Part shown: positions 1-64,000 of the stretch, in pieces
Numbering within the stretch: the stretch's first letter is position 1
How the letters are laid out: each line of letters starts with the position of its first letter
Assembly: GCF_011045215.1 (NCBI RefSeq)
Contig: NZ_CP049201.1
Source: Escherichia coli
GTDB lineage: Bacteria > Pseudomonadota > Gammaproteobacteria > Enterobacterales > Enterobacteriaceae
Reading direction: 5' to 3' (one strand)
DNA length: 64,000 nt
Notes under the pieces: generated by a model
What the model was told of the DNA's origin: nothing
Databases searched by the model: none
Seen by the model: the letters and a program-made list of their open reading frames with translations, nothing else
Position numbers and translations under genes: made by a program

Positions 1-147
1 GGCGTGGCCCGGGGCATCACGCTTCATACCGCGGTGAAGGACGACGACAGCGAGGTGGCCGGGATTATCCGCGCACTGCTTGCTGGTGAGGAAAACGCCA
101 GGCTGCGTGCAGCCCACTGGTTACATGAGAGGGGGCTGAAAGTATGA
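1..147 (+). CDS. 3' end of an upstream phage late-region ORF (partial, function unknown)
   Basis: Frame 1 is open from the window edge to TGA at 145-147, overlapping the ATG of the next gene (ATGA coupling). No family recognised from the 48 visible residues. Confidence 0.35.
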   Translation, partial: GVARGITLHTAVKDDDSEVAGIIRALLAGEENARLRAAHWLHERGLKV

Positions 148-521
148 AGCTGATTCTGCCTTTTCCACCCAGCGTGAACACCTACTGGCGACACCCCAAC
201 AAAGGGGCATTTGCTGGTAAGAGCCTGATAAGCGCGGCGGGGCGAAAATTCCAGAGTGCGGCGTGCACAGCAATAGTTGAGCAGTTACGTCGTCTGCCGA
301 AACCAACGTCGGCACCTGCTTCAGTGGAGATCGTGTTGTTTCCTCCGGATAACCGGATCCGCGATCTGGACAACTATAACAAGGCGCTGTTTGACGCCCT
401 GACCCACGCGGGTGTGTGGGAAGACGACAGCCAGGTGAAAAGAATGCTGGTGGAGTGGGGACCGGTTATCCCGGAAACGGATGTTGCGGGTTGTTGTTCT
501 GCGGGTTCTGTTCTTCGTTGA
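144..521 (+). CDS. RusA-family Holliday-junction resolvase-like protein
   Basis: 125-aa ORF with motifs LPFPPSVNTYWRH and RIRDLDNYNKALFDALTHAGVWEDDSQV, matching the RusA signature ([41 protein letters not shown]) including the acidic catalytic residues. Confidence 0.6.
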   Translation: MKLILPFPPSVNTYWRHPNKGAFAGKSLISAAGRKFQSAACTAIVEQLRRLPKPTSAPASVEIVLFPPDNRIRDLDNYNKALFDALTHAGVWEDDSQVKRMLVEWGPVIPETDVAGCCSAGSVLR

Positions 522-689
522 CATGAGGTTGCCCCGTATTCAGTTTCGCTGATTTGTATTGTCTGAAGTTGTTTTTACGTTAAGTTGATGCAGATCAATT
601 AATACGATACCTGCGTCATAATTGATTATTTGACGTGGTTTGATGGCGTAGATGCACGTTGTGACATGTAGATGATAATTATTATCATT

Positions 690-905
690 TTGCGGGTCCT
701 TTCCGGCGATCCGACATGTTACGGGGCGGCGACCTCGCGGGTTTTCGCTATTTATGAAAATTTTCCGGTTTAAGGCGTTTCCGTTCTTCTTCGTCGTAAC
801 TTAATGTTTTTATTTAAAATACCCCCTGAAAAGAAAGGAAACGACAGGTGCTGAAAGCGAGCTTTTTGGCCTCTGTCGTTTCCTTTCTCTGTTTTTGGCC
901 GTGGA
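690..905 (+). other. Lambda-type cos site (cosQ-cosN-cosB); cosN 12-nt cohesive-end sequence GGGCGGCGACCT at about 724-735
   Basis: ...gggtcctttccggcgatccgacatgttacg/gggcggcgacctcgcgggttttcgctatttatgaaaattttccggtttaaggcgtttccg... is near-identical to the joined right and left ends of phage lambda as I recall them, and sits immediately upstream of Nu1. Confidence 0.85.
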
Positions 906-912
906 ATGAACA

Positions 913-1458
913 ATGGAAGTCAACAAAAAGCAGCTGGCTGACATTTTCGGTGCGAGTATCCGTACCATTCAGAACTGGCAGGAACAGGGAATGCCCGTTC
1001 TGCGAGGCGGTGGCAAGGGTAATGAGGTGCTTTATGACTCTGCCGCCGTCATAAAATGGTATGCCGAAAGGGATGCTGAAATTGAGAACGAAAAGCTGCG
1101 CCGGGAGGTTGAAGAACTGCGGCAGGCCAGCGAGACAGATCTCCAGCCAGGGACTATTGAGTACGAACGCCATCGACTTACGCGTGCGCAGGCCGACGCA
1201 CAGGAGCTGAAAAATGCCAGAGACTCCGCTGAAGTGGTGGAAACCGCATTCTGTACTTTCGTGCTGTCGCGGATCGCAGGTGAAATTGCCAGTATTCTCG
1301 ACGGGATCCCCCTGTCGGTGCAGCGGCGTTTTCCGGAACTGGAAAACCGACATGTTGATTTCCTGAAACGGGATATCATCAAAGCCATGAACAAAGCAGC
1401 CGCGCTGGATGAACTGATACCGGGGTTGCTGAGTGAATATATCGAACAGTCAGGTTAA
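913..1458 (+). CDS. nohD: Phage terminase small subunit Nu1 (DNA-packaging protein)
   Basis: 181-aa product MEVNKKQLADIFGASIRTIQNWQEQGMPVLRGGGKGNEVLYDSAAVIKWY... is essentially identical to lambda Nu1; its 3' end overlaps the start of gene A as in lambda. Confidence 0.95.
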   Translation: MEVNKKQLADIFGASIRTIQNWQEQGMPVLRGGGKGNEVLYDSAAVIKWYAERDAEIENEKLRREVEELRQASETDLQPGTIEYERHRLTRAQADAQELKNARDSAEVVETAFCTFVLSRIAGEIASILDGIPLSVQRRFPELENRHVDFLKRDIIKAMNKAAALDELIPGLLSEYIEQSG

Positions 1459-2452
1459 CAGGCTGCGGCATTTTGTCCGCGCCGGGCTTCGCTCACTGTT
1501 CAGGCCGGAGCCACAGACCGCCGTTGAATGGGCGGATGCCAATTACTATCTCCCAAAAGAATCCGCATACCAGGAAGGGCGCTGGGAAACACTGCCCTTT
1601 CAGAGGGCCATCATGAATGCGATGGGCAGTGACTACATCCGCGAGGTGAATGTGGTGAAGTCTGCCCGTGTTGGTTATTCCAAAATGCTGCTGGGTGTTT
1701 ATGCCTACTTCATAGAGCATAAGCAGCGCAATACCCTTATCTGGTTGCCGACGGATGGTGATGCCGAGAACTTTATGAAAACCCACGTTGAGCCGACTAT
1801 TCGTGATATTCCGTCGCTGCTGGCGCTGGCCCCGTGGTATGGCAAAAAGCACCGGGATAACACGCTCACCATGAAGCGTTTCACCAATGGGCGTGGCTTC
1901 TGGTGCCTGGGCGGTAAAGCGGCAAAAAACTACCGTGAAAAGTCAGTGGATGTGGCGGGTTATGATGAACTTGCTGCCTTTGATGAGGATATTGAACAGG
2001 AAGGCTCTCCGACGTTCCTGGGCGATAAGCGTATTGAAGGCTCGGTCTGGCCAAAGTCCATCCGTGGCTCCACGCCCAAAGTGAGAGGCACCTGCCAGAT
2101 TGAGCGTGCAGCCAGTGAATCCCCGCATTTTATGCGTTTTCATGTTGCCTGCCCGCATTGCGGGGAGGAGCAGTATCTTAAATTTGGCGACAAAGAGACG
2201 CCGTTTGGCCTCAAATGGACGCCGGATGACCCCTCCAGCGTGTTTTATCTCTGCGAGCATAATGCCTGCGTCATCCGCCAGCAGGAGCTGGACTTTACTG
2301 ATGCCCGTTATATCTGCGAAAAGACCGGGATCTGGAGGGGAATACCAACATCGCCGGTGTCACGGTGGTGTTCCGGGCAGGTGAACAGGAGCAGACACCG
2401 CCGGAGGGATTTGAATCCTCCGGATCCGAGACGGTGCTGGGTACGGAAGTGA
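1433..2452 (+). pseudogene. Terminase large subunit (lambda gpA) N-terminal ~300 codons, truncated; A-like sequence ends near 2335 and the ORF runs on out of frame to 2452
   Basis: MNISNSQVNRLRHFVRAGLRSLFRPEPQTAVEWADANYYLPKESAYQEGRWETLPFQRAIMNAMGSDYIREV...CEKTGIW matches lambda gpA, then continues as unrelated residues RGIPTSPVSRW... gpA is ~640 aa in lambda. Confidence 0.85.
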
Positions 2453-2823
2453 AATACGACACGCCGATCACCCGGACCATCACGTCTGCAAACATCGACC
2501 GTCTGCGCTTTACCTTCGGTGTGCAGGCACTGGTGGAAACCACCTCAAAGGGGGACCGGAATCCATCGGAAGTCCGCCTGCTGGTTCAGATACAACGTAA
2601 CGGTGGCTGGGTGACGGAAAAAGACATCACCATTAAGGGCAAAACCACCTCGCAGTATCTGACCTCGGTGGTGGTGGGTAACCTGCCGCCGCGCCCGTTT
2701 AATATCCGGATGCGCAGGATGACGCCGGACAGCACCACAGACCAGCTGCAGAACAAAACGCTCTGGTCGTCATACACCGAAATCATCGATGTGAAACAGT
2801 GCTACCTTCTGCCCGTAAGGTGA
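2338..2823 (+). pseudogene. Internal fragment (~160 codons) of lambda-like tail-tip/host-specificity gene J, with no N-terminus or C-terminus
   Basis: Translation ...VVFRAGEQEQTPPEGFESSGSETVLGTEVKYDTPITRTITSANIDRLRFTFGVQALVETTSKGDRNPSEVRLLVQIQRNGGWVTEKDITIKGKTTSQY...IIDVKQCY matches the middle of lambda J. It is in a different frame from the truncated A and ends in unrelated sequence. Confidence 0.8.
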
Positions 2824-4004
2824 ATGGTAAGGCGCTTTCAGCGGATATAACACTGACGCCGAAAGATATTGGTACGCTTAACTCAACAACAATGTCATTC
2901 AGCGGTGGTGCTGGTTGGTTCAAATTAGCAACGGTAACCATGCCACAGGCGAGTTCTGTTGTTTCAATTACGTTGATTGGTGGAGCTGGATTTAACGTGG
3001 GGTCACCTCAACAGGCAGGTATATCTGAACTTGTTTTGCGTGCAGGTAATGGTAATCCGAAGGGGATTACTGGTGCTTTATGGCAGCGCACATCGACAGG
3101 GTTTACAAATTTTGCCTGGGTCAATACATCTGGTGATACTTACGATATTTACGTTGCAATCGGAAATTATGCGACTGGTGTAAATATTCAATGGGATTAT
3201 ACCAGTAATGCCAGCGTGACGATTCATACGTCACCAGCATATTCTGCTAATAAGCCGGAAGGGTTAACGGACGGTACAGTTTATTCACTCTATACGCCAT
3301 CAGAACAGTTTTATCCGCCTGGCGCACCAATCCCGTGGCCATCAGATACCGTTCCGTCTGGCTATGCCCTGATGCAGGGGCAGACTTTTGACAAATCTGC
3401 CTACCCGAAACTTGCAGTCGCTTATCCGTCAGGCGTGATCCCTGATATGCGTGGCTGGACGATTAAGGGCAAGCCCGCCAGTGGTCGTGCCGTATTGTCT
3501 CAGGAACAGGACGGCATTAAATCGCATACCCACAGCGCCAGCGCATCCAGTACGGATTTGGGTACGAAAACCACATCGTCGTTTGATTACGGAACCAAAT
3601 CCACGAATAACACCGGGGCGCATACCCATAGTATTAGCGGGACTGCAAATAGTGCCGGTGCGCACCAACACAAGAGTTCCGGTGCATTTGGTGGCACGAA
3701 CACGAGCATTTTTCCTAATGGTTATACTGCGATTTCAAATCCAAGCGCGGGGATTATGAGCACAACAAGCGGTACTGGCCAGACTCGTAATGCAGGGAAG
3801 ACATCATCAGATGGTGCTCATACCCACTCACTGTCCGGCACTGCTGCAAGCGCAGGTGCACACGCACATACTGTCGGTATTGGTGCTCATACGCACTCCG
3901 TTGCGATTGGTTCACATGGACACACCATCACCGTTAACGCTGCTGGTAACGCGGAAAACACCGTCAAAAACATCGCATTTAACTATATTGTGAGGCTTGC
4001 ATAA
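2799..4004 (+). CDS. Side tail fibre protein, C-terminal receptor-binding portion with His-box repeats (probably a 5'-truncated remnant using an internal GTG)
   Basis: 401-aa ORF with repeated GAHTHS/GAHQH/GAHAHT/GSHGHT motifs and a C-terminal ...[22 protein letters not shown] typical of lambdoid Stf and T4 gp37-like fibre tips. Its stop overlaps the tfa start (TAATGG). The N-terminal tail-attachment region expected for Stf is absent. Confidence 0.65.
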
Positions 4005-4585
4005 TGGCATTCAGAATGAGTGAACAACCACGGACCATAAAAATTTATAATCTGCTGGCCGGAACTAATGAATTTATTGGTGAAGGTGACGCATATATTC
4101 CACCTCATACAGGTCTGCCAGCAAACAGTACCGATATTGCACCGCCAGATATTCCGGCAGGCTTCGTGGCTGTTTTCAACAGTGATGAGGCATCGTGGCA
4201 TCTTGTTGAAGACCATCGGGGTAAAACGGTTTATGACGTGGCTTCCGGCGACGCGTTATTTATTTCTGAACTCGGCTTATTACCGGAAAATGTCACCTGG
4301 TTATCCCCGGAAGGGGAGTTTCAGAAGTGGAACGGCACAGCCTGGGTGAAAGATGCAGAAGCAGAAAAACTGTTCCGGATCCGGGAGGCGGAAGAAACAA
4401 AAAACAACCTGATGCAGGTAGCCAGTGAGCATATTGCGCCACTTCAGGATGCTGTAGATCTGGAAATCGCAACGGAGGAAGAAAACTCGTTGCTGGAAGC
4501 CTGGAAGAAGTATCGGGTGTTGCTGAACCGTGTTGATACATCAACTGCACCTGATATTGAGTGGCCTGTAATACCAGAAGTTTAA
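4004..4585 (+). CDS. Tail fibre assembly protein (Tfa)
   Basis: 193-aa ORF translationally coupled to stf; the C-terminus ...[49 protein letters not shown] is the conserved Tfa motif. Confidence 0.85.
4431..4543 (+). repeat. Direct repeat copy 1: 3' segment of tfa (about 88% identical to 8260-8373)
   Basis: atattgcgccacttcaggatgctgtagatctggaaatcgcaacggaggaagaaaactcgttgctggaagcctggaagaagtatcgggtg... is nearly repeated at 8260-8373. Confidence 0.8.
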
Positions 4586-4589
4586 AATA

Positions 4590-4617
4590 AAAGCCCGCTT
4601 AAAATATCGCGGGCTTC
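4590..4617 (-). terminator. Hairpin (aaagcccgc...gcgggcttt) with a T-run on the minus strand; candidate terminator for the minus-strand catalase operon and possibly for tfa
   Basis: Inverted repeat aagcccgc / gcgggctt between convergent tfa and catalase genes; the minus-strand reading gives the stem followed by TTATTTTA. Confidence 0.5.
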
Positions 4618-4704
4618 GAAATATAAATGTATTTTCAGAGGCTAGAGCTTAGGATATCTCAGCGGCAATTAACTTATGAGGGATAGCTAAATACCAGAAG
4701 ATAA

Positions 4705-5595
4705 TTAGTTTTTACTATTTATCTTTGTTTGTGGTTCTCCTTCAGCAAGCTCAGCGCCAGTGACAGGATTGATGTCTTCATGGGATTTCAACCTTGTTGC
4801 CATAGCTTTTATCATAGCTTCTTGCTTGGTCGAAAGATTTATCGAGGCCTTCCCATCCCCACCGTCAACCGCTGGAACTGGATCGGAAATATAGTCAAAG
4901 TTTTCATCACTGTTCCAACTACCTCTGACGTCTTCACCTTCTGACATGTTGTAATATACGTTTTTGTATTTCTCAATTGGTGGTAATTTTCCTGGTGGAA
5001 AGGTGTTGCGAATTGAATGTAATGCTTTTTCAAATGAAAGCATGTGTGCTGCTTCCCTGGTCATTAAAAATGCCAGAGTGTCTTTTACTCCAGGATCATC
5101 AGTAACATTAATGAGACGTTCGTAAATGATCTTTGCCCGAGCTTCAGCTGCAATATTTGAACGAAGATCGGCCGTGACTTCGCCAATAGTATCAACATAA
5201 GCTGCAGTCCAGGGTACTCCAGCTGAATTAGTTAATGCTGGGCCTCCTCCGTAGAGGAGAGAAGTTATATGGCTGTCATTGCCATTTTGAGTTAAGGAAC
5301 GGTAAAGCTCAGCTTCATTCTCAGTTCCTTCAGCAAGTGCTCCTTTTGCACCTTTGTTGAGCATACCAACAAGAGAACCAATAATTTCGAGATGACTTAG
5401 TTCTTCTGTTGCTATGTCCATCAGCATATCCCTTCGGCCTGCATCTTCATCACTTAAGCCTTGAGTGAAGTATCGGCATGCTGCTGCAAGCTCACCCTGT
5501 GGCCCGCCGAATTGTTCTAAAAGTAGATTAGCCAAGCCTGGGTTTGGCTCACTTACACGTACTGTATATTGAAGTTTTTTCACGTGTCTAAACAT
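4705..5595 (-). CDS. Manganese (non-haem) catalase, KatN-like
   Basis: 296-aa product with ferritin-like Mn-catalase architecture (…EELSHLEIIGSLV…, …TREAAHMLSFEKAL…). It is last in a yciG-yciF-yciE-catalase gene order, as in the Salmonella yciGFE-katN operon. Confidence 0.8.
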   Translation of the reverse strand: MFRHVKKLQYTVRVSEPNPGLANLLLEQFGGPQGELAAACRYFTQGLSDEDAGRRDMLMDIATEELSHLEIIGSLVGMLNKGAKGALAEGTENEAELYRSLTQNGNDSHITSLLYGGGPALTNSAGVPWTAAYVDTIGEVTADLRSNIAAEARAKIIYERLINVTDDPGVKDTLAFLMTREAAHMLSFEKALHSIRNTFPPGKLPPIEKYKNVYYNMSEGEDVRGSWNSDENFDYISDPVPAVDGGDGKASINLSTKQEAMIKAMATRLKSHEDINPVTGAELAEGEPQTKINSKN

Positions 5596-5613
5596 AATGC
5601 CTCCTCAAAAGAA

Positions 5614-6120
5614 TTATTTTTTGGCTTCAACTCCATCAATTTCAGATCTGACCATGAATTGCTCAGTGGTGTCAGGAATATGGTTAAGAAGCCATTCAGC
5701 CATTTGTTTTTCTTCATTAAGAATTGCTTCAATAATGGGTACTGAAGCTGTATCACCCGCATTTTTGGCTGCTGCGAGAAGAGATGTGTAGCACGCAATT
5801 TCAAATTGTTCGAAAACATAGCCACTGATCGAACCTTTGACAATTTCATCAGATGGAAAAATTCCACCAATGGATTGCCCAAACGCGGCCATTTTACTCA
5901 TAGAGTCTTTAATGACAGAGCGCGAAATATTATTACGATCAAGTATGCTTTCAAGCTGTGAAAGCTGGTTCTTTGTTTCGCTAATGTGCTGCTCAATTCT
6001 GGAACGTAACTCTGGATAGTTTTCTATCCGGCTGGCCATAGACTCAAGCATTTTTTCAGCTTGTTTCTCCATCGCATGTGCATCACGAAGCCAGTCATGG
6101 TAATGTTCAATTCTATTCAT
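5614..6120 (-). CDS. YciE-like ferritin-like/DUF892 stress protein
   Basis: 168-aa product MNRIEHYHDWLRDAHAMEKQAEKMLESMASRIENYPELR... closely resembles E. coli YciE. Confidence 0.85.
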   Translation of the reverse strand: MNRIEHYHDWLRDAHAMEKQAEKMLESMASRIENYPELRSRIEQHISETKNQLSQLESILDRNNISRSVIKDSMSKMAAFGQSIGGIFPSDEIVKGSISGYVFEQFEIACYTSLLAAAKNAGDTASVPIIEAILNEEKQMAEWLLNHIPDTTEQFMVRSEIDGVEAKK

Positions 6121-6156
6121 AATCTGTTTATCCTAAAAGAAATTGAAGTCTATAGT

Positions 6157-6663
6157 TCAGGAGTTATCCTGAGCTTTTTTATTAACGTTATTAAATGCCA
6201 GGTCTGTTAATTTGACATCAGTAGCTTTTTCCTCTTCCAGTGTTTCTTTCAGGAGTTTAGCCGCTTTTTTATATCCTAATTGCTCAGCGAGTGTTACCAA
6301 AGTGCCATAACTGGCAATTTCATAGTGCTCTACTTTTTGTGCTGCAGCAATCAATGCAGCATCACGTACTTCATTTTTATCAGTGCTTTCAATTACCTCA
6401 TTCGCCTCTTCGATAAGTCCTTCCATTGCGGCACACTTAATTCTTTTCAATTTAAGACCATCTTCAGAATCAACAATCTGATCGATGCGTTCAATTTGAC
6501 CATGTGTCTCATCAAGATGTGACTGAAAAGCAGCGGTTAATTTATCACTATATGCAGAGCGACTAAGTTTAGACAGTGCCTTTGTTAGTTGTTTCTCAGC
6601 GCTGTATGTATCCGATAATAAGTGGATGAAGATATCTTCAACAGATTTAATTTGCATAATCAC
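6157..6663 (-). CDS. YciF-like DUF892 stress protein
   Basis: 168-aa product ...VEDIFIHLLSDTYSAEKQLTKAL...EVRDAALIAAAQKVEHYEIASYGTL... closely resembles E. coli YciF. Confidence 0.85.
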   Translation of the reverse strand: MIMQIKSVEDIFIHLLSDTYSAEKQLTKALSKLSRSAYSDKLTAAFQSHLDETHGQIERIDQIVDSEDGLKLKRIKCAAMEGLIEEANEVIESTDKNEVRDAALIAAAQKVEHYEIASYGTLVTLAEQLGYKKAAKLLKETLEEEKATDVKLTDLAFNNVNKKAQDNS

Positions 6664-6735
6664 TCCAGAGTTTTCACTGCGAGCCCGTAGGCTCGCAGTT
6701 AGCTTCAGTTATTCACGAATGTAGGGGATGATAAA

Positions 6736-6918
6736 TTAAGAGTCAGATTTACGGCCGCCACCATGGCTATTCTGACCACCTTTTTTCCCTGCTTCTGATG
6801 CTCTTTGTGGATCGTTTTTAAAATTACCGCCACTATGTTGGCCGCCTTTACGACCAGCGTCAGAAGCTTTTTGTCGATCTTCAGCGAAATTACCTGCACC
6901 GCCACGATGTTCGGTCAT
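6736..6918 (-). CDS. YciG-like KGG-repeat general stress protein
   Basis: 60-aa product MTEHRGGAGNFAEDRQKASDAGRKGGQHSGGNFKNDPQRASEAGKKGGQ... with KGG repeats, resembling YciG/YmdF; first gene of the four-gene minus-strand operon. Confidence 0.8.
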   Translation of the reverse strand: MTEHRGGAGNFAEDRQKASDAGRKGGQHSGGNFKNDPQRASEAGKKGGQNSHGGGRKSDS

Positions 6919-7383
6919 ATCATTTCTCCTCTGATTTTCAAATTGTAAATAACATGTGCCTTGTCAGCACCCAATTAACTCTAGTAACAAATAAGAAAGT
7001 GTCAAATAACAGATTGGTATGCGCATTTTGATGTGAGAAATAATAATTGTAAAAATGTGCGCTCAGTGAGTATAATCTATTGATATCTTAGTGATTAACG
7101 GAAAATTTAGGTTGTAACTCAAAAGATTAATAAACCTAAATTTACATTTCTATATTATTTGGTGTGCCTGTTGTTGTTTTTCTCAATAAGAATACTCTGT
7201 AAAATAATTCAATCGTAAGATGGTTGTTATTCATATTTTTTTGAGATAGTTCCTAATAGGGTCCATCCCTTGAATAAATAATTGTTTTAAAATTTCGTCT
7301 AAAGAACTAATTACAAGAAAATTTATATAGTCCAAGGAATCATGATTGTACTTAACCATAAGATTTGAGCGTAAAAATTAATG

Positions 7384-7414
7384 CGCAGCACGTCGTATGC
7401 AAGAACGTGCTGCG
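7384..7414 (-). terminator. Rho-independent terminator candidate downstream of the methyltransferase gene
   Basis: 9-bp perfect stem cgcagcacg / cgtgctgcg; on the minus strand it is followed by ATTAATTTTT. Confidence 0.55.
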
Positions 7415-7422
7415 GTTGGATG

Positions 7423-8091
7423 CTATTTTTTCCCTGAAGCGGAAAACATTACTACAGTACCTTGAACCTTGGTTTTAACATTCTCGAAATGCTCTGAGAG
7501 TATATGTGTTAAGCCTTCTTCGGAATCTCTTGTGTTTGAAAAGATGCCTTTCTGATTGTAAATGCGCATCAGTTTTTGACCGAAGCGATTGTGCACAATT
7601 CCATCGCCAAGAATTGTGGCTCCGTATAGAGTTCCATCGCCAGTTAAGGCCTGCGCCGCATTGCGTATTACACAGCTTTTTGTAGATATATTTCCAGGCA
7701 GGCAGTGAAGAAGGTAAAACATGGAAATGGAATCAAATTGACCATGTAACGCCGCGGGATAAGGTTCAAAAACATCATGGCTAATTTTATGTTTAATTTT
7801 TGATTCCCCAGCCCTTGTAGATGCCGCGTTCAGGCTAGCTTCGTTCAAATCCATTAAAGATATCAGACTACTCTCAGGTACGTGAGTAAGGTAAAACCCA
7901 GTTCCAACACCAATATCCAGATGGTTGTTACCTAAATGTTCCAGAAAGTGTGGAAGAAGGTGTTCCTTTGTAGGACATCCCCATGCAAGCCGATTTGATA
8001 CTCCCAAAACCCACCAGTCATAAAGCTTTAGGGTAAGTGGTGTGTAAATTTTAGCCCCATCATCTGTGTTTTTTTTCATTAATTTCACCAT
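7423..8091 (-). CDS. ybcY: Class I SAM-dependent methyltransferase (YbcY-like), apparently intact
   Basis: 222-aa ORF with the SAM-binding motif LDIGVGTGFY and a Rossmann-type methyltransferase layout. It occupies the ybcY position of DLP12, between the tfa copies. Confidence 0.7.
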   Translation of the reverse strand: MVKLMKKNTDDGAKIYTPLTLKLYDWWVLGVSNRLAWGCPTKEHLLPHFLEHLGNNHLDIGVGTGFYLTHVPESSLISLMDLNEASLNAASTRAGESKIKHKISHDVFEPYPAALHGQFDSISMFYLLHCLPGNISTKSCVIRNAAQALTGDGTLYGATILGDGIVHNRFGQKLMRIYNQKGIFSNTRDSEEGLTHILSEHFENVKTKVQGTVVMFSASGKK

Positions 8092-8147
8092 GTTATAGTT
8101 TTATTTGTGAATTAAATCAATTATGGCAATGAATTACAAGGGGTTAA

Positions 8148-8453
8148 ATGCTGCCGCAGCATGGCGATATTGAAATAGCCTGGTATGCTTCAATACAGCA
8201 GGAGCCGAATGGCTGGAAGACCGTCACCACACAGTTCTACATCCAGGAATTCAGTGAGTATATTGCGCCACTGCAGGATGCTGTAGATCTGGAAATCGCA
8301 ACGGAGGAAGAAAGATCGTTGCTGGAGGCATGGAATAAATATCGGGTATTGTTGAATCGTGTTGATACATCAGTAGCTCTGGGTATGAAGCTGTTTGTAA
8401 CTCATGTTACAGTAACAGCCATTACTATCTCGAAGGTGCAAAATGTATATTGA
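8148..8453 (+). pseudogene. tfaX: Tail fibre assembly gene remnant (tfaX-like), carrying only part of the Tfa C-terminal domain
   Basis: 101-aa ORF with ...[38 protein letters not shown]... but no Tfa N-terminal half, and a divergent C-terminal tail. Confidence 0.7.
8260..8373 (+). repeat. Direct repeat copy 2: tfa 3' segment (pairs with 4431-4543)
   Basis: tattgcgccactgcaggatgctgtagatctggaaatcgcaacggaggaagaaagatcgttgctggaggcatggaataaatatcgggta... Confidence 0.8.
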
Positions 8454-8581
8454 TTTGATATTTTATAAATTTACTTCGAATCTGGCACGTCAACTTTTGA
8501 TTAAAGTAATATCAGTTTTCGGCGAAAAAAGGACCGTGTACATGAGACGATTTCATACAAGAATAACAAAAATATGAATAT

Positions 8582-8615
8582 GCTCCCAATGCAATATATG
8601 TTTTGCATTGGGAGC
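8582..8615 (-). terminator. Rho-independent terminator candidate for the peptidase gene
   Basis: 12-bp stem gctcccaatgca / tgcattgggagc; the minus-strand reading is followed by a T-rich run. Confidence 0.55.
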
Positions 8616-8636
8616 AAATAGCGGAATATTTTGAAA

Positions 8637-10121
8637 TTATTGTATTTCTGCTTCAGAATTTCCTGGGCAGTATATATTTTCTATTTTTTGTGGAGTGATC
8701 AGGTGATGTACAACTGCTTTATCTACACATAAATTAACTCCGGTGAGAGCTAATGTATGCCCATCACCATTTATTGTTAGTAACGGGCTGGAAAATTTCT
8801 CTGCCATCTTACGGGCATTAATCCAGGGCGTTGTTGGATCGTATTTGTGTGCTACAAACAGTAAACCAGAGGGCAGAACAGTATTTTTCAGGCGAGTTTT
8901 GTTCAGGTCGCTATGTATTGGCCATAATTCACAAAAATCAGGTGAATCGGAACGTCCATTGTCAAAGTTAATAGCCGGGAAGGCATTCGCAAGAGCCTCT
9001 TTTCGGAATTTTCGCTCTTCTGGTGTTAATTGCTCATCCCCCTGATCTACACAAAGGATTACCCCCGAAGCATCACTTGACTCTTCTGAGGCTATCGGAG
9101 CACTGAGCGCAGTTTCAATTTCATTACTGACAATCCCCTGAGAGAACTGGCGTATGGCAGTTGCAAGGGTTGGCCATGATGAACGCCATAGCAGAAGGTC
9201 TGTTGTTAATGATATGAGTTCATCTGAAGATATATTTTCTCCCTTACTGTCTAATAAAGGTTTGTGATGTAATTTTGATAATAGCTCATGGAACTGAGTT
9301 ATTGCCTTATCTCTGTCTGAAGAAAGCGGGCAACTTTTTGTACGCGCACACCAGGATGCAAAGCGATCAAACGTTTCCTGATAACTCTGTGCCTGTTTGA
9401 GTTGCCATGTGAAGTTGTTCTCCAGGTCATCGATATCGACGACTCCATCAAGAACGATAGATCTTACGTTGTAGGGAAAACGTTCTGCATATAAGGCTGC
9501 AATTTGAGTTCCATACGAATACGCCACGGCTGTCAGTTGTTTATCCCCCAAGGCTTGCCTAATACGATCAATATCGTATACAGCCTCGTTAGAGCCGATA
9601 TGGCGAATGACTTCGGCTCCGGTATTATGGATACAGGCATTAATTTTATTTAATACTTGTTGCTTTTCGGTTATGTTTTCCTGAGTCTCTGTATCTGATT
9701 GTCGGCAGTTTATTGTCGGAGTGGACTGTCCGACGCCTCGAGGATCAAATCCAATAATATCCCATGACTCACGAAGATTTGTGACTGGCCAGTCAAAGTT
9801 AATATAAGGATTTATGCCTGGCAACCCGGGACCACCACTTATTATCAGGATACTTCCTTTATGCTTGCTTTTTGCCGGCAATTTTGTCAACGCTAGTTTG
9901 ACTTGTGATTTTTTTTCATAAGAAGCATCTCCGCCTGTGTCTGTATATTTTAATGGAACAGACAAATAACCACATAGTAAGTCAGGAGACGGTTTTTCCT
10001 CACCAAACCAGTGGTTGAATTGACTGGCCATACAGGATTGCCACTGTATCTGCTGGGCAGATACGGTTACTGGTAGAAGTAACGTTAAAACAACTTTGAA
10101 ATGAGTAATTATTTTTCGCAT
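8637..10121 (-). CDS. Secreted alpha/beta-hydrolase, S33-type (tripeptidyl/prolyl aminopeptidase-like) peptidase
   Basis: 494-aa ORF with an N-terminal signal peptide (MRKIITHFKVVLTLLLPVTVSA), a GGPGLPG oxyanion-type motif and a nucleophile elbow VAYSYGTQ (G-x-S-x-G variant). Confidence 0.65.
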   Translation of the reverse strand: MRKIITHFKVVLTLLLPVTVSAQQIQWQSCMASQFNHWFGEEKPSPDLLCGYLSVPLKYTDTGGDASYEKKSQVKLALTKLPAKSKHKGSILIISGGPGLPGINPYINFDWPVTNLRESWDIIGFDPRGVGQSTPTINCRQSDTETQENITEKQQVLNKINACIHNTGAEVIRHIGSNEAVYDIDRIRQALGDKQLTAVAYSYGTQIAALYAERFPYNVRSIVLDGVVDIDDLENNFTWQLKQAQSYQETFDRFASWCARTKSCPLSSDRDKAITQFHELLSKLHHKPLLDSKGENISSDELISLTTDLLLWRSSWPTLATAIRQFSQGIVSNEIETALSAPIASEESSDASGVILCVDQGDEQLTPEERKFRKEALANAFPAINFDNGRSDSPDFCELWPIHSDLNKTRLKNTVLPSGLLFVAHKYDPTTPWINARKMAEKFSSPLLTINGDGHTLALTGVNLCVDKAVVHHLITPQKIENIYCPGNSEAEIQ

Positions 10122-10260
10122 TGTGTCTCTGAATATCGGAATAAAGATAAAATTTGAATATATTGAGGTCTTGTGTTGCGGTAAGAGATTACACGTTATG
10201 ACATAGGTTAAATGCTTACAAAATTAGTGGATATTGTCTACTTGTAACTGTAAACAAATT

Positions 10261-10287
10261 CCCCGGGGTTATACAATACCACCGGGG
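10261..10287 (-). terminator. Hairpin (ccccgggg...ccgggg) downstream of ompT; candidate terminator
   Basis: GC-rich inverted repeat about 20-45 nt past the ompT stop on the minus strand. Confidence 0.4.
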
Positions 10288-10307
10288 AGAAAATCTGGTT
10301 AACTTCG

Positions 10308-11261
10308 TTAAAAGGTGTACTTAAGACCAGCAGTAGTGATGAAGTTATAGTTTTCTATGCCTGCACCATTTTTGCTGTAGTCTGAAGTGTTATCATTGTG
10401 ATCATAAAGTGAAGTATTACCTTTTTTATTCGTAACCCGATTCCATGCGCCTTCAACATAAACTTTTGCGTTAGGTGTTACGTAATAACCTGCATTGACT
10501 GCAACAGAATAGTAATTTTGGTCTTTGACCTTACTGCGATAAGTGATTCTTTTTCCCGGGTCATAGTGTTCATCGTTATCAGATGATTCCACCCAGCCGC
10601 TGTATTTAAATGTGCCACCGAGTTCAAAATCTTCATAACGATAACTTCCAGTCAAGCCAATGTAGGGCATTTTAAAACGTTGTTTGTAGCCGATTGCTCT
10701 TTCTCCATTCGGGAAGGAGCCGATATCATCTCTGAATCCCTCCTCAGAACTGTAGATATAGGAACCACCTCTGGCTGTAAAGCTATAACGGCTTTCCTGA
10801 TATCCGGCCATGAGTCCCAGGCGGTAATTGGGTTCGTTGAGGAGCCAGCCTTTGATATTCAGATCAAATTCGTTGGCATAATTGAGTTGTGTATCAGGGT
10901 GCTTACTTTCATCTGTCCAGGTTCCGGGGTTACTGGAATCCATCCAGTCCTGATCGACCATATTGCCACCCCGGCTGCCGAGAGTAGTCCAGCCCGCAGC
11001 CCCAATAGATATCTGGGGCATCAAATCCCAATTAATTGCACCTTTAATAATTGCAGCGTTATTGAATTTCCAGTCGAGTTGACTGACTTTTCGGCCTCCT
11101 TCTTCAGCTAGATAAACGCGCTCTTTTGTTTTTCCGCTCAGAGTTCCAAGACTAATGTCCACATTTATGTTGTCAGGAGTAAACGATATAGTCTCGGTAG
11201 AAGCAAAAGAGCTGATCGCAATAGGGGTTGTCAGGACTATTCCCAGAAGTTTCGCCCGCAT
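10308..11261 (-). CDS. ompT: Outer-membrane protease VII (omptin)
   Basis: 317-aa product MRAKLLGIVLTTPIAISSFASTETISFTPDNINVDISLGTLSGKTKERVYLAEEGG... matches OmpT nearly residue for residue. Confidence 0.95.
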   Translation of the reverse strand: MRAKLLGIVLTTPIAISSFASTETISFTPDNINVDISLGTLSGKTKERVYLAEEGGRKVSQLDWKFNNAAIIKGAINWDLMPQISIGAAGWTTLGSRGGNMVDQDWMDSSNPGTWTDESKHPDTQLNYANEFDLNIKGWLLNEPNYRLGLMAGYQESRYSFTARGGSYIYSSEEGFRDDIGSFPNGERAIGYKQRFKMPYIGLTGSYRYEDFELGGTFKYSGWVESSDNDEHYDPGKRITYRSKVKDQNYYSVAVNAGYYVTPNAKVYVEGAWNRVTNKKGNTSLYDHNDNTSDYSKNGAGIENYNFITTAGLKYTF

Positions 11262-11684
11262 AAAAGTTCTCCATTCAATCGTTTTAATGATTGAATATGT
11301 ATTTTTTATATCTAACTTAATGAGTCAATTACATATTGCTCCACTGTTTATATTTTGTTTAGTATTGAATGATTATCACAATGCGCTATCTATTTTTGGT
11401 TTAATTATCTGTTATTGTTTCATATTGCGGTTTTACTGTGTGTTTTTTTTATGCTTTTGTGGTGCTTTTATCTATTTAAGTGCCATGCCTTTAGAGGCAT
11501 ATAAGCGAAAATAGCACGAGGTTTATCCTCAATTGCTATGTTTTTTAGTACAAAAAAGAGGGACAAAACTGAGACACATAAGGCCTCACAATGGCTTGCA
11601 AGGCTTTACATGTTTTGAGGTAGTGGGACGTGTGAGCGCAGAGATGGCGCGGTAAGTTGTTGACTTAAAATGTCGTTCTAGGAA

Positions 11685-11729
11685 CTTCTAAGTCGTGGGC
11701 CGCAGGTTCGAATCCTGCAGGGCGCGCCA
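11685..11729 (+). other. Prophage attR: duplicated 3' ~45 nt of tRNA-Arg (argU); a tRNA fragment, not a functional gene
   Basis: cttctaagtcgtgggccgcaggttcgaatcctgcagggcgcgcca is the 3' half of argU, with no matching 5' half or D-arm upstream. This is the expected right junction of an argU-integrated prophage. Confidence 0.85.
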
Positions 11730-11774
11730 TTTCTTCTTCATTTATGCCCGTCTTATCCGTTTCCGCTTTGCCCT

Positions 11775-12536
11775 TCACCACATCACTTTTTGTCGCTGTT
11801 TGGCGAGATAATTCAACGGTGTCAGGCCGTAAAACGCCTTAAAAACAGAGATAAAGTACGACGTGCTGCTATAGCCACATAATTGCGCCACCTGAGTGAT
11901 ATTTTTGTTATCCATCAATAACATCTGTACGGCGTAACGCATACGACACTCTGTGACAATCTGGCTATAGCTGGTATTTTCGTTTTTTAATTTCTTTTTG
12001 AGCAGGCTGGGGCTTAAACATAGCGAACTGGCGACAATTCGCAGATTCCAGTAATGCTGAATATCGCTTTGAATAATGCGGCAGACGCTGTCGCGGACGC
12101 TGCTGCGTAAGATATACATCAGTAGGGCAATAAACCGCGATTGCTCAAGAAAGTTAGACAATACGGTAAAAAGCAATGCGCGCGTCAACTCCGCTTCGCA
12201 GGGTTTGCTGGGTTGCTGCTTGCTGTGGTTGGCGGCTAGCCGGAACACTTCCGGTGTACGGCTATGACAAGCGATAACCGGGGTAGCCAGCCGCGACCAG
12301 GGCTTTACACAGGTTAAGTTCTTATTTAAAAACAACAGATAATCGTTGATGATGTTACGGTTGATGTGGGTGATTAATACGTGATTTAACGTTGAGAGTT
12401 CAATGACGTTATTGTTGCACGCGAAGGCGGCCAGGTAGTTTTTCGGAAGGGTAAACGTAGCATGGTTATTGACGCTTACCTCTACCTCTTTTTCGGTCAG
12501 GATCACCACGCAAGGTTCACTGCTGCTCAATTGCAT
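11775..12536 (-). CDS. envY: AraC-family transcriptional regulator EnvY (porin thermoregulation)
   Basis: 253-aa product MQLSSSEPCVVILTEKEVEVSVNNHATFTLPKNYLAAFACNNNVIELS... with a C-terminal AraC HTH. Confidence 0.9.
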   Translation of the reverse strand: MQLSSSEPCVVILTEKEVEVSVNNHATFTLPKNYLAAFACNNNVIELSTLNHVLITHINRNIINDYLLFLNKNLTCVKPWSRLATPVIACHSRTPEVFRLAANHSKQQPSKPCEAELTRALLFTVLSNFLEQSRFIALLMYILRSSVRDSVCRIIQSDIQHYWNLRIVASSLCLSPSLLKKKLKNENTSYSQIVTECRMRYAVQMLLMDNKNITQVAQLCGYSSTSYFISVFKAFYGLTPLNYLAKQRQKVMW

Positions 12537-12718
12537 TTCGCACTCCTCAGATATCAGAAACTCCGCTCAAAGGATCTATGCTTCCTGCATGAGTGATCGG
12601 CCCGTTCGCCGATAACGATCTTCTTTCTTTAGCATGCTTTTTAGCAATTAATCTTGATGGAATTCTGACGAGAGCGAAAGAGGTAAGCCAGGTCGTACCC
12701 GACTTACCTGGAGGAGAT

Positions 12719-13609
12719 TTAATACTCGAGAATGCCGTGCGCGACGGGCAAATAGCGCAGAGAGAAATAGAGAGTGTCTTTACCGCAAGAGGAACGTTTC
12801 GCTAACAGCGAGGCAATTTCTGCGTCCGGTTTCGGTTTCGCTGTAAAGGTTTTGCCTTTGCCGGCGACAAACAGTTCATAAACAATGCCGCTTGCTGGGG
12901 CGGAGCTTTGGCAATCGGCGCTGGCCTGTAGATAACGTTCACGCTGTTCAGCGGTAAGTTTATTCACGCCGCTGCCATCCTGTACCCAGACATTAACGCC
13001 GGTTGCTTTAACGTGTTCCAGCAGTTGGCGATAGCCATCGGGCGACATGTTTCCGGCGAAAAAACTACTGATATAAACCGGTTTTGCTGAAACATCGCTA
13101 ATCAGCCGCTGCGCGTTGTTTAACCATGTTAGCAAAGGCTGACGGGCGGCTTCGCTGCGCCAGTTCAGGTCGTCAATTTCCGCGCTGATGTACCAGCCAT
13201 CCGGCGTTACGCCAGGCGCGGCGCTCCATAATCTGGCTTGCTGGAGATCGGCAGCCAGCAGGCGATTAAGATAGCTTTCCAGCGCTGCGGACGACTGTTT
13301 CTGGTGCATAAAAAATTCCGGATCGGCGTTCAGCCCGACAATCAGCTTCAGGCCAGCCTGTTGCGCAGCTGCGGCCCGCTTAAACAATAACGTGCGCTGT
13401 TCTGGCTGGGTAAATGCATCGCCGTAACGGGTCCATTGCAAAACCAGGGTATCGAAGCCTTGCAAACGTAACTGACTCATCAGCCCCTGCCACTGGGTAT
13501 CGGTAACCTGACTATCACGGTTTTGTGGTTGCCAGATAATACCTTTCATCGCAAAGGAAAAAGGGCTGACCAAAAGCAGTGTCAGCAATACGAAAATGAA
13601 CTTACGCAT
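12719..13609 (-). CDS. ybcH: DUF4434-family periplasmic protein YbcH
   Basis: 296-aa product with signal peptide MRKFIFVLLTLLLVSPFSFA; matches YbcH. Confidence 0.85.
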   Translation of the reverse strand: MRKFIFVLLTLLLVSPFSFAMKGIIWQPQNRDSQVTDTQWQGLMSQLRLQGFDTLVLQWTRYGDAFTQPEQRTLLFKRAAAAQQAGLKLIVGLNADPEFFMHQKQSSAALESYLNRLLAADLQQARLWSAAPGVTPDGWYISAEIDDLNWRSEAARQPLLTWLNNAQRLISDVSAKPVYISSFFAGNMSPDGYRQLLEHVKATGVNVWVQDGSGVNKLTAEQRERYLQASADCQSSAPASGIVYELFVAGKGKTFTAKPKPDAEIASLLAKRSSCGKDTLYFSLRYLPVAHGILEY

Positions 13610-16582
13610 TTACCAGTGCACTCCAATGGTGAGAAACGCGTTGTTGCGCTCTCCGTTACGTTGATTAATCGCCTTAAAGGTATGTTGATACTCGACGCCG
13701 AGACTGACTTTGTGCGGCCAGGCGTCGTAGTGCGTCTCGCCGGTCCAGATATTCCAGCGGACCCCGACACCGCCAAGCTGCGCGCCCTGAGTGCCTTTAT
13801 CACGATAGCCGTTGTCCTGAACGTGAGCGTAAGGCTCAATAGTCTGTCCGTTAGCTACCTTCTGATGCCAGCTGACGCGATAATCTGCCGTCCACGCCTG
13901 AATATCCTGGCGGATATATTGCGCCGCATCGAGGTACAGGTTTTGGGCAAACCAGCCTGAACCGCTCGGGTGCCATTCGTCGCTGTATTTGCCGCCATTA
14001 AAGAATGAGGCGCTGGCGCGCAGCATGGTATCGGATGCGCCATTTTGCCCGTTCAGCGGCAACTGCTGTTCGACGGCGAGGAAAAAGATCTGATCGCGCA
14101 GCGGCTTCCAGCGTAGACCGGTGCCGGACATCGGATTTTTCACCGGCATCATCACCCCGTTTTCTCCGGTATCGGCAAAGACGCGGCTATAAACTGAAAG
14201 CAGGTCGCCTTCCAGCAGCATATTTCGTCCGATGCGGTATTCGGCTTCCAGTTGCCCGTAGCTACGATAGCTTTTCCCTGGCGCTGCGCCGCCGACATTA
14301 TTGTTAGCGGTACTCATTGCGCCGGAACGCAAGCCGATGGAAGAATCGAAACTGAACGTCCAGCGGCGACCGACCTCCTCATGCAAACGGCGGAAATTGA
14401 AGCGTTGCTGATTTTGTTCTGGCGTCAATGGGGTTATCAGCGCCTGATTATCAATGTCATCAATCACCAGCCGGGCGTAGTGCTGCGTCGCAGGCATGTC
14501 ATCCAGACGCTGGTTCACGTAGGCCAGTTGTCGGATCAGTGCCGGATCGTCCGGAAGCCCTTTTTGCGCCTGTTCGAGCATTTCCCGCGACTGTGCGATA
14601 TCACCGCTATCCCACAAGGCGTAACCAAGCGCTGCCTGGATGTTGCTATTATTCGGTTCCAGTTCCAGCGCGGCGCGCAAATCACTCACCGCGGCCGGGA
14701 CATTATGACGTTGGCGATAAATTGTCGCCCGCGCAACGTAAGCGTTGGCAGAAGGCGCAATATTGATTGAGCGCGTGAGATCGTTCAGTGCGAGTTCCGG
14801 CTGACCAGGAATGTAACGTTGCGCATGCAGCCACCAGTAGAGGGCATTGCTTCCCAGTCCACGTTGTTCTGCCTGTTGTAGCCAGCGATCGCGAGCCGCA
14901 CCATTTCCTGCCGCCTGGGCGGTATTGGCAGCAGCAAGCAGATCCTCATTGCTCATGTCGTGAAGACTGATTTTCTGCCAGGCCGCCAGTGCGGTGGCGT
15001 AGTCCTCAACCTGATACGCCTGATAGGCTACCGCACGATGTTGCCAGGCGTTCGGTTGTCGTTGTTCGGCCTGAAGCCATGCATACAACGCCACACCGGG
15101 TAGCGTGTCCCGATAACACTTTGCCAGACGGTTCCAGGCGGCGGCATCGTAGGAAGGCGACATATCGCCCAGCAAGCGAACTATTGCCGGGCAATTATCT
15201 GCAATACCCGGCAACTGACTTTGCCACTGACGTTGCTCCGCCAGCGGTAAGGGTTTCGATAAAATCGCCACCTTCGCCGGCGTTGCCAGGTAAGGATGAC
15301 TTTCCAGCAGAGACGCCAGTCGCGCCATTAAAGTCTGGCTGATACGCGCATCGCCCTGGAAAGGATAGCGTTGCAGCAATAAATCGGCAGCTTCCCGTGA
15401 CTGCTCGTTCTGCATCAGTTGCCAGGTTAGTTGATCCAGGCGGGTAAGATTTGCCGGTTCTTGCTGATACAGCAAGCGTGCCAGACGCAGAGCTTCAGCC
15501 TTGTTACGGGTCGCCACGCTGACAGCATAACGCTCCTCAAGCATTTCATTGGCGGGGAGGGTGGCGAGCAGTTTTTGCGCTGCGTCGTACTGACCTTCTT
15601 TTAACAGCACCGGTAGCGTCGCGCCAACAACATACTGGCGGTTATCGGCAAACTGCACCGTATAATTCGCCAATGCCTGAACGGGGTTGGCGCTGTATTT
15701 AGATAACAGATAGAGCCAACTTTTCTCTTGTGCGTCCGTGGTAAACAGCGGCTTATTTTCAATGAGATAATGCTGGAGGCGTGCTTTTTCGCCACGATAA
15801 GCCAGCGCGGTCGCGTAAGTAATATATGACTGAGGATCGGTGAAGATCCCCTGTGATTGCAGTGCCAGGATCCGATCGTCCAGCTGCCCGGCAAGAAGCA
15901 CGTCAAACCACTGACGGCGTTCTGCCGCGCTTAATGTGTTCTGCTGGCGTGCTTCATTGTATAGCGTATCTGCCTGGGACCATTGTTTCAGGTAGATTGC
16001 CCGTTGCAGCAGATCGGTTCGCAGCGTTTTTCCTTCCGGCGATGCAGCAAACGTCGCATCGTTCAGTTGCGCTCTGGCGACAGGTAACTGTGCCAGCCGC
16101 AGGGCATTCTGCCCGACTTCACTGCGACAACGCAGGGTCGGCGCAGCATCGCACGCTTTTTGCTGGGCAAGCAGTTCTTCAACAGTTGTAATGCTTTTCA
16201 CTTCAACCGGAATAGCCGCCAGACTGCGCTCAAGTCGGGCATCTCCTGGGTGACGTTTCAGTTGATCCTCAAGCAACAGCCGCGCCCGGTCATCATGACC
16301 AAAATGGCGATAGGCTTCCGCAAGGTATAAAGTCAGCGGAATATTATCCGGCACCTGCTGGTGTATATATTCAAATTCGCGGATGGCGGTTGCTTCGTCG
16401 TTATTTTTCTGTGCCTTCAGCGCCTTATCGAGACGGGGATAAATAACAAAATGGCGATAATCGCTCAGCCCCAGCTCTTCTGCGCTGGTGCCGATATTGT
16501 CTGCGAGTGCGCTGGTACTCAATAAAGACGTCAGCAGTAAACCAGACCATCCGATGACGCGATTAAGGTTATTCTCCTTCAT
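13610..16582 (-). CDS. nfrA: Bacteriophage N4 adsorption protein A (outer-membrane TPR protein)
   Basis: 990-aa product from MKENNLNRVIGWSGLLLTSLLSTSALA (the ORF track has an in-frame 7-codon upstream extension); TPR-rich with a C-terminal beta-barrel-like region. Confidence 0.9.
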   Translation of the reverse strand: MKENNLNRVIGWSGLLLTSLLSTSALADNIGTSAEELGLSDYRHFVIYPRLDKALKAQKNNDEATAIREFEYIHQQVPDNIPLTLYLAEAYRHFGHDDRARLLLEDQLKRHPGDARLERSLAAIPVEVKSITTVEELLAQQKACDAAPTLRCRSEVGQNALRLAQLPVARAQLNDATFAASPEGKTLRTDLLQRAIYLKQWSQADTLYNEARQQNTLSAAERRQWFDVLLAGQLDDRILALQSQGIFTDPQSYITYATALAYRGEKARLQHYLIENKPLFTTDAQEKSWLYLLSKYSANPVQALANYTVQFADNRQYVVGATLPVLLKEGQYDAAQKLLATLPANEMLEERYAVSVATRNKAEALRLARLLYQQEPANLTRLDQLTWQLMQNEQSREAADLLLQRYPFQGDARISQTLMARLASLLESHPYLATPAKVAILSKPLPLAEQRQWQSQLPGIADNCPAIVRLLGDMSPSYDAAAWNRLAKCYRDTLPGVALYAWLQAEQRQPNAWQHRAVAYQAYQVEDYATALAAWQKISLHDMSNEDLLAAANTAQAAGNGAARDRWLQQAEQRGLGSNALYWWLHAQRYIPGQPELALNDLTRSINIAPSANAYVARATIYRQRHNVPAAVSDLRAALELEPNNSNIQAALGYALWDSGDIAQSREMLEQAQKGLPDDPALIRQLAYVNQRLDDMPATQHYARLVIDDIDNQALITPLTPEQNQQRFNFRRLHEEVGRRWTFSFDSSIGLRSGAMSTANNNVGGAAPGKSYRSYGQLEAEYRIGRNMLLEGDLLSVYSRVFADTGENGVMMPVKNPMSGTGLRWKPLRDQIFFLAVEQQLPLNGQNGASDTMLRASASFFNGGKYSDEWHPSGSGWFAQNLYLDAAQYIRQDIQAWTADYRVSWHQKVANGQTIEPYAHVQDNGYRDKGTQGAQLGGVGVRWNIWTGETHYDAWPHKVSLGVEYQHTFKAINQRNGERNNAFLTIGVHW

Positions 16583-18806
16583 TTTCGGACTCCAGTTGCG
16601 CAACCTGTTCTGTGTTTAAACCTGCTTTGAGTAATAGTGATTGCATCGAAACTTGTAATTCGCGTTGAATTGTCAGGACGCGATCCAACGTTTCCTGGCT
16701 GATAACGCCTTCGGTGACCAAAAACTTGCCGAGCGGCAGAGAACTGCGTTCATGGCGCAATAACAACACGTTAATTGCTGAACGATTAATATGACCGAGC
16801 GTGGTCAGTATTTCGGCGAACAGGAACTGATGCGGCACATATTGCCGCCAGATTTCACCGGCCTGCTGTTCCGTGAGCCACTGATGCTGAACCGCATTGT
16901 ACAACATTGCCCGCGGATCGTGACCGCGTCGGCGTGCATACCAGTGACGTAACCCCGTGACAATTTGTCCCCGCAGAACAATGACGTAACGCACTTTGCG
17001 TCCGACTTTACGCGTCAGGGCCGCCAGCGAAACCGGGTCAATACCATCTTCACTGCCGACAATTAACTCATCATTTTCCAGACGCAGCGGCAGTACCGCA
17101 TAATGCAGCGCCACGGAGGCCGGCATTTCGGCAATCAGCGAGGAAGGGATCTGCCAGGCATCGATGGATTCCCACGCCACGCCGTTTTGCTCTGCCAGCG
17201 CCTGTGCCAGCTGCTCGGCGCTAATCAGCCCCTGCATCAGCATTGAACCGCCCAGGCGTAGACCTTCGACGCGATTACGCAGTGCTGTATCGAGTTGTTC
17301 TTCAGTGATGACCTGATTTTCCAGCAGAATTTGGCCTAACGGGCGCAACGAGCGGGTATCGCCAGTCACGCTGGGGAAGTCATGCGTTGTTTTATCCCAC
17401 GCGACGCGACGTGGATCGCCGTGTTGGAGTACCTGTTTTAGCGCGCGCCAGTTGGCCATGAAGTTAATCAGGTTGCCCCAGAAAAGACGCAGGACGGAAA
17501 GCAGCCCCTGCGTCAGGCCGTAGTAGCCAGTAACGAAAATCACCCGCTGCACGATGCGGTTAACCATCAAACCAAAGTTTAGCCACAGCAGGGTCATTAA
17601 CCATGCGCTGCCGCTGAAAATAGAAAGGAAATGCCAGGCATCGGGCCACAAACTTTCATACGCCAGCAACAGCAAAAGCTGGATCATCACCAGCATCGCG
17701 AGGAAGCTGACAAAGTTACTGATTGCCCCTTTGCGGTCGCGCCAGAGAAAGTAGTTCAGCGTCAGGCTGGAGGTCCATTTATGGGTTTTAAAGCCCTGGA
17801 AAACAATGCCGATGATCCAGCGGGATTTTTGTCGAACCGCAGTCGAAAAGGTATCGGGGAAATATTCGCGCACGCAGATCATGTTTGATGTCCGTGCGTG
17901 CTGTAAAAATTTACGCTGTTCGCGTTCTTTGGCTTCGTCCACCACCGGAAAACGGACAAAAATTTCCGTCATACCTTTTTCTTTCAGGCGGAAGCCAATG
18001 TCGTAATCTTCAGTAAGACTCTGCACGTCGAAAGCAATACCGTCACCGTCAGCTAACAGTGCGGTCACGGCGCGGCGGCTGAAACAGGTGCCGACGCCTG
18101 CGCTGGGCACTTGTCCGGCGAGGGCTTCACGCACCGGAACATCTTTGCCATGCAGCTCTGAAAACTCATCAATGTAAGTCATGCTGGTGAAGTGCGTCCA
18201 TTCGCGTTCAAACGGATACACTGGGATCTGAATCAGATCTTTACGCTCGACCAGATAGTTGAACAGACGCAATTCCATCGGTGAAATCACATCTTCGGCG
18301 TCATGCAGAATAAAACCAGCAAAAGCGAAATTGGCGCTACGCTCAAACTGGGTGATGGCGTCCAGCACGTTGTTCAGACAGTCGGCTTTGCTGGTGGGGC
18401 CAGGACGCGCGCAGACTACCTTATGCACATTCGGGAAGCGAGCGCACACTTCGTCAACATCACGCTGAGTATCGGGGTCGTTGGGGTAGGTGCCAACAAA
18501 GATATGATAGTTTTCGTAGTCGAGCGTGGTCGCCGCCAGCTCGGCCATATTGCCGATGACGCCCGTTTCATTCCACGCCGGAACCATAATCGCTAACGGT
18601 TTTTCATCTGGTTTATACAGTTCGCGGTAACTCATTCGCGGGTAGCGGCGATAAACACTCAACTTGCGTTTAATGCGGCGTACCCAGTAGACGACATCAA
18701 TAAAAAAATCGTCCAGCCCGCTGATGAACATGATGACCGCTAACGTTATCGCGATTACTTTTAAGCCATAGAGCCAGGTAGCAAAAACATCAAGAAGCCA
18801 GTCCAC
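16569..18806 (-). CDS. nfrB: Bacteriophage N4 adsorption protein B (inner-membrane family-2 glycosyltransferase)
   Basis: 745-aa product MDWLLDVFATWLYGLKVIAITLAVIMFISGLDDFFIDVVYWVRR...; overlaps the nfrA start. Confidence 0.9.
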   Translation of the reverse strand: MDWLLDVFATWLYGLKVIAITLAVIMFISGLDDFFIDVVYWVRRIKRKLSVYRRYPRMSYRELYKPDEKPLAIMVPAWNETGVIGNMAELAATTLDYENYHIFVGTYPNDPDTQRDVDEVCARFPNVHKVVCARPGPTSKADCLNNVLDAITQFERSANFAFAGFILHDAEDVISPMELRLFNYLVERKDLIQIPVYPFEREWTHFTSMTYIDEFSELHGKDVPVREALAGQVPSAGVGTCFSRRAVTALLADGDGIAFDVQSLTEDYDIGFRLKEKGMTEIFVRFPVVDEAKEREQRKFLQHARTSNMICVREYFPDTFSTAVRQKSRWIIGIVFQGFKTHKWTSSLTLNYFLWRDRKGAISNFVSFLAMLVMIQLLLLLAYESLWPDAWHFLSIFSGSAWLMTLLWLNFGLMVNRIVQRVIFVTGYYGLTQGLLSVLRLFWGNLINFMANWRALKQVLQHGDPRRVAWDKTTHDFPSVTGDTRSLRPLGQILLENQVITEEQLDTALRNRVEGLRLGGSMLMQGLISAEQLAQALAEQNGVAWESIDAWQIPSSLIAEMPASVALHYAVLPLRLENDELIVGSEDGIDPVSLAALTRKVGRKVRYVIVLRGQIVTGLRHWYARRRGHDPRAMLYNAVQHQWLTEQQAGEIWRQYVPHQFLFAEILTTLGHINRSAINVLLLRHERSSLPLGKFLVTEGVISQETLDRVLTIQRELQVSMQSLLLKAGLNTEQVAQLESENEGE

Positions 18807-18955
18807 ACAAAAACCTTACATTAACGCTGGTTATGTTTAGGGTGGCGTATATTAAGGTTTTTTATGAATTGTGACAGCTTTTTACCATTAATAGGTATGA
18901 CTATTGCGGCACGTTATTTTTACACTGGTTATAAAAGTTGCCGTTTGCTGAAGGA

Positions 18956-20398
18956 TTAAGCGGGTAATGTGATAACAAATCTTGTTCCCCGCGCATCTGA
19001 CGTTACTGCAACCGTGCCTTTATGTGCGACAACAATCGATTTCACTATCGCCAGCCCAATGCCGCTACCTTCGCCTTTTCGTTGGCGGGAGGGGTCAACG
19101 CGGTAGAAACGGTCAAACAATCGCGGTAAGTGCTCGGGCGCAATGGGCGTACCGGGGTTTTCGACGATAACTTGCACCAGATGATCGACCGTCTGGCAGC
19201 GCACTACAATAGCCTCTCCGGGTGGCGTATAACGCAGGGCGTTCGAAAGCAGGTTGCTTAACGCCCGACGCAGCATCAGCGGATCGCCCGCAACCTGGCA
19301 CTCGTCGCCAACAAACTGCAGCTCCACGCCGCGATCTTCCGCTAAAGCCTCGAAAAAATCGAACACTTTGCCGACTTCATCCGCCAGGTTGAGCATTTTC
19401 TTTTCGGGGATTAACTGGTTGTTATCGGCCTGGGCGAGAAACAGCATATCGCTGACCATTTTCGCCATTCGCGTCAGCTCTTCGAGATTAGAGTAGAGCA
19501 CATCTTCCAGCTCCTTCTGGCTGCGCGACTGGCTGAGGGCGATTTCCGTTTGCGTTATGAGATTAGTAATTGGTGTGCGAATTTCGTGGGCGATATCCGC
19601 TGAGAAATTGGACTGGCGGGTAAAGACATCCTCAATACGCTCGATCATATGGTTGAACGACAGTACCAGCTGTTCCAGCTCAATCGGCACGGTCTGCGGG
19701 TCAAGGCGGACGTCGAGATCTTTCGAGGTGATATTCTGGATTTGACGGCTGACGCTGCGGATCGGCGCGTGACCTTTATGAACCGCCAATAGCACGATAA
19801 AGACGATCAGGATGCTGATGACCGATGCGGTCATAATAAGTTTATTCATCAAATCATTTATGTAATGAAGATGAAAATCGATCGAAAGCGCGATGTAGAG
19901 CGTATAAATCGGTTTGCCGTCAACCAGTGAGCCAACTGGCAAACTGATCATCCGCCAGTTGCTGTGTTCCATATGCCCGTGACCGTGGCCTGGCATCATC
20001 ATCGTCGGGCCGGAGAGGAGAAACACCTCGCCGCCCCGCGCGTCTTTATCGGGTATGGCATCGCGCGCAAACTCGCGGATATCAGGCGCACCGGGGGAGT
20101 GATACACCGTTTTACCGTGGCTATCTGCCAGGGAAATCAACACATTGGAATAACCACTGACGATATCTTCCAGCGTCATTAAGCGTCGGGCTTGCGTTTC
20201 GTCAGGGTGATTTAGTACGCGTTCAAGGGTGGCACTAATCTCTTTTAAATCATTAATATCCTGCTCGGCAAAATGCACTTTTACTGAGTGGATCATGATC
20301 CATGCAAAGGCGAAAAACGCCGCGATGGTGGCCAGGCTGATAAAAAAGGTCAGGCGGGTTGCCAGCGAAAACGGGCGCTGAAATGGCTTACTGACCAT
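18956..20398 (-). CDS. cusS: Copper/silver-sensing histidine kinase CusS
   Basis: 480-aa product from [28 protein letters not shown]...; HAMP, HisKA (H-box [10 protein letters not shown]) and HATPase domains; overlaps cusR. Confidence 0.9.
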
Positions 20399-21071
20399 CC
20401 GGCACCTCAAGCATGTAACCCACGCCGCGCACGGTTTGAATCAGCTTCGGCTCAAAGTCGTTGTCGATTTTGCCGCGTAGCCGCTTCACCGCCACATCAA
20501 TGGCGTTAGTGTCGCTGTCAAAATTCATGTCCCATACCTGCGAGGCGATAAGCGAGCGGGGCAGCACTTCGCCCTGATGGCGGAGAAAAAACTCCAGCAG
20601 AGTAAACTCTTTACTGGTCAGAGTGATGCGCGTGCCGCTGCGGGTGACTTTGCGGCTGACGAGATCGACCATCAAATCGGCAACCTGAAACTGACTTTCG
20701 ATAATCACCGCCGCCCCGCGCCGCAGGAGAGTGCGCACCCGCGCCAGCAGTTCAGCAAACGCGAACGGCTTCACCAGATAGTCATCGGCCCCCAACTCCA
20801 GCCCCTTGACGCGATGTTCAATGGTGCCAAGCGCGGTAAGCAACAGAATCGGCATCCCTTTATTGGCGGAGCGCAACATGCGCACGATATCCCAGCCGTT
20901 CACGTCCGGCAGCATAATATCGAGGATTATCAGGTCATAATCTCCGGTCATCGCCAGATGGTAGCCATTCAGCCCGTTGTCGGCCAAATCGACCACAAAA
21001 CCGGCTTCGGTTAACCCTTTGGTCAAGTATTCTCCGGTTTTCTTTTCATCTTCGACAATCAACAGTTTCAT
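20388..21071 (-). CDS. cusR: OmpR-family response regulator CusR
   Basis: 227-aa product [67 protein letters not shown]... Confidence 0.95.
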
Positions 21072-21136
21072 ATTTCCTCCGCATGTTGCCCGGGCAATTC
21101 TAGAGTAGCGGGATCAGATGGCAATCGCTTATTGGC

Positions 21137-21158
21137 AAAATGACAATTTTGTCATTTT
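21137..21158. promoter_or_regulatory. CusR box: perfect palindrome AAAATGACAATTTTGTCATTTT in the divergent cusR/cusC promoter region
   Basis: Palindrome read directly in the sequence; matches the described CusR-binding motif between cusR and cusC. Confidence 0.8.
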
Positions 21159-21227
21159 CCTGTCACCGGAAAATCAGAGCCTGGCGAGTAAAGTTGGCGG
21201 TATAAAATCACCAGAAATTATGAGCCT

Positions 21228-22610
21228 ATGTCTCCTTGTAAACTTCTGCCATTTTGTGTGGCCCTTGCGCTAACCGGTTGTTCACTGGCACCGGATTATC
21301 AGCGCCCGGCAATGCCCGTACCGCAGCAGTTCTCACTCAGCCAGAACGGCCTGGTTAACGCAGCAGATAACTATCAGAACGCGGGCTGGCGCACCTTTTT
21401 TGTTGATAATCAGGTGAAGACGCTGATTAGCGAGGCGCTGGAGAATAACCGGGATTTGCGCATGGCGACGCTGAAAGTGCAGGAGGCACGGGCGCAATAT
21501 CGTCTGACTGATGCCGACCGCTACCCACAGCTCAATGGTGAGGGCAGCGGCAGCTGGAGCGGCAATCTTAAAGGCGATTCAGCCACGACGCGGGAGTTTT
21601 CTACTGGCCTTAACGCCAGCTTTGACCTCGATTTTTTCGGGCGCTTAAAGAACATGAGCGAAGCCGAGCGACAAAATTATTTAGCCACTGAGGAAGCTCA
21701 GCGCGCGGTGCATATTCTGCTGGTTTCTAATGTCGCGCAAAGCTATTTCAATCAGCAGCTGGCGTATGCGCAATTGCAAATAGCCGAAGAAACGCTGCGT
21801 AATTATCAGCAGTCATATGCGTTTGTCGAAAAACAACTGTTGACAGGTAGCAGTAATGTTCTGGCGCTGGAACAGGCTCGCGGGGTGATTGAAAGTACCC
21901 GCAGCGACATCGCTAAACGTCAGGGGGAACTGGCGCAGGCGAATAATGCATTGCAACTGTTACTGGGAAGCTACGGCAAGCTGCCGCAAGCGCAGACAGT
22001 AAACAGCGACAGCCTGCAAAGCGTTAAATTACCGGCGGGCTTGTCGTCGCAAATCTTATTGCAGCGCCCGGATATTATGGAAGCTGAACACGCGTTAATG
22101 GCGGCTAATGCCAATATTGGTGCTGCACGTGCAGCATTTTTCCCGTCTATCAGCCTGACCAGCGGAATATCAACCGCCAGCAGCGATCTGTCGTCATTAT
22201 TTAACGCCAGCAGCGGGATGTGGAATTTTATTCCTAAAATTGAGATCCCCATTTTTAATGCCGGACGCAACCAGGCCAATCTGGATATCGCCGAAATTCG
22301 CCAGCAGCAGTCGGTGGTGAATTATGAACAGAAAATCCAGAACGCCTTTAAAGAAGTGGCAGATGCGCTGGCATTACGTCAAAGCCTGAACGATCAAATT
22401 AGCGCCCAGCAGCGTTATCTGGCGTCGCTGCAAATTACTTTGCAACGGGCGCGGGCATTATATCAGCACGGCGCGGTAAGTTATCTGGAAGTGCTGGATG
22501 CCGAGCGTTCTTTATTTGCAACCCGACAAACCTTACTTGACCTGAATTATGCCCGTCAGGTCAACGAAATTTCTTTATATACCGCACTTGGTGGCGGTTG
22601 GCAGCAATAA
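21228..22610 (+). CDS. cusC: Outer-membrane efflux channel CusC (TolC-like lipoprotein)
   Basis: Product MSPCKLLPFCVALALTGCSLAPDYQRP... with lipobox LTGC. Confidence 0.9.
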   Translation: MSPCKLLPFCVALALTGCSLAPDYQRPAMPVPQQFSLSQNGLVNAADNYQNAGWRTFFVDNQVKTLISEALENNRDLRMATLKVQEARAQYRLTDADRYPQLNGEGSGSWSGNLKGDSATTREFSTGLNASFDLDFFGRLKNMSEAERQNYLATEEAQRAVHILLVSNVAQSYFNQQLAYAQLQIAEETLRNYQQSYAFVEKQLLTGSSNVLALEQARGVIESTRSDIAKRQGELAQANNALQLLLGSYGKLPQAQTVNSDSLQSVKLPAGLSSQILLQRPDIMEAEHALMAANANIGAARAAFFPSISLTSGISTASSDLSSLFNASSGMWNFIPKIEIPIFNAGRNQANLDIAEIRQQQSVVNYEQKIQNAFKEVADALALRQSLNDQISAQQRYLASLQITLQRARALYQHGAVSYLEVLDAERSLFATRQTLLDLNYARQVNEISLYTALGGGWQQ

Positions 22611-22633
22611 TTTTTAACTCCAGGAGAGAATAA

Positions 22634-22966
22634 ATGAAAAAAGCACTGCAAGTCGCAATGTTCAGTCTGTTTACCGTTATTGGCTTTAATGCCCAGGCTA
22701 ACGAACATCATCATGAAACCATGAGCGAAGCACAACCACAGGTCATTAGTGCTACCGGCGTGGTAAAAGGTGTTGATCTGGAAAGCAAAAAAATCACCAT
22801 CCATCACGATCCGATTGCTGCCGTGAACTGGCCGGAGATGACCATGCGCTTTACCATCACTCCGCAGACGAAAATGAGTGAAATTAAAACTGGCGACAAA
22901 GTGGCGTTTAATTTTGTCCAGCAGGGCAACCTTTCTTTATTACAGGATATTAAAGTCAGCCAGTAA
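22634..22966 (+). CDS. cusF: Periplasmic copper chaperone CusF
   Basis: 110-aa product MKKALQVAMFSLFTVIGFNAQANEHHHETMSEAQPQVISATGVVKGVDLESKKITIHHDPIAAVNWPEMTMRF... Confidence 0.95.
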   Translation: MKKALQVAMFSLFTVIGFNAQANEHHHETMSEAQPQVISATGVVKGVDLESKKITIHHDPIAAVNWPEMTMRFTITPQTKMSEIKTGDKVAFNFVQQGNLSLLQDIKVSQ

Positions 22967-22981
22967 CCCAGGTTTAATGAG

Positions 22982-24205
22982 ATGAAAAAAATCGCGCTTA
23001 TTATCGGCAGCATGATCGCGGGCGGTATTATTTCTGCGGCAGGTTTTACCTGGTTTGCAAAGGCTGAACCACCCGCAGAAAAAACGTCGACCGCAGAACG
23101 TAAAATCTTATTCTGGTACGACCCGATGTATCCCAATACGCGGTTCGATAAACCAGGTAAATCGCCGTTTATGGATATGGATCTGGTGCCGAAATATGCC
23201 GATGAAGAGAGTTCTGCGTCTGGTGTGCGCATTGACCCGACTCAGACGCAGAATCTGGGGGTGAAAACGGCTACCGTCACGCGCGGGCCGCTGACTTTTG
23301 CCCAGAGTTTCCCGGCGAATGTCAGTTACAACGAGTATCAGTATGCCATTGTGCAGGCTCGCGCCGCCGGGTTTATCGACAAGGTGTATCCGCTTACCGT
23401 GGGCGATAAAGTGCAAAAGGGCACACCGCTTCTCGACCTGACCATTCCCGACTGGGTGGAAGCGCAGAGTGAGTATTTACTGCTGCGCGAAACCGGCGGT
23501 ACGGCGACCCAGACTGAAGGCATTCTTGAGCGGCTGCGACTGGCGGGAATGCCGGAGGCGGATATTCGCCGCCTGATCGCCACGCAAAAAATCCAGACTC
23601 GCTTTACGCTCAAAGCACCCATTGATGGCGTGATCACCGCGTTTGATCTGCGCGCGGGAATGAATATCGCCAAAGATAACGTGGTAGCGAAAATTCAGGG
23701 TATGGACCCGGTGTGGGTCACTGCTGCGATCCCGGAGTCCATCGCCTGGCTGGTGAAAGATGCCTCGCAGTTTACGCTCACCGTTCCGGCGCGACCTGAT
23801 AAAACACTCACCATCCGCAAATGGACGCTACTACCTGGCGTGGATGCCGCGACCCGCACGCTGCAGCTGCGTCTGGAAGTCGACAACGCCGACGAGGCGC
23901 TAAAACCGGGAATGAACGCCTGGTTGCAACTCAATACCGCCAGCGAACCGATGCTGCTCATTCCGTCACAAGCGCTGATTGATACCGGCAACGAACAGCG
24001 GGTGATTACCGTTGATGCCGACGGGCGCTTTGTACCGAAACGCGTTGCCGTTTTCCAGGCATCGCAAGGTGTCACCGCGTTACGCTCTGGTCTGGCGGAA
24101 GGTGAAAAGGTGGTTTCCAGCGGCCTGTTCCTGATTGATTCCGAAGCCAATATTTCTGGCGCACTGGAGCGGATGCGCTCTGAAACTGCTACCCATGCGC
24201 ATTGA
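22982..24205 (+). CDS. cusB: Membrane-fusion adaptor CusB
   Basis: 407-aa product MKKIALIIGSMIAGGIISAAGFTWFAKAEPPAEKTST... Confidence 0.95.
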   Translation: MKKIALIIGSMIAGGIISAAGFTWFAKAEPPAEKTSTAERKILFWYDPMYPNTRFDKPGKSPFMDMDLVPKYADEESSASGVRIDPTQTQNLGVKTATVTRGPLTFAQSFPANVSYNEYQYAIVQARAAGFIDKVYPLTVGDKVQKGTPLLDLTIPDWVEAQSEYLLLRETGGTATQTEGILERLRLAGMPEADIRRLIATQKIQTRFTLKAPIDGVITAFDLRAGMNIAKDNVVAKIQGMDPVWVTAAIPESIAWLVKDASQFTLTVPARPDKTLTIRKWTLLPGVDAATRTLQLRLEVDNADEALKPGMNAWLQLNTASEPMLLIPSQALIDTGNEQRVITVDADGRFVPKRVAVFQASQGVTALRSGLAEGEKVVSSGLFLIDSEANISGALERMRSETATHAH

Positions 24206-24216
24206 GGGAATAACCA

Positions 24217-27200
24217 ATGATTGAATGGATTATTCGTCGCTCGGTGGCGAACCGTTTTCTGGTACTGATGGGTGCGTTGTTTCTGAGCATCTGGGGTACC
24301 TGGACCATCATTAACACGCCAGTGGATGCGCTGCCGGATCTCTCCGATGTGCAGGTGATTATTAAAACCAGCTATCCCGGGCAGGCACCGCAAATCGTTG
24401 AAAATCAGGTGACTTATCCGCTAACTACCACCATGTTGTCGGTACCTGGCGCGAAGACTGTGCGCGGTTTCTCGCAGTTTGGCGACTCTTATGTGTATGT
24501 CATTTTCGAAGATGGCACCGATCCGTACTGGGCGCGCTCGCGGGTGCTGGAGTACCTCAACCAGGTACAGGGTAAGCTGCCTGCGGGAGTCAGCGCCGAG
24601 CTGGGGCCAGATGCCACGGGTGTTGGCTGGATCTATGAATATGCACTGGTGGATCGCAGCGGTAAGCACGATCTGGCCGATTTACGCTCATTGCAGGACT
24701 GGTTTCTCAAATATGAGCTAAAAACCATCCCTGACGTTGCGGAAGTGGCGTCGGTGGGCGGCGTGGTGAAAGAGTATCAGGTGGTTATCGATCCCCAGCG
24801 CCTGGCGCAATATGGTATCAGTCTCGCCGAAGTAAAAAGCGCGCTAGATGCTTCAAACCAGGAAGCGGGCGGTTCGTCGATCGAACTGGCGGAAGCGGAA
24901 TATATGGTGCGCGCCAGCGGCTATCTGCAAACGCTCGACGACTTTAATCACATCGTTTTAAAAGCCAGTGAAAATGGCGTGCCTGTTTATCTGCGTGATG
25001 TTGCGAAGGTCCAGGTTGGCCCGGAGATGCGCCGGGGCATTGCCGAACTGAACGGCGAAGGCGAAGTTGCGGGCGGGGTGGTGATCCTGCGCTCCGGCAA
25101 AAACGCCCGAGAAGTGATCGCCGCCGTGAAGGACAAACTGGAAACGCTGAAAAGTAGTCTGCCGGAAGGCGTGGAGATAGTTACAACATACGATCGCAGC
25201 CAGCTCATTGACCGGGCCATCGACAACCTCAGCGGCAAGTTGCTGGAAGAGTTTATTGTGGTGGCGGTAGTCTGTGCGCTGTTTCTCTGGCATGTGCGCT
25301 CGGCGCTGGTGGCGATTATTTCGTTGCCGCTGGGGTTGTGTATTGCTTTTATTGTCATGCACTTCCAGGGGCTGAATGCCAATATTATGTCGTTGGGTGG
25401 CATTGCGATTGCCGTCGGGGCGATGGTCGATGCTGCTATCGTCATGATCGAGAATGCACATAAACGGCTGGAAGAGTGGCAGCACCAGCATCCTGACGCC
25501 ACGCTGGATAATAAAACGCGCTGGCAGGTGATCGCCGATGCGTCTGTTGAAGTGGGGCCGGCGCTGTTTATCAGTCTGCTGATTATCACGTTGTCGTTTA
25601 TCCCGATCTTCACCCTGGAAGGGCAGGAAGGGCGTCTGTTTGGCCCGCTGGCGTTCACTAAAACCTATGCGATGGCGGGTGCGGCGCTGCTGGCGATCGT
25701 AGTGATCCCTATCCTGATGGGTTACTGGATCCGTGGCAAAATTCCGCCAGAAAGCAGTAACCCGCTCAATCGCTTTTTGATTCGTGTTTATCATCCGCTG
25801 TTGCTGAAAGTACTGCACTGGCCGAAAACCACGCTGCTGGTGGCGGCGCTTTCGGTGCTGACGGTTCTCTGGCCGCTCAATAAAGTTGGCGGGGAATTTT
25901 TACCACAGATCAATGAAGGCGACTTGTTGTATATGCCATCGACGTTGCCGGGGATTTCCGCAGCGGAGGCGGCGAGTATGCTGCAAAAAACCGACAAGCT
26001 GATTATGAGCGTACCTGAAGTGGCGCGGGTATTTGGCAAAACCGGAAAAGCGGAAACCGCCACCGACTCTGCTCCGCTGGAGATGGTGGAAACGACCATC
26101 CAGCTTAAGCCACAGGATCAGTGGCGGCCAGGCATGACAATGGACAAAATCATTGAGGAACTGGATAACACCGTGCGTCTGCCGGGGCTGGCGAATCTGT
26201 GGGTGCCGCCAATTCGTAACCGTATCGATATGCTCTCAACCGGCATTAAAAGCCCTATCGGCATAAAAGTTTCCGGCACTGTGCTGGCGGATATCGACGC
26301 GATGGCGGAGCAAATTGAAGAGGTGGCACGAACGGTGCCAGGCGTGGCTTCTGCGCTTGCCGAGCGTCTGGAAGGTGGGCGCTATATCAACGTTGAGATT
26401 AACCGTGAAAAAGCCGCGCGTTACGGTATGACGGTGGCGGATGTGCAGTTGTTTGTGACTTCTGCGGTGGGCGGGGCGATGGTTGGCGAAACGGTGGAAG
26501 GGATTGCCCGTTATCCCATTAATCTGCGTTATCCGCAAAGCTGGCGCGATAGTCCGCAGGCACTGCGCCAGTTGCCGATCCTGACGCCGATGAAGCAGCA
26601 AATCACCCTGGCAGACGTAGCCGACGTTAAAGTCTCTACCGGACCGTCGATGCTGAAAACCGAGAATGCGCGCCCGACGAGCTGGATTTATATCGATGCC
26701 CGCGATCGTGACATGGTGTCGGTGGTTCACGATTTGCAAAAAGCGATAGCTGAAAAAGTGCAGTTAAAACCGGGCACCAGCGTGGCATTCTCCGGGCAGT
26801 TCGAGCTACTGGAGCGCGCCAACCATAAGCTGAAACTCATGGTGCCGATGACACTGATGATCATCTTCGTGCTGTTGTATCTGGCATTCCGTCGGGTGGG
26901 CGAAGCGTTGCTGATTATCAGCAGCGTACCGTTTGCGCTGGTGGGCGGCATCTGGTTGCTGTGGTGGATGGGCTTTCATCTTTCTGTGGCGACGGGCACC
27001 GGTTTTATTGCCCTTGCCGGGGTCGCCGCCGAATTTGGCGTGGTGATGCTGATGTATTTACGTCACGCCATAGAGGCCGAGCCGTCGTTGAATAATCCGC
27101 AAACATTCAGCGAGCAGAAGCTGGATGAGGCGTTGTATCACGGCGCGGTACTGCGCGTGCGCCCGAAAGCGATGACGGTGGCGGTGATTATCGCTGGTCT

Positions 27201-27360
27201 GCTGCCGATTCTGTGGGGAACAGGAGCAGGGTCAGAGGTGATGAGCCGGATTGCCGCGCCGATGATTGGCGGCATGATCACCGCGCCTTTGCTGTCGCTG
27301 TTTATTATCCCGGCGGCGTATAAGCTGATGTGGCTGCACCGACATCGGGTACGGAAATAA
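24217..27360 (+). CDS. cusA: RND heavy-metal efflux pump CusA
   Basis: 1047-aa product [71 protein letters not shown]... Confidence 0.95.
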
Positions 27361-27461
27361 AAGCAGGATACCCCGTTTAACCGTGTGGATTGTGTCTTGC
27401 GACGATGGGCACTAAATGTTAAAAGGTGCCCCTCAACAAAAAAGACACACAGGGGAAAGGC

Positions 27462-28838
27462 GTGAAAAACGCGTCAACCGTATCGGAAGATACTGCGTCG
27501 AATCAAGAGCCGACGCTTCATCGCGGATTACATAACCGTCATATTCAACTGATTGCGCTGGGTGGCGCAATTGGTACTGGTCTGTTTCTTGGCATTGGCC
27601 CGGCGATTCAGATGGCGGGTCCGGCTGTATTGCTGGGCTACGGCGTCGCCGGGATCATCGCTTTCCTGATTATGCGCCAGCTTGGCGAAATGGTGGTTGA
27701 GGAGCCGGTATCCGGTTCATTTGCCCACTTTGCCTATAAATACTGGGGACCGTTCGCGGGCTTCCTCTCTGGCTGGAATTACTGGGTGATGTTCGTGCTG
27801 GTGGGAATGGCAGAGCTGACCGCTGCGGGCATCTATATGCAGTACTGGTTCCCGGATGTTCCAACGTGGATTTGGGCTGCCGCCTTCTTTATTATCATCA
27901 ACGCCGTTAACCTGGTGAACGTGCGCTTATATGGCGAAACCGAGTTCTGGTTTGCGCTGATTAAAGTGCTGGCAATCATCGGTATGATCGGCTTTGGCCT
28001 GTGGCTGCTGTTTTCTGGTCACGGCGGCGAGAAAGCCAGTATCGACAACCTCTGGCGCTACGGTGGTTTCTTCGCCACCGGCTGGAATGGGCTGATTTTG
28101 TCGCTGGCGGTAATTATGTTCTCCTTCGGCGGTCTGGAGCTGATTGGGATTACTGCCGCTGAAGCGCGCGATCCGGAAAAAAGCATTCCAAAAGCGGTAA
28201 ATCAGGTGGTGTATCGCATCCTGCTGTTTTACATCGGTTCACTGGTGGTTTTACTGGCACTCTATCCGTGGGTGGAAGTGAAATCCAACAGTAGCCCGTT
28301 TGTGATGATTTTCCATAATCTCGACAGCAACGTGGTAGCTTCTGCGCTGAACTTCGTCATTCTGGTAGCATCGCTGTCAGTGTATAACAGCGGGGTTTAC
28401 TCTAACAGCCGCATGCTGTTTGGCCTTTCTGTGCAGGGTAATGCGCCGAAGTTTTTGACTCGCGTCAGCCGTCGCGGTGTGCCGATTAACTCGCTGATGC
28501 TTTCCGGAGCGATCACTTCGCTGGTGGTGTTAATCAACTATCTGCTGCCGCAAAAAGCGTTTGGTCTGCTGATGGCGCTGGTGGTAGCAACGCTGCTGTT
28601 GAACTGGATTATGATCTGCCTGGCGCATCTGCGTTTTCGCGCGGCGATGCGACGTCAGGGACGTGAAACACAGTTTAAGGCGCTGCTTTATCCGTTCGGT
28701 AACTATCTTTGCATTGCCTTCCTCGGCATGATTTTGCTGCTGATGTGCACGATGGATGATATGCGCTTGTCAGCGATCCTGCTGCCGGTGTGGATTGTAT
28801 TCCTGTTTGTGGCATTTAAAACGCTGCGTCGGAAATAA
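27462..28838 (+). CDS. pheP: Phenylalanine-specific permease PheP (APC family)
   Basis: 458-aa product from a GTG start (MKNASTVSEDTASNQEPTLHRGLHNRHIQLIALGGAIGTGLFLG...); the ORF track extends 12 codons upstream. Confidence 0.9.
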   Translation: MKNASTVSEDTASNQEPTLHRGLHNRHIQLIALGGAIGTGLFLGIGPAIQMAGPAVLLGYGVAGIIAFLIMRQLGEMVVEEPVSGSFAHFAYKYWGPFAGFLSGWNYWVMFVLVGMAELTAAGIYMQYWFPDVPTWIWAAAFFIIINAVNLVNVRLYGETEFWFALIKVLAIIGMIGFGLWLLFSGHGGEKASIDNLWRYGGFFATGWNGLILSLAVIMFSFGGLELIGITAAEARDPEKSIPKAVNQVVYRILLFYIGSLVVLLALYPWVEVKSNSSPFVMIFHNLDSNVVASALNFVILVASLSVYNSGVYSNSRMLFGLSVQGNAPKFLTRVSRRGVPINSLMLSGAITSLVVLINYLLPQKAFGLLMALVVATLLLNWIMICLAHLRFRAAMRRQGRETQFKALLYPFGNYLCIAFLGMILLLMCTMDDMRLSAILLPVWIVFLFVAFKTLRRK

Positions 28839-28869
28839 GGCATTCACGCTACATCCGACAAAACGATGT

Positions 28870-28903
28870 CCGCTCTCATCCATTCGATGAGAGCGGTTTT
28901 TTT
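28870..28903. terminator. Bidirectional rho-independent terminator between convergent pheP and ybdG
   Basis: Stem ccgctctcatc / gatgagagcgg followed by TTTTTTT. Confidence 0.7.
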
Positions 28904-28905
28904 AA

Positions 28906-30201
<1,296 letters not shown>

Positions 30202-30260
30202 TTATGCAAATCAGGAGAATCTGAGGGGAAATAGCCGGGCAGATGCCCGGCAAGAGAGAA

Positions 30261-30914
30261 TTACACTTCGGTTAAGGTGATGTTTTGCGGCAGACGAGAT
30301 TTCGGCAGCGTAGCGTTAAAATCTTCAACGCTGTGATGACCTACCGGAACAACCACCAGACTGGTGTAGCCTTTCTCTTTCAGACCAAATTCTGCATCGA
30401 GGATGGCGGCGTCAAAACCTTCGATGGGTACCGCGTCCAGACCCAGAGCCGCCACGCCGAGCAGGAAGTTACCGACGTTGAGATAAACCTGTTTTGCCAT
30501 CCACTCTGCATCATCATGCAGATCTTTACGGTGCATATCGGCGAAGAACTTGCGACCTTTATCGTTCGCGGCTTTCGCTTCCGGCGTGGCAAAGCGGCCA
30601 TCAGCATCTTCCTGGTCAACAACCAGCTTCAGCCAGGCATCGTCCATCGCGGTTTTTGCACAGAACACCACGACGTGCGAGGCATCAAGTATTTTACGTT
30701 CGTTGAACACATAATTACCGGCAGCGGATTTGGCAACACGCGCTTTACCTTCTTCCGTGCTGGCAACAATAAAATGCCACGGCTGGGAGTTGGTGCTGGA
30801 TGGGCTGTATTGCAGGAGAGTTTTGATCTGCTCGGCCTGTTCCGGGGTAAGTTTTTTGCTGGCATCAAATGCCTTAGTGGAATGACGCTTTAAGGCGACA
30901 GAAATGATATCCAT
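30261..30914 (-). CDS. nfsB: Oxygen-insensitive NAD(P)H nitroreductase NfsB
   Basis: 217-aa product from [53 protein letters not shown]... Confidence 0.95.
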
Positions 30915-31007
30915 AAAGACTCCATGTGAAAGTAATTTTGCGTGCCAGCAGATTACAAGGTTCAACGAGAAATGGTAAGCGAGAAAAATGCGCTATAGAT
31001 TTCCGCT

Positions 31008-31376
31008 TTAGCCTGGACGCACTCTTTTTTGATCGCGTTTAGCCAGACCATCAACCACCAGATTCCACGAATCGTTGATCAGATCGCGAAGTAACGCTTC
31101 GGAGATTTCCTCGCCGGGATACACCGAAATCCAGTGCTTTTTATTCATGTGATACCCTGGCTTAATGCTTGGGTATATTTGCTGATTTAACAGGGATTTT
31201 TGTGGATCGGACTTCAGATTGATAAAGGGGACGCCGCGTATCTCCGACGACAGCATAAAAATCTTGCCGCCAATTTTAAAAACATCGAACTCCGGGCCAA
31301 AAGGCCAGCAAAGCTCGACAAAGGGTAACTCAAGGGCCAGGCGTTTCGCCGTTTCGTGCAGTGATTGCTTATCCAT
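31008..31376 (-). CDS. ybdF: YbdF (DUF419-family protein)
   Basis: 122-aa product [55 protein letters not shown]... Confidence 0.85.
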
Positions 31377-31440
31377 AAACGTTCCTTTAGGCGAAGGAGA
31401 ATAAGCAAAGTATGCCGCGAAGTACGGCGATAATCGACGT

Positions 31441-31689
31441 TTAATCCGCCAGCGAGAACCAGCGTCGCCAGATAAAGCGCAGAACAAAATACTCAATAGC
31501 GCCCAGCACTAAAAACCACAGACAAAACAATAAAGTGTAAAGCTGACTAAGATCCATCAGATGGAACGTGGTCACCAGTTTTTGTGCCAGCGTAAGCCCC
31601 AGTGCGGGGGCGGGCAGCAGCAGGCAAGAGAGGAAAGCCATCAGCAAAATGCCTGCTGCGGTGGTCAAGGTTTCTAAAGGGTGTTTCAT
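31441..31689 (-). CDS. ybdJ: Small inner-membrane protein YbdJ
   Basis: 82-aa product [72 protein letters not shown]... Confidence 0.85.
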
Positions 31690-31754
31690 AACATTGTTAA
31701 ATGTAAGTTAAAACACCATTGTCAGGGATATTCTTCTGTAAGGCAATTCCAGGC

Positions 31755-32882
<1,128 letters not shown>

Positions 32883-33322
32883 TTATGTTGGCGTTTTCTA
32901 TTCAGTATAGAAGTCGGAGCGGCTGGGCGAGATGCGGAAGTTCTGGAATGTTTCTTTTTTTGGTGATGGTGAACTGATGGTGCCTGAAGCAATTTGGCTA
33001 CTTTTGCAATGTGACAAGTTATGGCACGGCTGGCTGGTGGCGAAGAATTTTGACGATTGAGGCATGTAGAAAAAACGGGCTCAGCTTCAGTTGATTAAAT
33101 GAGGAGTGAGAAGTCCGAAACAGGATTTACTGTATAAATAAACAGCCATTTTGTTGAGGAAGGGTAAGATAACGGCGGGTGCCTGAAGCTTTCCGGTTTC
33201 AGGTTTACTCTGAGGTCTGGAAAGATGAAGCCCCAGGAGATATTTCTATCAACCCTGGGGCTGCCACTCCAAACCAGACAATTTGGATGGTAGTTCCTTC
33301 TTCGCATGGAGGCAATATAAAC

Positions 33323-33475
33323 ATGCTGACGAAATATGCTCTTGTGGCAGTCATAGTGCTGTGTTTGACGGTACTGGGATTTACGCTTCTGGTCGGAGAC
33401 TCGCTGTGTGAGTTTACGGTGAAGGAACGTAATATTGAGTTCAGGGCTGTTCTCGCTTACGAACCGAAGAAGTAG
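33323..33475 (+). CDS. hokE: Hok-family type I toxin HokE (small membrane peptide)
   Basis: 50-aa product [50 protein letters not shown]; an in-frame upstream-extended ORF (33179-33475) is consistent with a mok-like leader frame. Confidence 0.85.
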
Positions 33476-33596
33476 CCGTTGTGCGGGGAGTAATCCCCGC
33501 ATATCCGGTTGTCAGGTCAGGATGGTAAGGCACCTGCTTTACACTTTCGCCCGCGGTCAGTGATGGCTGCGGGCGAATCGTACCAGATGTTGTCAA

Positions 33597-34226
33597 TTAA
33601 TCGTGTTGGCACAGAGTTATGACTATTTTTTCTTTTATCTGCCAGTGCACAGCAAACATCTCATTCTCACGATGAATGATGACCTGCTGTTTATTCCAGC
33701 TAATTATCTGATAGTCCAGAAAACCTGCATCAGTTTGGATCTCACTTGCCTTAAATGCGCTCTCTTTGGCGGAAAATGCCAGTGTCAGCGCCAGAGAAAA
33801 GGCTAAACCGCAGTCTGCGAGTCGCTCGTGTTCTGCTGGTGTAATAATGTTGTCTGTCAATTCGGTCGCTGTTTGCGCAGAAAAAATTTCTTCGATATCA
33901 ACGCCAATCGGTTGACGGGAAACCACGGCCAATGCCGTAGCCCCGCAGTGGCTAATACTGCCGTATACCTCCGCAGGCCACACCGGTTGGCGTAGCTCGC
34001 CGATTGTGGGCACACATTTATAGCCATATTCCCGCAAGGCATAAACAGCAGCGATCCGTCCGGCTAAATGCTCTGTTTTACGTTTACGTCCAGCGTGTTG
34101 CAGTTGTGCGTAGTGCGGCAGCCAGAGTAAATCCTGCTCACAAAAATTCGCCGGATCGAACTCAACAAAATGCAGCGTATGTCCGGCAAAGGGGAGGGAG
34201 GTATGCGTAGTTTTCATATCGACCAT
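33597..34226 (-). CDS. entD: Enterobactin synthase phosphopantetheinyl transferase EntD
   Basis: 209-aa product from MVDMKTTHTSLPFAGHTLHFVEFDPANFCEQDLLWLPHYAQLQHAGRKRKTEHLAGRIAAVYAL... Confidence 0.9.
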   Translation of the reverse strand: MVDMKTTHTSLPFAGHTLHFVEFDPANFCEQDLLWLPHYAQLQHAGRKRKTEHLAGRIAAVYALREYGYKCVPTIGELRQPVWPAEVYGSISHCGATALAVVSRQPIGVDIEEIFSAQTATELTDNIITPAEHERLADCGLAFSLALTLAFSAKESAFKASEIQTDAGFLDYQIISWNKQQVIIHRENEMFAVHWQIKEKIVITLCQHD

Positions 34227-34249
34227 ATTCGAGACTGATGACAAACGCA

Positions 34250-34355
34250 AAACTGCCTGATGCGCTACGCTTATCAGGCCTACATGGTCCTGCAATATAT
34301 TGAATTGGCAAGATTTTTGTAGGCCGGATAAGGCGTTCACGCCGCATCCGGCATG
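34250..34355. repeat. REP/BIME palindromic elements between entD and fepA
   Basis: gcctgatgcgctacgcttatcaggcctaca and tgtaggccggataaggcgttcacgccgcatccggca are canonical E. coli REP units. Confidence 0.85.
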
Positions 34356-34391
34356 AACGACGCGCACTTTGTCAACAATCTGACGTTAGCA

Positions 34392-36632
34392 TCAGAAGTG
34401 AGTGTTTACGCTCATATACCACGTACGTCCCGGCTCGTTATAGGTATACGCCCCGGCACCGGCGATATAGTTGGCCCCTGCCAAATCGCCCGTGGTCTGG
34501 GCATTACCCGCACGCCACAAACGTTTGTCGAACAGATTGTCCACGCCGCCGGTCAGACTGACATTCTTCGTCACATCCCACGTCGCGCTCAGCCCAACAA
34601 TGCTGTAAGGACTAATTTCTTTGGTTTCCGGTCCAACCGCTGGCTGACCTTTATAGTTGTACTTCTTCGGCTGCTGCTTACCGTACCAGGTGAAGGTCGT
34701 TTGCATCGACAAATCTTCTCGTGCCTGCCAGCTCAGCGTTGAGTTCAACGTATACTCCGGGATGATCGACAAACGGTCGCCCGTGGTTTTGTTTTCACTC
34801 TTCAGCATATAAGTGATGTTATTAGTCCACATCACCGTTTCGCTAACCGGTACGTTTAACGATCCTTCCAGACCTTCAACCACCGCTTTCGGCACGTTAT
34901 CCCACTGATAGAGATCGGTGCCGACTGCGTTTTGCCCTACAGCAACATAGCCTGCTTCAATCTTATTGCGATAATCGTTACGGAACCAGGTGATGCCCGC
35001 CAGCCAGCCGTCGCGTTTGAACTCCAGACCAATCTCTTTGTTGATGCTGGTTTCTGCTTTCAGGTCATCGTTACCTTGCAGATAGCAGCCGCCCGCGCTG
35101 GCATAGCAGCCCTGACCTTTACTGTAGAGAATGTAGTTCGGGTTAGTCTGGTACAGGCTCGGCGCTTTATAGGCGCGGGCAATGCCCATTTTCAGCGTGA
35201 AGTCATCGCCTAAACCTTGCGATATGTTCAGCGCCGGGCTCCAGTTATTGCCGACAATACTGTGATGATCGAAACGCAGCCCCGGCGTTACGATGGTGCT
35301 GTCAGTCAGCTCCATGTTGTTTTCGGCAAACAGCGAGAAAATTTCTGCTTTTGAATACGGGCTACGGTCGGTGGCACTCACGCCATCAATAGCGCCACCG
35401 GTATTCGTTCCGGTCAGTGCCTGGGTGTTGGAACTTAAGTCCTTCATCCGTTGCTGATTCCACTCCGTACCCAGCGTCAGCGTCTGGTTAACGAGGAAAT
35501 CAATCGGCAGGTTAACTTCGCTGTGCAGCATCACGTCATCAAGATCGATATCGACGAAATCCTGTGTCGCTTTTTCGTTAAATTTCCCTTCGGTACCGCC
35601 CGCCAGACCTTCCGGAATACGCGAGTTACGGGTGTGTTCGTACTGCACCCAGTTGCTGGTGGTCACGCCGTTATCCCAGCCACCGTTCCAGGTCAGCGAG
35701 TAGTTCTGGCGATACAGGCGGTTGGTTTCATCGCCATATTTCGAGCGAGTGTAAGCGTCAGAGTTGGTGTTCTGGGTATCGCCCGCATACAGGTTACCCT
35801 GGCGGCTGTAACCCGCTTCCAGTTCCAGCGATTGCAATGGCGCGAAGTCCCAGCGCACCACGCCATTAATATCTTTGTTGATCACCCCTTCGCGCCCGGC
35901 TGGTAACGTCGTGGCATACGTTCCGGCACGCGCGGACTGATGACCCTGGTTGATATCCCACGCGTCAGCCTGGGTTTTGTCGAGGTTGCCATACAAGCGG
36001 AAGCTGAATTCGTCGCCCAGCGGACCGGTCAGGCTGAAGTTGGTGCGTTTGGTGGCACCTTCCTCTTTATGTTCTGGCGCATTGAAATATGCGTCCCAGG
36101 AGCCGTGCCACTCGCCGCTGCCTTTTTTGGTAATGATGTTAACCACGCCGCCCGCCGCGCCGTTGCCATAACGCGCAGCTGCCGGACCACGCAGAACTTC
36201 AATACGTTCAATCATTTCAGGTGGCACCCAGGAGGTATCACCACGGGTATCGCGCTCGCCACGCCAGCCCTGACGCACCGAGTTACGGCTGCTTACCGGC
36301 TTGCCGTCAATCAAAATCAGCGTGTTTTCCGGACCCATACCGCGAATATCAATCTGTCGGTTATTCCCACGCTGACCACTGGTGGAGTTACCGGTCAGGT
36401 TAACGCCTGGCATGGTACGGATGATCTCCGACACATCGCGGGCAACGGGGTTTTTGCGGATTTCATCTGCGGTGATGGTCGAAACGCCAGGCGCCTGTAA
36501 GTTCTGCTCGGCGGCGGTAACGACAATAGTATCGTCATGTGAAACAGGAGTATCGGTCGGCTCTTGTGCCTGCGCTACCCCATAAATCCCCAGATTGACC
36601 AACAAGGCCAGGGAATGAATCTTCTTGTTCAT
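34392..36632 (-). CDS. fepA: TonB-dependent ferric-enterobactin outer-membrane receptor FepA
   Basis: 746-aa product from MNKKIHSLALLVNLGIYGVAQAQEPTDTPVSHDDTIVVTAAEQ...; TonB box DTIVVTA; C-terminal ...YMSVNTHF. Confidence 0.95.
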   Translation of the reverse strand: MNKKIHSLALLVNLGIYGVAQAQEPTDTPVSHDDTIVVTAAEQNLQAPGVSTITADEIRKNPVARDVSEIIRTMPGVNLTGNSTSGQRGNNRQIDIRGMGPENTLILIDGKPVSSRNSVRQGWRGERDTRGDTSWVPPEMIERIEVLRGPAAARYGNGAAGGVVNIITKKGSGEWHGSWDAYFNAPEHKEEGATKRTNFSLTGPLGDEFSFRLYGNLDKTQADAWDINQGHQSARAGTYATTLPAGREGVINKDINGVVRWDFAPLQSLELEAGYSRQGNLYAGDTQNTNSDAYTRSKYGDETNRLYRQNYSLTWNGGWDNGVTTSNWVQYEHTRNSRIPEGLAGGTEGKFNEKATQDFVDIDLDDVMLHSEVNLPIDFLVNQTLTLGTEWNQQRMKDLSSNTQALTGTNTGGAIDGVSATDRSPYSKAEIFSLFAENNMELTDSTIVTPGLRFDHHSIVGNNWSPALNISQGLGDDFTLKMGIARAYKAPSLYQTNPNYILYSKGQGCYASAGGCYLQGNDDLKAETSINKEIGLEFKRDGWLAGITWFRNDYRNKIEAGYVAVGQNAVGTDLYQWDNVPKAVVEGLEGSLNVPVSETVMWTNNITYMLKSENKTTGDRLSIIPEYTLNSTLSWQAREDLSMQTTFTWYGKQQPKKYNYKGQPAVGPETKEISPYSIVGLSATWDVTKNVSLTGGVDNLFDKRLWRAGNAQTTGDLAGANYIAGAGAYTYNEPGRTWYMSVNTHF

Positions 36633-36798
36633 TGTTTTATTCCTGCATTTTTGCCACGAATTGCAACTGTCGGGCATGGTCGTCATCAACACGACGCATC
36701 CCGCTACCGCGAAAACCTTTGATCCTGAAAGACACGCAGTGCAGTTGGTTAATTAATGTCCGCGCTTCCCACGGCGCGCCATTACGCTATTGCAAATG

Positions 36799-36827
36799 CA
36801 AATAGTTATCAATAATATTATCAATAT
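36799..36827. promoter_or_regulatory. Fur box(es) in the divergent fepA / fes-ybdZ-entF promoter region
   Basis: aatagttatcaataatattatcaatat resembles the Fur consensus GATAATGATAATCATTATC. Confidence 0.7.
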
Positions 36828-36874
36828 ATTTCTGCAATCAATGAAAAATTGCACAGTAAACATGGGGTTATGGT

Positions 36875-38077
36875 GTGACGGCGTTAAAAGTAGGAAGTGA
36901 GAGCTGGTGGCAGTCGAAACATGGCCCGGAATGGCAGCGTCTGAATGACGAAATGTTTGAGGTCACTTTCTGGTGGCGTGATCCCCAAGGTTCTGAAGAA
37001 TACTCGACGATAAAGCGCGTATGGATCTACATCACTGGTGTGACCGATCATCATCAGAACAGCCAGCCCCAGTCGATGCAGCGAATTGCAGGTACTGATG
37101 TCTGGCAGTGGACGACACAACTCAATGCCAACTGGCGCGGCAGCTACTGCTTTATTCCCACCGAACGCGATGACATTTTTTCTGCACCATCCCCCGATCG
37201 CCTCGAATTACGTGAAGGCTGGCGAAAACTATTACCCCAGGCAATAGCCGATCCGCTGAATCCACAAAGCTGGAAAGGCGGGCGAGGGCACGCTGTTTCT
37301 GCACTCGAAATGCCGCAAGCGCCTCTGCAACCGGGATGGGATTGTCCGCAAGCGCCAGAAATACCAGCCAAAGAAATTATCTGGAAAAGTGAACGGTTGA
37401 AAAATTCACGTCGTGTATGGATTTTTACCACCGGCGATGTAACAGCAGAAGAACGCCCGCTGGCAGTTTTGCTCGATGGCGAATTTTGGGCGCAAAGTAT
37501 GCCCGTCTGGCCTGTGCTGACTTCGCTGACCCATCGTCAGCAACTTCCTCCCGCCGTATATGTGTTGATCGACGCTATCGACACCACGCACCGCGCCCAC
37601 GAACTGCCGTGTAATGCGGATTTCTGGCTCGCAGTACAGCAAGAGTTATTACCCCTGGTGAAAGCTATTGCCCCTTTTAGCGATCGCGCCGATCGCACCG
37701 TGGTTGCCGGGCAGAGTTTTGGTGGGCTTTCCGCGCTGTATGCCGGACTGCACTGGCCTGAACGCTTTGGCTGTGTATTAAGCCAGTCAGGATCGTACTG
37801 GTGGCCGCATCGGGGCGGGCAGCAAGAGGGCGTGTTACTTGAAAAGCTAAAAGCTGGTGAAGTTAGCGCCGAAGGTCTACGCATTGTGCTGGAAGCGGGT
37901 ATTCGCGAGCCGATGATCATGCGGGCCAATCAGGCGCTGTATGCGCAATTACACCCTATAAAAGAATCCATTTTCTGGCGTCAGGTTGACGGCGGACATG
38001 ATGCGCTTTGTTGGCGCGGTGGCTTGATGCAGGGGTTAATCGACCTCTGGCAACCACTTTTCCATGACAGGAGTTGA
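36875..38077 (+). CDS. fes: Enterochelin esterase Fes
   Basis: Product MTALKVGSESWWQSKHGPEWQRLNDEMFEVTFWWRDPQGSEEY... from a GTG start; serine-hydrolase motif GQSFGG. Confidence 0.9.
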   Translation: MTALKVGSESWWQSKHGPEWQRLNDEMFEVTFWWRDPQGSEEYSTIKRVWIYITGVTDHHQNSQPQSMQRIAGTDVWQWTTQLNANWRGSYCFIPTERDDIFSAPSPDRLELREGWRKLLPQAIADPLNPQSWKGGRGHAVSALEMPQAPLQPGWDCPQAPEIPAKEIIWKSERLKNSRRVWIFTTGDVTAEERPLAVLLDGEFWAQSMPVWPVLTSLTHRQQLPPAVYVLIDAIDTTHRAHELPCNADFWLAVQQELLPLVKAIAPFSDRADRTVVAGQSFGGLSALYAGLHWPERFGCVLSQSGSYWWPHRGGQQEGVLLEKLKAGEVSAEGLRIVLEAGIREPMIMRANQALYAQLHPIKESIFWRQVDGGHDALCWRGGLMQGLIDLWQPLFHDRS

Positions 38078-38079
38078 AT

Positions 38080-38298
38080 ATGGCATTCAGTAATCCCTTC
38101 GATGATCCACAGGGAGTGTTTTACATTTTGCGCAATGCGCAGGGGCAATTCAGTCTGTGGCCGCAACAATGCGCCTTACCGGCAGGCTGGGACATTGTGT
38201 GTCAGCCGCAGTCACAAGAGTCCTGCCAGCAGTGGCTTGAAGCCCACTGGCGTACTCTGACACCGGCGAATTTCACCCAGTTGCAGGAGGCACAATGA
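38080..38298 (+). CDS. ybdZ: MbtH-like protein YbdZ (NRPS adenylation-domain partner)
   Basis: 72-aa product MAFSNPFDDPQGVFYILRNAQGQFSLWPQQCALPAGWDIVCQPQSQESCQQWLEAHW...; overlaps the fes stop and the entF start. Confidence 0.9.
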   Translation: MAFSNPFDDPQGVFYILRNAQGQFSLWPQQCALPAGWDIVCQPQSQESCQQWLEAHWRTLTPANFTQLQEAQ

Positions 38299-41200
38299 GC
38301 CAGCATTTACCTTTGGTCGCCGCACAGCCCGGCATCTGGATGGCAGAAAAACTGTCGGATTTACCCTCCGCCTGGAGCGTGGCGCATTACGTTGAGTTAA
38401 CCGGAGAGGTTGATGTGCCATTACTGGCCCGCGCGGTGGTTGCCGGATTAGCGCAAGCAGATACGTTGCGGATGCGTTTTACGGAAGATAACGGCGAAGT
38501 CTGGCAATGGGTCGATGATGCGCTGATATTCGAACTGCCAGAAATTATCGACCTGCGAACCAATATTGATCCGCACGGTACTGCGCAGGCATTAATGCAG
38601 GCGGATTTGCAACAAGATTTGCGCGTCGATAGCGGTAAACCACTGGTCTTTCACCAGCTGATACAGGTGGCAGATAACCGCTGGTACTGGTATCAGCGTT
38701 ATCACCATTTACTGGTCGATGGCTTCAGTTTTCCGGCCATTACCCGCCAGATCGCCAACATTTACTGCGCATTGCTGCGTGGCGAACCAACGCCTGCTTC
38801 GCCGTTTACGCCTTTCGCTGATGTAGTGGAAGAGTACCAGCAATACCGCGAAAGCGAAGCCTGGCAGCGTGATGCGGCATTCTGGGTGGAACAGCGTCGC
38901 CAACTGCCACCGCCCGCGTCACTTTCTCCGGCACCTTTAGCGGGGCGCAGCGCCTCGGCAGATATTCTGCGCCTGAAACTGGAATTTACCGACGGGGAAT
39001 TCCGCCAGCTGGCTACGCAACTTTCAGGTGTGCAGCGTACCGATTTAGCCCTTGCGCTGGCAGCCTTGTGGCTGGGGCGATTGTGCAATCGCATGGACTA
39101 CGCCGCCGGATTTATCTTTATGCGTCGACTGGGCTCGGCGGCGCTGACGGCTACCGGACCCGTGCTCAACGTTTTGCCGTTGGGTATTCACATTGCGGCA
39201 CAGGAAACGCTGCCGGAACTGGCAACCCGACTGGCAGCACAACTGAAAAAAATGCGTCGTCATCAACGTTACGATGCCGAACAAATTGTCCGTGACAGCG
39301 GGCGAGCGGCAGGTGATGAACCGCTGTTTGGTCCGGTACTCAATATCAAGGTATTTGATTACCAACTGGATATTCCTGGTGTTCAGGCGCAAACCCATAC
39401 CCTGGCAACCGGTCCGGTTAATGACCTTGAACTGGCCCTGTTCCCGGATGAACACGGTGATTTGAGTATTGAGATCCTCGCCAATAAACAGCGTTACGAT
39501 GAGCCAACGTTAATCCAGCATGCTGAACGCCTGAAAATGCTGATTGCCCAGTTCGCCGCGGATCCGGCGCTGTTGTGCGGCGATGTCGATATTATGCTGC
39601 CAGGTGAATATGCGCAGTTGGCGCAGATCAACGCCACTCAGGTTGAGATTCCAGAAACCACGCTTAGCGCGCTGGTGGCAGAACAAGCGGCAAAAACACC
39701 GGATGCTCCGGCGCTGGCAGATGCGCGTTACCAGTTCAGCTATCGGGAAATGCGCGAGCAGGTGGTGGCGCTGGCGAATCTGCTGCGTGAGCACGGCGTT
39801 AAACCAGGGGACAGCGTGGCGGTGGCATTACCGCGCTCGGTCTTTTTGACCCTGGCGCTACATGCGATTGTTGAAGCAGGTGCGGCCTGGCTACCGCTGG
39901 ATACCGGTTATCCGGACGATCGCCTGAAAATGATGCTGGAAGATGCGCGCCCGTCGCTGTTAATCACCACCGACGATCAACTGCCGCGCTTTGCCGATAT
40001 TTCCGGTTTACCCCGCCTTTGCTACAACGCCCCGCTTACCCCGCAGGGCAGCGCGCCGCTGCAACTTTCGAAGCCGCACCACACGGCTTATATCATCTTT
40101 ACCTCTGGCTCCACTGGCAGGCCAAAAGGGGTAATGGTCGGGCAGACGGCTATCGTTAACCGTCTGTTGTGGATGCAAAATCATTATCCACTTACAGGTG
40201 AAGATGTCGTTGCCCAAAAAACGCCGTGCAGTTTTGATGTCTCGGTGTGGGAGTTTTTCTGGCCGTTTATTGCCGGGGCTAAACTAGTGATGGCTGAACC
40301 GGAAGCGCACCGCGACCCGCTCGCTATGCAGCAATTCTTTGCCGAATATGGCGTAACGACTACGCACTTTGTGCCGTCGATGCTGGCGGCATTTGTTGCA
40401 TCGCTGACGCCGCAAACCGCTCGCCAGAGTTGCGCGACGTTGAAACAGGTTTTCTGTAGTGGTGAGGCCTTACCGGCTGATTTATGCCGCGAATGGCAAC
40501 AGTTAACCAGCGTGCCGTTGCATAATCTATATGGCCCGACGGAAGCGGCGGTAGATGTCAGCTGGTATCCGGCTTTTGGCGAGGAACTGGCACAGGTGCG
40601 CGGCAGCAGTGTGCCGATTGGTTATCCGGTGTGGAATACGGGCCTGCGCATTCTCGATGCGATGATGCATCCGGTGCCGCCGGGTGTGGCGGGAGATCTC
40701 TATCTCACCGGTATTCAACTGGCGCAGGGGTATCTTGGACGACCCGATCTGACCGCCAGCCGCTTTATTGCCGATCCTTTTGTCCCTGGTGAACGGATGT
40801 ACCGTACCGGAGACGTTGCCCGCTGGCTGGATAACGGCGCGGTGGAGTACCTCGGGCGCAGTGACGATCAGCTAAAAATTCGCGGGCAGCGTATTGAACT
40901 GGGCGAAATCGATCGCGTGATGCAGGCGCTGCCGGATGTCGAACAAGCCGTTACCCACGCCTGTGTGATTAACCTGGCGGCAGCCACCGGTGGTGATGCG
41001 CGTCAGTTGGTGGGCTATCTGGTGTCGCAATCAGGTCTGCCGTTGGATACCAGCGCATTACAGGCACAGCTTCGCGAAACATTGCCGCCGCATATGGTGC
41101 CGGTCGTTCTGCTGCAACTTCCACAGTTACCTCTTAGCGCCAACGGCAAGCTGGATCGCAAAGCCTTACCGTTGCCTGAACTTAAGGCACAAACGCCGGG

Positions 41201-42176
41201 GCGTGCGCCGAAAGCGGGCAGTGAAACGATTATCGCTGCGGCATTCGCGTCGTTGCTGGGTTGTGACGTGCAGGATGCCGATGCTGATTTCTTCGCGCTT
41301 GGCGGTCATTCGCTACTGGCAATGAAACTGGCAGCGCAGTTAAGTCGGCAGTTTGCCCGTCAGGTGACGCCGGGGCAGGTGATGGTTGCGTCAACCGTCG
41401 CCAAACTGGCAACGATTATTGATGGTGAAGAGGACAGCTCCCGGCGCATGGGATTCGAAACCATTCTGCCGTTGCGTGAAGGTAATGGCCCGACGCTGTT
41501 TTGTTTCCATCCGGCATCCGGTTTTGCCTGGCAGTTTAGCGTGCTCTCGCGTTATATCGATCCACAATGGTCGATTATCGGCATTCAGTCGCCGCGCCCC
41601 AATGGCCCCATGCATACCGCGGCAAATCTGGATGAAGTCTGTGAAGCGCATCTGGCAACGTTACTTGAACAACAACCGCACGGCCCTTATTACCTGCTGG
41701 GGTATTCCCTTGGCGGTACGCTGGCGCAGGGTATTGCGGCGCGGCTGCGTGCCCGTGGCGAACAGGTGGCATTTCTTGGCTTGCTGGATACCTGGCCGCC
41801 AGAAACGCAAAACTGGCAGGAAAAAGAAGCTAATGGTCTGGACCCGGAAGTGCTGGCGGAGATTAACCGCGAGCGCGAGGCCTTCCTGGCGGCACAGCAG
41901 GGAAGTACTTCAACGGAGTTGTTTACCACCATTGAAGGCAACTACGCTGATGCTGTGCGCCTGCTGACGACTGCTCATAGCGTACCGTTTGACGGTAAAG
42001 CGACGTTGTTTGTTGCTGAACGCACGCTTCAGGAAGGTATGAGTCCTGAACGCGCCTGGTCGCCGTGGATTGCGGAGCTGGATATCTATCGTCAGGATTG
42101 TGCGCATGTGGATATTATCTCTCCAGGGGCATTTGAAAAAATTGGGCCGATTATTCGCGCAACGCTAAACAGATAA
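38295..42176 (+). CDS. entF: Enterobactin synthase component F (NRPS: C-A-PCP-TE, serine-activating)
   Basis: 1293-aa product MSQHLPLVAAQPGIWMAEKLSDLPSAWSVAHYVELTGEVD...; core motifs HHLLVDG (C), FTSGSTGRPKG and YRTGD (A), FFALGGHSL (PCP), GYSLGG (TE). Confidence 0.95.
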   Translation: MSQHLPLVAAQPGIWMAEKLSDLPSAWSVAHYVELTGEVDVPLLARAVVAGLAQADTLRMRFTEDNGEVWQWVDDALIFELPEIIDLRTNIDPHGTAQALMQADLQQDLRVDSGKPLVFHQLIQVADNRWYWYQRYHHLLVDGFSFPAITRQIANIYCALLRGEPTPASPFTPFADVVEEYQQYRESEAWQRDAAFWVEQRRQLPPPASLSPAPLAGRSASADILRLKLEFTDGEFRQLATQLSGVQRTDLALALAALWLGRLCNRMDYAAGFIFMRRLGSAALTATGPVLNVLPLGIHIAAQETLPELATRLAAQLKKMRRHQRYDAEQIVRDSGRAAGDEPLFGPVLNIKVFDYQLDIPGVQAQTHTLATGPVNDLELALFPDEHGDLSIEILANKQRYDEPTLIQHAERLKMLIAQFAADPALLCGDVDIMLPGEYAQLAQINATQVEIPETTLSALVAEQAAKTPDAPALADARYQFSYREMREQVVALANLLREHGVKPGDSVAVALPRSVFLTLALHAIVEAGAAWLPLDTGYPDDRLKMMLEDARPSLLITTDDQLPRFADISGLPRLCYNAPLTPQGSAPLQLSKPHHTAYIIFTSGSTGRPKGVMVGQTAIVNRLLWMQNHYPLTGEDVVAQKTPCSFDVSVWEFFWPFIAGAKLVMAEPEAHRDPLAMQQFFAEYGVTTTHFVPSMLAAFVASLTPQTARQSCATLKQVFCSGEALPADLCREWQQLTSVPLHNLYGPTEAAVDVSWYPAFGEELAQVRGSSVPIGYPVWNTGLRILDAMMHPVPPGVAGDLYLTGIQLAQGYLGRPDLTASRFIADPFVPGERMYRTGDVARWLDNGAVEYLGRSDDQLKIRGQRIELGEIDRVMQALPDVEQAVTHACVINLAAATGGDARQLVGYLVSQSGLPLDTSALQAQLRETLPPHMVPVVLLQLPQLPLSANGKLDRKALPLPELKAQTPGRAPKAGSETIIAAAFASLLGCDVQDADADFFALGGHSLLAMKLAAQLSRQFARQVTPGQVMVASTVAKLATIIDGEEDSSRRMGFETILPLREGNGPTLFCFHPASGFAWQFSVLSRYIDPQWSIIGIQSPRPNGPMHTAANLDEVCEAHLATLLEQQPHGPYYLLGYSLGGTLAQGIAARLRARGEQVAFLGLLDTWPPETQNWQEKEANGLDPEVLAEINREREAFLAAQQGSTSTELFTTIEGNYADAVRLLTTAHSVPFDGKATLFVAERTLQEGMSPERAWSPWIAELDIYRQDCAHVDIISPGAFEKIGPIIRATLNR

Positions 42177-42193
42177 ATTAACATTATCTATAA

Positions 42194-42232
42194 ACCCATA
42201 ATTGCAGGAAATAATTATGGGTTTATCATTTA
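42194..42232 (+). terminator. Rho-independent terminator candidate after entF
   Basis: Stem aaacccataatt / aattatgggttt followed by a T-rich tract. Confidence 0.6.
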
Positions 42233-42391
42233 TATAATTTATAAGTTTGCTGGTTCTTTTTCTTAAATAGAGTGAATGTTGCATTCAGTGGAATGAATTT
42301 ACAAACTTCAGCTTCGGATAATTCTCACCAGCTGGTAAAGTGAGCGCCGTGGAGATTTCCCCCTATTGGACTCATTTTCAGGTTATACCCC

Positions 42392-43525
42392 ATGTCATCA
42401 CTGAATATTAAACAGGGAAGTGACGCTCATTTTCCCGATTATCCTCTGGCGTCGCCCAGTAATAATGAAATTGATTTACTTAATCTAATCTCAGTTTTAT
42501 GGCGGGCCAAAAAAACGGTCATGGCGGTCGTTTTTGCGTTTGCCTGCGCAGGCTTGCTGATCTCTTTCATCCTGCCGCAAAAATGGACCAGCGCGGCGGT
42601 TGTCACGCCTCCAGAACCTGTTCAGTGGCAAGAGTTGGAGAAAACATTCACTAAGCTTCGTGTGCTGGATCTGGATATCAAAATTGATCGTACAGAAGCA
42701 TTTAACCTGTTTATCAAGAAGTTTCAGTCGGTTAGCTTGCTGGAAGAGTACCTGCGTTCATCACCTTATGTGATGGACCAATTAAAAGAGGCGAAAATCG
42801 ACGAACTGGATTTGCATCGCGCAATTGTCGCATTGAGCGAAAAAATGAAAGCGGTTGATGACAATGCCAGTAAGAAAAAAGATGAACCGTCACTGTATAC
42901 CTCCTGGACGCTAAGTTTTACCGCGCCAACCAGTGAAGAGGCGCAGACCGTTTTGTGCGGGTATATCGATTATATCTCTGCGTTGGTGGTGAAAGAGTCG
43001 CTAGAAAACGTCCGTAATAAGCTGGAGATCAAAACCCAGTTTGAAAAAGAAAAACTGGCTCAGGATCGCATTAAAACGAAAAATCAACTTGATGCAAACA
43101 TTCAGCGCCTCAATTATTCACTCGACATTGCCAACGCGGCAGGAATTAAAAAGCCCGTATACAGTAATGGTCAGGCCGTTAAAGATGACCCCGATTTCTC
43201 TATTTCTCTCGGCGCAGACGGTATTGAACGCAAACTGGAAATTGAAAAAGCGGTTACTGACGTTGCGGAACTGAATGGTGAATTACGTAATCGTCAGTAT
43301 CTTGTCGAGCAATTAACAAAAGCAAATGTCAACGATGTGAATTTTACGCCGTTTAAATATCAGTTAAGTCCGTCATTGCCAGTGAAAAAAGACGGTCCGG
43401 GTAAGGCGATTATTGTGATCCTTTCCGCGTTGATCGGCGGGATGGTGGCTTGTGGTGGTGTGCTGTTGCGTCATGCGATGGCATCCAGAAAACAGGATGC
43501 CATGATGGCAGACCACTTAGTTTAA
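42392..43525 (+). CDS. fepE: Wzz-family polysaccharide co-polymerase FepE (very-long O-antigen chain-length regulator)
   Basis: 377-aa product MSSLNIKQGSDAHFPDYPLASPSNNEIDLLNLISVLWRAKKTVMAVVFAFACAGLLISF... Confidence 0.9.
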   Translation: MSSLNIKQGSDAHFPDYPLASPSNNEIDLLNLISVLWRAKKTVMAVVFAFACAGLLISFILPQKWTSAAVVTPPEPVQWQELEKTFTKLRVLDLDIKIDRTEAFNLFIKKFQSVSLLEEYLRSSPYVMDQLKEAKIDELDLHRAIVALSEKMKAVDDNASKKKDEPSLYTSWTLSFTAPTSEEAQTVLCGYIDYISALVVKESLENVRNKLEIKTQFEKEKLAQDRIKTKNQLDANIQRLNYSLDIANAAGIKKPVYSNGQAVKDDPDFSISLGADGIERKLEIEKAVTDVAELNGELRNRQYLVEQLTKANVNDVNFTPFKYQLSPSLPVKKDGPGKAIIVILSALIGGMVACGGVLLRHAMASRKQDAMMADHLV

Positions 43526-44337
43526 ATCTTTGCGGTTGAAGGTGCCGTTCGTCCGAGCGGCACCACAAGCGGCGTTCCGGCTACCGGATCGTCAATAATC
43601 ATGCAGCGTAGACCATAAATGCGCTCGATCAATTCAGCAGTGATAATCTCCTTCGGCGCTCCCTGAGCAACAATTTTCCCTTCCCGCAACGCAATCAAAT
43701 GGCTGGCGTAACGACAGGCCTGATTAAGATCGTGCAGCACTGCCGCCAGGGTATAGCCTTTCTCACGGTTCAGTTCGCTTAACAGTTCCAGGAGATCAAT
43801 CTGATGACTGATATCCAGCCAGGTCGTGGGTTCATCGAGCAGCATAATTGCCGTTTCCTGGGCCAGCACCATCGCGATCCACGTTCGCTGGCGTTGTCCG
43901 CCAGAAAGGGTATCCACGCTTTGATCTGCCAGATGAGTTATTCCCGTGGCCTGCATCGCTTTCGTTACCGCTTCTTCATCCTCTTTGCGCCAGCGGGTAA
44001 ACAGCGGTTGATGCGGGTAACGCCCACGCGCCACCAGCTCCTGCACGGTGATATCGCCCGGCGTGGTAGCATTTTGCGCCAAAAGACCAATCCGGCGTGC
44101 AACTTCTTTACTGGCGTAATGTTGAATGTGCTCGCCATCCAGCCAGACATGCCCATGAGCAGGCGTCATCAGGCGGCTTAAGGTACGCAGTAACGTGGAT
44201 TTACCGCAGCCATTTGGCCCGATAATTGCCGTGAAGTGACCATCAGGTATTTCTACAGTCAGATTTTCCGCAACGGTATATTTGCCATATCCCAGGGTTA
44301 ACTGTTCGCCGCGCAAACGGGCTACAGATTCGGTCAT
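43522..44337 (-). CDS. fepC: Ferric-enterobactin ABC transporter ATPase FepC
   Basis: 271-aa product from MTESVARLRGEQLTLGYGKYTVAENLTVEIPDGHFTAIIGPNGCGKSTLL...; Walker A and LSGGQRQR signature. The track ORF extends 47 codons upstream. Confidence 0.9.
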   Translation of the reverse strand: MTESVARLRGEQLTLGYGKYTVAENLTVEIPDGHFTAIIGPNGCGKSTLLRTLSRLMTPAHGHVWLDGEHIQHYASKEVARRIGLLAQNATTPGDITVQELVARGRYPHQPLFTRWRKEDEEAVTKAMQATGITHLADQSVDTLSGGQRQRTWIAMVLAQETAIMLLDEPTTWLDISHQIDLLELLSELNREKGYTLAAVLHDLNQACRYASHLIALREGKIVAQGAPKEIITAELIERIYGLRCMIIDDPVAGTPLVVPLGRTAPSTAKI

Positions 44338-45326
44338 TTTTTGCGAGACTCCTGAATTAACAAGACGATAAGGTAAATACCGCCGAGGCTGACGGTAACG
44401 ACGCCAACCGGAAGTTGATACGGCATAAACAGTTGTTGGGCGCAGAGATCGGCCGCCAGCAGTAACAACGCTCCGCACAGCGCCGCCTGGGTCAGCCCCC
44501 AGCGAGCGGTGCCGCTAATGCGTCGGGCAATGTGCGGCGCGACTAAAGCAATAAAGGAAATCGGCCCGGCAAGCGCCGTTGCCGCAGCGGTAAGCACCAC
44601 TGCAACCAGCATCATTAACAGACGCGAACGTTCGACGCTGACGCCCAGCGCGCAGGCGGTATCATCGCCCATCTCCAGCAAGCGCATTCGCCGCACCAGC
44701 AAGGCGGCGGCAATTAGCATCAATATAATGATGGGTGCGGAAGGCGAAGTTTTTGCCCACGTCAGGCCATTGAGCGATCCGGCATTCCACAAACCCGCTG
44801 TTAGCGCCGTTTCTAAAGACGCTTTCAGCAACAGCCAGGTATTAAAGGCCACCAGCATGGCGCGAACGCCGATACCGATAATAATCAACCGAAAGGTGTC
44901 GATGCCGTTGCGCCAGGCGAGCAGCCAGACCAGCAGCGAAGTGACAATGCCGCCCACCATTGCTGACAGCGCGATAGCCGTCAGGTCCTGACCAAACAGC
45001 ACCATCGCCACCAGCACGCCGCTCCACGCCCCGGTGTTAAAGCCCATTACGTCAGGGCTACCGAGCGGGTTACGCATCAGCGACTGAAAAATTGCGCCGC
45101 TGACGCCCAACGCCGCGCCAATCAACAGCGCCATCAGCACGCGTGGTAAACGCCATTCGGTGACTACCATCGTCATACTGCGCGGCGCATCGCCCATCAG
45201 CGCGGCGAATACCTGCGAGGTTTCCAGCGTGACGGCACCGCTGCGTAATCCCCAGATACCTGCAACCACACAGGCGGAAATCAGCAGCAAACAGGTGATG
45301 AGTAATCGGCGAGAGACGTAAATCAT
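44334..45326 (-). CDS. fepG: Ferric-enterobactin ABC transporter permease FepG
   Basis: 330-aa product MIYVSRRLLITCLLLISACVVAGIWGLRSGAVTLETSQVFAAL... Confidence 0.9.
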   Translation of the reverse strand: MIYVSRRLLITCLLLISACVVAGIWGLRSGAVTLETSQVFAALMGDAPRSMTMVVTEWRLPRVLMALLIGAALGVSGAIFQSLMRNPLGSPDVMGFNTGAWSGVLVAMVLFGQDLTAIALSAMVGGIVTSLLVWLLAWRNGIDTFRLIIIGIGVRAMLVAFNTWLLLKASLETALTAGLWNAGSLNGLTWAKTSPSAPIIILMLIAAALLVRRMRLLEMGDDTACALGVSVERSRLLMMLVAVVLTAAATALAGPISFIALVAPHIARRISGTARWGLTQAALCGALLLLAADLCAQQLFMPYQLPVGVVTVSLGGIYLIVLLIQESRKK

Positions 45327-46327
45327 GCACCACCTCGCGTTTTACGTCGCACGAGGAAGATTAGCACCGGTGCACCAATAAACGCACTGACCACAGAAAC
45401 GCGCAGCTCGCCGGGCACAATCACCCGCCCGATGATATCGGCAAACAGCAGCAGGGCAGGGGTAGCAAGTAGCGTGACGGGCAGCGACCAGCGATGATCG
45501 GCACCCACCAGCCAACGCGCCATATGCGGCATCATCAGGCCAATAAAGGCAATCGGGCCAACTACTGCCGTCGCACTACCACAAAGCACGGTAATCGCCA
45601 GCAGACCAATCAACTGTGTGCGCGCCACGCGACTGCCCAGCGCCGTCGCGGTGTCGCTGCCGAGGCTCAAACTGTTCAGCGCGCGGCTCAGTAATAGCGC
45701 AGTTGCTCCGGCGATCAGCACCGGGATCAGCACCACTTTTAAGGTATGTAGATTGCGAATATCCAGCGAACCGGCTTGCCAGAGACGCAGTTGATCGTAG
45801 ACGTCAGGATTAAGCAGGGCGATGCCGCTGGTCAGCCCTTCAAGCACCGCCGCCAGCGCCACGCCCGCCAGGGTTAAACGCACCGGACTTAACTGCCCGC
45901 CGCCCTGGCTGCCGGTAAAGGCAACAATCAACGAGGCCACCAGCGCCCCGGCGAAGGCCATCGCCAGTTGTTCCTGTGCGGAAGAGTAACCAAACAGCGC
46001 CGCACCCAGCACAATGGCAAAGCTGGCTCCGGCGTTCACGCCAAGCAAGCCGGGGTCGGCAAGTGGGTTTCGGGTGAGGGTTTGCATTAACGCCCCGGCA
46101 AGGCCAAGCGCGCCGCCTGCCAGTAAACCGGCAAGGGTACGCGGCAGCCGCGCGTCGAGCACGATGGTGCAGTCGGCGCTCTGGCAGGTGCCGGAGAAGG
46201 CCTCCAGCACTACGGAAGCGGGGAGTGATTTTGCCCCAATGAGCAGACTTAATGCCGTCGCGATAATCAGTAATAACAGCAATCCGGGCACGGCAATGGC
46301 GCGTGTCACGGCAACAGAACCAGACAT
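45323..46327 (-). CDS. fepD: Ferric-enterobactin ABC transporter permease FepD
   Basis: Product MSGSVAVTRAIAVPGLLLLLIIATALSLLIGAKSLPAS... with GGAAG upstream of this ATG; an in-frame ATG 4 codons upstream (46339) is the alternative start. Confidence 0.85.
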   Translation of the reverse strand: MSGSVAVTRAIAVPGLLLLLIIATALSLLIGAKSLPASVVLEAFSGTCQSADCTIVLDARLPRTLAGLLAGGALGLAGALMQTLTRNPLADPGLLGVNAGASFAIVLGAALFGYSSAQEQLAMAFAGALVASLIVAFTGSQGGGQLSPVRLTLAGVALAAVLEGLTSGIALLNPDVYDQLRLWQAGSLDIRNLHTLKVVLIPVLIAGATALLLSRALNSLSLGSDTATALGSRVARTQLIGLLAITVLCGSATAVVGPIAFIGLMMPHMARWLVGADHRWSLPVTLLATPALLLFADIIGRVIVPGELRVSVVSAFIGAPVLIFLVRRKTRGGA

Positions 46328-46339
46328 ACGAACTTCCAT

Positions 46340-46368
46340 GATAATGAAATTAATTATCGTTATCGATC
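46340..46368. promoter_or_regulatory. Fur box in the divergent fepDGC / entS promoter region
   Basis: gataatgaaattaattatcgttatcgat immediately upstream of the fepD start. Confidence 0.7.
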
Positions 46369-46437
46369 TTATTTGGATATGTTAGCATGTGCAGCCTAAG
46401 AATAGGTATTTAAAATATTTGATGGCAAGGCATTGTA

Positions 46438-47688
46438 ATGAATAAACAATCCTGGCTGCTTAACCTCAGCCTGTTGAAAACGCACCCGGCGTTTCGCGCA
46501 GTATTCCTCGCTCGTTTCATCTCTATTGTTTCTCTGGGTTTGCTCGGCGTCGCGGTGCCGGTGCAGATCCAGATGATGACACATTCCACCTGGCAGGTGG
46601 GGCTTTCGGTGACGCTGACCGGCGGCGCGATGTTTGTTGGCCTGATGGTCGGCGGTGTGCTGGCGGATCGCTATGAACGCAAAAAAGTGATTTTGCTGGC
46701 GCGCGGTACCTGTGGCATTGGCTTCATTGGATTGTGCCTTAATGCACTGCTGCCTGAACCGTCATTGCTGGCAATCTATTTACTTGGTTTATGGGATGGT
46801 TTTTTCGCATCGCTTGGCGTTACGGCGCTACTGGCGGCGACACCTGCACTGGTAGGGCGTGAAAACTTAATGCAGGCCGGGGCGATCACCATGTTGACCG
46901 TGCGTCTGGGGTCGGTGATTTCGCCCATGATTGGCGGTTTATTGCTGGCGACCGGTGGCGTAGCCTGGAACTACGGGCTGGCGGCGGCGGGCACGTTTAT
47001 TACCTTGCTACCGTTGTTAAGCCTTCCGGCGTTGCCACCGCCACCGCAGCCGCGTGAGCATCCGTTGAAATCATTACTGGCAGGATTTCGTTTTCTGCTC
47101 GCCAGCCCGCTGGTAGGAGGGATTGCGCTGCTGGGTGGTTTATTGACGATGGCGAGCGCGGTGCGGGTACTGTATCCGGCGCTGGCTGACAACTGGCAGA
47201 TGTCAGCGGCACAGATTGGTTTTCTCTACGCGGCGATCCCGCTCGGCGCGGCTATTGGCGCGTTAACCAGCGGGAAGCTGGCGCATAGCGCGCGACCAGG
47301 GTTATTGATGCTGCTCTCCACGCTGGGATCGTTCCTCGCCATTGGTCTGTTTGGCCTGATGCCGATGTGGATTTTAGGCGTGGTTTGTCTGGCGCTGTTC
47401 GGCTGGTTGAGTGCGGTCAGCTCGTTGCTGCAATACACAATGCTGCAAACGCAAACCCCGGAAGCGATGTTAGGGCGGATTAACGGTTTGTGGACGGCAC
47501 AAAACGTGACGGGCGATGCCATAGGCGCGGCGCTGCTGGGTGGTTTGGGAGCGATGATGACACCGGTTGCTTCCGCAAGCGCGAGCGGTTTTGGTTTATT
47601 GATTATCGGCGTGTTGTTATTGCTGGTGCTGGTGGAGTTGCGACGTTTTCGCCAGACGCCGCCGCAGGTGACAGCGTCTGACGGTTAA
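46438..47688 (+). CDS. entS: Enterobactin exporter EntS (MFS)
   Basis: 416-aa product [50 protein letters not shown]... Confidence 0.95.
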
Positions 47689-47691
47689 TGC

Positions 47692-48648
47692 TTAAAACAG
47701 CGCCTTAAGTCGTTCCAGCACTTGCATGGCGCTGTAGTAATCCAGACGGAACGTCTCGGTTCCCAGCGCATAAACCTGCTTGTTTTGTACTGCAGGCAGG
47801 TGCGCGAGCAGCGGATTAGCATAAATAGCATCGGCATCTTTCTGATCACCGGCGAACAGGAATAGTGACTCGCCATTTAACCCTGCAGCCAGATTTTCCC
47901 CACCAAGCTGAATGATGTCATGGCGTTTACCCTGGCTTTGGCTGGCATTTAACCCTGCGGGTAACTTCGCCAGCGTAAAGCCGAGTTGTTCCAGCATCTG
48001 CCCTTGTGCTGATTCCGGCGTCCAGAGATTGGCACTGTGTGCAGCGGCAGTATAGACAATGGCAGTGACCGGCTGCGGCGGTAATTTGATTTGCTCTTTC
48101 GCCGCCGCCAGTTGCTTATCAAACTGCGCAATCCGCTCTGCCGCTTGTTTCTCATGCCCGGTAATTTCGCCAAGTTGCGTTAACAGCGCCTGCCAGCTTT
48201 TGTCGTCGTAATTGATGATTAATGTCGGGGCGATGGTGGAAAGCTGATCATACAGCGCCAGCGCCGAATCCCCGCCGGTTGCGCTAATTAAAATCAGATC
48301 CGGCATTTGCGCGGCAACGGCTTCGGCGCTCGGTTCGCCGATATAGAGCCGTTGCAGTTTGCGTTCTTTCGCCACCTTGCTCCACTGGCGTAAAAAGCCC
48401 TGGTCATCCGCGACGCGGTTATTCGGCGTGGTCGCGCCGCTGGCGATCACCGGAGCATCAATCGCCAGCAGTGAGCCGGTCAGGGTGACGCTGGTGGAAA
48501 CAATACGCTGCGGCTGGCTTTCCAGGGTATGAGTGCCACGGCTGTCAGTAATCTGACGCGGCCAGTCGGCGGCCTGAACTGCGGCTATTCCTGAAAACAA
48601 AAGTCCTGTTAATAGAAGGGCATTGCGGTAGAGCGGGGCGAGTCTCAC
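47692..48648 (-). CDS. fepB: Periplasmic ferric-enterobactin binding protein FepB
   Basis: 318-aa product [46 protein letters not shown]... Confidence 0.95.
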
Positions 48649-48788
48649 AAATCAGCTTCCTGTTATTAATGAAGTTAATGCTTCTCATTTTCATTATAAC
48701 CACAACCAGATGCAACCCCGAGTTGCAGATTGCGTTACCTCAAGAGTTGACATAGTGCGCGTTTGCTTTTAGGTTAGCGACCGAAAAT

Positions 48789-48809
48789 ATAAATGATAAT
48801 CATTATTAA
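48789..48809. promoter_or_regulatory. Fur box in the divergent fepB / entCEBAH promoter region
   Basis: aaatgataatcattatt is a near-consensus Fur box about 30 nt upstream of entC; a second weaker match lies near 48680-48705. Confidence 0.8.
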
Positions 48810-48836
48810 AGCCTTTATCATTTTGTGGAGGATGAT

Positions 48837-50012
48837 ATGGATACGTCACTGGCTGAGGAAGTACAGCAGACCATGGCAACACTTGCGCCCAATCGCTTTT
48901 TCTTTATGTCGCCGTACCGCAGTTTTACGACGTCAGGATGTTTCGCCCGCTTCGATGAACCGGCTGTGAACGGGGATTCGCCCGACAGTCCCTTCCAGCA
49001 AAAACTCGCCGCGCTGTTTGCCGATGCCAAAGCGCAGGGCATCAAAAATCCGGTGATGGTCGGGGCGATTCCTTTCGATCCACGTCAGCCTTCGTCGCTG
49101 TATATTCCTGAATCCTGGCAGTCGTTCTCCCGTCAGGAAAAACAAGCTTCCGCACGCCGTTTCACCCGCAGCCAGTCGCTGAACGTGGTGGAACGCCAGG
49201 CAATTCCGGAGCAAACCACGTTTGAACAGATGGTTGCCCGCGCCGCCGCACTTACCGCCACGCCGCAGGTCGACAAAGTGGTGTTGTCACGGTTGATTGA
49301 TATCACCACTGACGCCGCCATTGATAGTGGCGTATTGCTGGAACGGTTGATTGCGCAAAACCCGGTTAGTTACAACTTCCATGTCCCGCTGGCAGATGGT
49401 GGCGTTCTGCTGGGGGCCAGCCCGGAACTGCTGCTACGTAAAGACGGTGAGCGTTTTAGCTCCATTCCGTTAGCCGGTTCCGCACGTCGTCAGCCGGATG
49501 AAGTGCTCGATCGCGAAGCGGGTAATCGTCTGCTGGCGTCAGAAAAAGATCGCCATGAACATGAACTGGTGACTCAGGCGATGAAAGAGGTACTGCGCGA
49601 ACGCAGTAGTGAGTTACACGTTCCCTCCTCTCCACAATTGATTACCACGCCGACGCTGTGGCATCTCGCAACTCCCTTTGAAGGTAAAGCGAATTCGCAA
49701 GAAAACGCACTGACTCTGGCCTGTCTGCTGCATCCGACCCCCGCGCTGAGCGGTTTCCCACATCAGGCCGCGACCCAGGTTATTGCTGAACTGGAGCCGT
49801 TCGACCGCGAACTGTTTGGCGGCATTGTGGGTTGGTGTGACAGCGAAGGTAACGGCGAATGGGTGGTGACCATCCGCTGCGCGAAGCTGCGGGAAAATCA
49901 GGTGCGTCTGTTTGCCGGAGCGGGGATTGTGCCTGCGTCGTCACCGTTGGGTGAGTGGCGCGAAACAGGCGTCAAACTTTCTACCATGTTGAACGTTTTT
50001 GGATTGCATTAA
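48837..50012 (+). CDS. entC: Isochorismate synthase EntC
   Basis: 391-aa product from [39 protein letters not shown]... (the track ORF starts 4 codons upstream). Confidence 0.95.
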
Positions 50013-50021
50013 GGAGCGAGG

Positions 50022-51632
50022 ATGAGCATTCCATTCACCCGCTGGCCGGAAGAGTTTGCCCGTCGCTATCGGGAAAAAGGCTACTGGCAGGATTTGCCGC
50101 TGACCGACATTCTGACTTGCCACGCTGCGAGTGACAGCATCGCGGTTATCGACGGCGAGCGACAGTTGAGTTACCGGGAGCTGAATCAGGCGGCGGATAA
50201 CCTCGCGTGTAGTTTACGCCGTCAGGGCATTAAACCTGGTGAAACCGCGCTGGTACAACTGGGTAACGTCGCTGAACTTTACATTACCTTTTTCGCACTG
50301 CTGAAACTGGGCGTTGCGCCGGTGCTGGCGCTGTTCAGCCATCAGCGTAGTGAACTGAACGCCTATGCCAGCCAGATTGAACCGGTGTTACTGATTGCCG
50401 ATCGCCAACATGCGCTGTTTAGCGGGGATGATTTCCTCAATACTTTCGTCACAGAACATTCCTCCATTCGCGTGGTGCAACTGCTCAACGACAGCGGTGA
50501 GCATAACTTGCAGGATGCGATTAACCATCCGGCTGAGGATTTTACTGCCACACCGTCACCTGCTGATGAAGTGGCCTATTTCCAGCTTTCCGGCGGCACC
50601 ACCGGCACACCGAAACTGATCCCGCGCACTCATAACGACTACTACTACAGCGTGCGTCGTAGCGTCGAGATTTGTCAGTTCACACAACAGACACGCTACC
50701 TGTGCGCGATCCCGGCGGCTCATAACTACGCCATGAGTTCGCCAGGATCGCTGGGCGTCTTTCTTGCCGGAGGAACGGTTGTTCTGGCGGCCGATCCCAG
50801 CGCCACGCTCTGTTTCCCATTGATTGAAAAACATCAGGTTAACGTTACCGCGCTGGTGCCACCCGCAGTCAGCCTGTGGTTGCAGGCGCTGACCGAAGGC
50901 GAAAGCCGGGCGCAGCTTGTCTCGCTGAAACTGTTACAGGTCGGCGGCGCACGTCTTTCTGCCACCCTTGCGGCGCGTATTCCCGCTGAGATTGGCTGCC
51001 AGTTGCAGCAGGTGTTTGGTATGGCGGAAGGGCTGGTGAACTATACCCGTCTTGATGATAGCGCGGAGAAAATTATCCATACCCAGGGTTACCCAATGTG
51101 TCCGGATGACGAAGTATGGGTTGCCGATGCCGAAGGAAATCCACTGCCGCAAGGGGAAGTCGGACGACTGATGACGCGCGGGCCGTATACCTTCCGTGGC
51201 TATTACAAAAGCCCGCAGCACAATGCCAGCGCCTTTGATGCCAATGGTTTTTACTGTTCCGGCGATCTGATCTCTATTGATCCAGAGGGTTACATCACCG
51301 TGCAGGGGCGCGAGAAAGATCAGATCAACCGTGGCGGCGAGAAGATCGCTGCCGAAGAGATCGAAAACCTGTTACTGCGCCATCCGGCGGTGATCTACGC
51401 CGCACTGGTCAGTATGGAAGATGAGCTGATGGGCGAAAAAAGCTGTGCTTATCTGGTGGTAAAAGAGCCGCTTCGCGCGGTGCAGGTGCGTCGTTTCCTG
51501 CGTGAACAGGGTATTGCCGAATTTAAATTACCGGATCGCGTGGAGTGTGTGGATTCACTTCCGCTGACGGCGGTCGGGAAAGTCGATAAAAAACAATTAC
51601 GTCAGTGGCTGGCGTCACGCGCATCAGCCTGA
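50022..51632 (+). CDS. entE: 2,3-dihydroxybenzoate-AMP ligase EntE
   Basis: 536-aa product [31 protein letters not shown]...; adenylation motifs SGGTTGTPK and YCSGD. Confidence 0.95.
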
Positions 51633-51645
51633 AGGAGAGAACACG

Positions 51646-52502
51646 ATGGCTATTCCAAAATTACAGGCTTACGCACTGCCGGAGTCTCACGATATTCCGC
51701 AGAATAAAGTTGACTGGGCCTTTGAACCGCAACGTGCCGCGTTGTTAATCCATGATATGCAGGACTATTTTGTCAGCTTCTGGGGCGAGAACTGCCCGAT
51801 GATGGAGCAGGTGATCGCGAATATTGCTGCGCTGCGCGACTACTGCAAACAGCACAATATCCCGGTTTATTACACCGCCCAGCCGAAAGAGCAGAGCGAT
51901 GAAGATCGGGCGCTGTTGAATGATATGTGGGGGCCGGGCCTGACCCGTTCGCCGGAACAGCAAAAGGTGGTGGATCGACTGACGCCAGATGCCGACGACA
52001 CGGTGCTGGTGAAGTGGCGCTACAGCGCGTTTCATCGTTCTCCGCTGGAGCAAATGCTCAAAGAGAGTGGACGTAACCAGCTGATTATTACCGGGGTATA
52101 TGCCCACATTGGCTGTATGACCACCGCAACCGACGCATTTATGCGCGATATTAAACCGTTTATGGTGGCGGATGCGCTGGCCGATTTCAGCCGTGACGAG
52201 CATTTGATGTCGCTGAAATATGTGGCCGGACGTTCTGGCCGGGTGGTGATGACCGAAGAATTACTGCCAGCACCTATCCCCGCCAGCAAAGCGGCGCTGC
52301 GTGAGGTGATCCTGCCGTTGCTGGACGAGTCCGATGAACCGTTCGATGACGACAACCTGATCGACTACGGTCTGGATTCGGTGCGCATGATGGCGCTGGC
52401 GGCGCGCTGGCGCAAAGTGCATGGCGATATCGACTTTGTCATGTTGGCGAAAAACCCGACCATCGACGCCTGGTGGAAGCTACTCTCCCGCGAGGTGAAA
52501 TA

Positions 52503-52503
<1 letters not shown>
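51646..52503 (+). CDS. entB: Isochorismatase / aryl carrier protein EntB
   Basis: 285-aa product MAIPKLQAYALPESHDIPQNKVDWAFEPQRAALLIHDMQDYFVSFWG...; C-terminal carrier motif GLDSVRMM. Confidence 0.95.
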
Positions 52504-53665
<1,162 letters not shown>

Positions 53666-53845
53666 ACCCGACAGAATTATATGAGATTGCAGGAAAACTC
53701 GGTTAACGGAGTGATCGAGTTAACATTGTTAAGTTAAATATTGGTTTCAACTCCGATTTACATGGTTGCTGTGTTGTTAAATCGTACAAAGATGTTATAG
53801 AAACAAAATGTAACATCTCTATGGACACGCACACGGATAACAACT

Positions 53846-55951
53846 ATGAACAAATCAGGGAAATACCTCGTCTGGACAGTGCTCTCTGTAATGGGAGCAT
53901 TTGCTCTGGGATACATTGCTTTAAATCGTGGGGAACAGATCAACGCGCTGTGGATTGTGGTGGCGTCGGTCTGTATCTATCTGATCGCTTACCGTTTTTA
54001 TGGGCTGTATATCGCCAAAAATGTGCTGGCGGTTGACCCGACGCGTATGACGCCAGCGGTGCGCCATAACGACGGGCTGGACTATGTGCCGACGGACAAG
54101 AAAGTGCTGTTCGGTCACCATTTTGCGGCCATTGCCGGAGCAGGTCCGCTGGTGGGGCCGGTGCTGGCGGCGCAAATGGGTTACCTGCCGGGGATGATCT
54201 GGCTGCTCGCCGGGGTGGTTCTCGCCGGTGCGGTGCAGGATTTCATGGTGCTGTTTGTTTCTACGCGCCGTGACGGTCGTTCGCTGGGTGAGCTGGTCAA
54301 AGAAGAGATGGGGCCAACCGCCGGGGTGATCGCGCTGGTGGCCTGCTTTATGATCATGGTCATTATCCTTGCAGTACTGGCGATGATCGTGGTGAAAGCC
54401 CTGACTCATAGCCCGTGGGGAACGTATACCGTTGCGTTCACCATTCCGCTGGCGCTGTTTATGGGAATCTACCTGCGCTATCTGCGTCCGGGGCGTATTG
54501 GTGAAGTGTCGGTCATCGGTCTGGTATTCCTGATTTTCGCCATTATTTCTGGCGGCTGGGTGGCAGAAAGTCCGACCTGGGCACCGTACTTTGACTTTAC
54601 CGGCGTGCAGCTGACCTGGATGCTGGTGGGTTACGGTTTTGTGGCGGCGGTGCTGCCGGTGTGGTTGCTGCTGGCTCCGCGTGACTACCTCTCTACCTTC
54701 CTGAAAATCGGGACGATCGTCGGTCTGGCGGTAGGCATTTTGATTATGCGCCCGACGCTGACCATGCCTGCGCTGACCAAATTTGTCGATGGCACTGGCC
54801 CGGTATGGACCGGTAACCTGTTCCCGTTCCTGTTTATCACCATCGCCTGTGGTGCGGTGTCTGGCTTCCATGCGCTGATCTCTTCCGGTACCACGCCGAA
54901 GATGCTGGCGAACGAAGGGCAGGCGTGCTTTATCGGCTACGGCGGGATGTTGATGGAATCCTTCGTGGCGATTATGGCACTGGTTTCCGCCTGTATCATC
55001 GATCCGGGCGTCTATTTCGCCATGAACAGCCCGATGGCGGTGCTGGCTCCGGCAGGGACGGCGGATGTGGTCGCTTCTGCGGCGCAAGTGGTGAGTAGCT
55101 GGGGCTTTGCGATTACCCCGGATACGCTAAACCAGATTGCCAGCGAAGTGGGTGAACAGTCGATCATTTCCCGTGCGGGCGGTGCGCCGACGTTGGCGGT
55201 GGGGATGGCTTACATCCTGCACGGTGCGCTGGGTGGTATGATGGATGTGGCGTTCTGGTATCACTTCGCCATTCTGTTTGAAGCTCTGTTTATTCTGACG
55301 GCGGTAGATGCGGGTACGCGTGCTGCGCGCTTTATGTTGCAGGATCTGCTGGGCGTGGTTTCTCCGGGCCTGAAACGGACCGATTCACTGCCTGCTAACC
55401 TGCTGGCAACGGCGCTGTGCGTGCTAGCGTGGGGCTACTTCCTGCATCAGGGTGTGGTCGATCCGCTGGGCGGTATTAACACTCTGTGGCCGCTGTTTGG
55501 TATTGCCAACCAGATGCTGGCAGGGATGGCGCTGATGCTCTGTGCCGTGGTGCTGTTCAAAATGAAACGTCAACGTTACGCCTGGGTGGCGCTGGTACCA
55601 ACGGCCTGGCTGCTGATTTGTACCCTGACCGCAGGCTGGCAGAAAGCGTTTAGCCCGGATGCGAAAGTCGGCTTCCTGGCCATTGCTAACAAGTTCCAGG
55701 CAATGATCGACAGCGGCAATATTCCGTCGCAGTATACTGAGTCACAGCTGGCGCAACTGGTGTTCAACAACCGTCTGGATGCCGGGTTAACCATCTTCTT
55801 TATGGTGGTCGTGGTGGTTCTGGCACTGTTCTCGATTAAGACGGCACTGGCGGCATTGAAAGAGCCGAAGCCAACGGCGAAAGAAACGCCGTATGAGCCA
55901 ATGCCGGAAAATGTCGAGGAGATCGTGGCGCAGGCAAAAGGCGCGCACTAA
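53846..55951 (+). CDS. cstA: Carbon starvation protein A (peptide/pyruvate transporter) CstA
   Basis: 701-aa product MNKSGKYLVWTVLSVMGAFALGYIALNRGEQINALWIVVASVCIYLIAYRFYGLYIAKNVLAVD... Confidence 0.95.
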   Translation: MNKSGKYLVWTVLSVMGAFALGYIALNRGEQINALWIVVASVCIYLIAYRFYGLYIAKNVLAVDPTRMTPAVRHNDGLDYVPTDKKVLFGHHFAAIAGAGPLVGPVLAAQMGYLPGMIWLLAGVVLAGAVQDFMVLFVSTRRDGRSLGELVKEEMGPTAGVIALVACFMIMVIILAVLAMIVVKALTHSPWGTYTVAFTIPLALFMGIYLRYLRPGRIGEVSVIGLVFLIFAIISGGWVAESPTWAPYFDFTGVQLTWMLVGYGFVAAVLPVWLLLAPRDYLSTFLKIGTIVGLAVGILIMRPTLTMPALTKFVDGTGPVWTGNLFPFLFITIACGAVSGFHALISSGTTPKMLANEGQACFIGYGGMLMESFVAIMALVSACIIDPGVYFAMNSPMAVLAPAGTADVVASAAQVVSSWGFAITPDTLNQIASEVGEQSIISRAGGAPTLAVGMAYILHGALGGMMDVAFWYHFAILFEALFILTAVDAGTRAARFMLQDLLGVVSPGLKRTDSLPANLLATALCVLAWGYFLHQGVVDPLGGINTLWPLFGIANQMLAGMALMLCAVVLFKMKRQRYAWVALVPTAWLLICTLTAGWQKAFSPDAKVGFLAIANKFQAMIDSGNIPSQYTESQLAQLVFNNRLDAGLTIFFMVVVVVLALFSIKTALAALKEPKPTAKETPYEPMPENVEEIVAQAKGAH

Positions 55952-55994
55952 AGTCAGAGTGAGGGGGGATGTTGGCGAATGTTGGCATAGTGCC

Positions 55995-56100
55995 GAGGGT
56001 TCCCCCTCACCCTAACCCTCTCCCCGATGGGGCGAGGGGACTGACCGAGCGCGTTGATAGCATTTGTAGGCCGGATAAGGCGTTCACGCCGCATCCGGCA
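55995..56100. repeat. REP/BIME-type palindromic elements between cstA and ybdD
   Basis: ccctctccccgatggggcgagggg palindrome followed by tgtaggccggataaggcgttcacgccgcatccggca (canonical REP). Confidence 0.8.
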
Positions 56101-56132
56101 CTCTTTCAGCAACATGGTTAGCGGAGGCCAAG

Positions 56133-56330
56133 ATGTTTGATTCACTGGCAAAAGCCGGAAAATATTTAGGTCAGGCGGCGAAGCTGATGATTGGTATGCC
56201 TGATTACGACAACTATGTCGAACATATGCGGGTTAACCATCCCGATCAAACGCCGATGACCTACGAAGAGTTTTTCCGTGAGCGGCAGGACGCGCGCTAC
56301 GGTGGAAAAGGCGGCGCGCGCTGCTGCTAA
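56133..56330 (+). CDS. ybdD: Small DUF466 protein YbdD (CstA-associated)
   Basis: 65-aa product [65 protein letters not shown]. Confidence 0.9.
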
Positions 56331-56339
56331 ATTTGCACG

Positions 56340-57428
56340 TCAGGCTTTAAACGATTCCACTTTTTCGAACGCTGCACGCAACGTATCTGGTGTCAGCGTG
56401 ACTGGCAGGTAATGAATGGACTCCACCGGGCGCAAGGTGTGGGCAATCACTTTGTCGATCTCCGCCTGATTATTGATATCCACTTCCAGCTCCGCCAGCG
56501 TAGTCGGCAGATGAAAACGCTGATACGCTCCAGTTAATTGCGCCAGAACATCATCCTGACCCAGCAAGGCGCTTTGCACCAGAATTCCGTAGGCGACTTT
56601 GGTGCCGTGAAGAAACTTCTCGGTTTGCGGCAGCACGGTCAGACCGTTATGCACGGCATGAGCCGCCGCCACACGCGTAAAACGATCGCCCAGACCACCG
56701 ACCATCCCACCACCAGCAATAATAGCATCCACCACATCGCAAAATGATTGCGTTAACTGTTGATTTTGCTGATCGCTCAGCGCCTGTTCGCTACTGTTTA
56801 ACAAGACGTCGCGAATGGCCTGCGCATTATTGATCCCCAGTCGCACGGTTAGCGGCAACGTTTCTGGTTGCGGAGCCAGCACCACCGCTTCATACCATTT
56901 CGCCAGCGTGTCACCGATCCCCGCCAGCAGATATTGTTGCGGCGCATTGAGGATAATCTCTGGTTCCACCAGCACCATAAAATTGGCGTCGTCGAAAATC
57001 TCATAATGCAGCGCCTGTCCGGCATCGTTATACCAGACGGAGAGCGGTGTCCAGGCGGCGCAGGTGGCGGCGATCGTCGGAGCGGCAACAAATGGCAGAC
57101 CGAGACGGCGGGCGAGGGCTTTCGCGGTGTCGAGCAGTGCGCCGCCGCCGACGCCAATCACCACGCTGCGATCGTCACCGGACTCAGCCGCCAGTTGCTG
57201 TACATCGCTTTCGCTGCAATGACCACGAAACAAAATATGCTTTGCCCCTGGAAGTCCAAACGCTGGCGGAAGTTTGGTTTGCGCCGCAGCAATGGCGCGT
57301 TTGCCGTAGATCCACACAGCGCGAGAAAGTTGTTCATCAGTGAAAAAATCGTGCAGGTGATTGAAACTTCCTGGATGTGAAAAGTAGTTAGCCGGGCCGA
57401 CGACCACGCGGATAGGATTGTGAGGCAT
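56340..57428 (-). CDS. ybdH: Iron-containing alcohol dehydrogenase family (glycerol dehydrogenase-like) hydroxycarboxylate dehydrogenase YbdH
   Basis: 362-aa product MPHNPIRVVVGPANYFSHPGSFNHLHDFFTDEQLSRAVWIYGKRAIAAAQ... with a GGGALLD-type motif. Confidence 0.9.
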   Translation of the reverse strand: MPHNPIRVVVGPANYFSHPGSFNHLHDFFTDEQLSRAVWIYGKRAIAAAQTKLPPAFGLPGAKHILFRGHCSESDVQQLAAESGDDRSVVIGVGGGALLDTAKALARRLGLPFVAAPTIAATCAAWTPLSVWYNDAGQALHYEIFDDANFMVLVEPEIILNAPQQYLLAGIGDTLAKWYEAVVLAPQPETLPLTVRLGINNAQAIRDVLLNSSEQALSDQQNQQLTQSFCDVVDAIIAGGGMVGGLGDRFTRVAAAHAVHNGLTVLPQTEKFLHGTKVAYGILVQSALLGQDDVLAQLTGAYQRFHLPTTLAELEVDINNQAEIDKVIAHTLRPVESIHYLPVTLTPDTLRAAFEKVESFKA

Positions 57429-57536
57429 GTTGTGTTGTCCTTATTGTTTTATTTAGACATCTAAACGTCTTGATTGCCAAATACTAGCATCGTGTTATAG
57501 TGCCTTCAACACGCAACTTCGTCAGGTACAATAAAA

Positions 57537-58697
57537 ATGACAAATAACCCTCTGATTCCACAAAGCAAACTTCCACAACTTGGCACCACTATTTTCACCC
57601 AGATGAGCGCGCTGGCGCAGCAACACCAGGCGATTAACCTGTCGCAAGGCTTTCCTGATTTTGATGGTCCGCGCTATTTACAGGAGCGGCTGGCGTACCA
57701 CGTTGCCCAGGGGGCAAACCAATACGCGCCCATGACCGGCGTGCAGGCCTTGCGCGAGGCGATTGCTCTGAAAACGGAACGTTTGTATGGCTATCAACCA
57801 GATGCCGATAGCGATATCACCGTAACGGCAGGGGCGACGGAAGCGTTATACGCGGCGATTACCGCACTGGTGCGCAATGGCGATGAAGTGATTTGTTTTG
57901 ATCCCAGCTATGACAGTTACGCCCCCGCCATCGCGCTTTCTGGGGGAATAGTGAAGCGTATGGCACTGCAACCACCGCATTTTCGCGTTGACTGGCAGGA
58001 ATTTGCCGCATTGTTAAGCGAGCGCACCAGACTGGTGATCCTCAACACTCCGCATAATCCCAGTGCAACTGTCTGGCAGCAGGCTGATTTCGCCGCTTTG
58101 TGGCAGGCGATCGCCGGGCACGAGATTTTTGTCATTAGCGATGAAGTCTACGAGCACATCAACTTTTCACAACAGGGCCATGCCAGTGTGCTGGCGCATC
58201 CGCAGCTGCGTGAGCGGGCAGTGGCGGTTTCTTCATTTGGCAAGACCTATCATATGACCGGCTGGAAAGTGGGTTATTGTGTTGCGCCAGCGCCCATCAG
58301 CGCCGAAATTCGCAAGGTACATCAGTATCTGACCTTTTCGGTAAATACCCCGGCACAGTTGGCAATTGCGGATATGCTACGTGCAGAACCTGAGCATTAT
58401 CTTGCGTTACCGGACTTTTATCGCCAGAAGCGCGATATTCTGGTAAATGCCTTAAATGAAAGTCGGCTGGAGATTTTACCGTGCGAAGGCACATACTTTT
58501 TGCTGGTGGATTACAGCGCGGTTTCTACCCTGGATGATGTTGAGTTTTGCCAGTGGCTGACGCAGGAGCACGGCGTGGCGGCGATTCCGCTATCGGTGTT
58601 TTGCGCCGATCCCTTCCCACATAAACTGATTCGTCTCTGTTTTGCCAAGAAGGAATCGACGTTGCTGGCAGCAGCTGAACGACTGCGCCAGCTGTAG
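57537..58697 (+). CDS. ybdL: PLP-dependent methionine aminotransferase YbdL
   Basis: 386-aa product MTNNPLIPQSKLPQLGTTIFTQMSALAQQHQAINLSQGFPDFDGPRYLQERL...; PLP lysine in SFGKTYHMTGWKVGY. Confidence 0.9.
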   Translation: MTNNPLIPQSKLPQLGTTIFTQMSALAQQHQAINLSQGFPDFDGPRYLQERLAYHVAQGANQYAPMTGVQALREAIALKTERLYGYQPDADSDITVTAGATEALYAAITALVRNGDEVICFDPSYDSYAPAIALSGGIVKRMALQPPHFRVDWQEFAALLSERTRLVILNTPHNPSATVWQQADFAALWQAIAGHEIFVISDEVYEHINFSQQGHASVLAHPQLRERAVAVSSFGKTYHMTGWKVGYCVAPAPISAEIRKVHQYLTFSVNTPAQLAIADMLRAEPEHYLALPDFYRQKRDILVNALNESRLEILPCEGTYFLLVDYSAVSTLDDVEFCQWLTQEHGVAAIPLSVFCADPFPHKLIRLCFAKKESTLLAAAERLRQL

Positions 58698-59327
58698 TTA
58701 TTTGACAGTCCAGGCGCGGGAATATTGACGGTCGGCAAACAGCTCTTGCAGACCGTTAATTTGCTTCAGGCGCAGCACTTCGTCGCTGTCCATTCCCAGC
58801 TCTTTGCCAATTTTATTATCGTCCCATCCCAACTGGCTAAGTTCACGGACGATTTCCGACATGGCGGTGATTTGATGGCGTCCACGAGCGCGATTATGAC
58901 GAATAGTCGCGGCGATGCGTTGATTACGCGTACCTTCCAGACAGGTCACCGGCAAATAACCTTTTAAGCGTAATTTTAATGATGATGAGCCTTTACCAAT
59001 TTCATGGCGGTGAAAACCATCCACGATTTCCAGGGCATTTTTATCCGTATGCGTGACCACAATGGGTTGGGTAAAACCATCTATTTCAATGGATTTTTTC
59101 AGCAGTTTTTTTTCGGGTGGTGCCACGTTGTTTGGGTTGTAATCATTAGGCATAAGTTGGCTGTTTTTAACCCACAGAACGCAATCCACTGGCTCTTCAC
59201 GAAAGGGGCTAACCTGATGGATCGCCATGCGGATTTCATTAATCGCGTTGATGCGATCATCTTCCGGCAAGCTGGCGAGAAATTGCGTTAAATCCTGCGT
59301 TAATCGTTGTTGCATAGTATCCCCCAT
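58698..59327 (-). CDS. ybdM: ParB-like nuclease-domain protein YbdM
   Basis: 209-aa product MGDTMQQRLTQDLTQFLASLPEDDRINAINEIRMAIHQVSPFREEPVDCVLWVK...; convergent with ybdL (stop codons abut). Confidence 0.85.
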   Translation of the reverse strand: MGDTMQQRLTQDLTQFLASLPEDDRINAINEIRMAIHQVSPFREEPVDCVLWVKNSQLMPNDYNPNNVAPPEKKLLKKSIEIDGFTQPIVVTHTDKNALEIVDGFHRHEIGKGSSSLKLRLKGYLPVTCLEGTRNQRIAATIRHNRARGRHQITAMSEIVRELSQLGWDDNKIGKELGMDSDEVLRLKQINGLQELFADRQYSRAWTVK

Positions 59328-60520
59328 TCCTGACGTTTTCCTTTTATCCGTTCGTTATAACGCTGATAGTTCTTCGCTTTCGTAGGACTAAATGATAATG
59401 CCCGACACCAGTAATCGTTATTGAGTAAAACTTTGCATATCCGCCGCCAGGAGGGGATATCTTTCGCGCCAATGTCCCCTTGCTGGGTTTGTGGAACCTC
59501 GATGCCTTTTTTCTGATACCCGTGCAAATAAATGGCGATTTTATTGCGGTAATGCTCAGCTGTTTTTTCCGGCATGCTATTGAGCAGCAATAATGCATAT
59601 TCTTGCCAGTCTAAATGTTCTGGCTTGAGGATTTTCCGATGCCCATAGAAATGATTGTCATGTCCGGCGTAAATGCCGCCACTTTTTACCCCGCTGACTC
59701 GTGCGCACATAGCAGCCCAGCGATCCGGTTCGATAACGTGATAGAGCCATAATCCTTGTCGTTGCTCCGGGCCAAAAGGTTCGCAAATTCGCATATGACG
59801 CAGAGGAACGCCTGCCTGATACATTAGGTTATACAGTGGGTTGCAGAGACTTTGATGATTTGCATACTAGGTCCAGATATCAGCCACTTTCCAGTCGTAA
59901 ATGGGGTAAATGTACCAGCTATGACCGCCTGGTGCGGCCGTAGTCCAGGGTTTATCGTCGGCAAAACGTTGTTTATTTAAACTGGCGATGGCGACAAAAC
60001 GGTTGTAGGACTCATCCGCACGGATGCCGATCATCATCGCCGCCGGACGTTTTTGTGAAAACCATTCGGCAAACTCACGTACAAATTGTTCGAAGGTCAT
60101 GCCTGGCTGGTAAAAGGAGAAAAAGTCAGGATCGGTTATCGCATCTTGCGGGGGCTGACGCACCCATTCGACATCAGGTTCCCAGCACTGCCATTCGGGT
60201 TGGTATTGTGAAAGGGAATTTTGCGTCGTAAGCGGGAGCGCAACCCAGTAAAACTCTTCGATGACATCGGTGTACAACTCGCGCAGGGACTGAACATAGT
60301 TAATGGTGCAAGAGAATTGCGCCTCCCAGTCGATAAACAAAACGCAGATTTTTTTGCCCATTTGTCGGGCAAGTTCGGCTGTCAGATGCAGCATTAAACT
60401 AGAGTCTTTGCCGCCAGAAAATGAGACACAAACGCGGGGTAGGGTGTTGAGTGTCCAGGTAATACGCTCTCGTGCAGCTTCCAGAATATTGAGCGGAAGA
60501 GGAATTTTATAAATAGACAT
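59300..60520 (-). pseudogene. ybdN: PAPS-reductase-like protein YbdN interrupted by an in-frame TAG (amber) stop at about 59867-59869
   Basis: Two same-frame ORFs, 59867-60520 (217 aa, PP-loop SFSGGKDSSLMLHL) and 59300-59824 (174 aa), are separated only by one TAG and 14 sense codons (…VADIWT*YANHQSLCNPLYNLMYQAGVP…); together they total 406 codons. Confidence 0.75.
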
Positions 60521-60666
60521 CTAAAGACGCTCTCTGAACGTTACAGGGTGATCAGTGAGATAAGACTGTTAATTATAAAGTAAACACTGAAAAGCAGAGT
60601 GTTTTATTTTTCATTCGCGCTGTGAATAAATAGGTGAAAGTTATAGTAGCTGTCTGAGGTTATATA

Positions 60667-61569
60667 TCAAAAACACTCATTTAGACGGTCAATAAATCGT
60701 GAGAACACCAGATTGTTTAAAGAAGATTTATTATAGGAAATGTAAAGCTTTATTGAAGGTAACGGATGTTCTAGTTTTATCTCTTTTAAATTAAGAAAGT
60801 CACGGTGGGAGTTATAAAGTTCATAGGGGACTATTCCCAGTAAATCTGTAACTGCAATGCTATTAATGATTGTCAGCAAAGAGGAACCACGAAATGAAAT
60901 TTTGCGATTCATAAATCTCTCGTCTATTTCCATTTGAATATCATCAACCCCTGCTGATTTAGATATTAATTGGGTGAACTCTTCTGCCATAATTTGTTCA
61001 TAAGTGCTATTGTCAGTAATTCGTGGATGCCTATTACTACAAATGAGAGTATTGCGAATCGTATGCAATGGCATGCATATGACGGAACGGCTGATCACTG
61101 GCATTTGGGTGATCACCAGATCGGCTTTGCGGTGAACCAACAGTTCTTCAGCATTCTCTGCTGACATGAGGATATCATGGCACTCAATCTCGACAGAGGC
61201 ATCTTGCCGTAGGCAGCGGATCAGCATACTATTATTAGAGCAAGAAATGAGCTGAGGGCCGTAGATAATAAAGTTTTTCTTTAGTTCGGACTTATTGACT
61301 ATATTAATTGTTTGTTCAAGGCCTCTGAGATTTTTCTCAAGATGGTGATGCAGATTTAACCCTGTTGTCGTCGGCGCGATACCTTTTCCTGAGCGAATGA
61401 ATAAAGGGTCATTAAATTGCGCACGTAAGCGTTGTAACGACTGGCTCACGGCTGATGGGGTGATATATAGTGATTCAGCAGCTTTGCTAATGCTTAAATG
61501 CTGGTAAATACACTCAAATATGACAAGAAGATTTAAGTCGAACTTTTTCAAGTCGTAGAGATTGGTCAT
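60667..61569 (-). CDS. ybdO: LysR-family transcriptional regulator YbdO
   Basis: 300-aa product MTNLYDLKKFDLNLLVIFECIYQHLSISKAAESLYITPSAVSQSLQRLRAQFNDPLFIRSGKG... (N-terminal HTH). Confidence 0.9.
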   Translation of the reverse strand: MTNLYDLKKFDLNLLVIFECIYQHLSISKAAESLYITPSAVSQSLQRLRAQFNDPLFIRSGKGIAPTTTGLNLHHHLEKNLRGLEQTINIVNKSELKKNFIIYGPQLISCSNNSMLIRCLRQDASVEIECHDILMSAENAEELLVHRKADLVITQMPVISRSVICMPLHTIRNTLICSNRHPRITDNSTYEQIMAEEFTQLISKSAGVDDIQMEIDERFMNRKISFRGSSLLTIINSIAVTDLLGIVPYELYNSHRDFLNLKEIKLEHPLPSIKLYISYNKSSLNNLVFSRFIDRLNECF

Positions 61570-61777
61570 ACACTACTCCGGTTATATTTTTCTTCCATGA
61601 TATATTCACTTAATCAATGTTTTTTGCGTATATATTTTTATTGATTATGTTTTTTTGCTTAACTCAGGATTAAGTTTTTCTAAAATAGCACAGCCACTTA
61701 GGGCAGAGTGAGCAATTCATGCTTTTTTAGGATGGTTGAAAATCAGGGATATAGTTCAACCATCCATGAATTACCTT

Positions 61778-62524
61778 TTATTTATTTCCCATAATGATAT
61801 TAAGCGTTTTCTGATCGGGCAACCCCACGGCCTGTTGCAGCGTATTTTCCTTACTCATGTAATAGATAGCCGGAGTGACATTTGCCCCCAGATCGTCCAT
61901 GAGTTTCTCGTTGTCGCTTAACACTTTCATTTGCTCTGTACTTACGTTTGCAGGCACGTTTAGCTTAAGCTTGCCACCAGAGGCTTCATATTCTTGCCAG
62001 GTTTTTGCGGGATCTTTGGAGGCAAGAATTGCCGCGGCTGTCGCCGGACTTTCTGGTTTGATAACCCCAACCAACAATGTTCTCAACTGTACTTTGCCAG
62101 AATCTACCCACGGGCGCGCCTGCTGCCAGAACTGTTTACAATATGGGCAGAACGGATCGGCGAAGACGTAGACAATGACCGGCGCGTCTTTTTTACCGTC
62201 GAGGAGCCAGTGGGATTGTTCCATCCGTTGCCACATTTCGCGTCCGGCTGGTGCGTAAATTTCTTTTTCGATAAGTGTGTTACTCAGGTTTTCACCTTTC
62301 TCGTTGTACATGTAACCAGAGATAGCGTGCTTACCATCTGGAGTCAGGTAGATGGTGACGCCCATATCCTGATACTTTCCGAGATAACCTTTCATTCCTC
62401 CGGGGGCATCGAACGTTTTGATGATCGTAATACCCTGTTTTTCAATCGCTTTTACTGGAGCAGGAAGTTCCTCTGCGAAGGCGATTGCAGGAAGCAGAGC
62501 CAGTAAAAGTATCTTTTTTAACAT
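61778..62524 (-). CDS. dsbG: Periplasmic thiol:disulfide oxidoreductase DsbG
   Basis: 248-aa product from [38 protein letters not shown]...; CPYC active site. The track ORF extends 20 codons upstream. Confidence 0.9.
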
Positions 62525-62895
62525 TAATTTGTCCTTTTCAGTCAGTGCAAAAGTCGAGTAAAAGGCATAACCTATCATTGTCATAGGTAAGAGCTTAGAT
62601 CAGGTGATTGCCCTTTGTTTATGAGGGTGTTGTAATCCATGTCGTTGTTGCATTTGTAAGAGCAACACCGCAGCCTGCAGACAGGCGCTGAAGATACCAA
62701 AGGGTAGTTCAGATTACACGGTCACCTGGAAAGGGGGCCATTTTACTTTTTATCGCCGCTGGCGGTGCAAAGTTCACAAAGTTGTCTTACGAAGGTTGTA
62801 AGGTAAAACTTATCGATTTGATAATGGAAACGCATTAGCCGAATCGGTAAAAATTGGTTACCTTACATCTCATCGAAAACACGGAGGAAGTATAG

Positions 62896-63459
62896 ATGTC
62901 CTTGATTAACACCAAAATTAAACCTTTTAAAAACCAGGCATTCAAAAACGGCGAATTCATCGAAATCACCGAAAAAGATACCGAAGGCCGCTGGAGCGTC
63001 TTCTTCTTCTACCCGGCTGACTTTACTTTCGTATGCCCGACCGAACTGGGTGACGTTGCTGACCACTACGAAGAACTGCAGAAACTGGGCGTAGACGTAT
63101 ACGCAGTATCTACCGATACTCACTTCACCCACAAAGCATGGCACAGCAGCTCTGAAACCATCGCTAAAATCAAATATGCGATGATCGGCGACCCGACTGG
63201 CGCCCTGACCCGTAACTTCGACAACATGCGTGAAGATGAAGGTCTGGCTGACCGTGCGACCTTCGTTGTTGACCCGCAGGGTATCATCCAGGCAATCGAA
63301 GTTACCGCTGAAGGCATTGGCCGTGACGCGTCTGACCTGCTGCGTAAAATCAAAGCAGCACAGTACGTAGCTTCTCACCCAGGTGAAGTTTGCCCGGCTA
63401 AATGGAAAGAAGGTGAAGCAACTCTGGCTCCGTCTCTGGACCTGGTTGGTAAAATCTAA
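62896..63459 (+). CDS. ahpC: Alkyl hydroperoxide reductase peroxiredoxin subunit AhpC
   Basis: 187-aa product [65 protein letters not shown]... Confidence 0.97.
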
Positions 63460-63481
63460 GTTCCGCAATCGCGTAATTAAT

Positions 63482-63506
63482 CGGGTGCTGCGGCACCCGA
63501 TTTTCT
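63482..63506 (+). terminator. Hairpin (cgggtgctgcggcacccg) plus T-tract between ahpC and ahpF; attenuating terminator candidate
   Basis: Perfect 7-bp GC-rich stem with a 4-nt loop followed by ATTTTCTT. Confidence 0.65.
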
Positions 63507-63587
63507 TCCCCGCACCATGATGCAAGCTGCATCCAGGTAGCCGTAGAGGCCGCTTGCATGATGATGTTTAAAGCCCAGGAGATAAAC

Positions 63588-64000
63588 ATGCTCGACACAA
63601 ATATGAAAACTCAACTCAAGGCTTACCTTGAGAAATTGACCAAGCCTGTTGAGTTAATTGCCACGCTGGATGACAGCGCTAAATCGGCAGAAATCAAGGA
63701 ACTGTTGGCTGAAATCGCAGAACTGTCAGACAAAGTCACCTTTAAAGAAGATAACAGCTTGCCGGTGCGTAAGCCGTCTTTCCTGATCACCAACCCAGGT
63801 TCTAACCAGGGGCCACGTTTTGCAGGCTCCCCGCTGGGCCACGAGTTCACCTCGCTGGTACTGGCGTTACTGTGGACCGGTGGTCATCCGTCGAAAGAAG
63901 CGCAGTCTCTGCTGGAGCAGATTCGCCATATTGACGGTGATTTTGAATTCGAAACCTATTACTCGCTCTCTTGCCATAACTGCCCGGACGTGGTGCAGGC
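63588..64000 (+). CDS. ahpF: Alkyl hydroperoxide reductase flavoprotein subunit AhpF (5' part; continues past the window end)
   Basis: Product [56 protein letters not shown]...[13 protein letters not shown].. is open to the window edge. Confidence 0.95.

Follow-up and report, generated by a model that had tools for sequence, protein, structure and literature searches.

The analysed stretch of Escherichia coli DNA, referred to here as the window, is 64,000 nucleotides long, and the features at its left end are listed in the table below. The ORF list and its translation give an open reading frame of 125 codons on the plus strand, 144..521, which runs from an ATG at 144-146 to a TGA at 519-521. 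As had been proposed from the sequence letters, its product belongs to the RusA family: it matches the Pfam family PF05866 (RusA) with an E-value of 8.3e-14 and 52.7 bits, the gathering cut-off being 22.8 bits, over profile positions 1-110 of 124, and a phmmer search of PDB sequences returned 1q8r (E. coli RusA; E 3.7e-15) and 2h8c (E 1.9e-14). The coupling to an upstream frame that had been noticed at the same time is real. In the ATGA at 144-147 the start codon overlaps the upstream TGA (145-147), and at the intact prophage locus L001 the annotated coding sequences 5821..6147 and 6144..6533 share an identical 4-nt overlap. The first of these is annotated as 'LexA family transcriptional regulator', and the full-length protein matches Pfam LexA_DNA_bind (2.9e-19). 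The window contains 143 bp of DNA upstream of the truncated rusA gene (rusA'), and the LexA-type gene begins outside it, about 180 bp beyond its left edge. The last base of the ORF lies 202 bp from cosN, in agreement with the original prediction, which had put the distance at about 200 bp and had regarded the gene as abnormally close to cos.

Features at the left end of the window, with their positions, strand and supporting evidence
Feature	Position	Strand	Evidence
LexA-DNA-binding-domain family regulator, 3' part (48 codons and stop)	1..147	+	100% identical to L001 6001-6147
rusA', the first 111 codons of a RusA-family Holliday junction resolvase gene of 129 codons	144..476	+	Pfam, 1q8r, identity to IHE3034
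Reciprocal chimeric ORF, 67 aa	321..524	-	17 ylcI/ynfO codons (MSTKNRTRRTTTRNIRF) and 50 codons antisense through rusA
Putative deletion junction, GGAA(A) microhomology common to both parents	473..477		Window, intact rusA 3' end and ynfO region aligned three ways
ylcI/ynfO remnant, only 17 codons from the start codon on	473..524	-	ynfO alignment
Foreign 14-codon tail (TDVAGCCSAGSVLR) and TGA of the chimeric ORF	477..521	+	Antisense of the ylcI/ynfO 5' end
Homologous to the final 244 bp of phage lambda (48259-48502)	480..723	+	Ungapped alignment to NC_001416
cosN 12-nt cohesive-end sequence GGGCGGCGACCT	724..735	+	Exact string search; followed by lambda left end and Nu1
nohD/Nu1 terminase small subunit, full length, 181 aa	913..1458	+	Pfam Phage_Nu1 3.9e-101, profile positions 1-164 of 164
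Terminase large subunit gpA, truncated, N-terminal ATPase part only	1433..2336	+	Pfam GpA_ATPase 2.3e-51
Tail tip protein J, internal fragment (FNIII-A), out of frame with the gpA remnant	2365..2823	+	Pfam FNIII-A_GpJ 1.2e-42; L005 lacks 2337-2802
Side tail fibre, 401 aa (from 2799), and tail fibre assembly, 193 aa (4004-4585)	2799..4585	+	Pfam

Judged by sequence, the DNA around cosN is a cos region of the lambda type, with cosN placed between DNA of the lambda right end and DNA of the left end close to Nu1. The left half of cosN (711-723) reads ccgacaTgttacg where lambda has ccgacaGgttacg, a difference of one base (T at 717), and several more substitutions relative to lambda occur at 668-708. 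Positions 473-1500 are 99.3-99.4% identical to the ylcI/ynfO-cos-nohD/nohA regions of many E. coli, under which ylcI/ynfO, nohD/nohA and the terminase large subunit are annotated. Per E. coli genome, the median copy number of the cos-nohD segment is 2 and the maximum 15. The homology to gpA ends at 2336, which is also the end of the blastn segment 473-2336 shared with the loci L002 and L005. The tail fibre genes form the late end of a cryptic prophage; they are recognized by the Pfam families Collar and Phage_fiber, and the assembly gene by Caudo_TAP (3e-44), and their counterparts in the loci L003 and L005 are annotated as tail fiber and tail fiber assembly protein. A full-length match to the Rfam family IS009 (RF02111; 227.6 bits) lies on the plus strand at 4347-4545, inside the tail fibre assembly gene (tfa).

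Further to the right, positions 4705-8372 carry genes for a Mn catalase, two ferritin-like proteins, a small general stress protein and a ybcY-like SAM methyltransferase, and a second tfa remnant of 121 bp (8252-8372) is 90% identical to 4423-4543. The genes from the Mn catalase to the methyltransferase stand between the two tfa copies and appear to lie inside the right end of the prophage, as in strain B4103-1. In the chromosomal part of the window, a match to the sok antitoxin RNA (RF01794; 80.2 bits) at 33177-33331 on the plus strand implies a hok/sok-type locus, and the ES036 sRNA (RF02751) is matched at 34276-34317 on the minus strand with 40.5 bits, barely over the threshold. A marginal match to the enterobacterial sRNA STnc70 (RF02069) was found at 62658-62751 on the plus strand (43 bits, gathering score 40).

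The left end of the window is composed of two unrelated pieces, 1-476 and 473 onward. When positions 1-1500 were compared by megablast with 5,426 complete E. coli genomes, thousands of matches were obtained, every one of which begins at 473, and in none of these genomes did any place cover at least 80% of the 1,500 positions. Positions 1-480 alone are covered to at least 80% in 2,201 E. coli genomes, many of which are 100% identical over 1-476, and the matching genes are annotated 'LexA family transcriptional regulator' and 'RusA family crossover junction endodeoxyribonuclease'. Phages SfII, mEp460 and several Stx phages are 95-98% identical to 1-476, and here too the match stops at that point. 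In the protein alignment, residues 1-111 are identical to the intact 129-aa RusA of IHE3034 and the two sequences are unrelated thereafter, the window protein continuing with TDVAGCCSAGSVLR and the intact RusA with GKVEITISKYEKTAGAAA (18 codons). The DNA follows rusA up to ...CCCGGAA and then ynfO and lambda from GGAAA(G)CGGATG..., and 4 nt are common to the two blastn segments, 1-476 and 473-1430. The joint at 473-477 contains no long repeat. A deletion mediated by an insertion sequence was considered and ruled out: the joint is free of IS sequence, the two parental sequences abutting directly. The lambda-right-end-like DNA that had been placed downstream of the ORF is indeed present, but it begins inside the ORF, at about 477, and therefore neither the last 14 codons nor the stop codon come from rusA.

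On the opposite strand, the ylcI/ynfO gene has been cut in the same place. The ynfO coding sequence of locus L002 spans 3820..4053 (minus strand), the match of the window there begins at 4001, and the domain DUF3950, which corresponds to YnfO residues 20-49, is lost from the remnant. The reciprocal 67-aa ORF that starts from these codons has no Pfam match and is absent from the protein collection. Consensus searches returned a hairpin resembling a terminator within the foreign tail (484-504) and two overlapping weak promoter-like sites on the plus strand at 659-688, both as consensus matches only; the promoter and terminator scan of positions 1-1000 gave nothing bearing on rusA expression.

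These alignments decide on one of the two explanations that had been offered for a rusA gene beside cos, namely that it is a distinct RusA paralogue native to the late region. The position of the gene, 202 bp from cosN, is all that speaks for such a paralogue. However, the nucleotide sequences of rusA' and of the gene upstream of it match nin-region sequences with 100% identity, the homology switches at codon 111 to antisense ylcI, and the arrangement occurs in 0 of 50,697 phage records and 0 of 5,426 complete E. coli genomes. Because positions 1-476, the upstream gene included, are nin DNA and the homology ends abruptly inside rusA, a late-region paralogue is virtually certain to be the wrong explanation. 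Ancestrally, rusA' clearly belonged to a nin region. Its upstream neighbour is that of nin regions, its downstream neighbours including quuD would have been lost through deletion, and its present context seems no longer to fit.

The organization from which the locus may have arisen can be read from its relatives. In IHE3034 and B4103-1 the rusA gene has 390 nt and encodes 129 aa, and it is followed by KilA-N, DUF968 and antiterminator genes. B4103-1 carries both flanks in a single prophage, in the order and orientation of the window, at tRNA-Arg (argU) beside intD, which is the DLP12 position. The flanks are 7,150 bp apart in B4103-1, so that about 7.15 kb is missing here, but this size and the exact deleted content are estimated from relatives, because the right flank is only 98.3% identical to B4103-1 and 99.3-99.4% identical to other strains. 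Missing in comparison with B4103-1 are the 3' end of rusA, KilA-N, DUF968, quuD (the Q antiterminator), a porin gene, essD, rrrD and rzpD, as well as bor, ybcV, ybcW and most of ylcI. To the right, positions 3836-9700 are colinear with the argU locus of B4103-1 at 97.8% identity and hold the tail fibre, tfa, Mn catalase and ferritin-like genes, the ybcY-like methyltransferase gene and the second tfa remnant, and 3836-25000 matches the nfrA/nfrB/cus region.

The presence of rusA' beside cos is very probably a scar of prophage decay, left by a deletion of about 7 kb in a decaying prophage of the DLP12 type. We infer the mechanism as follows. An already defective DLP12-type lambdoid prophage would have resided at the argU/DLP12 position, near the ybcY-like, nfrAB and cus genes, with the order LexA-type HTH gene, rusA (129 aa), KilA-N, DUF968, quuD, porin, essD-rrrD-rzpD, bor, ybcV, ybcW, ylcI, cos and nohD. 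A single deletion of about 7.15 kb, arising by illegitimate recombination at a microhomology of 4-5 nt (GGAA[A]), would then have joined codon 111 of rusA to codon 17 of the oppositely oriented ylcI. From there the rusA frame would run through 14 nonsense codons, antisense to ylcI, to a chance TGA 202 bp before cosN, and the loss of the late-gene antiterminator and the lysis cassette in the same deletion would have further fixed the prophage as defective. Further damage is visible in this prophage: gpA breaks off at 2336, a fragment of J lies out of frame at 2365-2823, and the side tail fibre gene (stf) and tfa follow directly. The other explanation offered originally, a rearrangement of the late and nin regions, is correct to the extent that the change can be described as a simple internal deletion of about 7.15 kb, the flanks being colinear in B4103-1.

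Recombination between two lambdoid prophages, or between a prophage and an incoming phage, could also have brought the two flanks together, and their best relatives do differ, the left flank being 100% identical to IHE3034 and B4103-1 and the right flank 99.3-99.4% identical to other strains and 98.3% to B4103-1; the number of cos-nohD copies per E. coli genome (median 2, up to 15) would also provide partners for such an exchange. Only 4-5 nt are common to the parents at the joint, however, which excludes homologous exchange. Moreover, the flanks have kept the order and orientation of a single prophage, the synteny with the B4103-1 argU prophage continues downstream, and lambdoid mosaicism alone accounts for differing best relatives. 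A two-prophage origin is therefore considered very unlikely, and a deletion within one prophage is the preferred explanation.

The junction is rare in public data. A look-up of the exact protein, which took in NCBI and the Logan assemblies, found the 125-aa sequence in NCBI as QIF15811.1 / WP_164476145.1, from a single E. coli contig of 5,409,430 bp; WP_164476145.1 is named 'RusA family crossover junction endodeoxyribonuclease' there. A blastn search with window positions 1-900 found the junction in none of 50,697 phage records, and an exact 35-mer spanning it had 0 matches in 100,044 GTDB species representatives. Because the junction is absent from complete E. coli genomes, phage records and GTDB representatives, it appears, as far as sequence collections indicate, to be a private event of one lineage. 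That junction and exact protein occur in one public contig only, and that prophage repeats are common sites of misassembly, would be expected if two prophage segments had been joined artificially during assembly. Misassemblies are, however, normally found at long repeats and not at 4-5 nt of microhomology in unique sequence, and the remnants of gpA, J and stf nearby show that the prophage has in any case undergone heavy deletion, so that an assembly artefact is highly improbable and a genuine deletion remains the favoured origin.

The kind of event is, by contrast with the junction itself, not rare. The 90%-identity cluster that holds the chimera has 3,158 members, most of the listed ones with a length of 129 aa, and in an exhaustive protein search many representatives agreed with this rusA allele in their N-terminal part before diverging from it. 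Independent truncations or fusions of this allele in public assemblies (P0018-P0024) break at residues ~70 to 109; one of these (P0018) continues after RusA residues 1-108 as a phage tail sheath protein (Pfam Phage_sheath_1 3.5e-24). Such cases suggest that the nin rusA gene is often lost to prophage decay, or else broken in frameshifted assemblies. Truncation or fusion of the 3' part of this rusA allele is a common kind of event, and the scar described here is an ordinary one.

Whether the chimeric protein could still act as a resolvase depends on what the breakpoint has spared. Alignment with E. coli RusA, which had been proposed as a check, places D74, D76, D95 and K80 of the window protein opposite D70, D72, D91 and K76 of K-12 RusA, so that the catalytic aspartates, whose loss was to have counted against the original prediction, are conserved. 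Catalytic roles for these four K-12 residues are described in PMC1636454 and the studies cited there. Among 43 diverse RusA homologues, D94 and D95 do not vary, and the conservation of D74, D76 and K80 is 90% or higher. According to PMC1636454, RusA folds into a mixed sheet of four strands with two helices at its flanks. In agreement with this fold, AlphaFold2 models the intact 129-aa protein (mean pLDDT 95.1) with the elements E2-6, H31-48, E59-66, H75-89, E98-105 and E113-120, and the model superposes on 1q8r_A with a TM-score of 0.92 and an rmsd of 1.4 A. The native strand E113-120 is modelled with a pLDDT of ~98, and in the 43-sequence alignment an alternating strand-like segment follows Gly112. 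The breakpoint removes Gly112 and this whole fourth strand: Gly112, invariant in 43 of 43 diverse RusA sequences, is Thr in the chimera, and coverage of the Pfam RusA profile is reduced from 1-123 of 124 in the intact allele to 1-110 of 124, the last 13 positions being lost.

Because rusA' breaks off after 111 of 129 codons and its product lacks the invariant Gly112 as well as the fourth beta-strand, the activity of the product is doubtful, and the chimeric 125-aa protein is probably inactive or unstable as a Holliday junction resolvase. The original prediction had implied a functional RusA; the catalytic aspartates it pointed to have been kept, but the loss of Gly112 and the fourth strand speaks against the function. 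In the AlphaFold2 model of the chimera, residues 1-110 have a pLDDT above 93, whereas the foreign tail reaches only ~59 and 48. The model nevertheless still draws a strand at 114-122, and Val114 has been kept by chance, for which reason a surrogate strand and some residual activity are conceivable. That the chimera is still a working resolvase, with the antisense-ylcI tail (DVAGCCSAGS...) in place of the fourth strand and with suppression of ruv mutations if it were expressed, would fit these two features, the well-modelled core, and the location of all known catalytic residues and of the Arg-rich DNA-binding loop region upstream of the breakpoint (PMC1636454). It is nonetheless unlikely, given the replacement of a glycine that is invariant in 43 homologues by Thr, a tail pLDDT of 48-59 as compared to 98 for the native strand, and the loss of the last 13 profile positions; the modelled strand may merely echo a bias from the family alignment. 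The more specific proposal that the deletion made a new protein, consisting of the RusA core and a 14-residue antisense-ylcI C-terminus, which still folds, dimerises and resolves junctions, is quite unlikely. If true, it would mean that the fourth RusA beta-strand can be replaced by unrelated sequence.

In E. coli K-12, rusA suppresses ruv mutations only when it is activated by upstream insertions, so that in a repressed prophage even an undamaged copy is normally silent. The expectation of a latent ruv suppressor at this locus warrants caution. The NCBI annotation of WP_164476145.1 is over-optimistic, and a pseudogene flag would be fitter for a 3'-truncated fusion. The locus can serve as a clean and datable example of prophage decay, in which one microhomology-mediated deletion would have taken away the antiterminator of the late genes together with the lysis cassette, bor and the neighbouring morons and left two reciprocal chimeric ORFs. 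It indicates neither a new architecture of lambdoid genomes nor a new resolvase. Beyond annotation its importance is small: the protein is already in public databases, and the scar is an ordinary one.

Among the closest known relatives is the RusA protein of the K-12 prophage DLP12 (PDB 1q8r, 2h8c, 2h8e; PF05866), which belongs to the same family and has the same catalytic residues. Its gene has the ancestral nin position upstream of a Q-type antiterminator, and the prophage that carries it lies at the same place in the chromosome. However, K-12 RusA and the window RusA are only 38% identical, and the latter therefore represents a different allele. In addition, the window protein is cut after residue 111 and carries 14 foreign residues instead of Gly112 and strand 4, and the window lacks the genes that lie 3' of rusA in DLP12, from quuD through ybcW. 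The intact allele is represented by WP_000767127.1, the 129-aa RusA of the IHE3034 and B4103-1 argU prophages and of phages SfII, mEp460 and several Stx phages. These genes have the identical ATGA overlap with a LexA-type gene, and over 1-476 their nucleotide identity is 100% in the E. coli prophages and 95-98% in the phages, but they contain a further 18 codons (GKVEITISKYEKTAGAAA), and next to them come KilA-N, DUF968 and the antiterminator.

The right ends of DLP12 and Qin, with ylcI/ynfO, cos, nohD/nohA, truncated terminase and tfa, resemble the window in their cos-proximal DNA, which is 99.3-99.4% identical, and in their style of decay, in which a truncated terminase large subunit is joined to tail fibre genes. 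In contrast to DLP12 and Qin, the window has retained only 17 codons of ylcI, and everything between ylcI and rusA is gone. A similar nohD-gpA'-stf-tfa arrangement occurs in 11 complete E. coli genomes. Strain RM10410, the one of these that was examined, has the K-12 DLP12-type order ybcN-ninE-ybcO-rusA-ylcG-quuD-porin-essD-rrrD-rzpD-bor-ybcV-ybcW-ylcI-nohD-truncated terminase-tail protein-tfa. It was rejected as a direct parent, since its prophage lies at another site (attB lambda / bio region), carries a K-12-type rusA and is without the J fragment (2337-2802). Because site, rusA type and J fragment differ, the RM10410 arrangement is only a parallel case. The window has the same architecture as the RM10410 type, but with another nin module, consisting of the LexA-type gene and the other RusA allele, and with the interval from rusA to ylcI removed.

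Follow-up and report, generated by a model that had tools for sequence, protein, structure and literature searches.

Lambda terminase packages DNA with a polarity directed toward Nu1 and A (PMC4669245, PMC4856287), and terminases of the lambda type complete packaging only at a downstream cosQ and cosN. The terminases of lambda-type wild phages and of N15 are documented as compatible with lambda cos, and N15 terminase packages lambda DNA too. The closest chromosomal relatives of the locus described here are found in the K-12 relics DLP12 and Qin, and the DLP12-type cos-nohD relic is already known as an ordinary object. DLP12 (qsr') carries a cos-nohD-aaaD' segment, with a lambda-like cosQ-cosN-cosB, a full-length nu1 homolog and a truncated A, upstream of ompT-envY-ybcH-nfrAB-cus. 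Its nu1, R and Rz genes function in lambda (PMC3945230), its 3.5-kb cos patch recombines with lambda (PMC545071), and hosts whose defective prophages contain cosN-lambda are avoided in work with lambda (PMC4669245). Ten of 19 recombination junctions adjoin cos, and recombination to the left of cos is stimulated by breaks there (PMC3945230). This clustering could stem from cuts in lambda's own cos. A cos mutant is said to have been reverted by recombination with a defective prophage, in work by Fisher and Feiss from 1980, and lambda terminase reportedly cuts the E. coli chromosome, as described by Kotani and co-workers in 1992.

Packaging that starts at a chromosomal cos is likewise not a new idea; it corresponds to in situ packaging from an integrated cos. 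docL-type particles are linked to excision-defective lambda lysogens. In excision-defective lambda, in situ packaging at the integrated cos gives immature virions (Sternberg & Weisberg 1975, as cited in PMC8008629). Lateral transduction of the pac type (S. aureus 80alpha-like phages, Salmonella P22) is also directional from a chromosome-embedded packaging site, but pac-type terminases cut by headful and fill successive heads without a second site, whereas lambda-type enzymes need cosQ and cosN. According to the current literature, lateral transduction is not among the activities of cos phages (PMC12829572, PMC8575938). E. coli cos-type PICIs (the EcCICFT073 family) are also chromosomal, carry a lambda-like cosQ and cosN and require helper terminase; they are defined by cosQ and cosN without helper-type cosB, followed by rpp (PMC9026076). 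PICIs encode Rpp, which retargets TerS, and they excise and replicate to yield unit-length cos-to-cos DNA.

The window, the whole 64,000-nucleotide stretch of E. coli DNA analyzed here, begins within a nin/rusA region, and the left part of the element, where a DLP12-family prophage would have intD and be inserted at argU, lies beyond it. We compared it with lambda (NC_001416) by blastn. Positions 473–2336 correspond to lambda 48251–48502 joined to 1–1614 at 98% identity overall (Table 1). The right-end portion, including cosQ, is 95.2% identical over 252 bp, and 724–2336 is 98.5% identical to lambda 1–1614 with a single 1-bp gap. Placed just upstream of ompT-envY-ybcH-nfrAB-cusSRCFBA and arranged as cos-nohD-truncated A-tfa, this lambdoid remnant is, as judged from its sequence, the cos-nu1-A' stump of a DLP12-family cryptic prophage. 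The neighborhood is syntenic with K-12 and with NZ_OZ282453. Downstream, ompT (∼10.3 kb), cus (∼19–27 kb) and entD/fepA…entH (∼33.6–53.7 kb) are collinear with K-12, the gene content that the original prediction had listed.

Table 1. Features of the cos-nu1-A' relic and its flanks, in window coordinates
Feature	Position	Strand	Remarks
rusA-like gene, truncated	144..472	+	Pfam RusA PF05866
Chi octamer GCTGGTGG	446..453	+	270 bp left of cosN nick
Lambda right-end homolog	473..723	+	= lambda 48251-48502
cosQ heptamer GGGTCCT, termination signal	694..700	+	= lambda 48473-48479, identical
Near-private G>T, 7 bp left of top-strand nick	717	+	lambda 48496; outside 22-bp cosN
cosN, 22 bp	719..740	+	identical to lambda -5..+17
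I2 spacer (lambda bp 18-49; elsewhere 18-50)	741..772 (or -773)	+	identical to lambda, including critical bp 30-35
cosB	773..888	+	R3 773-788; I1 (IHF) zone 789-831; R2 832-847, inverted; R1 873-888
nu1/nohD-type small terminase subunit, full length, 181 aa	913..1458	+	Pfam PF07471
Truncated large terminase subunit A'	1433..2452	+	lambda-like 1433-2336, then 38 unrelated codons
Internal fragment of tail tip gene J	2335..2806	+	lambda 15670-16141, 96.6% identity; Pfam FNIII-A_GpJ
Side tail fiber gene (401 aa) and tail fiber assembly gene (193 aa)	2799..4585	+	right end of phage block

The cos region retains the complete lambda architecture. The cohesive-end 12-mer GGGCGGCGACCT occupies 724–735 within the partly symmetric cosN, so placed that the top strand would be expected to be nicked at 723|724 and the bottom strand at 735|736. 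The interval between cosQ and cosN is free of indels and has the lambda length, and lambda 1–72 is unchanged, which preserves the distance from cosN to R3. The role of and requirement for I2 have been described (PMC4856287, PMC9026076), and the extent of R3 is taken from PMC9026076. R3, R2 and R1 match lambda base for base and keep the order R3-I1-R2-R1; the inverted R2/R1 pair is also visible as a self-match of the window in blastn. IHF-consensus-like cores in I1, a predicted site, are the same as in lambda (802–814 and 797–809), and both substitutions near I1 fall outside them. Across 690–912 the window departs from lambda at 692, 707, 717, 796, 825 and 898 and by a 1-bp deletion at lambda 138, between R2 and R1; every one of these differences sits between cos subsites. 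The near-identity of cosQ, cosN and cosB claimed by the original prediction is therefore borne out by blastn and by subsite identity, its interval of 690–1458 correctly brackets cosQ to the nu1 stop codon, and the changes in cosN or the R sites that it named as evidence against itself are absent. With all known subsites and spacings as in lambda, this lambda-type cos appears sequence-competent for initiation.

Most of what separates this cos from lambda is ordinary variation among wild phages. All differences but one are common alleles in isolated lambda-type phages, and PhiR34_1, Kati, PhiR11_1 and 2H10 carry the alleles of the window. Those at 796 and 825 and the deletion between R2 and R1 are the majority alleles in wild lambda-type cos sites and also occur in isolated phages. 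The extra G at lambda position 138 is missing from 65 of 66 distinct wild cos sequences; there lambda is the outlier and the window has the common allele. cosQ is almost invariant among the 66 distinct lambda-type sequences. The exception is the G>T change at 717 (−7T). No exact full-length match to the window cos including −7T occurs among 8,085 E. coli cos places, 0 of 120 IMG/VR matches have −7T when any N is allowed at the position, and a search of genome contigs for other carriers returned none. The allele is present in five IMG/VR prophage contigs, in which cosB is different and the terminase and head-gene module appears complete. Nicking might be weakened by the change, which, however, falls outside the defined cosN and is seen in these apparently intact prophages.

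nu1 is full length, as had been predicted. Its product is identical to lambda Nu1 at 179 of 181 residues (A75T and L132I; the gene has three synonymous changes besides) and matches Phage_Nu1 over positions 1–164 of 164 with 336 bits (cut-off 30). The N-terminal winged-HTH, with its recognition helix at residues 17–24, and the C-terminal gpA-binding region are as in lambda (domain positions per PMC9026076 and PMC4669245). E. coli orthologs are annotated nohD or nohA. The truncation claimed for the large subunit also holds: lambda homology stops at 2336 (lambda 1614), codon 301 of 641, and the frame continues into the J fragment, from which the last 38 codons are read. Pfam finds GpA_ATPase alone in A' and detects no nuclease domain. 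The resident large subunit is thus predicted to be dead, and any activity would require a phage of lambda specificity, either superinfecting or resident in the same cell. Over its lambda-like part A' differs from lambda by 15 synonymous and 1 non-synonymous change, which argues that inactivation was recent, and an intact cos beside a recently inactivated gene needs no selective explanation. A sigma-70-like element at 659–688 is directed at cos and nu1; in a promoter and terminator scan of positions 1–2600, match counts equal the shuffled expectation.

An intact nu1 next to a partial A could in principle be a domesticated function, with resident Nu1, perhaps together with the gpA' stump, poisoning or titrating incoming lambda-type terminase, or with cos acting as a decoy that triggers abortive infection. 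The unchanged gpA-binding C terminus of Nu1, the N-terminal ATPase domain kept by gpA' and the promoter-like element aimed at cos and nu1 would suit such a role, and PICIs do block helper TerS via Rpp. However, promoter-like matches do not exceed chance, and deletion has removed Q together with the late promoter region. A' endpoints vary among relics, some of which lose part of nu1, so that no specific product is conserved. K-12, with two such relics, is the standard permissive lambda host, and DLP12 nu1 does not block lambda growth but supports it. We regard the probability of an interference role as close to negligible. Identity as a PICI was considered separately and rejected: the window relic has a full helper-type (lambda) cosB and Nu1, rpp is absent, and the window, unlike PICIs, holds no excision, replication or Rpp functions.

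The surroundings of the stump record extensive loss. Sequence to the left of lambda 48251 is replaced by rusA', whose 3' end abuts the lambda-like sequence 252 bp left of cosN; because of this direct junction the element has no Q, lysis genes or bor. On the right, lambda 1615–15669 is absent, and with it the head genes and most tail genes. The tail fiber block has partial homology to lambda stf/tfa and to stfQ/tfaQ of K-12 Qin (Pfam Collar, Phage_fiber, Caudo_TAP). Rfam has no match in the cos-nu1 feature; its sole match in positions 1–6000 is IS009, inside tfa. Lacking the C-terminal half of gpA and the head, tail, lysis and late genes, the element would not be a packaging-competent prophage with a self-sufficient terminase. 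Neither the rusA'/lambda junction nor the A'/J junction is spanned by any complete E. coli genome.

The same segment in K-12 has been shaped differently. DLP12, at the same locus, is 98.4% identical over 473–1740 and shares with the window its alleles at lambda 73 and 102, both different from lambda, as well as the deletion at 138, but upstream it still has Q (quuD), bor and the lysis genes, its A' ends at ∼lambda 1018 instead of being fused to J at 1614, and ybcY-tfaX-appY lies between tfa and ompT where the window has a Mn-catalase/ferritin-like cluster. Qin, at another chromosomal locus, has a lambda-type cos and nu1 98.1% identical over 473–1441, followed by stf/tfa genes related to those of the window; its deletion begins ∼17 nt before the nu1 stop codon and alters the NohA C terminus. 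R3 carries C53T in DLP12 and G54A in Qin, whereas that of the window is the lambda sequence; conversely, −7T is absent from DLP12. Compared with lambda itself, with which it shares all subsites and spacings, 179 of 181 Nu1 residues and A codons 1–301 with one amino acid change, the window element is integrated and non-replicating, and is without the nuclease and portal-binding half of gpA, head genes, most tail genes and a second cos.

We consider it probable that the stump is a young fossil, retained passively, with a cos that remains sequence-competent, and that a double-strand break, recombination and abortive head filling, rather than efficient co-transduction, are the outcomes to expect. 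When a phage of lambda packaging specificity grows in the cell, its terminase and IHF would assemble on R3-I1-R2-R1 and nick both strands of cosN; candidate helpers are lambda and the many wild lambda-type phages with 98–99% identical cos. Resident Nu1 would be dispensable for cutting, recombination or head filling. Terminase would find a single chromosomal cos among hundreds on phage concatemers, and this competition counts against cutting. Once both nicks were made, terminase would remain on the nu1 side, leaving the left end unprotected and exposed to RecBCD. The orientation of the Chi octamer would fit RecBCD moving leftward from a cut cos, given the established properties of Chi and RecBCD. 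The argument draws also on the left-side stimulation by cos breaks (PMC3945230). Processing of this end could make the locus a recombination hotspot and a reservoir of cos and nu1 alleles for infecting phages, as for K-12 DLP12. On the other side, a prohead may take up DNA rightward, from ompT through cus into most of ent/fep, as far as ∼49–52 kb in the window. Packaging could not terminate properly because no cosQ or cosN would be met rightward, and the expected products are immature, DNA-trailing heads like those of excision-defective lambda, not efficient transducing phage. The predicted mechanism is that of in situ packaging, with a start at a chromosomal cos, polar filling past A into host DNA and an improper end; excision-defective lambda, however, makes its own terminase and replicates in situ, whereas the window relic would depend on a foreign enzyme acting on a single-copy target.

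The original prediction had gone further, proposing that a helper terminase starts packaging here and co-transduces downstream DNA. Recognition and cutting are plausible and the polarity is toward ompT, cus and ent/fep, but co-transduction is unsupported. Cos-initiated lateral transduction, in which helper terminase delivers the adjacent 40–50 kb (ompT, cus, ent/fep) at meaningful frequency, would draw on an initiation half that is intact and correctly oriented, on the historical record of in situ packaging from integrated lambda cos, and on the abundance of lambda-type cos in E. coli, through which helpers and targets often coexist. It also needs a second co-oriented cosQ and cosN ∼38–51 kb downstream, and none is present. 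Beyond 724–735, the 64-kb window holds no further copy of the cohesive-end 12-mer with ≤1 mismatch, and a search for a second cos (12-mer, ≤1 mismatch; 22-mer, ≤6 mismatches) yielded none in 63 kb, the best cosN-like 22-mer elsewhere, at 57390, having 6 mismatches. The literature moreover denies lateral or generalized transduction for cos phages, and reads from purified lambda particles of a K-12 lysogen are “almost exclusively” lambda plus 25-kb flanks, with no peak reported outside the lambda region (PMC7667829; reads in PRJEB33536). Either abortive packaging leaves little DNase-protected DNA or a signal was simply not sought. K-12 MG1655 carries both the DLP12 cos, with nohD at 580,834, and the Qin cos; the lysogen of PMC7667829, a K-12 strain, may carry them too. 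Divergence of the window from K-12 and NZ_OZ282453 follows an ordinary mosaic (96.4–99.8% identity) without a step at headful distance, a weak test that says little about such transfer. Taken together, we find delivery at meaningful frequency very improbable. There is also a very slim chance that growth of a compatible lambdoid phage turns E. coli relic cos sites into origins of polar, cos-type lateral transfer at low frequency. Heads filled rightward from 724 with ompT-cus-ent/fep DNA would then be saved if nucleases trimmed off the trailing DNA or if terminase, on rare occasions, cut non-specifically. If such transfer occurred, the statement that cos phages do no lateral transduction would be incomplete. 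Only a demonstrated launch of genuine neighbor-gene transfer (ompT, copper/silver efflux, enterobactin) by relic cos sites would give the locus a bearing on the movement of chromosomal virulence and fitness loci.

At the other extreme, the site may only look intact and have no meaningful cutting or use in vivo, with no effect past ordinary homology, whether from its single copy, competition by phage concatemers, chromosomal topology or −7 G>T. The cos region is found in 3,969 of 5,426 complete E. coli genomes (∼73%), with ≤8 copies per genome. Deletion endpoints in A or at the end of nu1 differ between K-12 DLP12, K-12 Qin and FORC_081, and those of IMG/VR relics are scattered through nu1 and A. 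Preferential retention of cos-nu1 by relics was tried as an explanation and rejected on this scatter, in samples that were found via cos and are thus ascertainment-biased. Endpoints that follow no retention rule suit an unused site, as do the 15:1 synonymous excess in the dead A', which makes integrity a matter of youth, the lack of any reported DLP12 signal in lambda lysate sequencing, and the virtual absence of −7T from lambda-type cos sites. Against this, exchanges between lambda and the DLP12 cos patch are unusually frequent and cluster beside cos, every biochemically defined cos determinant is present, and other prophages carry −7T together with a packaging module that appears complete. 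We therefore think a wholly inert site unlikely, and favor the young fossil with a cos that can still be cut.

The significance of the locus is small beyond bookkeeping. Relic cos-nu1 segments are already recognized as homology patches and probable break sites, feeding phage mosaicism and rescuing phage cos and terminase mutations, and are a nuisance that lambda geneticists design around. The window copy is a clean example, with a cos that resembles those of functional wild phages more closely than the K-12 copies do, flanked by two lineage-specific deletions.

Aligned to lambda NC_001416, positions 473-723 of the window correspond to lambda 48251-48502 (95.2% identity) and positions 724-2336 to lambda 1-1614 (98.5% identity, with a single 1-bp gap). 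The cohesive-end 12-mer GGGCGGCGACCT is exact and is the sole copy in the 64 kb, 1 mismatch allowed. With subsite boundaries taken from published work (PMC4669245, PMC4856287, PMC9026076), the near-identity of cosQ, cosN and cosB to lambda put forward in the original prediction is borne out at each subsite; its coordinates for cos and Nu1, 690-1458, are correct, and the base changes in cosN or the R sites that it had set against itself are absent. The cosQ–cosN and cosN–R3 distances are also those of lambda, and the candidate IHF cores within I1 are unchanged. By every sequence criterion tested, the relic belongs to the lambda-type cos family.

Features of the relic and its right flank (window positions)
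Feature	Position	Strand	Remark
Chi octamer	446-453	+	270 bp left of cosN
Sigma-70-like element	659-688	+	GTGACA-16-TATCAT (10/12)
cosQ	694-700		GGGTCCT; identical to lambda
cosN	719-740		identical to lambda
Cohesive-end 12-mer	724-735		exact
I2	741-772		identical to lambda
R3	773-788		identical to lambda
I1 zone	789-831		
R2	832-847		identical to lambda
R1	873-888		identical to lambda
nu1	913-1458		
A'	1433-2336		truncated large-subunit gene
IS009 (RF02111)	4347-4545	+	227.6 bits, full length
Mn catalase	4705-5595	minus	tfa–ompT cargo
tfa fragment	8252-8372		within tfa–ompT cargo

From -90 to +190, the few differences between the window and lambda all lie between subsites. We aligned the window to the isolated lambda-type phages Kati, PhiR11_1, PhiR34_1 and 2H10, and to 66 distinct lambda-type cos sequences drawn from 120 IMG/VR contigs; the search pattern was fixed from -13 to +17 except at -7, so that segment is uninformative on variation in the IMG/VR set. 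Across the 66 sequences there is little variation in cosQ and the R sites but free variation in the spacers, where the window has the alleles common in the wild: 73G (51/66), 102C (46/66), a 1-bp deletion at lambda 138 (65/66), 176G (31/66) and -17C (53/66). The extra G at lambda 138, in the R2–R1 interval (window about 860/861), is absent from the window, K-12 DLP12, Qin and all four isolated phages. For R2–R1 spacing, laboratory lambda is the outlier.

The one unusual base in cos is a G-to-T change at -7 (position 717), just beyond the 22-bp cosN. Across 5426 complete E. coli genomes with 8085 cos places, the top-ranked full-length matches include no exact one, and T at -7 occurs in none of the 120 IMG/VR hits. 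An exact search found it in five IMG/VR prophage contigs (L133-L137), which have only positions 473-768 in common with the window (left flank, cosQ, cosN and the -7 T) and a different cosB from about lambda +45, with three AACCGGACATG-like repeat copies, one of them inverted (e.g., L137 2060-2480). In L137, the sole contig of the five examined downstream, ORFs of 169, 661 and 530 aa have the sizes of TerS, TerL and portal, so the -7 T is found together with what looks like a complete packaging module. The mosaic joint in the five contigs lies exactly on the I2/R3 border, a position consistent with cosB-terS being swapped as a specificity module.

The predicted full-length Nu1 and truncated large terminase subunit both hold. 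Nu1 has 181 aa and differs from lambda by two conservative substitutions, A75T and L132I, neither in the DNA-binding domain nor in the C-terminal gpA-binding region; its Pfam Phage_Nu1 match spans the profile end to end, placing it in that family by every sequence criterion tested. A' retains 301 of the 641 codons of the large subunit, within which Pfam detects the ATPase domain alone and no nuclease domain. It then enters, out of frame, a 472-bp piece of the tail tip gene J (lambda 15670-16141), followed by a side tail fibre gene and tfa. Relative to lambda, A' has 15 synonymous changes and 1 non-synonymous change (D185E). This divergence appears to date from the time of a functional gene, with little change after inactivation, and the synonymous excess implies that A' was either inactivated very recently or refreshed repeatedly by recombination with live phages. 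An intact cos is the expected look of a young relic and needs no selective explanation. A sigma-70-like element faces cos and nu1. It is improved over lambda by two bases (lambda -59 T>C and -36 C>T), both of them majority alleles among wild lambda-type cos flanks (49/66 and 45/66), and the promoter scan as a whole gives no excess over shuffled expectation. The element might be a lead to noh gene transcription, and only that.

Two deletion junctions bracket cos–nu1, at 472/473 (rusA' to lambda 48251) and 2336/2337 (A codon 301 to lambda 15670 in J). On the left, the truncated rusA-like gene is joined 252 bp upstream of cosN, which leaves the relic with no Q, lysis genes or bor. Neither junction is spanned in any of the 5426 complete genomes, though each half is common, which marks both as lineage-specific deletions. 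The cos region itself (at least 80% coverage) is present in 3969 of these genomes, in up to 8 copies, in agreement with the 74% of strains cited in PMC11389934 as carrying DLP12-like and Rac-like relics. The nearest relatives are the cos-noh segments of K-12 DLP12 (nohD) and Qin (nohA), which have the same cos–nu1 block but their own deletion endpoints, homology to the window stopping at 1740 and 1441, respectively. The endpoint of the FORC_081 relic is unlike all three. This DLP12-like relic (L007; NZ_CP029057 1807558-1823332), ordered rusA-quuD-lysis-bor-cos-nohD-A'-tail fibre, lies not at ompT but in the neighbourhood of lambda attB, a few kb away from ybhB-bioA-bioB, with transposase and integrase fragments between; its location may reflect rearrangement or a different insertion history. 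Among 59 IMG/VR loci with enough flank, 32 have full nu1-A, 13 another cosB, and homology stops inside A in 8 and inside nu1 in 6. There is no rule that relics specially spare cos–nu1.

The relic and its proposed mechanism, classical in situ packaging, are of known kinds. TerS and IHF bind R3-I1-R2-R1 and place TerL for nicking cosN; terminase keeps to the cosB end, moves that end into the prohead, and ends packaging only given a downstream cosQ and cosN (PMC4669245, PMC4856287, PMC9026076). The relic cos would be cuttable by a lambda-specificity phage growing in the same cell; many wild phages have a cos 98-99% identical, and lambda DNA is a substrate for N15 terminase as well (PMC4669245). 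Cutting would expose a left end, and the nearby Chi octamer GCTGGTGG is so oriented that it should act on RecBCD entering there and heading leftward. The + strand holds 18 Chi over 64 kb, so one near cosN by chance is possible (roughly 8%). Such an end beside Chi fits published K-12 data: lambda and DLP12 have 3.35 kb in common around cos, half of their recombination junctions adjoin cos, and nu1, R and Rz of DLP12 work in lambda (PMC3945230); duplications with lambda arise via the DLP12 cos patch (PMC545071). Lambda geneticists pick E. coli C for the very reason that it is free of cosN-lambda copies from defective prophages (PMC4669245).

Rightward filling would take in ompT, cus, pheP and entD-fepA-fes-entF-fepE-fepCGD-entS-fepB, to roughly window position 49-52 kb. 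No second cos was found within the 64 kb, so the expected product would be an immature, non-terminated head like that described for lambda defective in excision (Sternberg & Weisberg 1975, cited in PMC8008629). The original prediction was right on packaging polarity and downstream gene content (ompT, cus, ent/fep), collinear with K-12; its step from initiation to co-transduction is unsupported. According to recent papers on lateral transduction, cos terminases require a second cos, and cos phages carry out neither lateral nor generalized transduction (PMC8575938, PMC12829572). The lysate sequencing it proposed already exists, in effect, for a K-12 lambda lysogen, whose purified particles gave reads "almost exclusively" from lambda plus roughly 25 kb of flank to either side (PMC7667829); that study did not look specifically at DLP12, so a very weak signal there might have gone unseen. 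We consider meaningful cos-initiated transfer from the relic very improbable. The observation is confirmed and its interpretation partly supported. The relic failed to qualify as a lateral-transduction origin, with neither a second cos in the window nor a headful enzyme, and likewise as a self-sufficient packaging module or a cos-type PICI.

The relic sits at the DLP12 locus of E. coli, and its neighbourhood runs collinear to K-12 (about 98%). To the right of the relic stand a Mn-catalase/ferritin-like cluster, ompT, envY, ybcH, nfrAB, cusSRCFBA, pheP ... entD, fepA ... entH and cstA. At about 33490 there is no IS186/IS421; K-12 and NZ_OZ282453 have a copy between hokE and entD, which the alignment jumps across. 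Over 4600-24000, identity to the best complete genome reaches only 98.6%, so the carrier lineage is not within the 5426-genome collection; at least 80% of this interval, cargo arrangement included, is covered in 339 complete genomes. The tfa–ompT cargo (about 4700-10200) is unlike K-12, where ybcY-tfaX-appY stands, and includes yciE/yciF-type ferritin-like genes, a small general stress protein, a SAM methyltransferase and an alpha/beta hydrolase. The Rfam IS009 match lies within the tail fibre assembly gene.

Follow-up and report, generated by a model that had tools for sequence, protein, structure and literature searches.

The window analysed here is a 64,000-nucleotide stretch of Escherichia coli contig NZ_CP049201.1, and its left end carries a set of lambda-like prophage features, all on the plus strand. 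The first of these is a RusA-family gene (rusA'; 144 to 476; Pfam RusA), whose 3' end is replaced at about position 476 by DNA that normally sits about 245 bp to the left of cos. Alignment to a prophage-form lambda record placed a homologue of the lambda right end (cosQ region) and cosN at 478 to 735, with the 12-nt cohesive-end sequence GGGCGGCGACCT at 724 to 735 and lambda nt 1 at window 724. The small terminase subunit gene nu1 (nohD-like; 913 to 1458) is full length (181 aa), is 98.5% identical to its lambda counterpart and covers positions 1 to 164 of the 164 in the Pfam Phage_Nu1 model (E = 4e-101). It is followed by A' (1433 to 2336), which the lambda alignment and Pfam define as codons 1 to 301 of the terminase large subunit. 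GpA_ATPase (PF05876; residues 47 to 285; E = 2e-51) is the sole Pfam domain in the corresponding open reading frame (1433 to 2452), and the C-terminal endonuclease and prohead-binding half (lambda codons about 302 to 641) is missing.

The next feature, J' (2335 to 2806), is an internal fragment of the tail-tip gene J equivalent to lambda nt 15670 to 16141. Its 157 codons represent residues about 56 to 212 of 1132, from the N-terminal region of J, and the ORF at 2365 to 2823 holds the FNIII-A domain of J as its only Pfam domain; a functional J has about 1132 codons, with N-terminal and C-terminal receptor-binding parts, and J' falls far short of this length. The C-terminal 400 or so codons of a side-tail-fibre gene come next (stf'; 2805 to 4004; Pfam Collar and Phage_fiber), comprising the collar domain and His-rich fibre repeats, and are 97 to 99% identical to intact stf genes from position 2803 on. 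The prophage tail fiber N-terminal domain (MAVKISG...) is absent from stf', the upstream sequence being J DNA in another frame, and a GTG at 2799 is an accidental start formed across the junction; intact stf genes have 250 to 600 codons upstream of this point. Finally, the tail-fibre assembly gene tfa (4004 to 4585; 193 aa; Pfam Caudo_TAP) is intact and 93% identical to lambda tfa. Thus, cosN, the cosQ region, nu1 and tfa all remain intact, in agreement with the first-pass annotation, which had described cos and Nu1 as kept. Rfam detected no RNA family at the junctions.

Window positions 1 to 5000 were aligned to phage lambda (NC_001416) by BLASTN, as had been proposed in that annotation, and the junctions were read at base level, which placed both breakpoints to the base. 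Window 724 to 2336 corresponds to lambda 1 to 1614 (98.5% identity) and window 2335 to 2806 to lambda 15670 to 16141 (96.6% identity), and window 3314 to 4568 matches lambda stf/tfa (21238 to 22537) piecewise at 80 to 93%. Junction 1 (2335 to 2336) reads ...GGGATCTG[GA]GGGGAATACC, where the 2-nt microhomology GA is common to A nt 1613 to 1614 and J nt 15670 to 15671. The abrupt end of gpA homology, previously put near 2335, therefore lies at lambda nt 1614 (window 2336). The loss amounts to about 14.06 kb in lambda coordinates: nothing remains of the genes from A codon 301 to J codon 56, in line with the earlier claim of a large loss between A and J. Junction 2 (2803 to 2806) reads ...CAGTGC[TACC]TTCTGCCCG, where the 4-nt microhomology TACC is common to J and stf; here the loss runs from J codon 212 into mid-stf and comes to about 5.3 kb, as estimated from the gene coordinates of L005. 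The joining of J to C-terminal stf had been recognized before, but its breakpoint had been placed near 2815. A third deletion, of about 7.1 kb relative to a complete relative, underlies the rusA'/pre-cos scar at about 476: window 1 to 476 equals L008rc 14344 to 14819 at 100% identity, and the match then resumes at L008rc 21962. Neither this scar nor the recurrence of the stf breakpoint described below had been mentioned in the first-pass annotation.

All fused reading frames are out of frame at the junctions. The A frame (codon phase of 1433) differs from the J frame (codon phase of 2335), as had been stated; the J segment is N-terminal, however, and not from the middle of the gene. After A codon 301, the A frame continues for 38 unrelated codons through J DNA to a stop at 2450 to 2452, and the J frame stops at 2821 to 2823, within stf sequence. 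No further A or J sequence was found anywhere else in the window. Since A', J' and stf' are pseudogene fragments in three different frames, the element is unable to package DNA or build virions, which upholds its description as packaging- and morphogenesis-defective. An apparently complete relative at the same locus (Res13-Lact-PEB17-18) holds every missing gene in lambda order; it carries a central stf allele different from that of the window and is not a direct parent.

Each of the three scars carries microhomology, GA at junction 1, TACC at junction 2 and GGAA(A) at the rusA junction, and these short identities, which lack longer flanking homology, fit what would be expected of microhomology-mediated (RecA-independent) deletion. 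The relic is very probably what is left of the late operon of a lambda-like prophage that occupied the DLP12 locus, beside ompT, in a chromosome of the Escherichia/Shigella type, and its virion genes were very probably lost by separate deletions of this kind. One deletion joined A nt 1614 to J nt 15670 via GA, removing about 14 kb with W, B, C, Nu3, D, E, FI, FII, Z, U, V, G, T, H, M, L, K, I and the 5' end of J. Another joined J nt 16141 to mid-stf via TACC, removing all of J beyond that point together with lom and the 5' portion of stf. What is left is cos, nu1, an ATPase-only terminase stump, a non-functional J domain and stf' with tfa. Taken by itself, the scar is ordinary prophage decay, one more example at the DLP12 locus. 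A decayed lambda-like prophage combined with a recurrent stf deletion endpoint is very probably the best explanation of the locus as a whole.

Two other readings of the J segment and its borders were considered. The 152-codon ORF at 2365 to 2823 spans the segment and encodes a complete FNIII-A domain, as would suit a free-standing small gene, either a moron or a domesticated domain, the alternative by which the first-pass annotation could have been refuted. Nevertheless, the ORF begins at a GTG within J and terminates out of frame in stf sequence, and the segment, with a single internal domain, is 96.6% identical at the DNA level to internal lambda J and loses homology abruptly at both ends. 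The arrangement is found in no complete E. coli genome and no conserved homologues of about 150 aa were seen, and we consider a separate gene extremely unlikely. The junctions could also be assembly chimeras, given that mis-joins classically arise at prophage repeats and that both exact junctions are unique to the window, the A'-J' and J'-stf' joins being present in 0 of 5,426 complete E. coli genomes. Against this, the same class of junction occurs at the same stf base in independently finished genomes (FORC_081 and 10 others, BR1220, B-1109), both window junctions carry microhomology typical of real deletions, and the flanking homology is long and collinear. An assembly artefact can hardly account for the joins.

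The stf border at junction 2 is not a chance position. Junction 2 falls at the TA of GGG-TA-CCTTCTGCCCG, a recurrent one-sided endpoint in stf; in other events the crossover is limited to this TA (2803 to 2804), within a site reading GGG-TA followed by CCTTCTGCCCGTAAGG. Twelve different partner sequences were found joined at the same TA, one being the J' of the window and at least 11 representing other independent deletions: eight independent IMG/VR events and the strains BR1220, B-1109 and FORC_081. These partners are A, Nu1, J (at two positions), a ParB-like gene (at two positions), stf itself, the int/xis region, a site after bor, a site after a small-terminase-like ORF, another Nu1-like small-terminase gene and a site after a P2-like capsid gene. 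The carriers span lambda-att, DLP12, Rac-like, ompW-locus and P2-like prophages. The events come from viral contigs of isolate origin and a small number of complete genomes, and are a sample rather than an exhaustive census. Some of the 12 may be successive deletions that started from an earlier junction and not from intact stf, and they would still be separate events with the same endpoint.

The 27-mer on the right-hand side of the junction was detected in 52 contigs of IMG/VR and in 17 from metagenomes. In most of them intact stf lies upstream, and none of the 17 metagenome copies is rearranged. A metagenome scan filtered against the intact upstream base gave no matches, and neither did two scans of species-representative genomes. 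Among the 5,426 complete E. coli genomes, the right side of the site is present at 1,483 places and the intact 300-bp span in 1,391 records; O157:H7 is one carrier of the allele, its stf matching at 99 to 100%. Only two other truncation breakpoints lie in the 430 nt downstream, which gives the pile-up a P of about 1e-17. The undeleted partner was recovered for seven events, and TA stands at the crossover in all seven (P = 4e-9). The recovered partners resemble GGTACC (17/28 flanking matches; P = 7e-5) and are G-rich on their left flank (17/33; P = 1e-3). To the left of TA the products carry the partner's bases (7/7) and to the right those of stf (4/4). Every event keeps the downstream stf' and tfa intact to the base, with an upstream loss that varies from about 130 bp (an estimate from repeat spacing) to most of a prophage. 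No reciprocal event was seen among 61 to 62 loci retaining the left side. This one-sidedness could partly stem from a larger dispensable target upstream and from selection against keeping lethal late genes.

A shared endpoint might also be inherited from one ancient truncation, and a single junction has indeed been passed on by descent within one lineage of relics (L001, L009, L032 and 11 complete genomes). However, the 12 sequences that abut the same base are unrelated and lie in different prophage types, and the same partner gene is joined at two different positions in L014 and L018. Since homologous exchange cannot swap a flank right up to a junction without homology, we regard common descent as highly improbable for the set as a whole. 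No earlier description of this stf breakpoint was found in the literature searched. Overall, the recurrent stf endpoint points to an undescribed site-specific hot spot of DNA breakage or joining.

A site-specific lesion followed by joining via the central TA is the most likely candidate mechanism. In this scheme, a break, a nick or an arrested 3' end at TA or a few nt to its left would leave a stable right-hand end, which would then be joined or primed at an upstream GGTACC-like sequence by pairing at the central TA. A broader statement would be that DNA is cleaved and joined (or synthesis arrested and reprimed) site-specifically and in one direction only, with the TA of GGG-TA-CCTTCTGCCCG in this widespread stf/H fibre module as the fixed end, and that lambda-like and P2-like prophages are thereby repeatedly amputated upstream of the receptor-binding part of the fibre; it seems to us to stand at even chances. 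Two other accounts were rejected. Chi-directed processing was ruled out, as there is no Chi (GCTGGTGG, active orientation) within 3 kb downstream and none consistently upstream of the partners. A mobile cassette with a second conserved end was likewise discarded, the right boundary being the end of tfa (...DIEWP), which is also found in intact genes; moreover, the partner genes do not resume downstream, indicating deletions and not insertions.

Which activity would produce the lesion was considered for three candidates. A strong gyrase site cut by host type II topoisomerase, or another enzyme that nicks and joins through a covalent 5' link (an HUH relaxase or Rep-like protein, a type IA topoisomerase), might generate a protein-capped right end that survives, with the 3' strand pairing at GGTACC-like sites. 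The fixed end, the short shared core, partner sites resembling the fixed site and the one-sidedness are all consistent with this, and Michel and Ehrlich in 1986 reportedly described the same pattern for deletions ending at rolling-circle origin nick sites. The sequence AAT^GGTC^GGG just to the left of TA fits the Lockshon-Morris gyrase consensus, (T/G)^GRYC(T/G), and cleavage there would leave a 3' end ...GGTACCC, with which the G-rich left flank of the partners could pair. Since the prophage types affected are unrelated, the activity may well be supplied by the host or a plasmid. On the other hand, a symmetric double-strand cut alone leaves the polarity of 12 versus 0 unexplained, and no oriT nick sequence is known to match the hot site. 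An enzyme of this kind is thus an unlikely source of the lesion. K-12, the strain in which gyrase sites were mapped (PMC6379681), appears to be without this stf allele.

The hot site might instead be a cryptic cosN-like site cut by lambda-type terminase, with the end left by terminase or by fill-in subsequently joined by microhomology; terminase protects one side of a cos cut (PMC3945230). The reverse strand of the hot site, CCTTACG^GGCA, resembles cos, GTTACG^GGGC, and shares with it the 7-mer TTACGGG, and a 12-nt stagger would end 1 nt to the left of TA; in the direct orientation, GGTCGGGTACCT agrees with the cohesive end at 9 of 12 positions. These two alignments predict different ends, however, and there is no cosB. 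Total similarity to a 28-nt cos probe is 14/28, within the range of the window background, which reaches 17 to 18. One of the hot-spot events sits in a P2-like prophage. A simple model of packaging from cos to a pseudo-site is excluded by the many events whose left endpoint is to the right of cos. Terminase cleavage is therefore very unlikely.

A tail-fibre DNA invertase of the Pin/Cin/Gin family, encoded beside tfa in Rac, Qin and e14-type prophages, could have used the hot spot as a quasi-site. Its crossover sites sit inside fibre genes (published sites are given in Table 3 of PMC4134206, which also cites Cin quasi-site recombination), and have left half-sites with (A/T)TACC at the end, next to a core of TT or TC; the corresponding sequence at the hot site is GTACC-TT, and pinR or pinQ lies directly downstream of tfa in some carriers. 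Yet strands are exchanged at TA, with the expected core 2 nt further to the right, and products L001, L006, L014 and L015 keep the stf bases between TA and TT where the undeleted partners differ. The partner cores (CG, GG, CT, AC) differ from TT, and beyond TACC-TT the 26-bp consensus (AAACC NN GGTTT) is absent, with no inverted partner copy near pin. Most carriers, the window included, have no pin gene nearby, and no inversions were seen. Register and half-sites also misfit the cix site of the P1-like phage JL22 and the published sites; the invertase was rejected as a quasi-site candidate, and we give it scant probability.

As described above, site-specific lesion and joining at TA remains our preferred reading, and the recurrent endpoint implies that at least part of E. 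coli prophage degradation is not random. One dinucleotide in a tail-fibre module collects deletions that remove lethal and structural genes and spare the receptor-binding end of the fibre and its chaperone. If the one-directional process described above operates at this TA, much of the A'-stf' and Nu1'-stf' architecture of E. coli cryptic prophages would have been made by a specific activity, encoded by host, plasmid or phage, and not by random decay. Should a defined enzyme or DNA structure be responsible, the site would represent a new natural hot spot of illegitimate recombination in enterobacteria, and prophage domestication and the persistence of stf'/tfa relics would become experimentally tractable. 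Such relics are known to serve infecting phages as donors in the exchange of host range (PMC3945230).

The nearest known counterpart of the relic is the K-12 cryptic prophage DLP12 (nohD, aaaD pseudogene, tfaD, ybcY, tfaX, appY, ompT), which has the same neighbourhood, with ompT and envY downstream. The ompT-envY side of the window is collinear with K-12 and with Res13-Lact-PEB17-18, and the intD/argU side falls beyond the window. The cos-nu1 module is 98.4% identical over window 473 to 1740, and in both elements a truncated lambda-type A abuts DNA of the fibre region; both also carry a methyltransferase resembling ybcY and a second remnant of tfa. The scar in K-12 DLP12 is of the same kind but different, running directly from A nt 1018 to tfa nt 22119 (aaaD-tfaD), whereas in the window A extends to nt 1614 and is followed by 472 bp of J and some 1.2 kb of stf. 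DLP12 also keeps quuD, nmpC, lysis genes, bor and ybcV/W where the window has the rusA'/pre-cos scar, and it lacks the Mn-catalase/yciE/yciF/yciG-like cargo block of the window.

A second group of relics, of the A'-stf' type (FORC_081 and the Qin relics of VE-V11-M and WP2-S18-ESBL-08), has a truncated A that runs into the 3' portion of stf, followed by an intact tfa. Unlike the window, none carries a J fragment, and their A endpoints lie at lambda nt 1759, 1759 and 2268, respectively, as compared with 1614. The stf endpoint of FORC_081 is identical to that of the window, whereas the Qin relics break off elsewhere in stf, by ordinary microhomology (8 bp for VE-V11-M). This neighbouring junction type, called stf-y, served as a control: all 64 viral contigs with the site were intact (64 of 64), and no rearranged copy is known apart from the Qin relic of VE-V11-M (L002), indicating an ordinary 8-bp microhomology deletion. 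That relic uses the same A-1759 base as FORC_081, and its microhomology is with a site resembling the hot site. A-1759 was rejected as a second hot spot, as A was either intact or joined in the FORC_081 manner in the more than 120 contigs scanned.

Hot spots with one fixed end are known from deletions at the nick sites of rolling-circle origins, int-promoted lambda deletions at att and adjacent deletions mediated by IS elements. The stf site shares with these one base-constant end, a variable other end, short similarity between partners and one-way deletion, but it has no origin, att core, IS end or recombinase gene at or adjoining it, lies inside a conserved coding module and is active in unrelated prophage families. 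With the Din-family sites (cix, gix, pix) it has in common a position at a fibre-gene module boundary, a 2-bp exchange and a half-site ending in TACC; it differs from them in a crossover dinucleotide displaced by 2 nt, in lacking the 26-bp dyad, in yielding deletions instead of inversions and in needing no nearby invertase.

BLASTN comparison of window 1-5000 with phage lambda (NC_001416) resolved the scar region into three collinear blocks: a cos-nu1-A' block (window 724-2336, lambda 1-1614, 98.5% identity), a J' block (2335-2806, lambda 15670-16141, 96.6% identity), and a stf/tfa block (3314-4568, lambda 21238-22537, in pieces, 80-93% identity). Because the left cohesive end begins at lambda nt 1, cosN (GGGCGGCGACCT) was placed at 724-735; the ~245 bp to its left, including the cosQ region, align with the lambda right end. 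The ORF list and Pfam were concordant on gene content: a complete nu1 (913-1458), an A (terminase large subunit) ORF with the ATPase domain as its sole Pfam domain, a J (tail-tip) ORF (2365-2823) retaining only the FNIII-A domain, a side-tail-fibre (stf) ORF (2799-4004) with the collar domain and fibre repeats, and a complete tfa (4004-4585). As the first-pass annotation had stated, cos and Nu1 are intact. No further A or J sequence was found elsewhere in the 64-kb window. Within the tfa coding sequence, 4347-4545 gives a strong hit to the Rfam family IS009 (RF02111, 227.6 bits), which appears to have been modelled on tfa DNA.

The alignment placed both breakpoints to the base, each with microhomology. 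At junction 1 (GGGATCTG[GA]GGGGAATACC), the GA at 2335-2336 is common to lambda A (nt 1613-1614) and J (nt 15670-15671), in agreement with the earlier claim that A homology ends near 2335 and is followed by J in another frame. At junction 2 (CAGTGC[TACC]TTCTGCCCGTAAGG), the TACC at 2803-2806 is common to J (ending at nt 16141) and intact stf, which reads GGGTACCTTCTGCCCG across this site and encodes V-P-S-A-R. A J-to-stf join had been proposed near 2815; the join is confirmed, and its exact place is corrected to the TACC. The J' piece, described previously as the middle of J, comprises residues ~56-212 of 1132 and is the N-terminal region. The A, J, and stf pieces lie in three different reading frames, with stops at 2452 (A frame) and 2823 (J frame), and the GTG at 2799 that starts the 401-codon stf-derived ORF is the product of junction 2 itself. 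With these small corrections, the original reading of the region as a deletion scar holds; taken as such, it is an ordinary finding.

Junction 2, by contrast with an ordinary scar, falls at a recurrent, polar, and base-precise deletion endpoint, a GG-TA-CC hot site in a common tail-fibre module, and this observation is statistically robust. In FORC_081 and ten other complete genomes, a lambda-type A (nt 1759) is joined to the same stf base, and an out-of-frame internal stf deletion in strain BR1220 ends there too. Scanning IMG/VR with the 27-mer directly right of junction 2 retrieved 52 contigs; 44 carried intact stf upstream (...AATGCGAATGGTCGGGTACC), and in the other 8, independent, unrelated sequences meet the same base, every one ending in TACC. 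The complete genome of strain B-1109 added one more partner. The twelve partners comprise terminase A; two positions in J, one close to the N terminus (in the window) and one close to the C terminus; two positions of a ParB-like (ynaK-type) gene in two Rac-like prophages; stf itself; the int/xis side of a prophage of lambda type; sites directly past bor, past a small-terminase-like ORF (by chance an in-frame fusion), and 12 nt beyond a P2-like prophage's capsid gene; a Nu1-like small-terminase gene of an ompW-locus prophage; and one sequence without gene assignment. Among complete E. coli genomes, the right side occurs at 1,483 places, and the intact 300-bp span is present in 1,391 records. 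One event carrier (L040, 9848-11821) has a hot-site event in frame, with ~259 upstream-gene codons fused to stf' in a 657-codon ORF. No earlier description of this breakpoint was found in the literature searched.

Several controls were applied. A marker 430 nt beyond the hot site retrieved 59 contigs, and within those 430 nt only two other truncation breakpoints were seen (Nu1|stf at +139 and an unassigned partner at +269); for 8 events to coincide at a single position, P is ~1e-17. Probes for the left side of the hot site, with their ends either at the TA or 17 nt leftward of it, revealed no left-retained class among 61-62 loci, all of which run into intact stf, bar one homologous allele swap. 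The 17 metagenome contigs with the 27-mer included no rearranged copies (17/17 intact). The stf site of the VE-V11-M Qin relic was intact in 64/64 viral contigs having it, and the relic's own junction shows ordinary 8-bp microhomology (GGGATACG), indicating that the method does not of itself generate hot spots.

To describe the exchange, undeleted partner sequence was recovered from other loci for seven events: J (GCTACC), A (GATACG), stf (GCTAAC), ynaK (TCTATC), the J C-terminal part (GGTATC), after bor (GTTACC), and after the P2-like capsid gene (AGTACC). In all seven, a TA aligns with that of the hot site. Where partner and hot site differ, the product carries the stf base right of the TA (4/4) and the partner base left of it (7/7); the exchange is therefore limited to the TA at the centre of GG-TA-CC. 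Partner likeness to GGTACC is above chance (17/28 flanking matches, P 7e-5), and the three bases left of the TA are G-rich (17/33, P 1e-3). The hot site also lies within the first copy of a 27-nt direct repeat with 30-nt spacing (TAATGCGAATGGTCGGGTACCTTCTGC / TAAGGTGAATGGTAAGGCGCTTTCAGC; 3984-4040 in the stf carrier L005, corresponding to window 2786-2842) and, within a short inverted repeat (CGGGTA-CCTTC-TGCCCG), in the part nearest the loop. Neither repeat explains the hot spot.

Din-family invertases were the obvious suspects for these events, given that pin genes adjoin tfa in some carriers and that published crossover sites, which end in (A/T)TACC followed by a TT or TC core (PMC4134206), resemble the TACC-TT of the hot site. 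However, the exchange lies 2 nt left of the expected core, the rest of the 26-bp site is missing, the partner cores do not match, pin is absent from most carriers, and every event seen is a deletion. The suggestive likeness of the hot site to cosN, in two registers, could point to a terminase site, but it is not above background and many left endpoints lie right of cos. Chi-directed processing was rejected, as no Chi is present where required. A fixed right-hand end, exchange within a 2-nt core, imperfect pairing to either side of it, and deletion restricted to upstream DNA fit, we infer, a stable DNA end or 3' terminus arising at, or just left of, the TA; this end would pair with upstream GGTACC-like sequences and be extended or ligated there. 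Cutting by gyrase or another covalent nick-and-join enzyme, a candidate source of such an end, would explain why it is protected and base precise.

Other A'|stf' relics were also observed. Two different deletions have their left endpoint at lambda A nt 1759-1760 (GGGGATAC; L001 7782 and L002 7783, the FORC_081-type and VE-V11-M Qin relics), which is joined to the hot site in FORC_081 and to another stf site (CGGGATACG) in VE-V11-M, probably owing to the similarity of both stf sites to this A sequence. At the Qin locus of WP2-S18-ESBL-08 (L275, ~3790), A nt 2268 (GGTACGGATA) meets a third stf position in another independent relic; relics at the Qin locus thus bear two or more distinct scars. 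Homologous recombination with lambda exchanges the nu1/A and stf/tfa DNA of DLP12, Rac, and Qin relics (PMC3945230), and such relics are therefore still genetically active.

In strain Res13-Lact-PEB17-18, the locus of the window's relic is occupied by a lambda-like prophage that appears complete and extends from argU/intD to stfR-tfa; beyond it come the cargo also seen in the window, then ompT and envY. Relative to it, the window has three internal gaps (rusA'|pre-cos, A'|J', and J'|stf'), the first of ~7.1 kb with loss of Q, a porin gene, the lysis genes, bor, and ybcV/W. At the rusA' scar (430-480), the third in the window, a RusA-family gene is cut at ~476 and joined via GGAA(A) to DNA ~245 bp left of cos; a perfect Chi (GCTGGTGG) at 446-453, 23 nt left of the junction, is oriented such that it would stop RecBCD arriving from the right. 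Window 4600-12000 matches E. coli genomes (Mn-catalase/yciE/yciF/yciG-like block, methyltransferase, tfa remnant, hydrolase, and ompT), and the remnant, at 8241-8372, is a second, older, tfaX-like one, 86-88% identical to tfa. The A|J and J|stf junctions were absent from all 5,426 complete E. coli genomes. Core genes of the window (ent/fep region, 30000-50000) reach at most 98.8% identity to any of these, which would place the host lineage outside that set, possibly in Shigella or a divergent Escherichia; the same interval includes a multi-copy element (median of 37 matching places per genome).

The textbook relative, DLP12 of K-12, differs in several respects. It is without the minus-strand cargo block at 4705-6918, which lies between tfa and a ybcY-like methyltransferase gene, encodes a manganese catalase, two ferritin-like YciE/YciF paralogues, and a YciG-like general stress protein, and occupies the same place in 334 of the 5,426 genomes (coverage of at least 80%). 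Its ybcY is a pseudogene, whereas the class I SAM methyltransferase gene of the window (7423-8091) is intact. In K-12, A nt 1018 runs directly into tfa nt 22119, a join whose two parts are annotated as aaaD (a pseudogene) and tfaD; the prophage remnant of the window is therefore of DLP12 type but bears a scar set of its own (A'|J', J'|stf', and rusA').

Follow-up and report, generated by a model that had tools for sequence, protein, structure and literature searches.

A probable prophage remnant at the DLP12 locus of Escherichia coli retains a predicted side tail fibre tip and chaperone beside a possible deletion hot spot

The tip of T4 gp37 is a homotrimer with octahedrally coordinated Fe2+, in which the C-terminal strand returns to the collar, and it binds OmpC/LPS. 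Its needle carries seven coordinated iron atoms, and the residues that contact OmpC/LPS (933-953) sit in the tip between His boxes 3 and 4 (PMC6957217). Lambda Stf and gp37 have exchanged tail-fibre sequence by horizontal transfer, and the receptor-recognising part of gp37 can be functionally replaced by a component of the lambda side tail fibre (Montag et al. 1989, cited in PMC3945230). Exchange of stf/tfa between cryptic prophages and phages is already known: experiments have demonstrated recombination of lambda with stf/tfa of Rac and Qin, two cryptic prophages of K-12 (PMC3945230). In Qin, stfQ-tfaQ (b1547-b1546) consists of an N-terminally truncated fibre gene, fused to a terminase-gene stub (nohA'), with an intact tfa next to it. 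Full-length Stf proteins are found in 55989 and O157:H7 prophages ('prophage tail fiber N-terminal domain-containing protein'); their genes have 971-987 codons, lie downstream of intact J and lom, and encode PF08400 together with three PF03406 repeats. PF08400, the N-terminal attachment domain, occupies residues 1-134 of 55989 Stf and of K-12 StfR. In the invertible Mu G, P1 C and e14 P segments, the last with Pin, fibre C-terminal modules and Tfa are also parted from a constant N-terminus at a defined site.

We analysed a 64,000-nucleotide stretch of E. coli contig NZ_CP049201.1 (the window), in which an earlier note had described a side tail fibre C-terminus followed by its cognate chaperone. 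The two genes and their parts are as follows.

2799-4004, + strand: stf', a 401-codon ORF (nominal start GTG) for the last 400 residues of a lambdoid side tail fibre
2805-3269, + strand: distal shaft module of stf' (residues 3-157), no Pfam match
3321-3464, + strand: collar domain of stf' (residues 175-222), PF07484, E 1.1e-11
3525-3923, + strand: His-box needle of stf', with seven HxH motifs
3675-3833, + strand: variable tip (head) of stf', between His boxes 3 and 4
3992-3995, + strand: GAGG, Shine-Dalgarno-like, 8 nt before the tfa ATG, read from the sequence
4004-4585, + strand: tfa, intact tail fibre assembly chaperone of 193 aa, PF02413, E 3e-44

Homology of stf' to side tail fibres begins at 2803, and the fragment shares 98.75% identity with E. 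coli 55989 Stf (987 aa) over residues 588-987 of the latter; the equivalent ORF is labelled 'phage tail protein, missing N-terminus' in RefSeq. Pfam found neither PF08400 nor PF03406 shaft repeats in the 401-aa ORF, in agreement with the earlier statement that the tail-attachment region is missing, and the break falls directly past the third of the three PF03406 repeats of 55989 Stf. The distal shaft module is shared with some T-even gp37 proteins (tblastn: phages moha, TH54 and F2), whose alignments start at stf' residue ~27-38 with ~56-60% identity. The collar aligns to the gp37 collar (D10) in PDB 2XGF, with domain limits taken from PMC6957217. H-x-H motifs at residues 243, 275, 289, 341, 355, 364 and 373 (in order KSHTHS, GAHTHS, GAHQHK, GAHTHS, GAHAHT, GAHTHS and GSHGHT) are all in register with the HxH motifs of T4 gp37, and the last 11 residues are identical to the gp37 C-terminus. 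The resemblance of the tip to gp37 is far beyond chance: residues 158-401 match 2XGF chain residues 15-242 with an E value of 7.1e-84, which fixes the predicted fold of this part. These results bear out the gp37-like His-box tip and conserved C-terminus that had been proposed; as for the lack of fibre-tip similarity that had been named as refuting, we found similarity instead (2XGF, PF07484). Only the stretch between boxes 3 and 4, which is ~16 residues longer than its gp37 counterpart, diverges from gp37, and it is presumed to be the receptor-contacting part. Its loops are unrelated to those of the gp37 tip, and therefore T4 receptor specificity is not transferable to stf'. The remnant is thus predicted to encode the entire distal receptor-recognising part of the fibre, comprising distal shaft module, collar, seven-His-box needle and tip.

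The stop codon of stf' (TAA, 4002-4004) gives its final A to the ATG of tfa, creating the TAATG overlap (GCATAATGGCA) that had been noticed earlier. The PF02413 match in Tfa spans profile positions 1-131, and the C-terminal domain matches Mu Tfa (gpU, PDB 5YVQ) with an E value of 2.1e-9. Tfa is 95-96% identical to K-12 TfaQ and TfaR (191 aa) over 191 residues and 99.5% identical to 55989 TfaQ. Judged by these matches, the product of 4004-4585 is a full-length Tfa-type chaperone encoded directly after its fibre gene, of the Tfa/gpU type (PF02413), whereas T4 uses gp38. An NCBIfam search gave no match for Stf', Tfa or full-length Stf.

Relics of this kind are already known: K-12 StfQ/TfaQ is one, and it has the same tip as stf'. 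Over the whole tip (residues 164-401), stf' is 95.9% identical to StfQ, and it is 94.6% identical to phages mEp332 and ev099; TfaQ is 95.8% identical to the window's Tfa. StfQ differs from stf' in having another distal shaft module, another breakpoint and no anchor sequence. Moreover, stfQ-tfaQ lies at the ydfJ locus and is followed by pinQ, whereas stf'-tfa lies at the DLP12 locus and is followed by Mn-catalase cargo. The full-length Stf loci match stf' at 98.75% over the last 400 residues and share the window's tfa and its Mn-catalase, ferritin-like and stress-protein cargo, but their PF08400, PF03406 repeats and intact J and lom are missing from the window. The window contains no counterpart of the crossover site (TTCTCCCAAACCAAGGTTT) that e14 carries at the NLGLGE motif. 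With up to 8 mismatches allowed, the 26-bp Din crossover site (AAACC-NN-GGTTT core) was not found in stf' and its flanks by a search that did recover the e14 sites used as positive control, and neither a recombinase ORF nor an inverted stf/tfa copy was present in window positions 1-12000. With no crossover site, invertase or inverted module, a Din/Pin-type invertible segment was ruled out.

The stf' frame meets an in-frame stop ~100 nt upstream of 2799, and no start codon in that frame lies between this stop and 2799; therefore no longer fibre can be read. An in-frame upstream extension was ruled out on these grounds, and the upstream start that the earlier note had named as a refutation was not found. 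No Shine-Dalgarno sequence or other ribosome-binding site precedes 2799, and a scan of the + strand from 689 to 4800 found no promoter-like site. The scan placed a promoter-like site at 659-688, ahead of an overlapping chain of ORFs (nohD, A', J', stf' and tfa) in which J' stops within a GTGA (2820-2823) whose GTG is in frame with stf'. Some read-through translation of stf' may occur by way of this chain and overlap. Independent function of stf' is unlikely, because no promoter-like site or ribosome-binding site precedes it. The statement that the fibre is functional only after recombination can be kept as a deduction, one that fits the absent promoter-like site, the absent Shine-Dalgarno sequence and the out-of-frame upstream fragments.

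The surrounding phage genes are fragmentary, and the deletion junctions of the terminase stub, J' and stf' were mapped to the nucleotide.

913-1458, + strand: nohD-like small terminase subunit (Nu1 homologue), intact ORF of 181 aa
1433-2336, + strand: large terminase subunit (gpA) stub, PF05876 GpA_ATPase, E 2.3e-51
2338-2806, + strand: J', internal fragment of tail-tip protein J with the FNIII-A domain, PF24801, E 1.2e-42
8148-8453, + strand: tfa' fragment (equivalent of K-12 tfaX), PF02413, E 8.9e-18

The terminase stub consists of the N-terminal ~301 codons followed by a frame change, and its homology to the RM10410 terminase pseudogene stops at 2336. J' (472 bp) covers J nt ~166-637, to which J is reduced, and is 96.2% identical to 55989 gpJ (L002 257-728); it is out of frame with both the terminase stub and stf', and at its left junction a single untemplated G is present and TA is absent. 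No lom is present upstream of stf'. The earlier note did not mention that a gpJ fragment and a terminase stub are fused to stf' on its upstream side, that K-12 StfQ has the same tip, or that the breakpoint is a recurrent one, as described below. The locus aligns with K-12 DLP12 on both sides (nohD, terminase stub, methyltransferase and tfaX'), and the region homologous to the nohD-like ORF is annotated as nohD or DNA-packaging protein in RM10410 and K-12 DLP12. Downstream ORFs of fitting size are presumably ompT, nfrA/B and cusSRCFBA, as named from the K-12 map, and the entF-fes region of the window is 98.7% identical to E. coli. At the same chromosomal locus, the right end of K-12 DLP12 reads nohD-aaaD'-tfaD'-ybcY'-tfaX'-appY-ompT; it has lost stf', the 5' part of tfa and the Mn-catalase cargo, which the window retains, and has appY where the window has an alpha/beta hydrolase gene. 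RM10410 carries nohD, terminase', stf' and tfa at the DLP12 locus, and 2013C-4974 and O157:H7 PV15-279 carry full-length stf there with the same cargo, hydrolase and ompT. The double junction of the window (terminase' to J' to stf') was found in none of 5,426 complete E. coli genomes. Copies of IS1203 and IS3 are present in this prophage region of some strains.

The locus is very probably the decayed remnant of a DLP12-locus prophage, in which stf'-tfa is inert alone and matters only as a recombinational donor of a tip plus its chaperone. The right end of a lambdoid prophage, between the argU-side phage genes and ompT, would have been eroded by successive deletions, which spared a rusA fragment, nohD, the terminase stub, 472 bp of J, the 3'-terminal 1.2 kb of stf, the intact tfa and accessory genes (the Mn-catalase cluster, the methyltransferase and the tfa' fragment). 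The cut in stf may sit at a hot spot of breakage or joining. On its own, stf' would probably not yield useful amounts of product and would be unable to attach to a virion, and its frame may have stayed open because the truncation is recent or because it is overwritten by recombination with intact copies. Homologous recombination in the conserved collar, needle and tfa sequences could plausibly donate tip and chaperone to a lambdoid phage that infects the cell or already resides in it. The 'reservoir of host-range specificity' of the earlier note gains two supports, namely the recombination of lambda with Rac and Qin (PMC3945230) and the identity of the truncated copy L001, over 399 codons, to the copy inside a full-length gene (L034), although no recombinant phage with this copy was observed. 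Open stf' frames with intact tfa are kept in 10 of the 11 fully sequenced truncated copies, and pairwise dN/dS is ~0.1-0.2 in all comparisons, a low value that may reflect constraint before or after truncation; 8 synonymous and 2 non-synonymous changes separate the window from the intact copy closest to it. Together with the overlapping ORF chain, its GTGA stop/start overlap and the GAGG ahead of tfa, these observations could indicate that stf'-tfa is retained because it is expressed with its own host function, as a soluble receptor-binding protein or exclusion factor. We consider this very improbable: neither a promoter-like site nor a Shine-Dalgarno sequence precedes stf', identity to intact copies, as between L001 and L034, suggests a recent origin or gene conversion, and stf' has been wholly lost from K-12 DLP12. 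In addition, the left partners of the truncated copies are unrelated in content, in all three frames, and therefore provide no common expression context for stf'.

Beyond the donor role of the remnant, the position of the stf cut recurs in other prophages.

2803-2804: TA at the J'-stf' deletion junction, with TACC common to both parents; recurrent breakpoint

Twelve distinct deletion junctions of other E. coli prophages, which represent at least twelve independent deletions, fall within 8 bp, from -5 to +2 of this TA, and the following 436 bp of stf hold only 2. Ten of the 12 lie exactly on TA, and in all ten the unrearranged partner carries TA as well; the remaining two, at +2 and -3, do not use it. 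Microhomology at the junctions is 0-5 nt, and the sequence shared beyond TA is at chance level. The breakpoint coincides with a module boundary, the end of the third PF03406 shaft repeat. In 46 contigs we found only one-sided deletions, with no inversion or reciprocal product. Exact-sequence and keyword searches of the literature found no earlier description of this stf breakpoint. We tentatively suggest that the TA after codon 587 is a previously undescribed, sequence-specific hot spot of breakage or joining that directionally strips everything upstream, a reading that we hold to be possible rather than probable.

How such a hot spot might arise can be weighed from the junctions themselves. 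A recurrent DNA end, whether a nick, a double-strand break or an arrested nascent strand, could be joined by microhomology to upstream prophage DNA; the spread of endpoints over 8 bp rather than at one bond, the short microhomologies (0-5 nt), the one-sided deletions, the scarcity of junctions in the next 436 bp and the position at a module boundary are consistent with this. However, the preference for TA (10/12) goes beyond simple end nibbling, the hairpin predicted at the site is not significant (z -0.6 to -0.8), and neither a nuclease nor a barrier has been identified, so we regard this route as somewhat unlikely. The same TA preference, with sharing beyond TA at chance level, would suit a site-specific small serine recombinase of the stf-linked PinR/PinQ type acting at a TA crossover with loosely matching secondary sites, much as Cin uses quasi-cix sites and lambda Int makes att-anchored deletions. 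In two truncated loci, pinR or pinQ adjoins tfa. PinR shares just 38% identity with PinE and might therefore recognise a site other than the Din type; ahead of pinR lies a conserved palindrome with G-TA-C at its centre, as in the anchor, but a second copy of it occurs only in Tritos and PhiR63_1 (the second tail-fibre gene arrangement), and the match is at chance level. Against a recombinase stand the junctions at +2 and -3, which bypass TA, the lack of dyad symmetry, of an AAACC..GGTTT motif and of an inverted partner at the site, the lack of any inversion or reciprocal product, and the absence of a pin gene downstream of ~45 intact anchors and in the window, all of which make it unlikely.

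More improbable still is a 'ghost' insertion sequence, inserted at TA with a 2-bp target duplication and lost with variable left-flanking DNA through copy-out strand switching or IEE-type microhomology joining. In its favour, an IS is documented to be lost together with flanking DNA through microhomologies of 2-4 bp at its boundary (bioRxiv 10.1101/2023.06.07.543989), all events seen here are one-sided deletions, and IS1203 and IS3 are found in this prophage region of some strains. Yet no IS-bearing allele occurs among ~75 sequences that hold either side of the site, and in L020 GGG is contiguous with TA-CC, which needs an IS-free allele. IS30 was ruled out, as both its inverted repeats and the lambda IS30 hot spot (33,290) are unlike the anchor. 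Also rejected were a transposon with terminal inverted repeats at the anchor (no inverted end copy within 7 mismatches), a hairpin or cruciform at the anchor, whose predicted fold is not significant, and, by reasoning alone, Cas3 or restriction (GGTACC) breaks, from which one would expect a polarity and overhangs at odds with the retained side and the junction sequences.

The stf'-tfa relic adds little by itself, as annotated equivalents exist in K-12 and thousands of E. coli genomes; its practical value is that of a catalogued receptor-binding tip (StfQ/mEp332 type) that an incoming lambdoid phage could acquire. The part worth attention is the recurrent breakpoint. If the hot spot is real, it would repeatedly remove prophage DNA that reaches from inside stf to as far upstream as int, and would spare the receptor-binding module, the chaperone and the downstream cargo; decay of these prophages would then be partly programmed rather than random, and the hot spot would account for the abundance of relics of an stf tip plus tfa in E. 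coli. Should a defined process cut stf at TA, it may constitute a preferred route of prophage domestication in E. coli, one that keeps host-range modules and accessory genes and discards killing functions.

Two minor features lie downstream of the fibre module. A 132-bp core of the tfa' fragment (8241-8372) repeats the 3' end of tfa in direct orientation with ~88% identity (blastn). A G+C-rich hairpin lies between tfa and the convergent Mn-catalase gene; it was read by eye, since its loop is longer than 8 nt and the scan therefore omitted it.

4588-4620, no strand assigned: G+C-rich hairpin, AAGCCCGC...GCGGGCTT

A T-run extends beyond this hairpin on the - strand only.

The earlier note had proposed that the window retains a His-box tail fibre tip together with its cognate chaperone; this finding is real, its interpretation is correct, and every detail it had observed holds. 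The genes and gene fragments concerned, the two ORFs being taken from the ORF list and the sequence, are as follows.

1433-2336: large terminase (terminase' or A'), first ~301 codons, in a third frame
2338-2806: internal piece of gpJ (J'), J nucleotides ~166-637, FNIII-A domain (PF24801), 96% identical, in a frame different from that of stf'
2799..4004, + strand: stf' (truncated side tail fibre), 401 codons, nominal GTG start
4004..4585, + strand: tfa (chaperone), 193 codons

As the earlier note had stated, the TAA stop of stf' and the ATG of tfa overlap, sharing the last base of the TAA, and a GAGG lies 8 nt ahead of the ATG. Pfam assigned residues 175-222 of stf' to the phage tail collar domain (PF07484, E 1.1e-11) and also matched a 14-residue tail fibre repeat in stf'; in tfa it matched the Caudo_TAP domain in full (PF02413, E 3e-44). 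When compared with solved structures, residues 158-401 of stf' matched the T4 gp37 receptor-binding tip (2XGF) end to end (E 7.1e-84), and the C-terminal domain of Tfa resembled Mu gpU (5YVQ, E 2.1e-9). The gp37 alignment extends through the last 11 residues of stf', the C-terminus that had been called conserved, and the His boxes recognized from the sequence amount to seven HxH motifs, every one aligned with a gp37 HxH; along the gp37 needle, seven iron atoms are coordinated (PMC6957217). The alignment with gp37 fails only between His boxes 3 and 4 (residues ~293-345), where stf' is longer by ~16 residues. It is there that T4 gp37 holds its OmpC/LPS contact residues, 933-953 (PMC6957217); therefore the scaffold is gp37-like and the receptor cannot be inferred from it. 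In the gap where tfa and the Mn-catalase gene converge, a G+C-rich hairpin (4588-4620) has a T-run on the - strand only; it probably ends the cargo operon rather than a late phage transcript.

Among full-length fibres the nearest is Stf of E. coli 55989 (987 residues): stf' is 98.75% identical to its residues 588-987, and the two Tfa proteins share 99.5% identity. In full-length 55989 Stf, residues 1-134 form the prophage tail fibre N-terminal domain PF08400, and the shaft includes three PF03406 repeats; Pfam matched neither in the stf' ORF, bearing out the claim that the N-terminal region is missing. A search for an in-frame upstream start that would give a longer fibre found none: a stop closes the frame ~100 nt upstream, and from there to 2799 the frame has no start codon. 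In nucleotide alignments stf homology begins at 2803, and the J'/stf' junction has TACC in common with both parents. The terminase'/J' junction at 2335-2338 has one untemplated G and no TA, and therefore reflects an event or mechanism different from that at J'/stf', 470 bp away. FDN-9 (L080) likewise carries a filler fragment, 184 bp from portal/protease, between two junctions.

Judged by its sequence, stf' is a typical tail-fibre mosaic. The tip is that of K-12 StfQ (95.9% over residues 164-401), which is also truncated and is joined to a nohA stub; the lambdoid phages mEp332 and ev099 have tips 94.6% identical; StfR and the 2013C-4974 fibre have the collar and needle in common with stf' at ~78% identity, whereas StfE is distant (36%). 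Some T-even gp37 proteins contain a counterpart of the distal shaft module (residues ~27-157), with ~56-60% identity. The stf'-tfa pair is thus an ordinary object, another stf-tip and tfa relic of a type that RefSeq already annotates, with K-12 StfQ/TfaQ as its near twin. The interest of the locus rests instead on its recurrent breakpoint, which is experimentally testable.

The window, RM10410 (terminase'/stf') and the Rac prophage of Z217-2 (J'/stf') join three different left partners to one and the same stf nucleotide. Scanning IMG/VR with a 25-mer that begins at the junction gave 53 contigs, with left flanks that were intact stf (43), RM10410-type terminase (2), further unrelated sequence (7) or too short to classify (1). 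Two additional types of junction came from searching complete E. coli genomes. The unrearranged partner of each junction was obtained from other loci, lambda or complete E. coli genomes. Altogether there are twelve distinct junctions, all within 8 bp of the stf TA.

Breakpoint loci: window 2803-2804; L001 6180; L003 5300; L079 4001; L080 3999; and L008, L010, L020, L023, L024, L031 and L042
Partners: terminase A, tape measure, K, J at three different positions, codon 2 of stf itself, a ParB-like gene, the regions after trkG and after bor, the portal/protease boundary, an ea8.5-like gene beside exo

Ten of the twelve junctions have their crossover precisely at the TA of 2803-2804, where every one of the ten partners likewise has TA, and identity past the TA is at chance level; the other two end at +2, with no microhomology, and at -3 (TC). 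A control probe placed 436 bp downstream, unbiased for TA, found the anchored junctions again; over the entire 436 bp it added just two further truncations, at +133 and +265. A left-side probe found 46 contigs, all with the normal right side next and none a reciprocal or inversion product. Metagenome matches were intact in 17 of 17 cases. The intact junction was present in 1,267 complete E. coli genomes and only partially matched in 67, and the three of these 67 that were sampled had all kept the right half alone. The site falls where the third PF03406 repeat gives way to the distal module. We conclude that the recurrence of the breakpoint is statistically secure; the literature searched held no description of it.

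The TA rule suggests a strict site-specific recombinase cutting at TA, but two junctions lie off TA, the anchor has neither dyad symmetry nor any Din-type site, inversions are absent, and there is no cis linkage to pin genes. PinR/PinQ form a distinct subfamily, sharing only 38% identity with PinE, the invertase of e14. At ~75-90 bp upstream of pinR/pinQ (L061 8750, L083 1532, L098 6910) there is a conserved palindrome, ATTTGTATG-TA-CACGTT. It is centred on G-TA-C, as is the anchor; the resemblance is weak, and a search for a convincing partner site found none. In functional lambdoid phages PinR/PinQ are unchanged and stand directly after tfa. An insertion sequence since lost from the TA would account for the one-sidedness of the events, for their being deletions only and for microhomologies of 2-4 bp, but none of ~75 sequences carries an IS-bearing allele, and one junction keeps the bases on either side of the TA contiguous. 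IS30 at the anchor was examined and rejected. The 8-bp scatter of endpoints best fits a candidate mechanism in which a DNA end or a replication arrest would recur here and be mended through microhomology joining; no structure or enzyme can be assigned to it.

The locus retains the coding potential for an entire distal fibre module and for its chaperone. The fragments upstream of stf' are out of frame, no sigma-70-like site was found on the + strand from 689 to 4800, and no Shine-Dalgarno sequence precedes 2799. The protein would not be expected to be made in useful amounts or to bind a tail, and its only realistic way to function would be recombination into a phage supplying the N-terminal part. 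This route is supported by the demonstrated acquisition by lambda of DNA from the Rac and Qin stf/tfa regions (PMC3945230), by the identity over 399 codons of a truncated copy (L001) and a copy from a full-length gene (L034), by dN/dS of ~0.1-0.2 in all pairs (8 synonymous and 2 non-synonymous changes between the window and its nearest intact relative), and by frames of stf' and tfa that are both open in 10 of 11 fully sequenced truncated copies. These comparisons are what would be expected of a recent origin, or of functional copies having overwritten the relic repeatedly; as proof that the relic itself is under selection they do not suffice. Low-level coupled translation of stf' may be possible, because nohD, A', J', stf' and tfa (913-4585) form an unbroken chain of overlapping ORFs behind their only upstream promoter-like site (659-688), and the J' stop overlaps an in-frame stf' GTG as GTGA (2820-2823).

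The window represents the DLP12 locus in a genome that is E. coli-like; for its entF-fes region, the closest match among complete E. coli genomes reaches 98.7% identity. Its order is a rusA fragment, nohD, the terminase', J' and stf' fragments, tfa, a convergent cluster (Mn catalase, two ferritin-like genes, small stress protein), a SAM methyltransferase (ybcY), a tfa' fragment (tfaX), an alpha/beta hydrolase and ompT; the ORFs beyond have sizes that match nfrAB and cus. A less decayed locus in O157:H7 PV15-279 and 2013C-4974 has J/lom or K/I, full-length stf and tfa, along with the window's cargo, hydrolase and ompT. Terminase' is joined directly to stf'-tfa in RM10410 and at least 10 other genomes. 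At the K-12 locus the cargo is gone, as are stf' and the front of tfa. Among 5,426 complete genomes, not one has the set of junctions that the window combines. A second coincident breakpoint (window 472-473; L080 3818; L001 4176) involves the rusA'/ylcI-side junction of the window (..CCCGGAAA joined to CGGATGTTGCGGG): the FDN-9 junction (..GGTTAGGAAA joined to TCTCCCG) breaks the ylcI region within 1-2 nt of it and keeps the opposite side. With only two cases, this coincidence may be chance. The tfa 3' end (4412-4565) is directly repeated as the tfaX-like fragment at 8241-8372 (132 bp, ~88% identity), and the copies flank the 3.6-kb cargo on the - strand, which comprises the Mn catalase, two YciE/YciF-type ferritin-like genes, the small general stress protein and the SAM methyltransferase; in other strains (L081) a pin-ydfK-ynfT module fills the slot between tfa and the methyltransferase. 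The hydrolase gene (494 aa, 8637-10121), between the tfaX-like fragment and ompT, stands where K-12 has appY, as it does in PV15-279 and 2013C-4974.

Follow-up and report, generated by a model that had tools for sequence, protein, structure and literature searches.

In a 64-kb window of Escherichia coli DNA (NZ_CP049201.1; the whole stretch analysed), two similar pieces of a phage tail-fibre assembly gene, tfa, lie on either side of a manganese catalase operon and a methyltransferase gene. Are they a device for excising this cargo, or a trace of the history of the prophage? The original prediction was of the first kind: RecA-mediated recombination between the repeats would excise or invert-duplicate the cargo and give cargo-plus and cargo-minus variants in a population.

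The repeats themselves were readily confirmed. The two ~113-bp segments first described (4431–4543 and 8260–8373) are identical at 103 of 113 positions (91.2%). Alignment with MAFFT and direct counting gave a gap-free core at 4423–4543 and 8252–8372 (110/121 identical, 90.9%), which are referred to below as copies A and B. The same pair was recovered by blastn over 132 bp (4412–4543 versus 8241–8372; 88.6% identity, E = 1e-44). A repeat search of the window returned it as one direct repeat family (4412–4571 and 8241–8400; 83% over 160 nt). As predicted, both copies derive from tfa, stand in direct orientation, flank the catalase operon and the methyltransferase gene, and translate in frame on the + strand into the same Tfa peptide (17 residues, then N or R, SLLEAW, K or N, and 12 further residues). 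Ten codons differ between A and B, seven synonymously and three non-synonymously. No further tfa-like copy was detected by blastn in the 64-kb window. The features of the interval are as follows.

4004–4585, + strand: tfa, intact lambda-type tail fibre assembly gene, 193 aa (ORF; Pfam Caudo_TAP, E = 3e-44)
4423–4543, + strand: repeat copy A, conserved core in the 3' third of tfa (blastn, E = 1e-44; inside the Rfam IS009 match at 4347–4545)
4445–4484 (= 8274–8313), + strand: longest perfect run shared by A and B, 40 bp (counted)
~4569–7383, unstranded: catalase block, a 2.8-kb insertion or replacement with its own junctions (junction alignment; blastn edges 4567–4569 and 7384)
4593–4614, unstranded: GC-rich hairpin GCCCGC...GCGGGC between the convergent tfa and catalase genes (seen in the sequence)
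4705–5595, - strand: manganese catalase gene (Pfam Mn_catalase, E = 9.6e-87; RefSeq homologue 'manganese catalase family protein')
5614–6120, - strand: DUF892 ferritin-like protein, YciE/YciF type (Pfam DUF892, E = 1.2e-50)
6157–6663, - strand: second DUF892 ferritin-like protein, YciE/YciF type (Pfam DUF892, E = 3.1e-54)
6736–6918, - strand: KGG-repeat general stress protein, YciG-like, first gene of the catalase operon (Pfam KGG, E = 1.1e-16)
7384–7414, unstranded: hairpin GCAGCACGTCGTATGCAAGAACGTGCTGC following the methyltransferase gene at its 3' end; marks where the cargo slot ends on the right (alignments)
7423–8091, - strand: class I SAM-dependent methyltransferase, homologue of K-12 ybcY (Pfam Methyltransf_12/25/23/11)
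8148–8453, + strand: 101-aa stub ORF, equivalent of K-12 tfaX (non-tfa leader, tfa core, non-tfa tail)
8252–8372, + strand: repeat copy B, internal tfa fragment (~codons 140–180), truncated on both sides (alignment, blastn)
8637–10121, - strand: alpha/beta hydrolase (TAP-like), first gene of a hydrolase-ompT accessory block (Pfam Abhydrolase_1 and Abhydrolase_4)

The gene that holds copy A is an unbroken ORF that matches Caudo_TAP (PF02413) over profile positions 1–131 of 131. Phage lambda tfa is 95.2% identical to 4004–4568, and the homology to lambda stops at 4568. The Caudo_TAP match of the 8148–8453 ORF covers profile positions 75–121 of 131 only, and this ORF is therefore a fragment. No Tfa homologue of its leader (residues 1 to ~26) was found among phages. 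Protein-level similarity to Tfa starts at ~8226 and is weak over the ~9 codons upstream of copy B; in strain FDAARGOS_944 the stub is A-type up to the leader. The left edge of B is thus not a sharp illegitimate joint. In the ST131 prophage the B copy continues into the natural tfa stop codon and a terminator hairpin, and so B was formerly the 3' part of a normal tfa. Homologues of the stub are labelled by RefSeq/PGAP as pseudogenes with a missing N-terminus, and the ORF is disrupted in several ways: K-12 has a stop codon in it, phage 2G7b has lost 7 nt, and O157 carries ISEc8. The ORF is unbroken in many genomes, so the 101-aa product may have a residual function. Copy B is best read as a dead remnant of an older phage tfa left by past module swapping, and not as a cargo switch.

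The surrounding genes are cosN, nu1, a truncated A, a J fragment, a C-terminal stf fragment and tfa, followed by ompT-envY-ybcH-nfrA. The methyltransferase gene is syntenic with the methyltransferase pseudogene of K-12 DLP12 and is annotated as 'YbcY' in phage PhiR29_1. The hydrolase-ompT block meets the stub at 8372/8373; phage 2G7b carries the same hydrolase block, adjoining int. The best explanation is that a DLP12-like lambdoid prophage has decayed here and that the region is its accessory (moron) end. The methyltransferase flank, the stub and the hydrolase flank were found together in 890 of the 5,426 complete E. coli genomes searched, and the methyltransferase flank with the stub in roughly three quarters of 4,369 matching records. 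Isolated phages (PhiR29_1, 2G7b, ev243 and Turner) have the same tfa/methyltransferase/stub arrangement. This layout, with a ybcY-like methyltransferase, is ancient and widespread: K-12 has it, as do thousands of E. coli genomes and isolated lambdoid phages.

The neighbours of the layout vary. In phage 2G7b, other fibre genes precede a 75-bp A stub, which is followed by the methyltransferase and the B stub; the order in the ST131 prophage is invertible fibre segment, A stub, methyltransferase, B stub and DUF4376 fragment. In GB089, another fibre gene and a DUF4376 chaperone adjoin the stub, and the methyltransferase is absent.

Cargo-plus and cargo-minus states do exist, as had been predicted. 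The catalase block with both its junctions was found in 380 of the 5,426 genomes, and tfa abuts the methyltransferase directly in 2,191, where the catalase is absent. The junctions, however, lie at ~4568/4569 and 7383/7384 and not at the repeats. Genomes without the block have 37 bp at its place, and both states retain the methyltransferase and both tfa copies. One genome, RM8082, has pin-ydfK-ynfT in this slot as an alternative cargo. In other genomes the 7384–7414 hairpin is found directly behind the natural tfa end. The 4593–4614 hairpin is probably a bidirectional terminator, to judge from its sequence and position, and a promoter-like site precedes the KGG gene (7005–6978, - strand). The Mn-catalase stress operon of O157:H7 and of other E. 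coli prophages is an independent insertion into a recurrent slot at the tfa end.

A deletion between A and B is mechanistically possible, since the 40-bp run, the sole A/B stretch long enough for RecA pairing, exceeds the MEPS of RecA (31–34 bp; 23–27 bp for Red-beta; PMC3945230). Inversion is not, because direct repeats only delete or duplicate. The A × B deletion junction built in silico and its reciprocal were each found in 0 of the 5,426 complete E. coli genomes. The deletion junction was on no contig in IMG/VR, versus 13 parental stubs, and the hybrid Tfa protein was in no NCBI isolate. Deletion products constructed in silico from the window itself and from another locus, L002, were not found in a collection of 15 billion proteins.

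A-left/B-right hybrids were recovered only as seven distinct short contigs of metagenome or SRA origin, with a coverage of 1.4–3.3x. Five of them, from five samples, encode one exact hybrid Tfa, equal to the in-silico deletion product of RM8082, and three metagenome contigs match the gapped junction pattern. Together with the perfect run, these contigs speak for the view that the repeats are an active RecA substrate from which the catalase operon and the methyltransferase are excised in subpopulations. However, the left arm of the longest of the five same-protein contigs (L027) comes from Qin (DUF1441-gpA'-stfQ'-tfaQ), which is another prophage at a different chromosomal position. Another hybrid (L025) is visibly chimeric, being joined to a Firmicute-like ABC transporter gene, and the left arm of a third (L024) derives from a prophage remnant that lies past the tRNA fragment. 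As the left arm of the best-characterized hybrids is the distant Qin prophage, the hybrid contigs are probably assembly chimeras or inter-prophage exchanges, judging from their arms, and they are not clean evidence of cargo excision. If genuine, they would mean that the core still undergoes deletion or exchange. Short-read metagenome contigs that span the 40-bp shared run should give a structural-variant call only with read-level support. RecA is, moreover, poor on substrates diverged by ~10% (PMC3945230), catalase presence and absence use other junctions, and A and B have not been homogenized. We consider active excision unlikely.

Absence of homogenization was seen in all nine genomes and phages examined. 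A copies are 96.7–100% alike and B copies 94–100% alike, and A–B identity is always 89–91%. The K-12-type stub is the exception to the B grouping (89% identical to copy B and 91% to copy A). That seven of the ten codon differences are synonymous fits divergence as functional alleles ahead of truncation. Stub variants have a common leader, but the allele type within the core changes from one to another: the ST131 core is B throughout and that of FDAARGOS_944 is A throughout, a 266-kb contig has B on the left and tfaQ on the right, and K-12 has a mosaic. Stub variants in complete genomes show the conserved core to be a recombination joint over evolutionary time. There is experimental precedent: when lambda exchanges stf-tfa DNA with the prophages Rac and Qin, it does so by homologous recombination of the relaxed kind, for which Red-beta is mainly responsible (PMC3945230; PMC2327257).

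The repeats are, with good probability, a mosaic scar of tail-fibre module exchange, the conserved core having been a crossover point between phages, and not a working excision device. The tail-fibre module of an earlier phage would have been replaced by an 'stf-tfa-methyltransferase' segment that joined inside the resident tfa, and copy B would be what was left, an internal fragment of a different tfa allele. A later junction, after RVDTS, would have brought in the hydrolase-ompT block, and the tfa/methyltransferase/stub layout would then have been inherited vertically and have spread among lambdoid phages. Different cargo has independently come to occupy the slot that runs from the last tfa codons (after EWP) to the terminator of the methyltransferase gene: nothing, the Mn-catalase/YciE/YciF/YciG-like operon, or pin-ydfK-ynfT. 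Throughout, the ~120-bp tfa core would have been a homologous crossover point between phages, and intrachromosomal A × B deletion would be possible yet too rare to appear in finished genomes. From the anatomy, distribution, junctions and allele grouping observed, we infer the order of events and the recombination enzymes involved; sequence cannot prove the order, since the flanks are the same whether the core mediated an insertion or a deletion.

The arrangement might also have been made by a Campbell-type event, in which a circular cassette ('tfa core - natural tfa end - terminator - methyltransferase - leader') entered a resident tfa by a single homologous crossover. The core would be duplicated, tfa kept intact and the stub left behind, and the rare hybrids would be the unoccupied or excised state. 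In accordance with this, the ST131 methyltransferase has the tfa 3' end and terminator hairpin as direct repeats on both sides, the sequence to the right of the stub is recipient-specific (pinQ-ydfK, natural tfa end or hydrolase block), and the predicted empty site is the A-left/B-right hybrid form. However, the cassette has no fixed left edge, as the sequence to the right of copy A varies between genomes, no circular form or mobilization function is present, and the empty-site form is absent from finished genomes. The right arm of the hybrids has two variants: CGA, which is derived and among stub-bearing loci occurs only in the L002/L005 sublineage, and GTC, which L002, L005 and L010 also have. 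This pattern suggests that the hybrids fall within those loci and are not ancestral to them. We give this cassette little credence. A broader idea is that the ~120-bp core (the 'IS009' sequence) is a portable homology joint through which cassettes such as the ybcY-type methyltransferase unit enter lambdoid tfa genes and are occasionally lost. It is unlikely; if true, entry would be by single homologous crossovers that keep Tfa intact and leave a stub, and the rare tfaQ-left/stub-right metagenome hybrids would be real, either empty sites or the outcome of exchange, and not errors of assembly.

Duplication of the tfa 3' end in situ, followed by drift and insertion of cargo, would account for two direct copies near each other. 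It is very unlikely, given that A copies cluster together across genomes and phages, as do B copies, with a constant ~10% divergence, that codon differences are seven synonymous to three non-synonymous, and that B is truncated on both sides, has a foreign leader and has its own natural tfa end in ST131. That the core is kept for an encoded IS009 small RNA (RF02111; 227.6 bits at 4347–4545, above the gathering score of 117, and 111.4 bits at 8171–8374, below it) is hardly credible, since the matched sequence is part of the tfa reading frame, on the coding strand, its fold energy is ordinary (z = -0.82) and several pairs of the model are broken in copy B. These results gave no evidence of an independent structured RNA here, and E. 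coli matches to IS009 are simply tfa 3' ends.

Other known systems were compared with the scar. An integrative element whose attL/attR duplicate the 3' end of the target gene was rejected: the interval encodes only the catalase, two DUF892 proteins, the KGG protein and the methyltransferase, with no integrase or recombinase among them, and the repeats are 91% identical, whereas att cores would be nearly identical. Like the invertible segments of Mu (G), P1 (C) and e14 (P), served by Gin, Cin and Pin, the locus has duplicated tfa and fibre C-terminal sequences beside fibre genes, and some of its relatives, such as the ST131 prophage and RM8082, have pin-like recombinase genes nearby. Unlike them, it has direct repeats and neither an invertase nor an alternative fibre gene in the interval (no Resolvase-domain ORF in 4000–8700), and this class was rejected as well. 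The gene set and order of the catalase operon (KGG-repeat, two DUF892, Mn catalase) are those of what we take to be its counterpart, the Salmonella yciGFE-katN stress operon; here, by contrast, these genes are carried by a prophage, inserted between tfa and the methyltransferase gene.

Exchanges of stf/tfa between lambda and Rac or Qin involve 88–96% identity and perfect runs of 49–115 bp (PMC3945230, De Paepe et al. 2014; PMC2327257, Martinsohn et al. 2008). The stubs similarly switch allele inside a ~120-bp core with a 40-bp perfect run, but those crosses were experimental, phage by prophage, whereas the products here are historical and known from sequence.

The closest system is the right end of K-12 DLP12 (nohD - A' - tfaD' - ybcY' - tfaX - appY - ompT - envY). 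The locus (ompT-envY-ybcH-nfrA), the tfaD-ybcY-tfaX order of tfa, reverse-strand methyltransferase and N-terminally truncated stub, and the methyltransferase-to-stub junction beside ompT-envY are shared; the methyltransferase-to-stub flank is identical in structure (query 1–286 at 94.8% in MG1655). The window differs in its intact tfa and methyltransferase, its surviving stf C-terminal fragment, the 2.8-kb Mn-catalase operon between tfa and the methyltransferase, and a stub that joins the alpha/beta hydrolase gene and not appY; the stub of K-12, a different mosaic allele, contains an internal stop. The feature is an ordinary prophage mosaic scar, already known and annotated in K-12 as tfaX. 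It matters mainly for annotation, in that an apparent excision device would be a long-inherited scar of tail-fibre module exchange.

The repeat pair lies at the DLP12 locus, and the left end of the window falls within a decayed lambdoid prophage. Fused fragments follow nu1 (window 724-4004). All head and tail genes are gone from this prophage, so the tfa found here is an orphan.

Features of the prophage remnant and its right flank, in order
724-735, cosN, exact lambda sequence GGGCGGCGACCT, then nu1
cut at about 2340, truncated terminase A
2365-2823, internal fragment of J, 152 aa
upstream of tfa, C-terminal fragment of stf, last 401 codons only
between tfa and methyltransferase, reverse strand, Mn-catalase/DUF892/DUF892/KGG operon
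then class I SAM methyltransferase, followed by the tfa stub
after the stub, alpha/beta hydrolase, secreted type
beyond the hydrolase, ompT, envY, ybcH and nfrA

A tRNA T-arm-like sequence, GGGCCGCAGGTTCGAATCCTGCAGG, was located at 11697-11721, between ompT and envY. No tRNA was called by ARAGORN in window 1-20000, and the sequence is probably a pseudo-tRNA or att remnant at the prophage end. Past this sequence, two of the compared loci (L014 and L019) continue into another piece of prophage (X, 5'-truncated tfa, methyltransferase). In the isolated phages 2G7b (L009 6382-10652) and PhiR29_1, a hydrolase and ompT comparable to window 8637-11261 lie between the tail-fibre region and int; the chromosomal E. 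coli ompT therefore belongs to a lambdoid phage accessory block.

The direct repeat first noticed is real. Only one long direct family was returned by the repeat search (4412-4571 / 8241-8400), with a gap-free core, 4423-4543 (copy A) and 8252-8372 (copy B), identical at 110 of 121 positions. Over the segments at first proposed (4431-4543 and 8260-8373), identity was 103/113. By blastn, the copies were 88.6% identical over 132 bp (E = 1e-44), and nothing else resembling tfa was found in the 64-kb window. The longest perfect run was 40 bp (4445-4484). Both copies encode, on the + strand and in frame, the same Tfa peptide that had been quoted; ten codons differ, seven of them synonymously. As a feature, the pair is a commonplace scar of prophage mosaicism.

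Copy A belongs to an intact lambda-type tfa (193 aa), of which it forms the 3' third; this Tfa matched Pfam Caudo_TAP at full length, and window 4004-4568 is 95.2% identical to lambda tfa. Copy B sits within a 101-aa ORF (8148-8453) that covers Caudo_TAP profile positions 75-121 only. No Tfa homologue was found for the first ~26 residues of this stub ORF in 50,697 phage records, the same stub excepted, and past ...RVDTS its sequence is unrelated. Stub equivalents are annotated in RefSeq as N-terminally truncated pseudogenes, and the ORF is disrupted by a stop codon in K-12-type loci, a 7-nt deletion in phage 2G7b and ISEc8 in O157. Exact protein matches were obtained for Tfa (QIF13624.1 and QIF15813.1) and the stub ORF (QIF15819.1), all in one E. 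coli record; a second identical tfa is probably present in another prophage of the source genome. The closest RefSeq complete-genome match to the tfa/stub region reached only 98.8%.

According to the original prediction, RecA-mediated recombination between the copies would remove the catalase operon and the methyltransferase. Loss of the interval through the direct repeats is possible in principle, but the deletion was seen in no finished genome. The query was a 592-bp in-silico junction (tfa 5' part, core and copy B right flank) with a coverage cut-off of at least 80%; a 1,172-bp chimera was uninformative because its two pieces merged across the 1,049-bp methyltransferase interval. The deletion junction, and with it the recombinant form proposed for comparative genomics, was recovered from 0 of 5,426 complete E. 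coli genomes at this cut-off (best coverage 64%), as was the reciprocal junction (0/5,426). An exact gapped pattern, with an A-specific anchor on the left, a gap of 96 nt and a B-specific anchor on the right, was found in no IMG/VR contig, versus 13 for the parental stub, and in three metagenome contigs. These carry A-type sites on the left and B-type sites on the right, switching within the 40-bp run.

A 206-aa hybrid Tfa identical to the in-silico deletion product of strain RM8082 was found in ENA and Logan data on five short contigs from five samples (coverage 1.4-3.3x), and in no NCBI isolate. The tfaQ-left/stub-right hybrid was observed in metagenome/SRA contigs L024, L025 and L027-L031; L027 joins Qin-prophage DNA to a DLP12-type hydrolase-ompT block. 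The left arm of the longest hybrid contig is Qin prophage (DUF1441-gpA'-stfQ'-tfaQ), which occupies its own locus at another place on the chromosome; in complete genomes this series is followed by pinQ-ydfK. L025 (1-550) runs into a Firmicute-like ABC-transporter gene, which marks it as a chimeric assembly. The left arm of L024 is a remnant that L014/L019 carry past the tRNA fragment. Neither the window's own predicted deletion product nor that of L002, another compared locus, was found in a collection of 15 billion proteins. On these four grounds the hybrids are probably chimeras that arose in assembly across the shared 40-mer; at most they would be exchanges between prophages, and they are not read as excision of the catalase/methyltransferase cargo. 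As to polarity, the nesting of derived variants favours deletion or artefact rather than an ancestral empty site; flank identity alone is indecisive. The reciprocal hybrid protein failed as a control for assembly artefacts, such stubs (P0016, P0017) being genuine isolate alleles.

Presence and absence of the catalase block do vary, and the cargo-plus/cargo-minus polymorphism attributed to the repeats was traced to other junctions: 4568/4569, just past the ...EWP of tfa, and 7383/7384, at the methyltransferase terminator hairpin. Lambda homology stops at the left edge. Catalase-free genomes have 37 bp where the window has ~2.8 kb. Among the 5,426 complete genomes, tfa directly adjoins the methyltransferase without catalase in 2,191, and the catalase block with both flanks is present in 380, many of them O157:H7. 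The same slot is occupied by pin-ydfK-ynfT in RM8082. Whether the slot holds no cargo, catalase or pin-ydfK-ynfT, both tfa copies and the methyltransferase are kept. The RM8082 DLP12-locus prophage (L005 4600-7628) carries tfaQ, with pinQ-ydfK-ynfT between tfa and the methyltransferase, so that a whole Qin right-end module is in the cargo slot; the tfaQ protein accession is identical to that of Qin prophage tfaQ in strain MB06234. In O157:H7 DEC4E (L008 2621-3511), a stop codon interrupts the catalase gene, and ISEc8 comes right after the stub. The Mn-catalase/DUF892 x2/KGG operon was found in no record of the phage collection.

Across nine genomes and phages, A copies were 96.7-100% alike and B copies 94-100%, with the K-12 type as the exception (89% to copy B, 91% to copy A). 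A-B identity was 89-91% everywhere, so the copies are not being homogenised. Stubs with an identical leader vary inside the core.

State of the core and following sequence in four stubs
ST131: all B-type, then natural tfa end and terminator
266-kb contig: B-type left, tfaQ-type right, then pinQ-ydfK
FDAARGOS_944: all A-type, then natural tfa end
K-12: mosaic, then appY flank

An 89-aa stub variant was present in 347 contigs, one of 4.66 Mb. These sequences show that the core served as a crossover point during evolution. [quoted passage not shown] Stub allele switching within the core fits this experimental exchange. The GB089 stub resembles copy A at the two left diagnostic sites and reaches 13 bp further left. 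An origin by A x B recombination was rejected for it, since the 'QFYVIQIASEH' region upstream belongs to a third mosaic allele and the stub is not joined to a full tfa.

Other readings of the pair were rejected, in-situ duplication among them. An attL/attR origin was discarded, as the interval holds no integrase or recombinase and the repeats are 91% identical. An invertible segment was discarded too, the repeats being direct and window 4000-8700 having no Resolvase-domain ORF. Rfam IS009 (RF02111) matched at 4347-4545 (227.6 bits) and 8171-8374 (111.4 bits); a candidate small RNA was rejected because the match is tfa coding sequence, in frame, the fold z-score is only -0.82 and pairs are broken. 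What this 'family' describes seems to be the 3' coding portion of tfa genes.

The methyltransferase flank, stub and hydrolase flank were found together in 890 of the 5,426 complete genomes, and the methyltransferase flank with at least the stub in about three quarters of 4,369 matching records. The block also occurs at other integration sites (icd, trp/ompW in ST131, zinT) and in isolated phages, with the order fibre genes, 75-bp A stub, methyltransferase, B stub, hydrolase, ompT, int in 2G7b. In the ST131 prophage at trp/ompW (L007 638-7416), an invertible-type fibre region (stf-tfa, inverted tfa and fibre tip, truncated recombinase) was observed, then an A stub, methyltransferase, B stub and DUF4376 chaperone fragment. 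In effect, defunct chaperone genes for tail fibres are stacked in several layers in this prophage.

The original observation thus stood, and its interpretation was only partly supported. Copy B is probably what remains of an older tfa allele after the tail-fibre module was replaced; GB089, 2G7b and ST131 show successive layers of such stubs, and the catalase operon probably came in later, as an independent moron, into the slot at the tfa end. In the papers retrieved on tfaX and ybcY, both are mentioned only in passing. At the DLP12 locus, K-12 has the order nohD-A'-tfa'-methyltransferase'(ybcY)-tfa'(tfaX)-appY-ompT-envY; its tfaD-ybcY-tfaX is the same kind of feature, which was hence already known.
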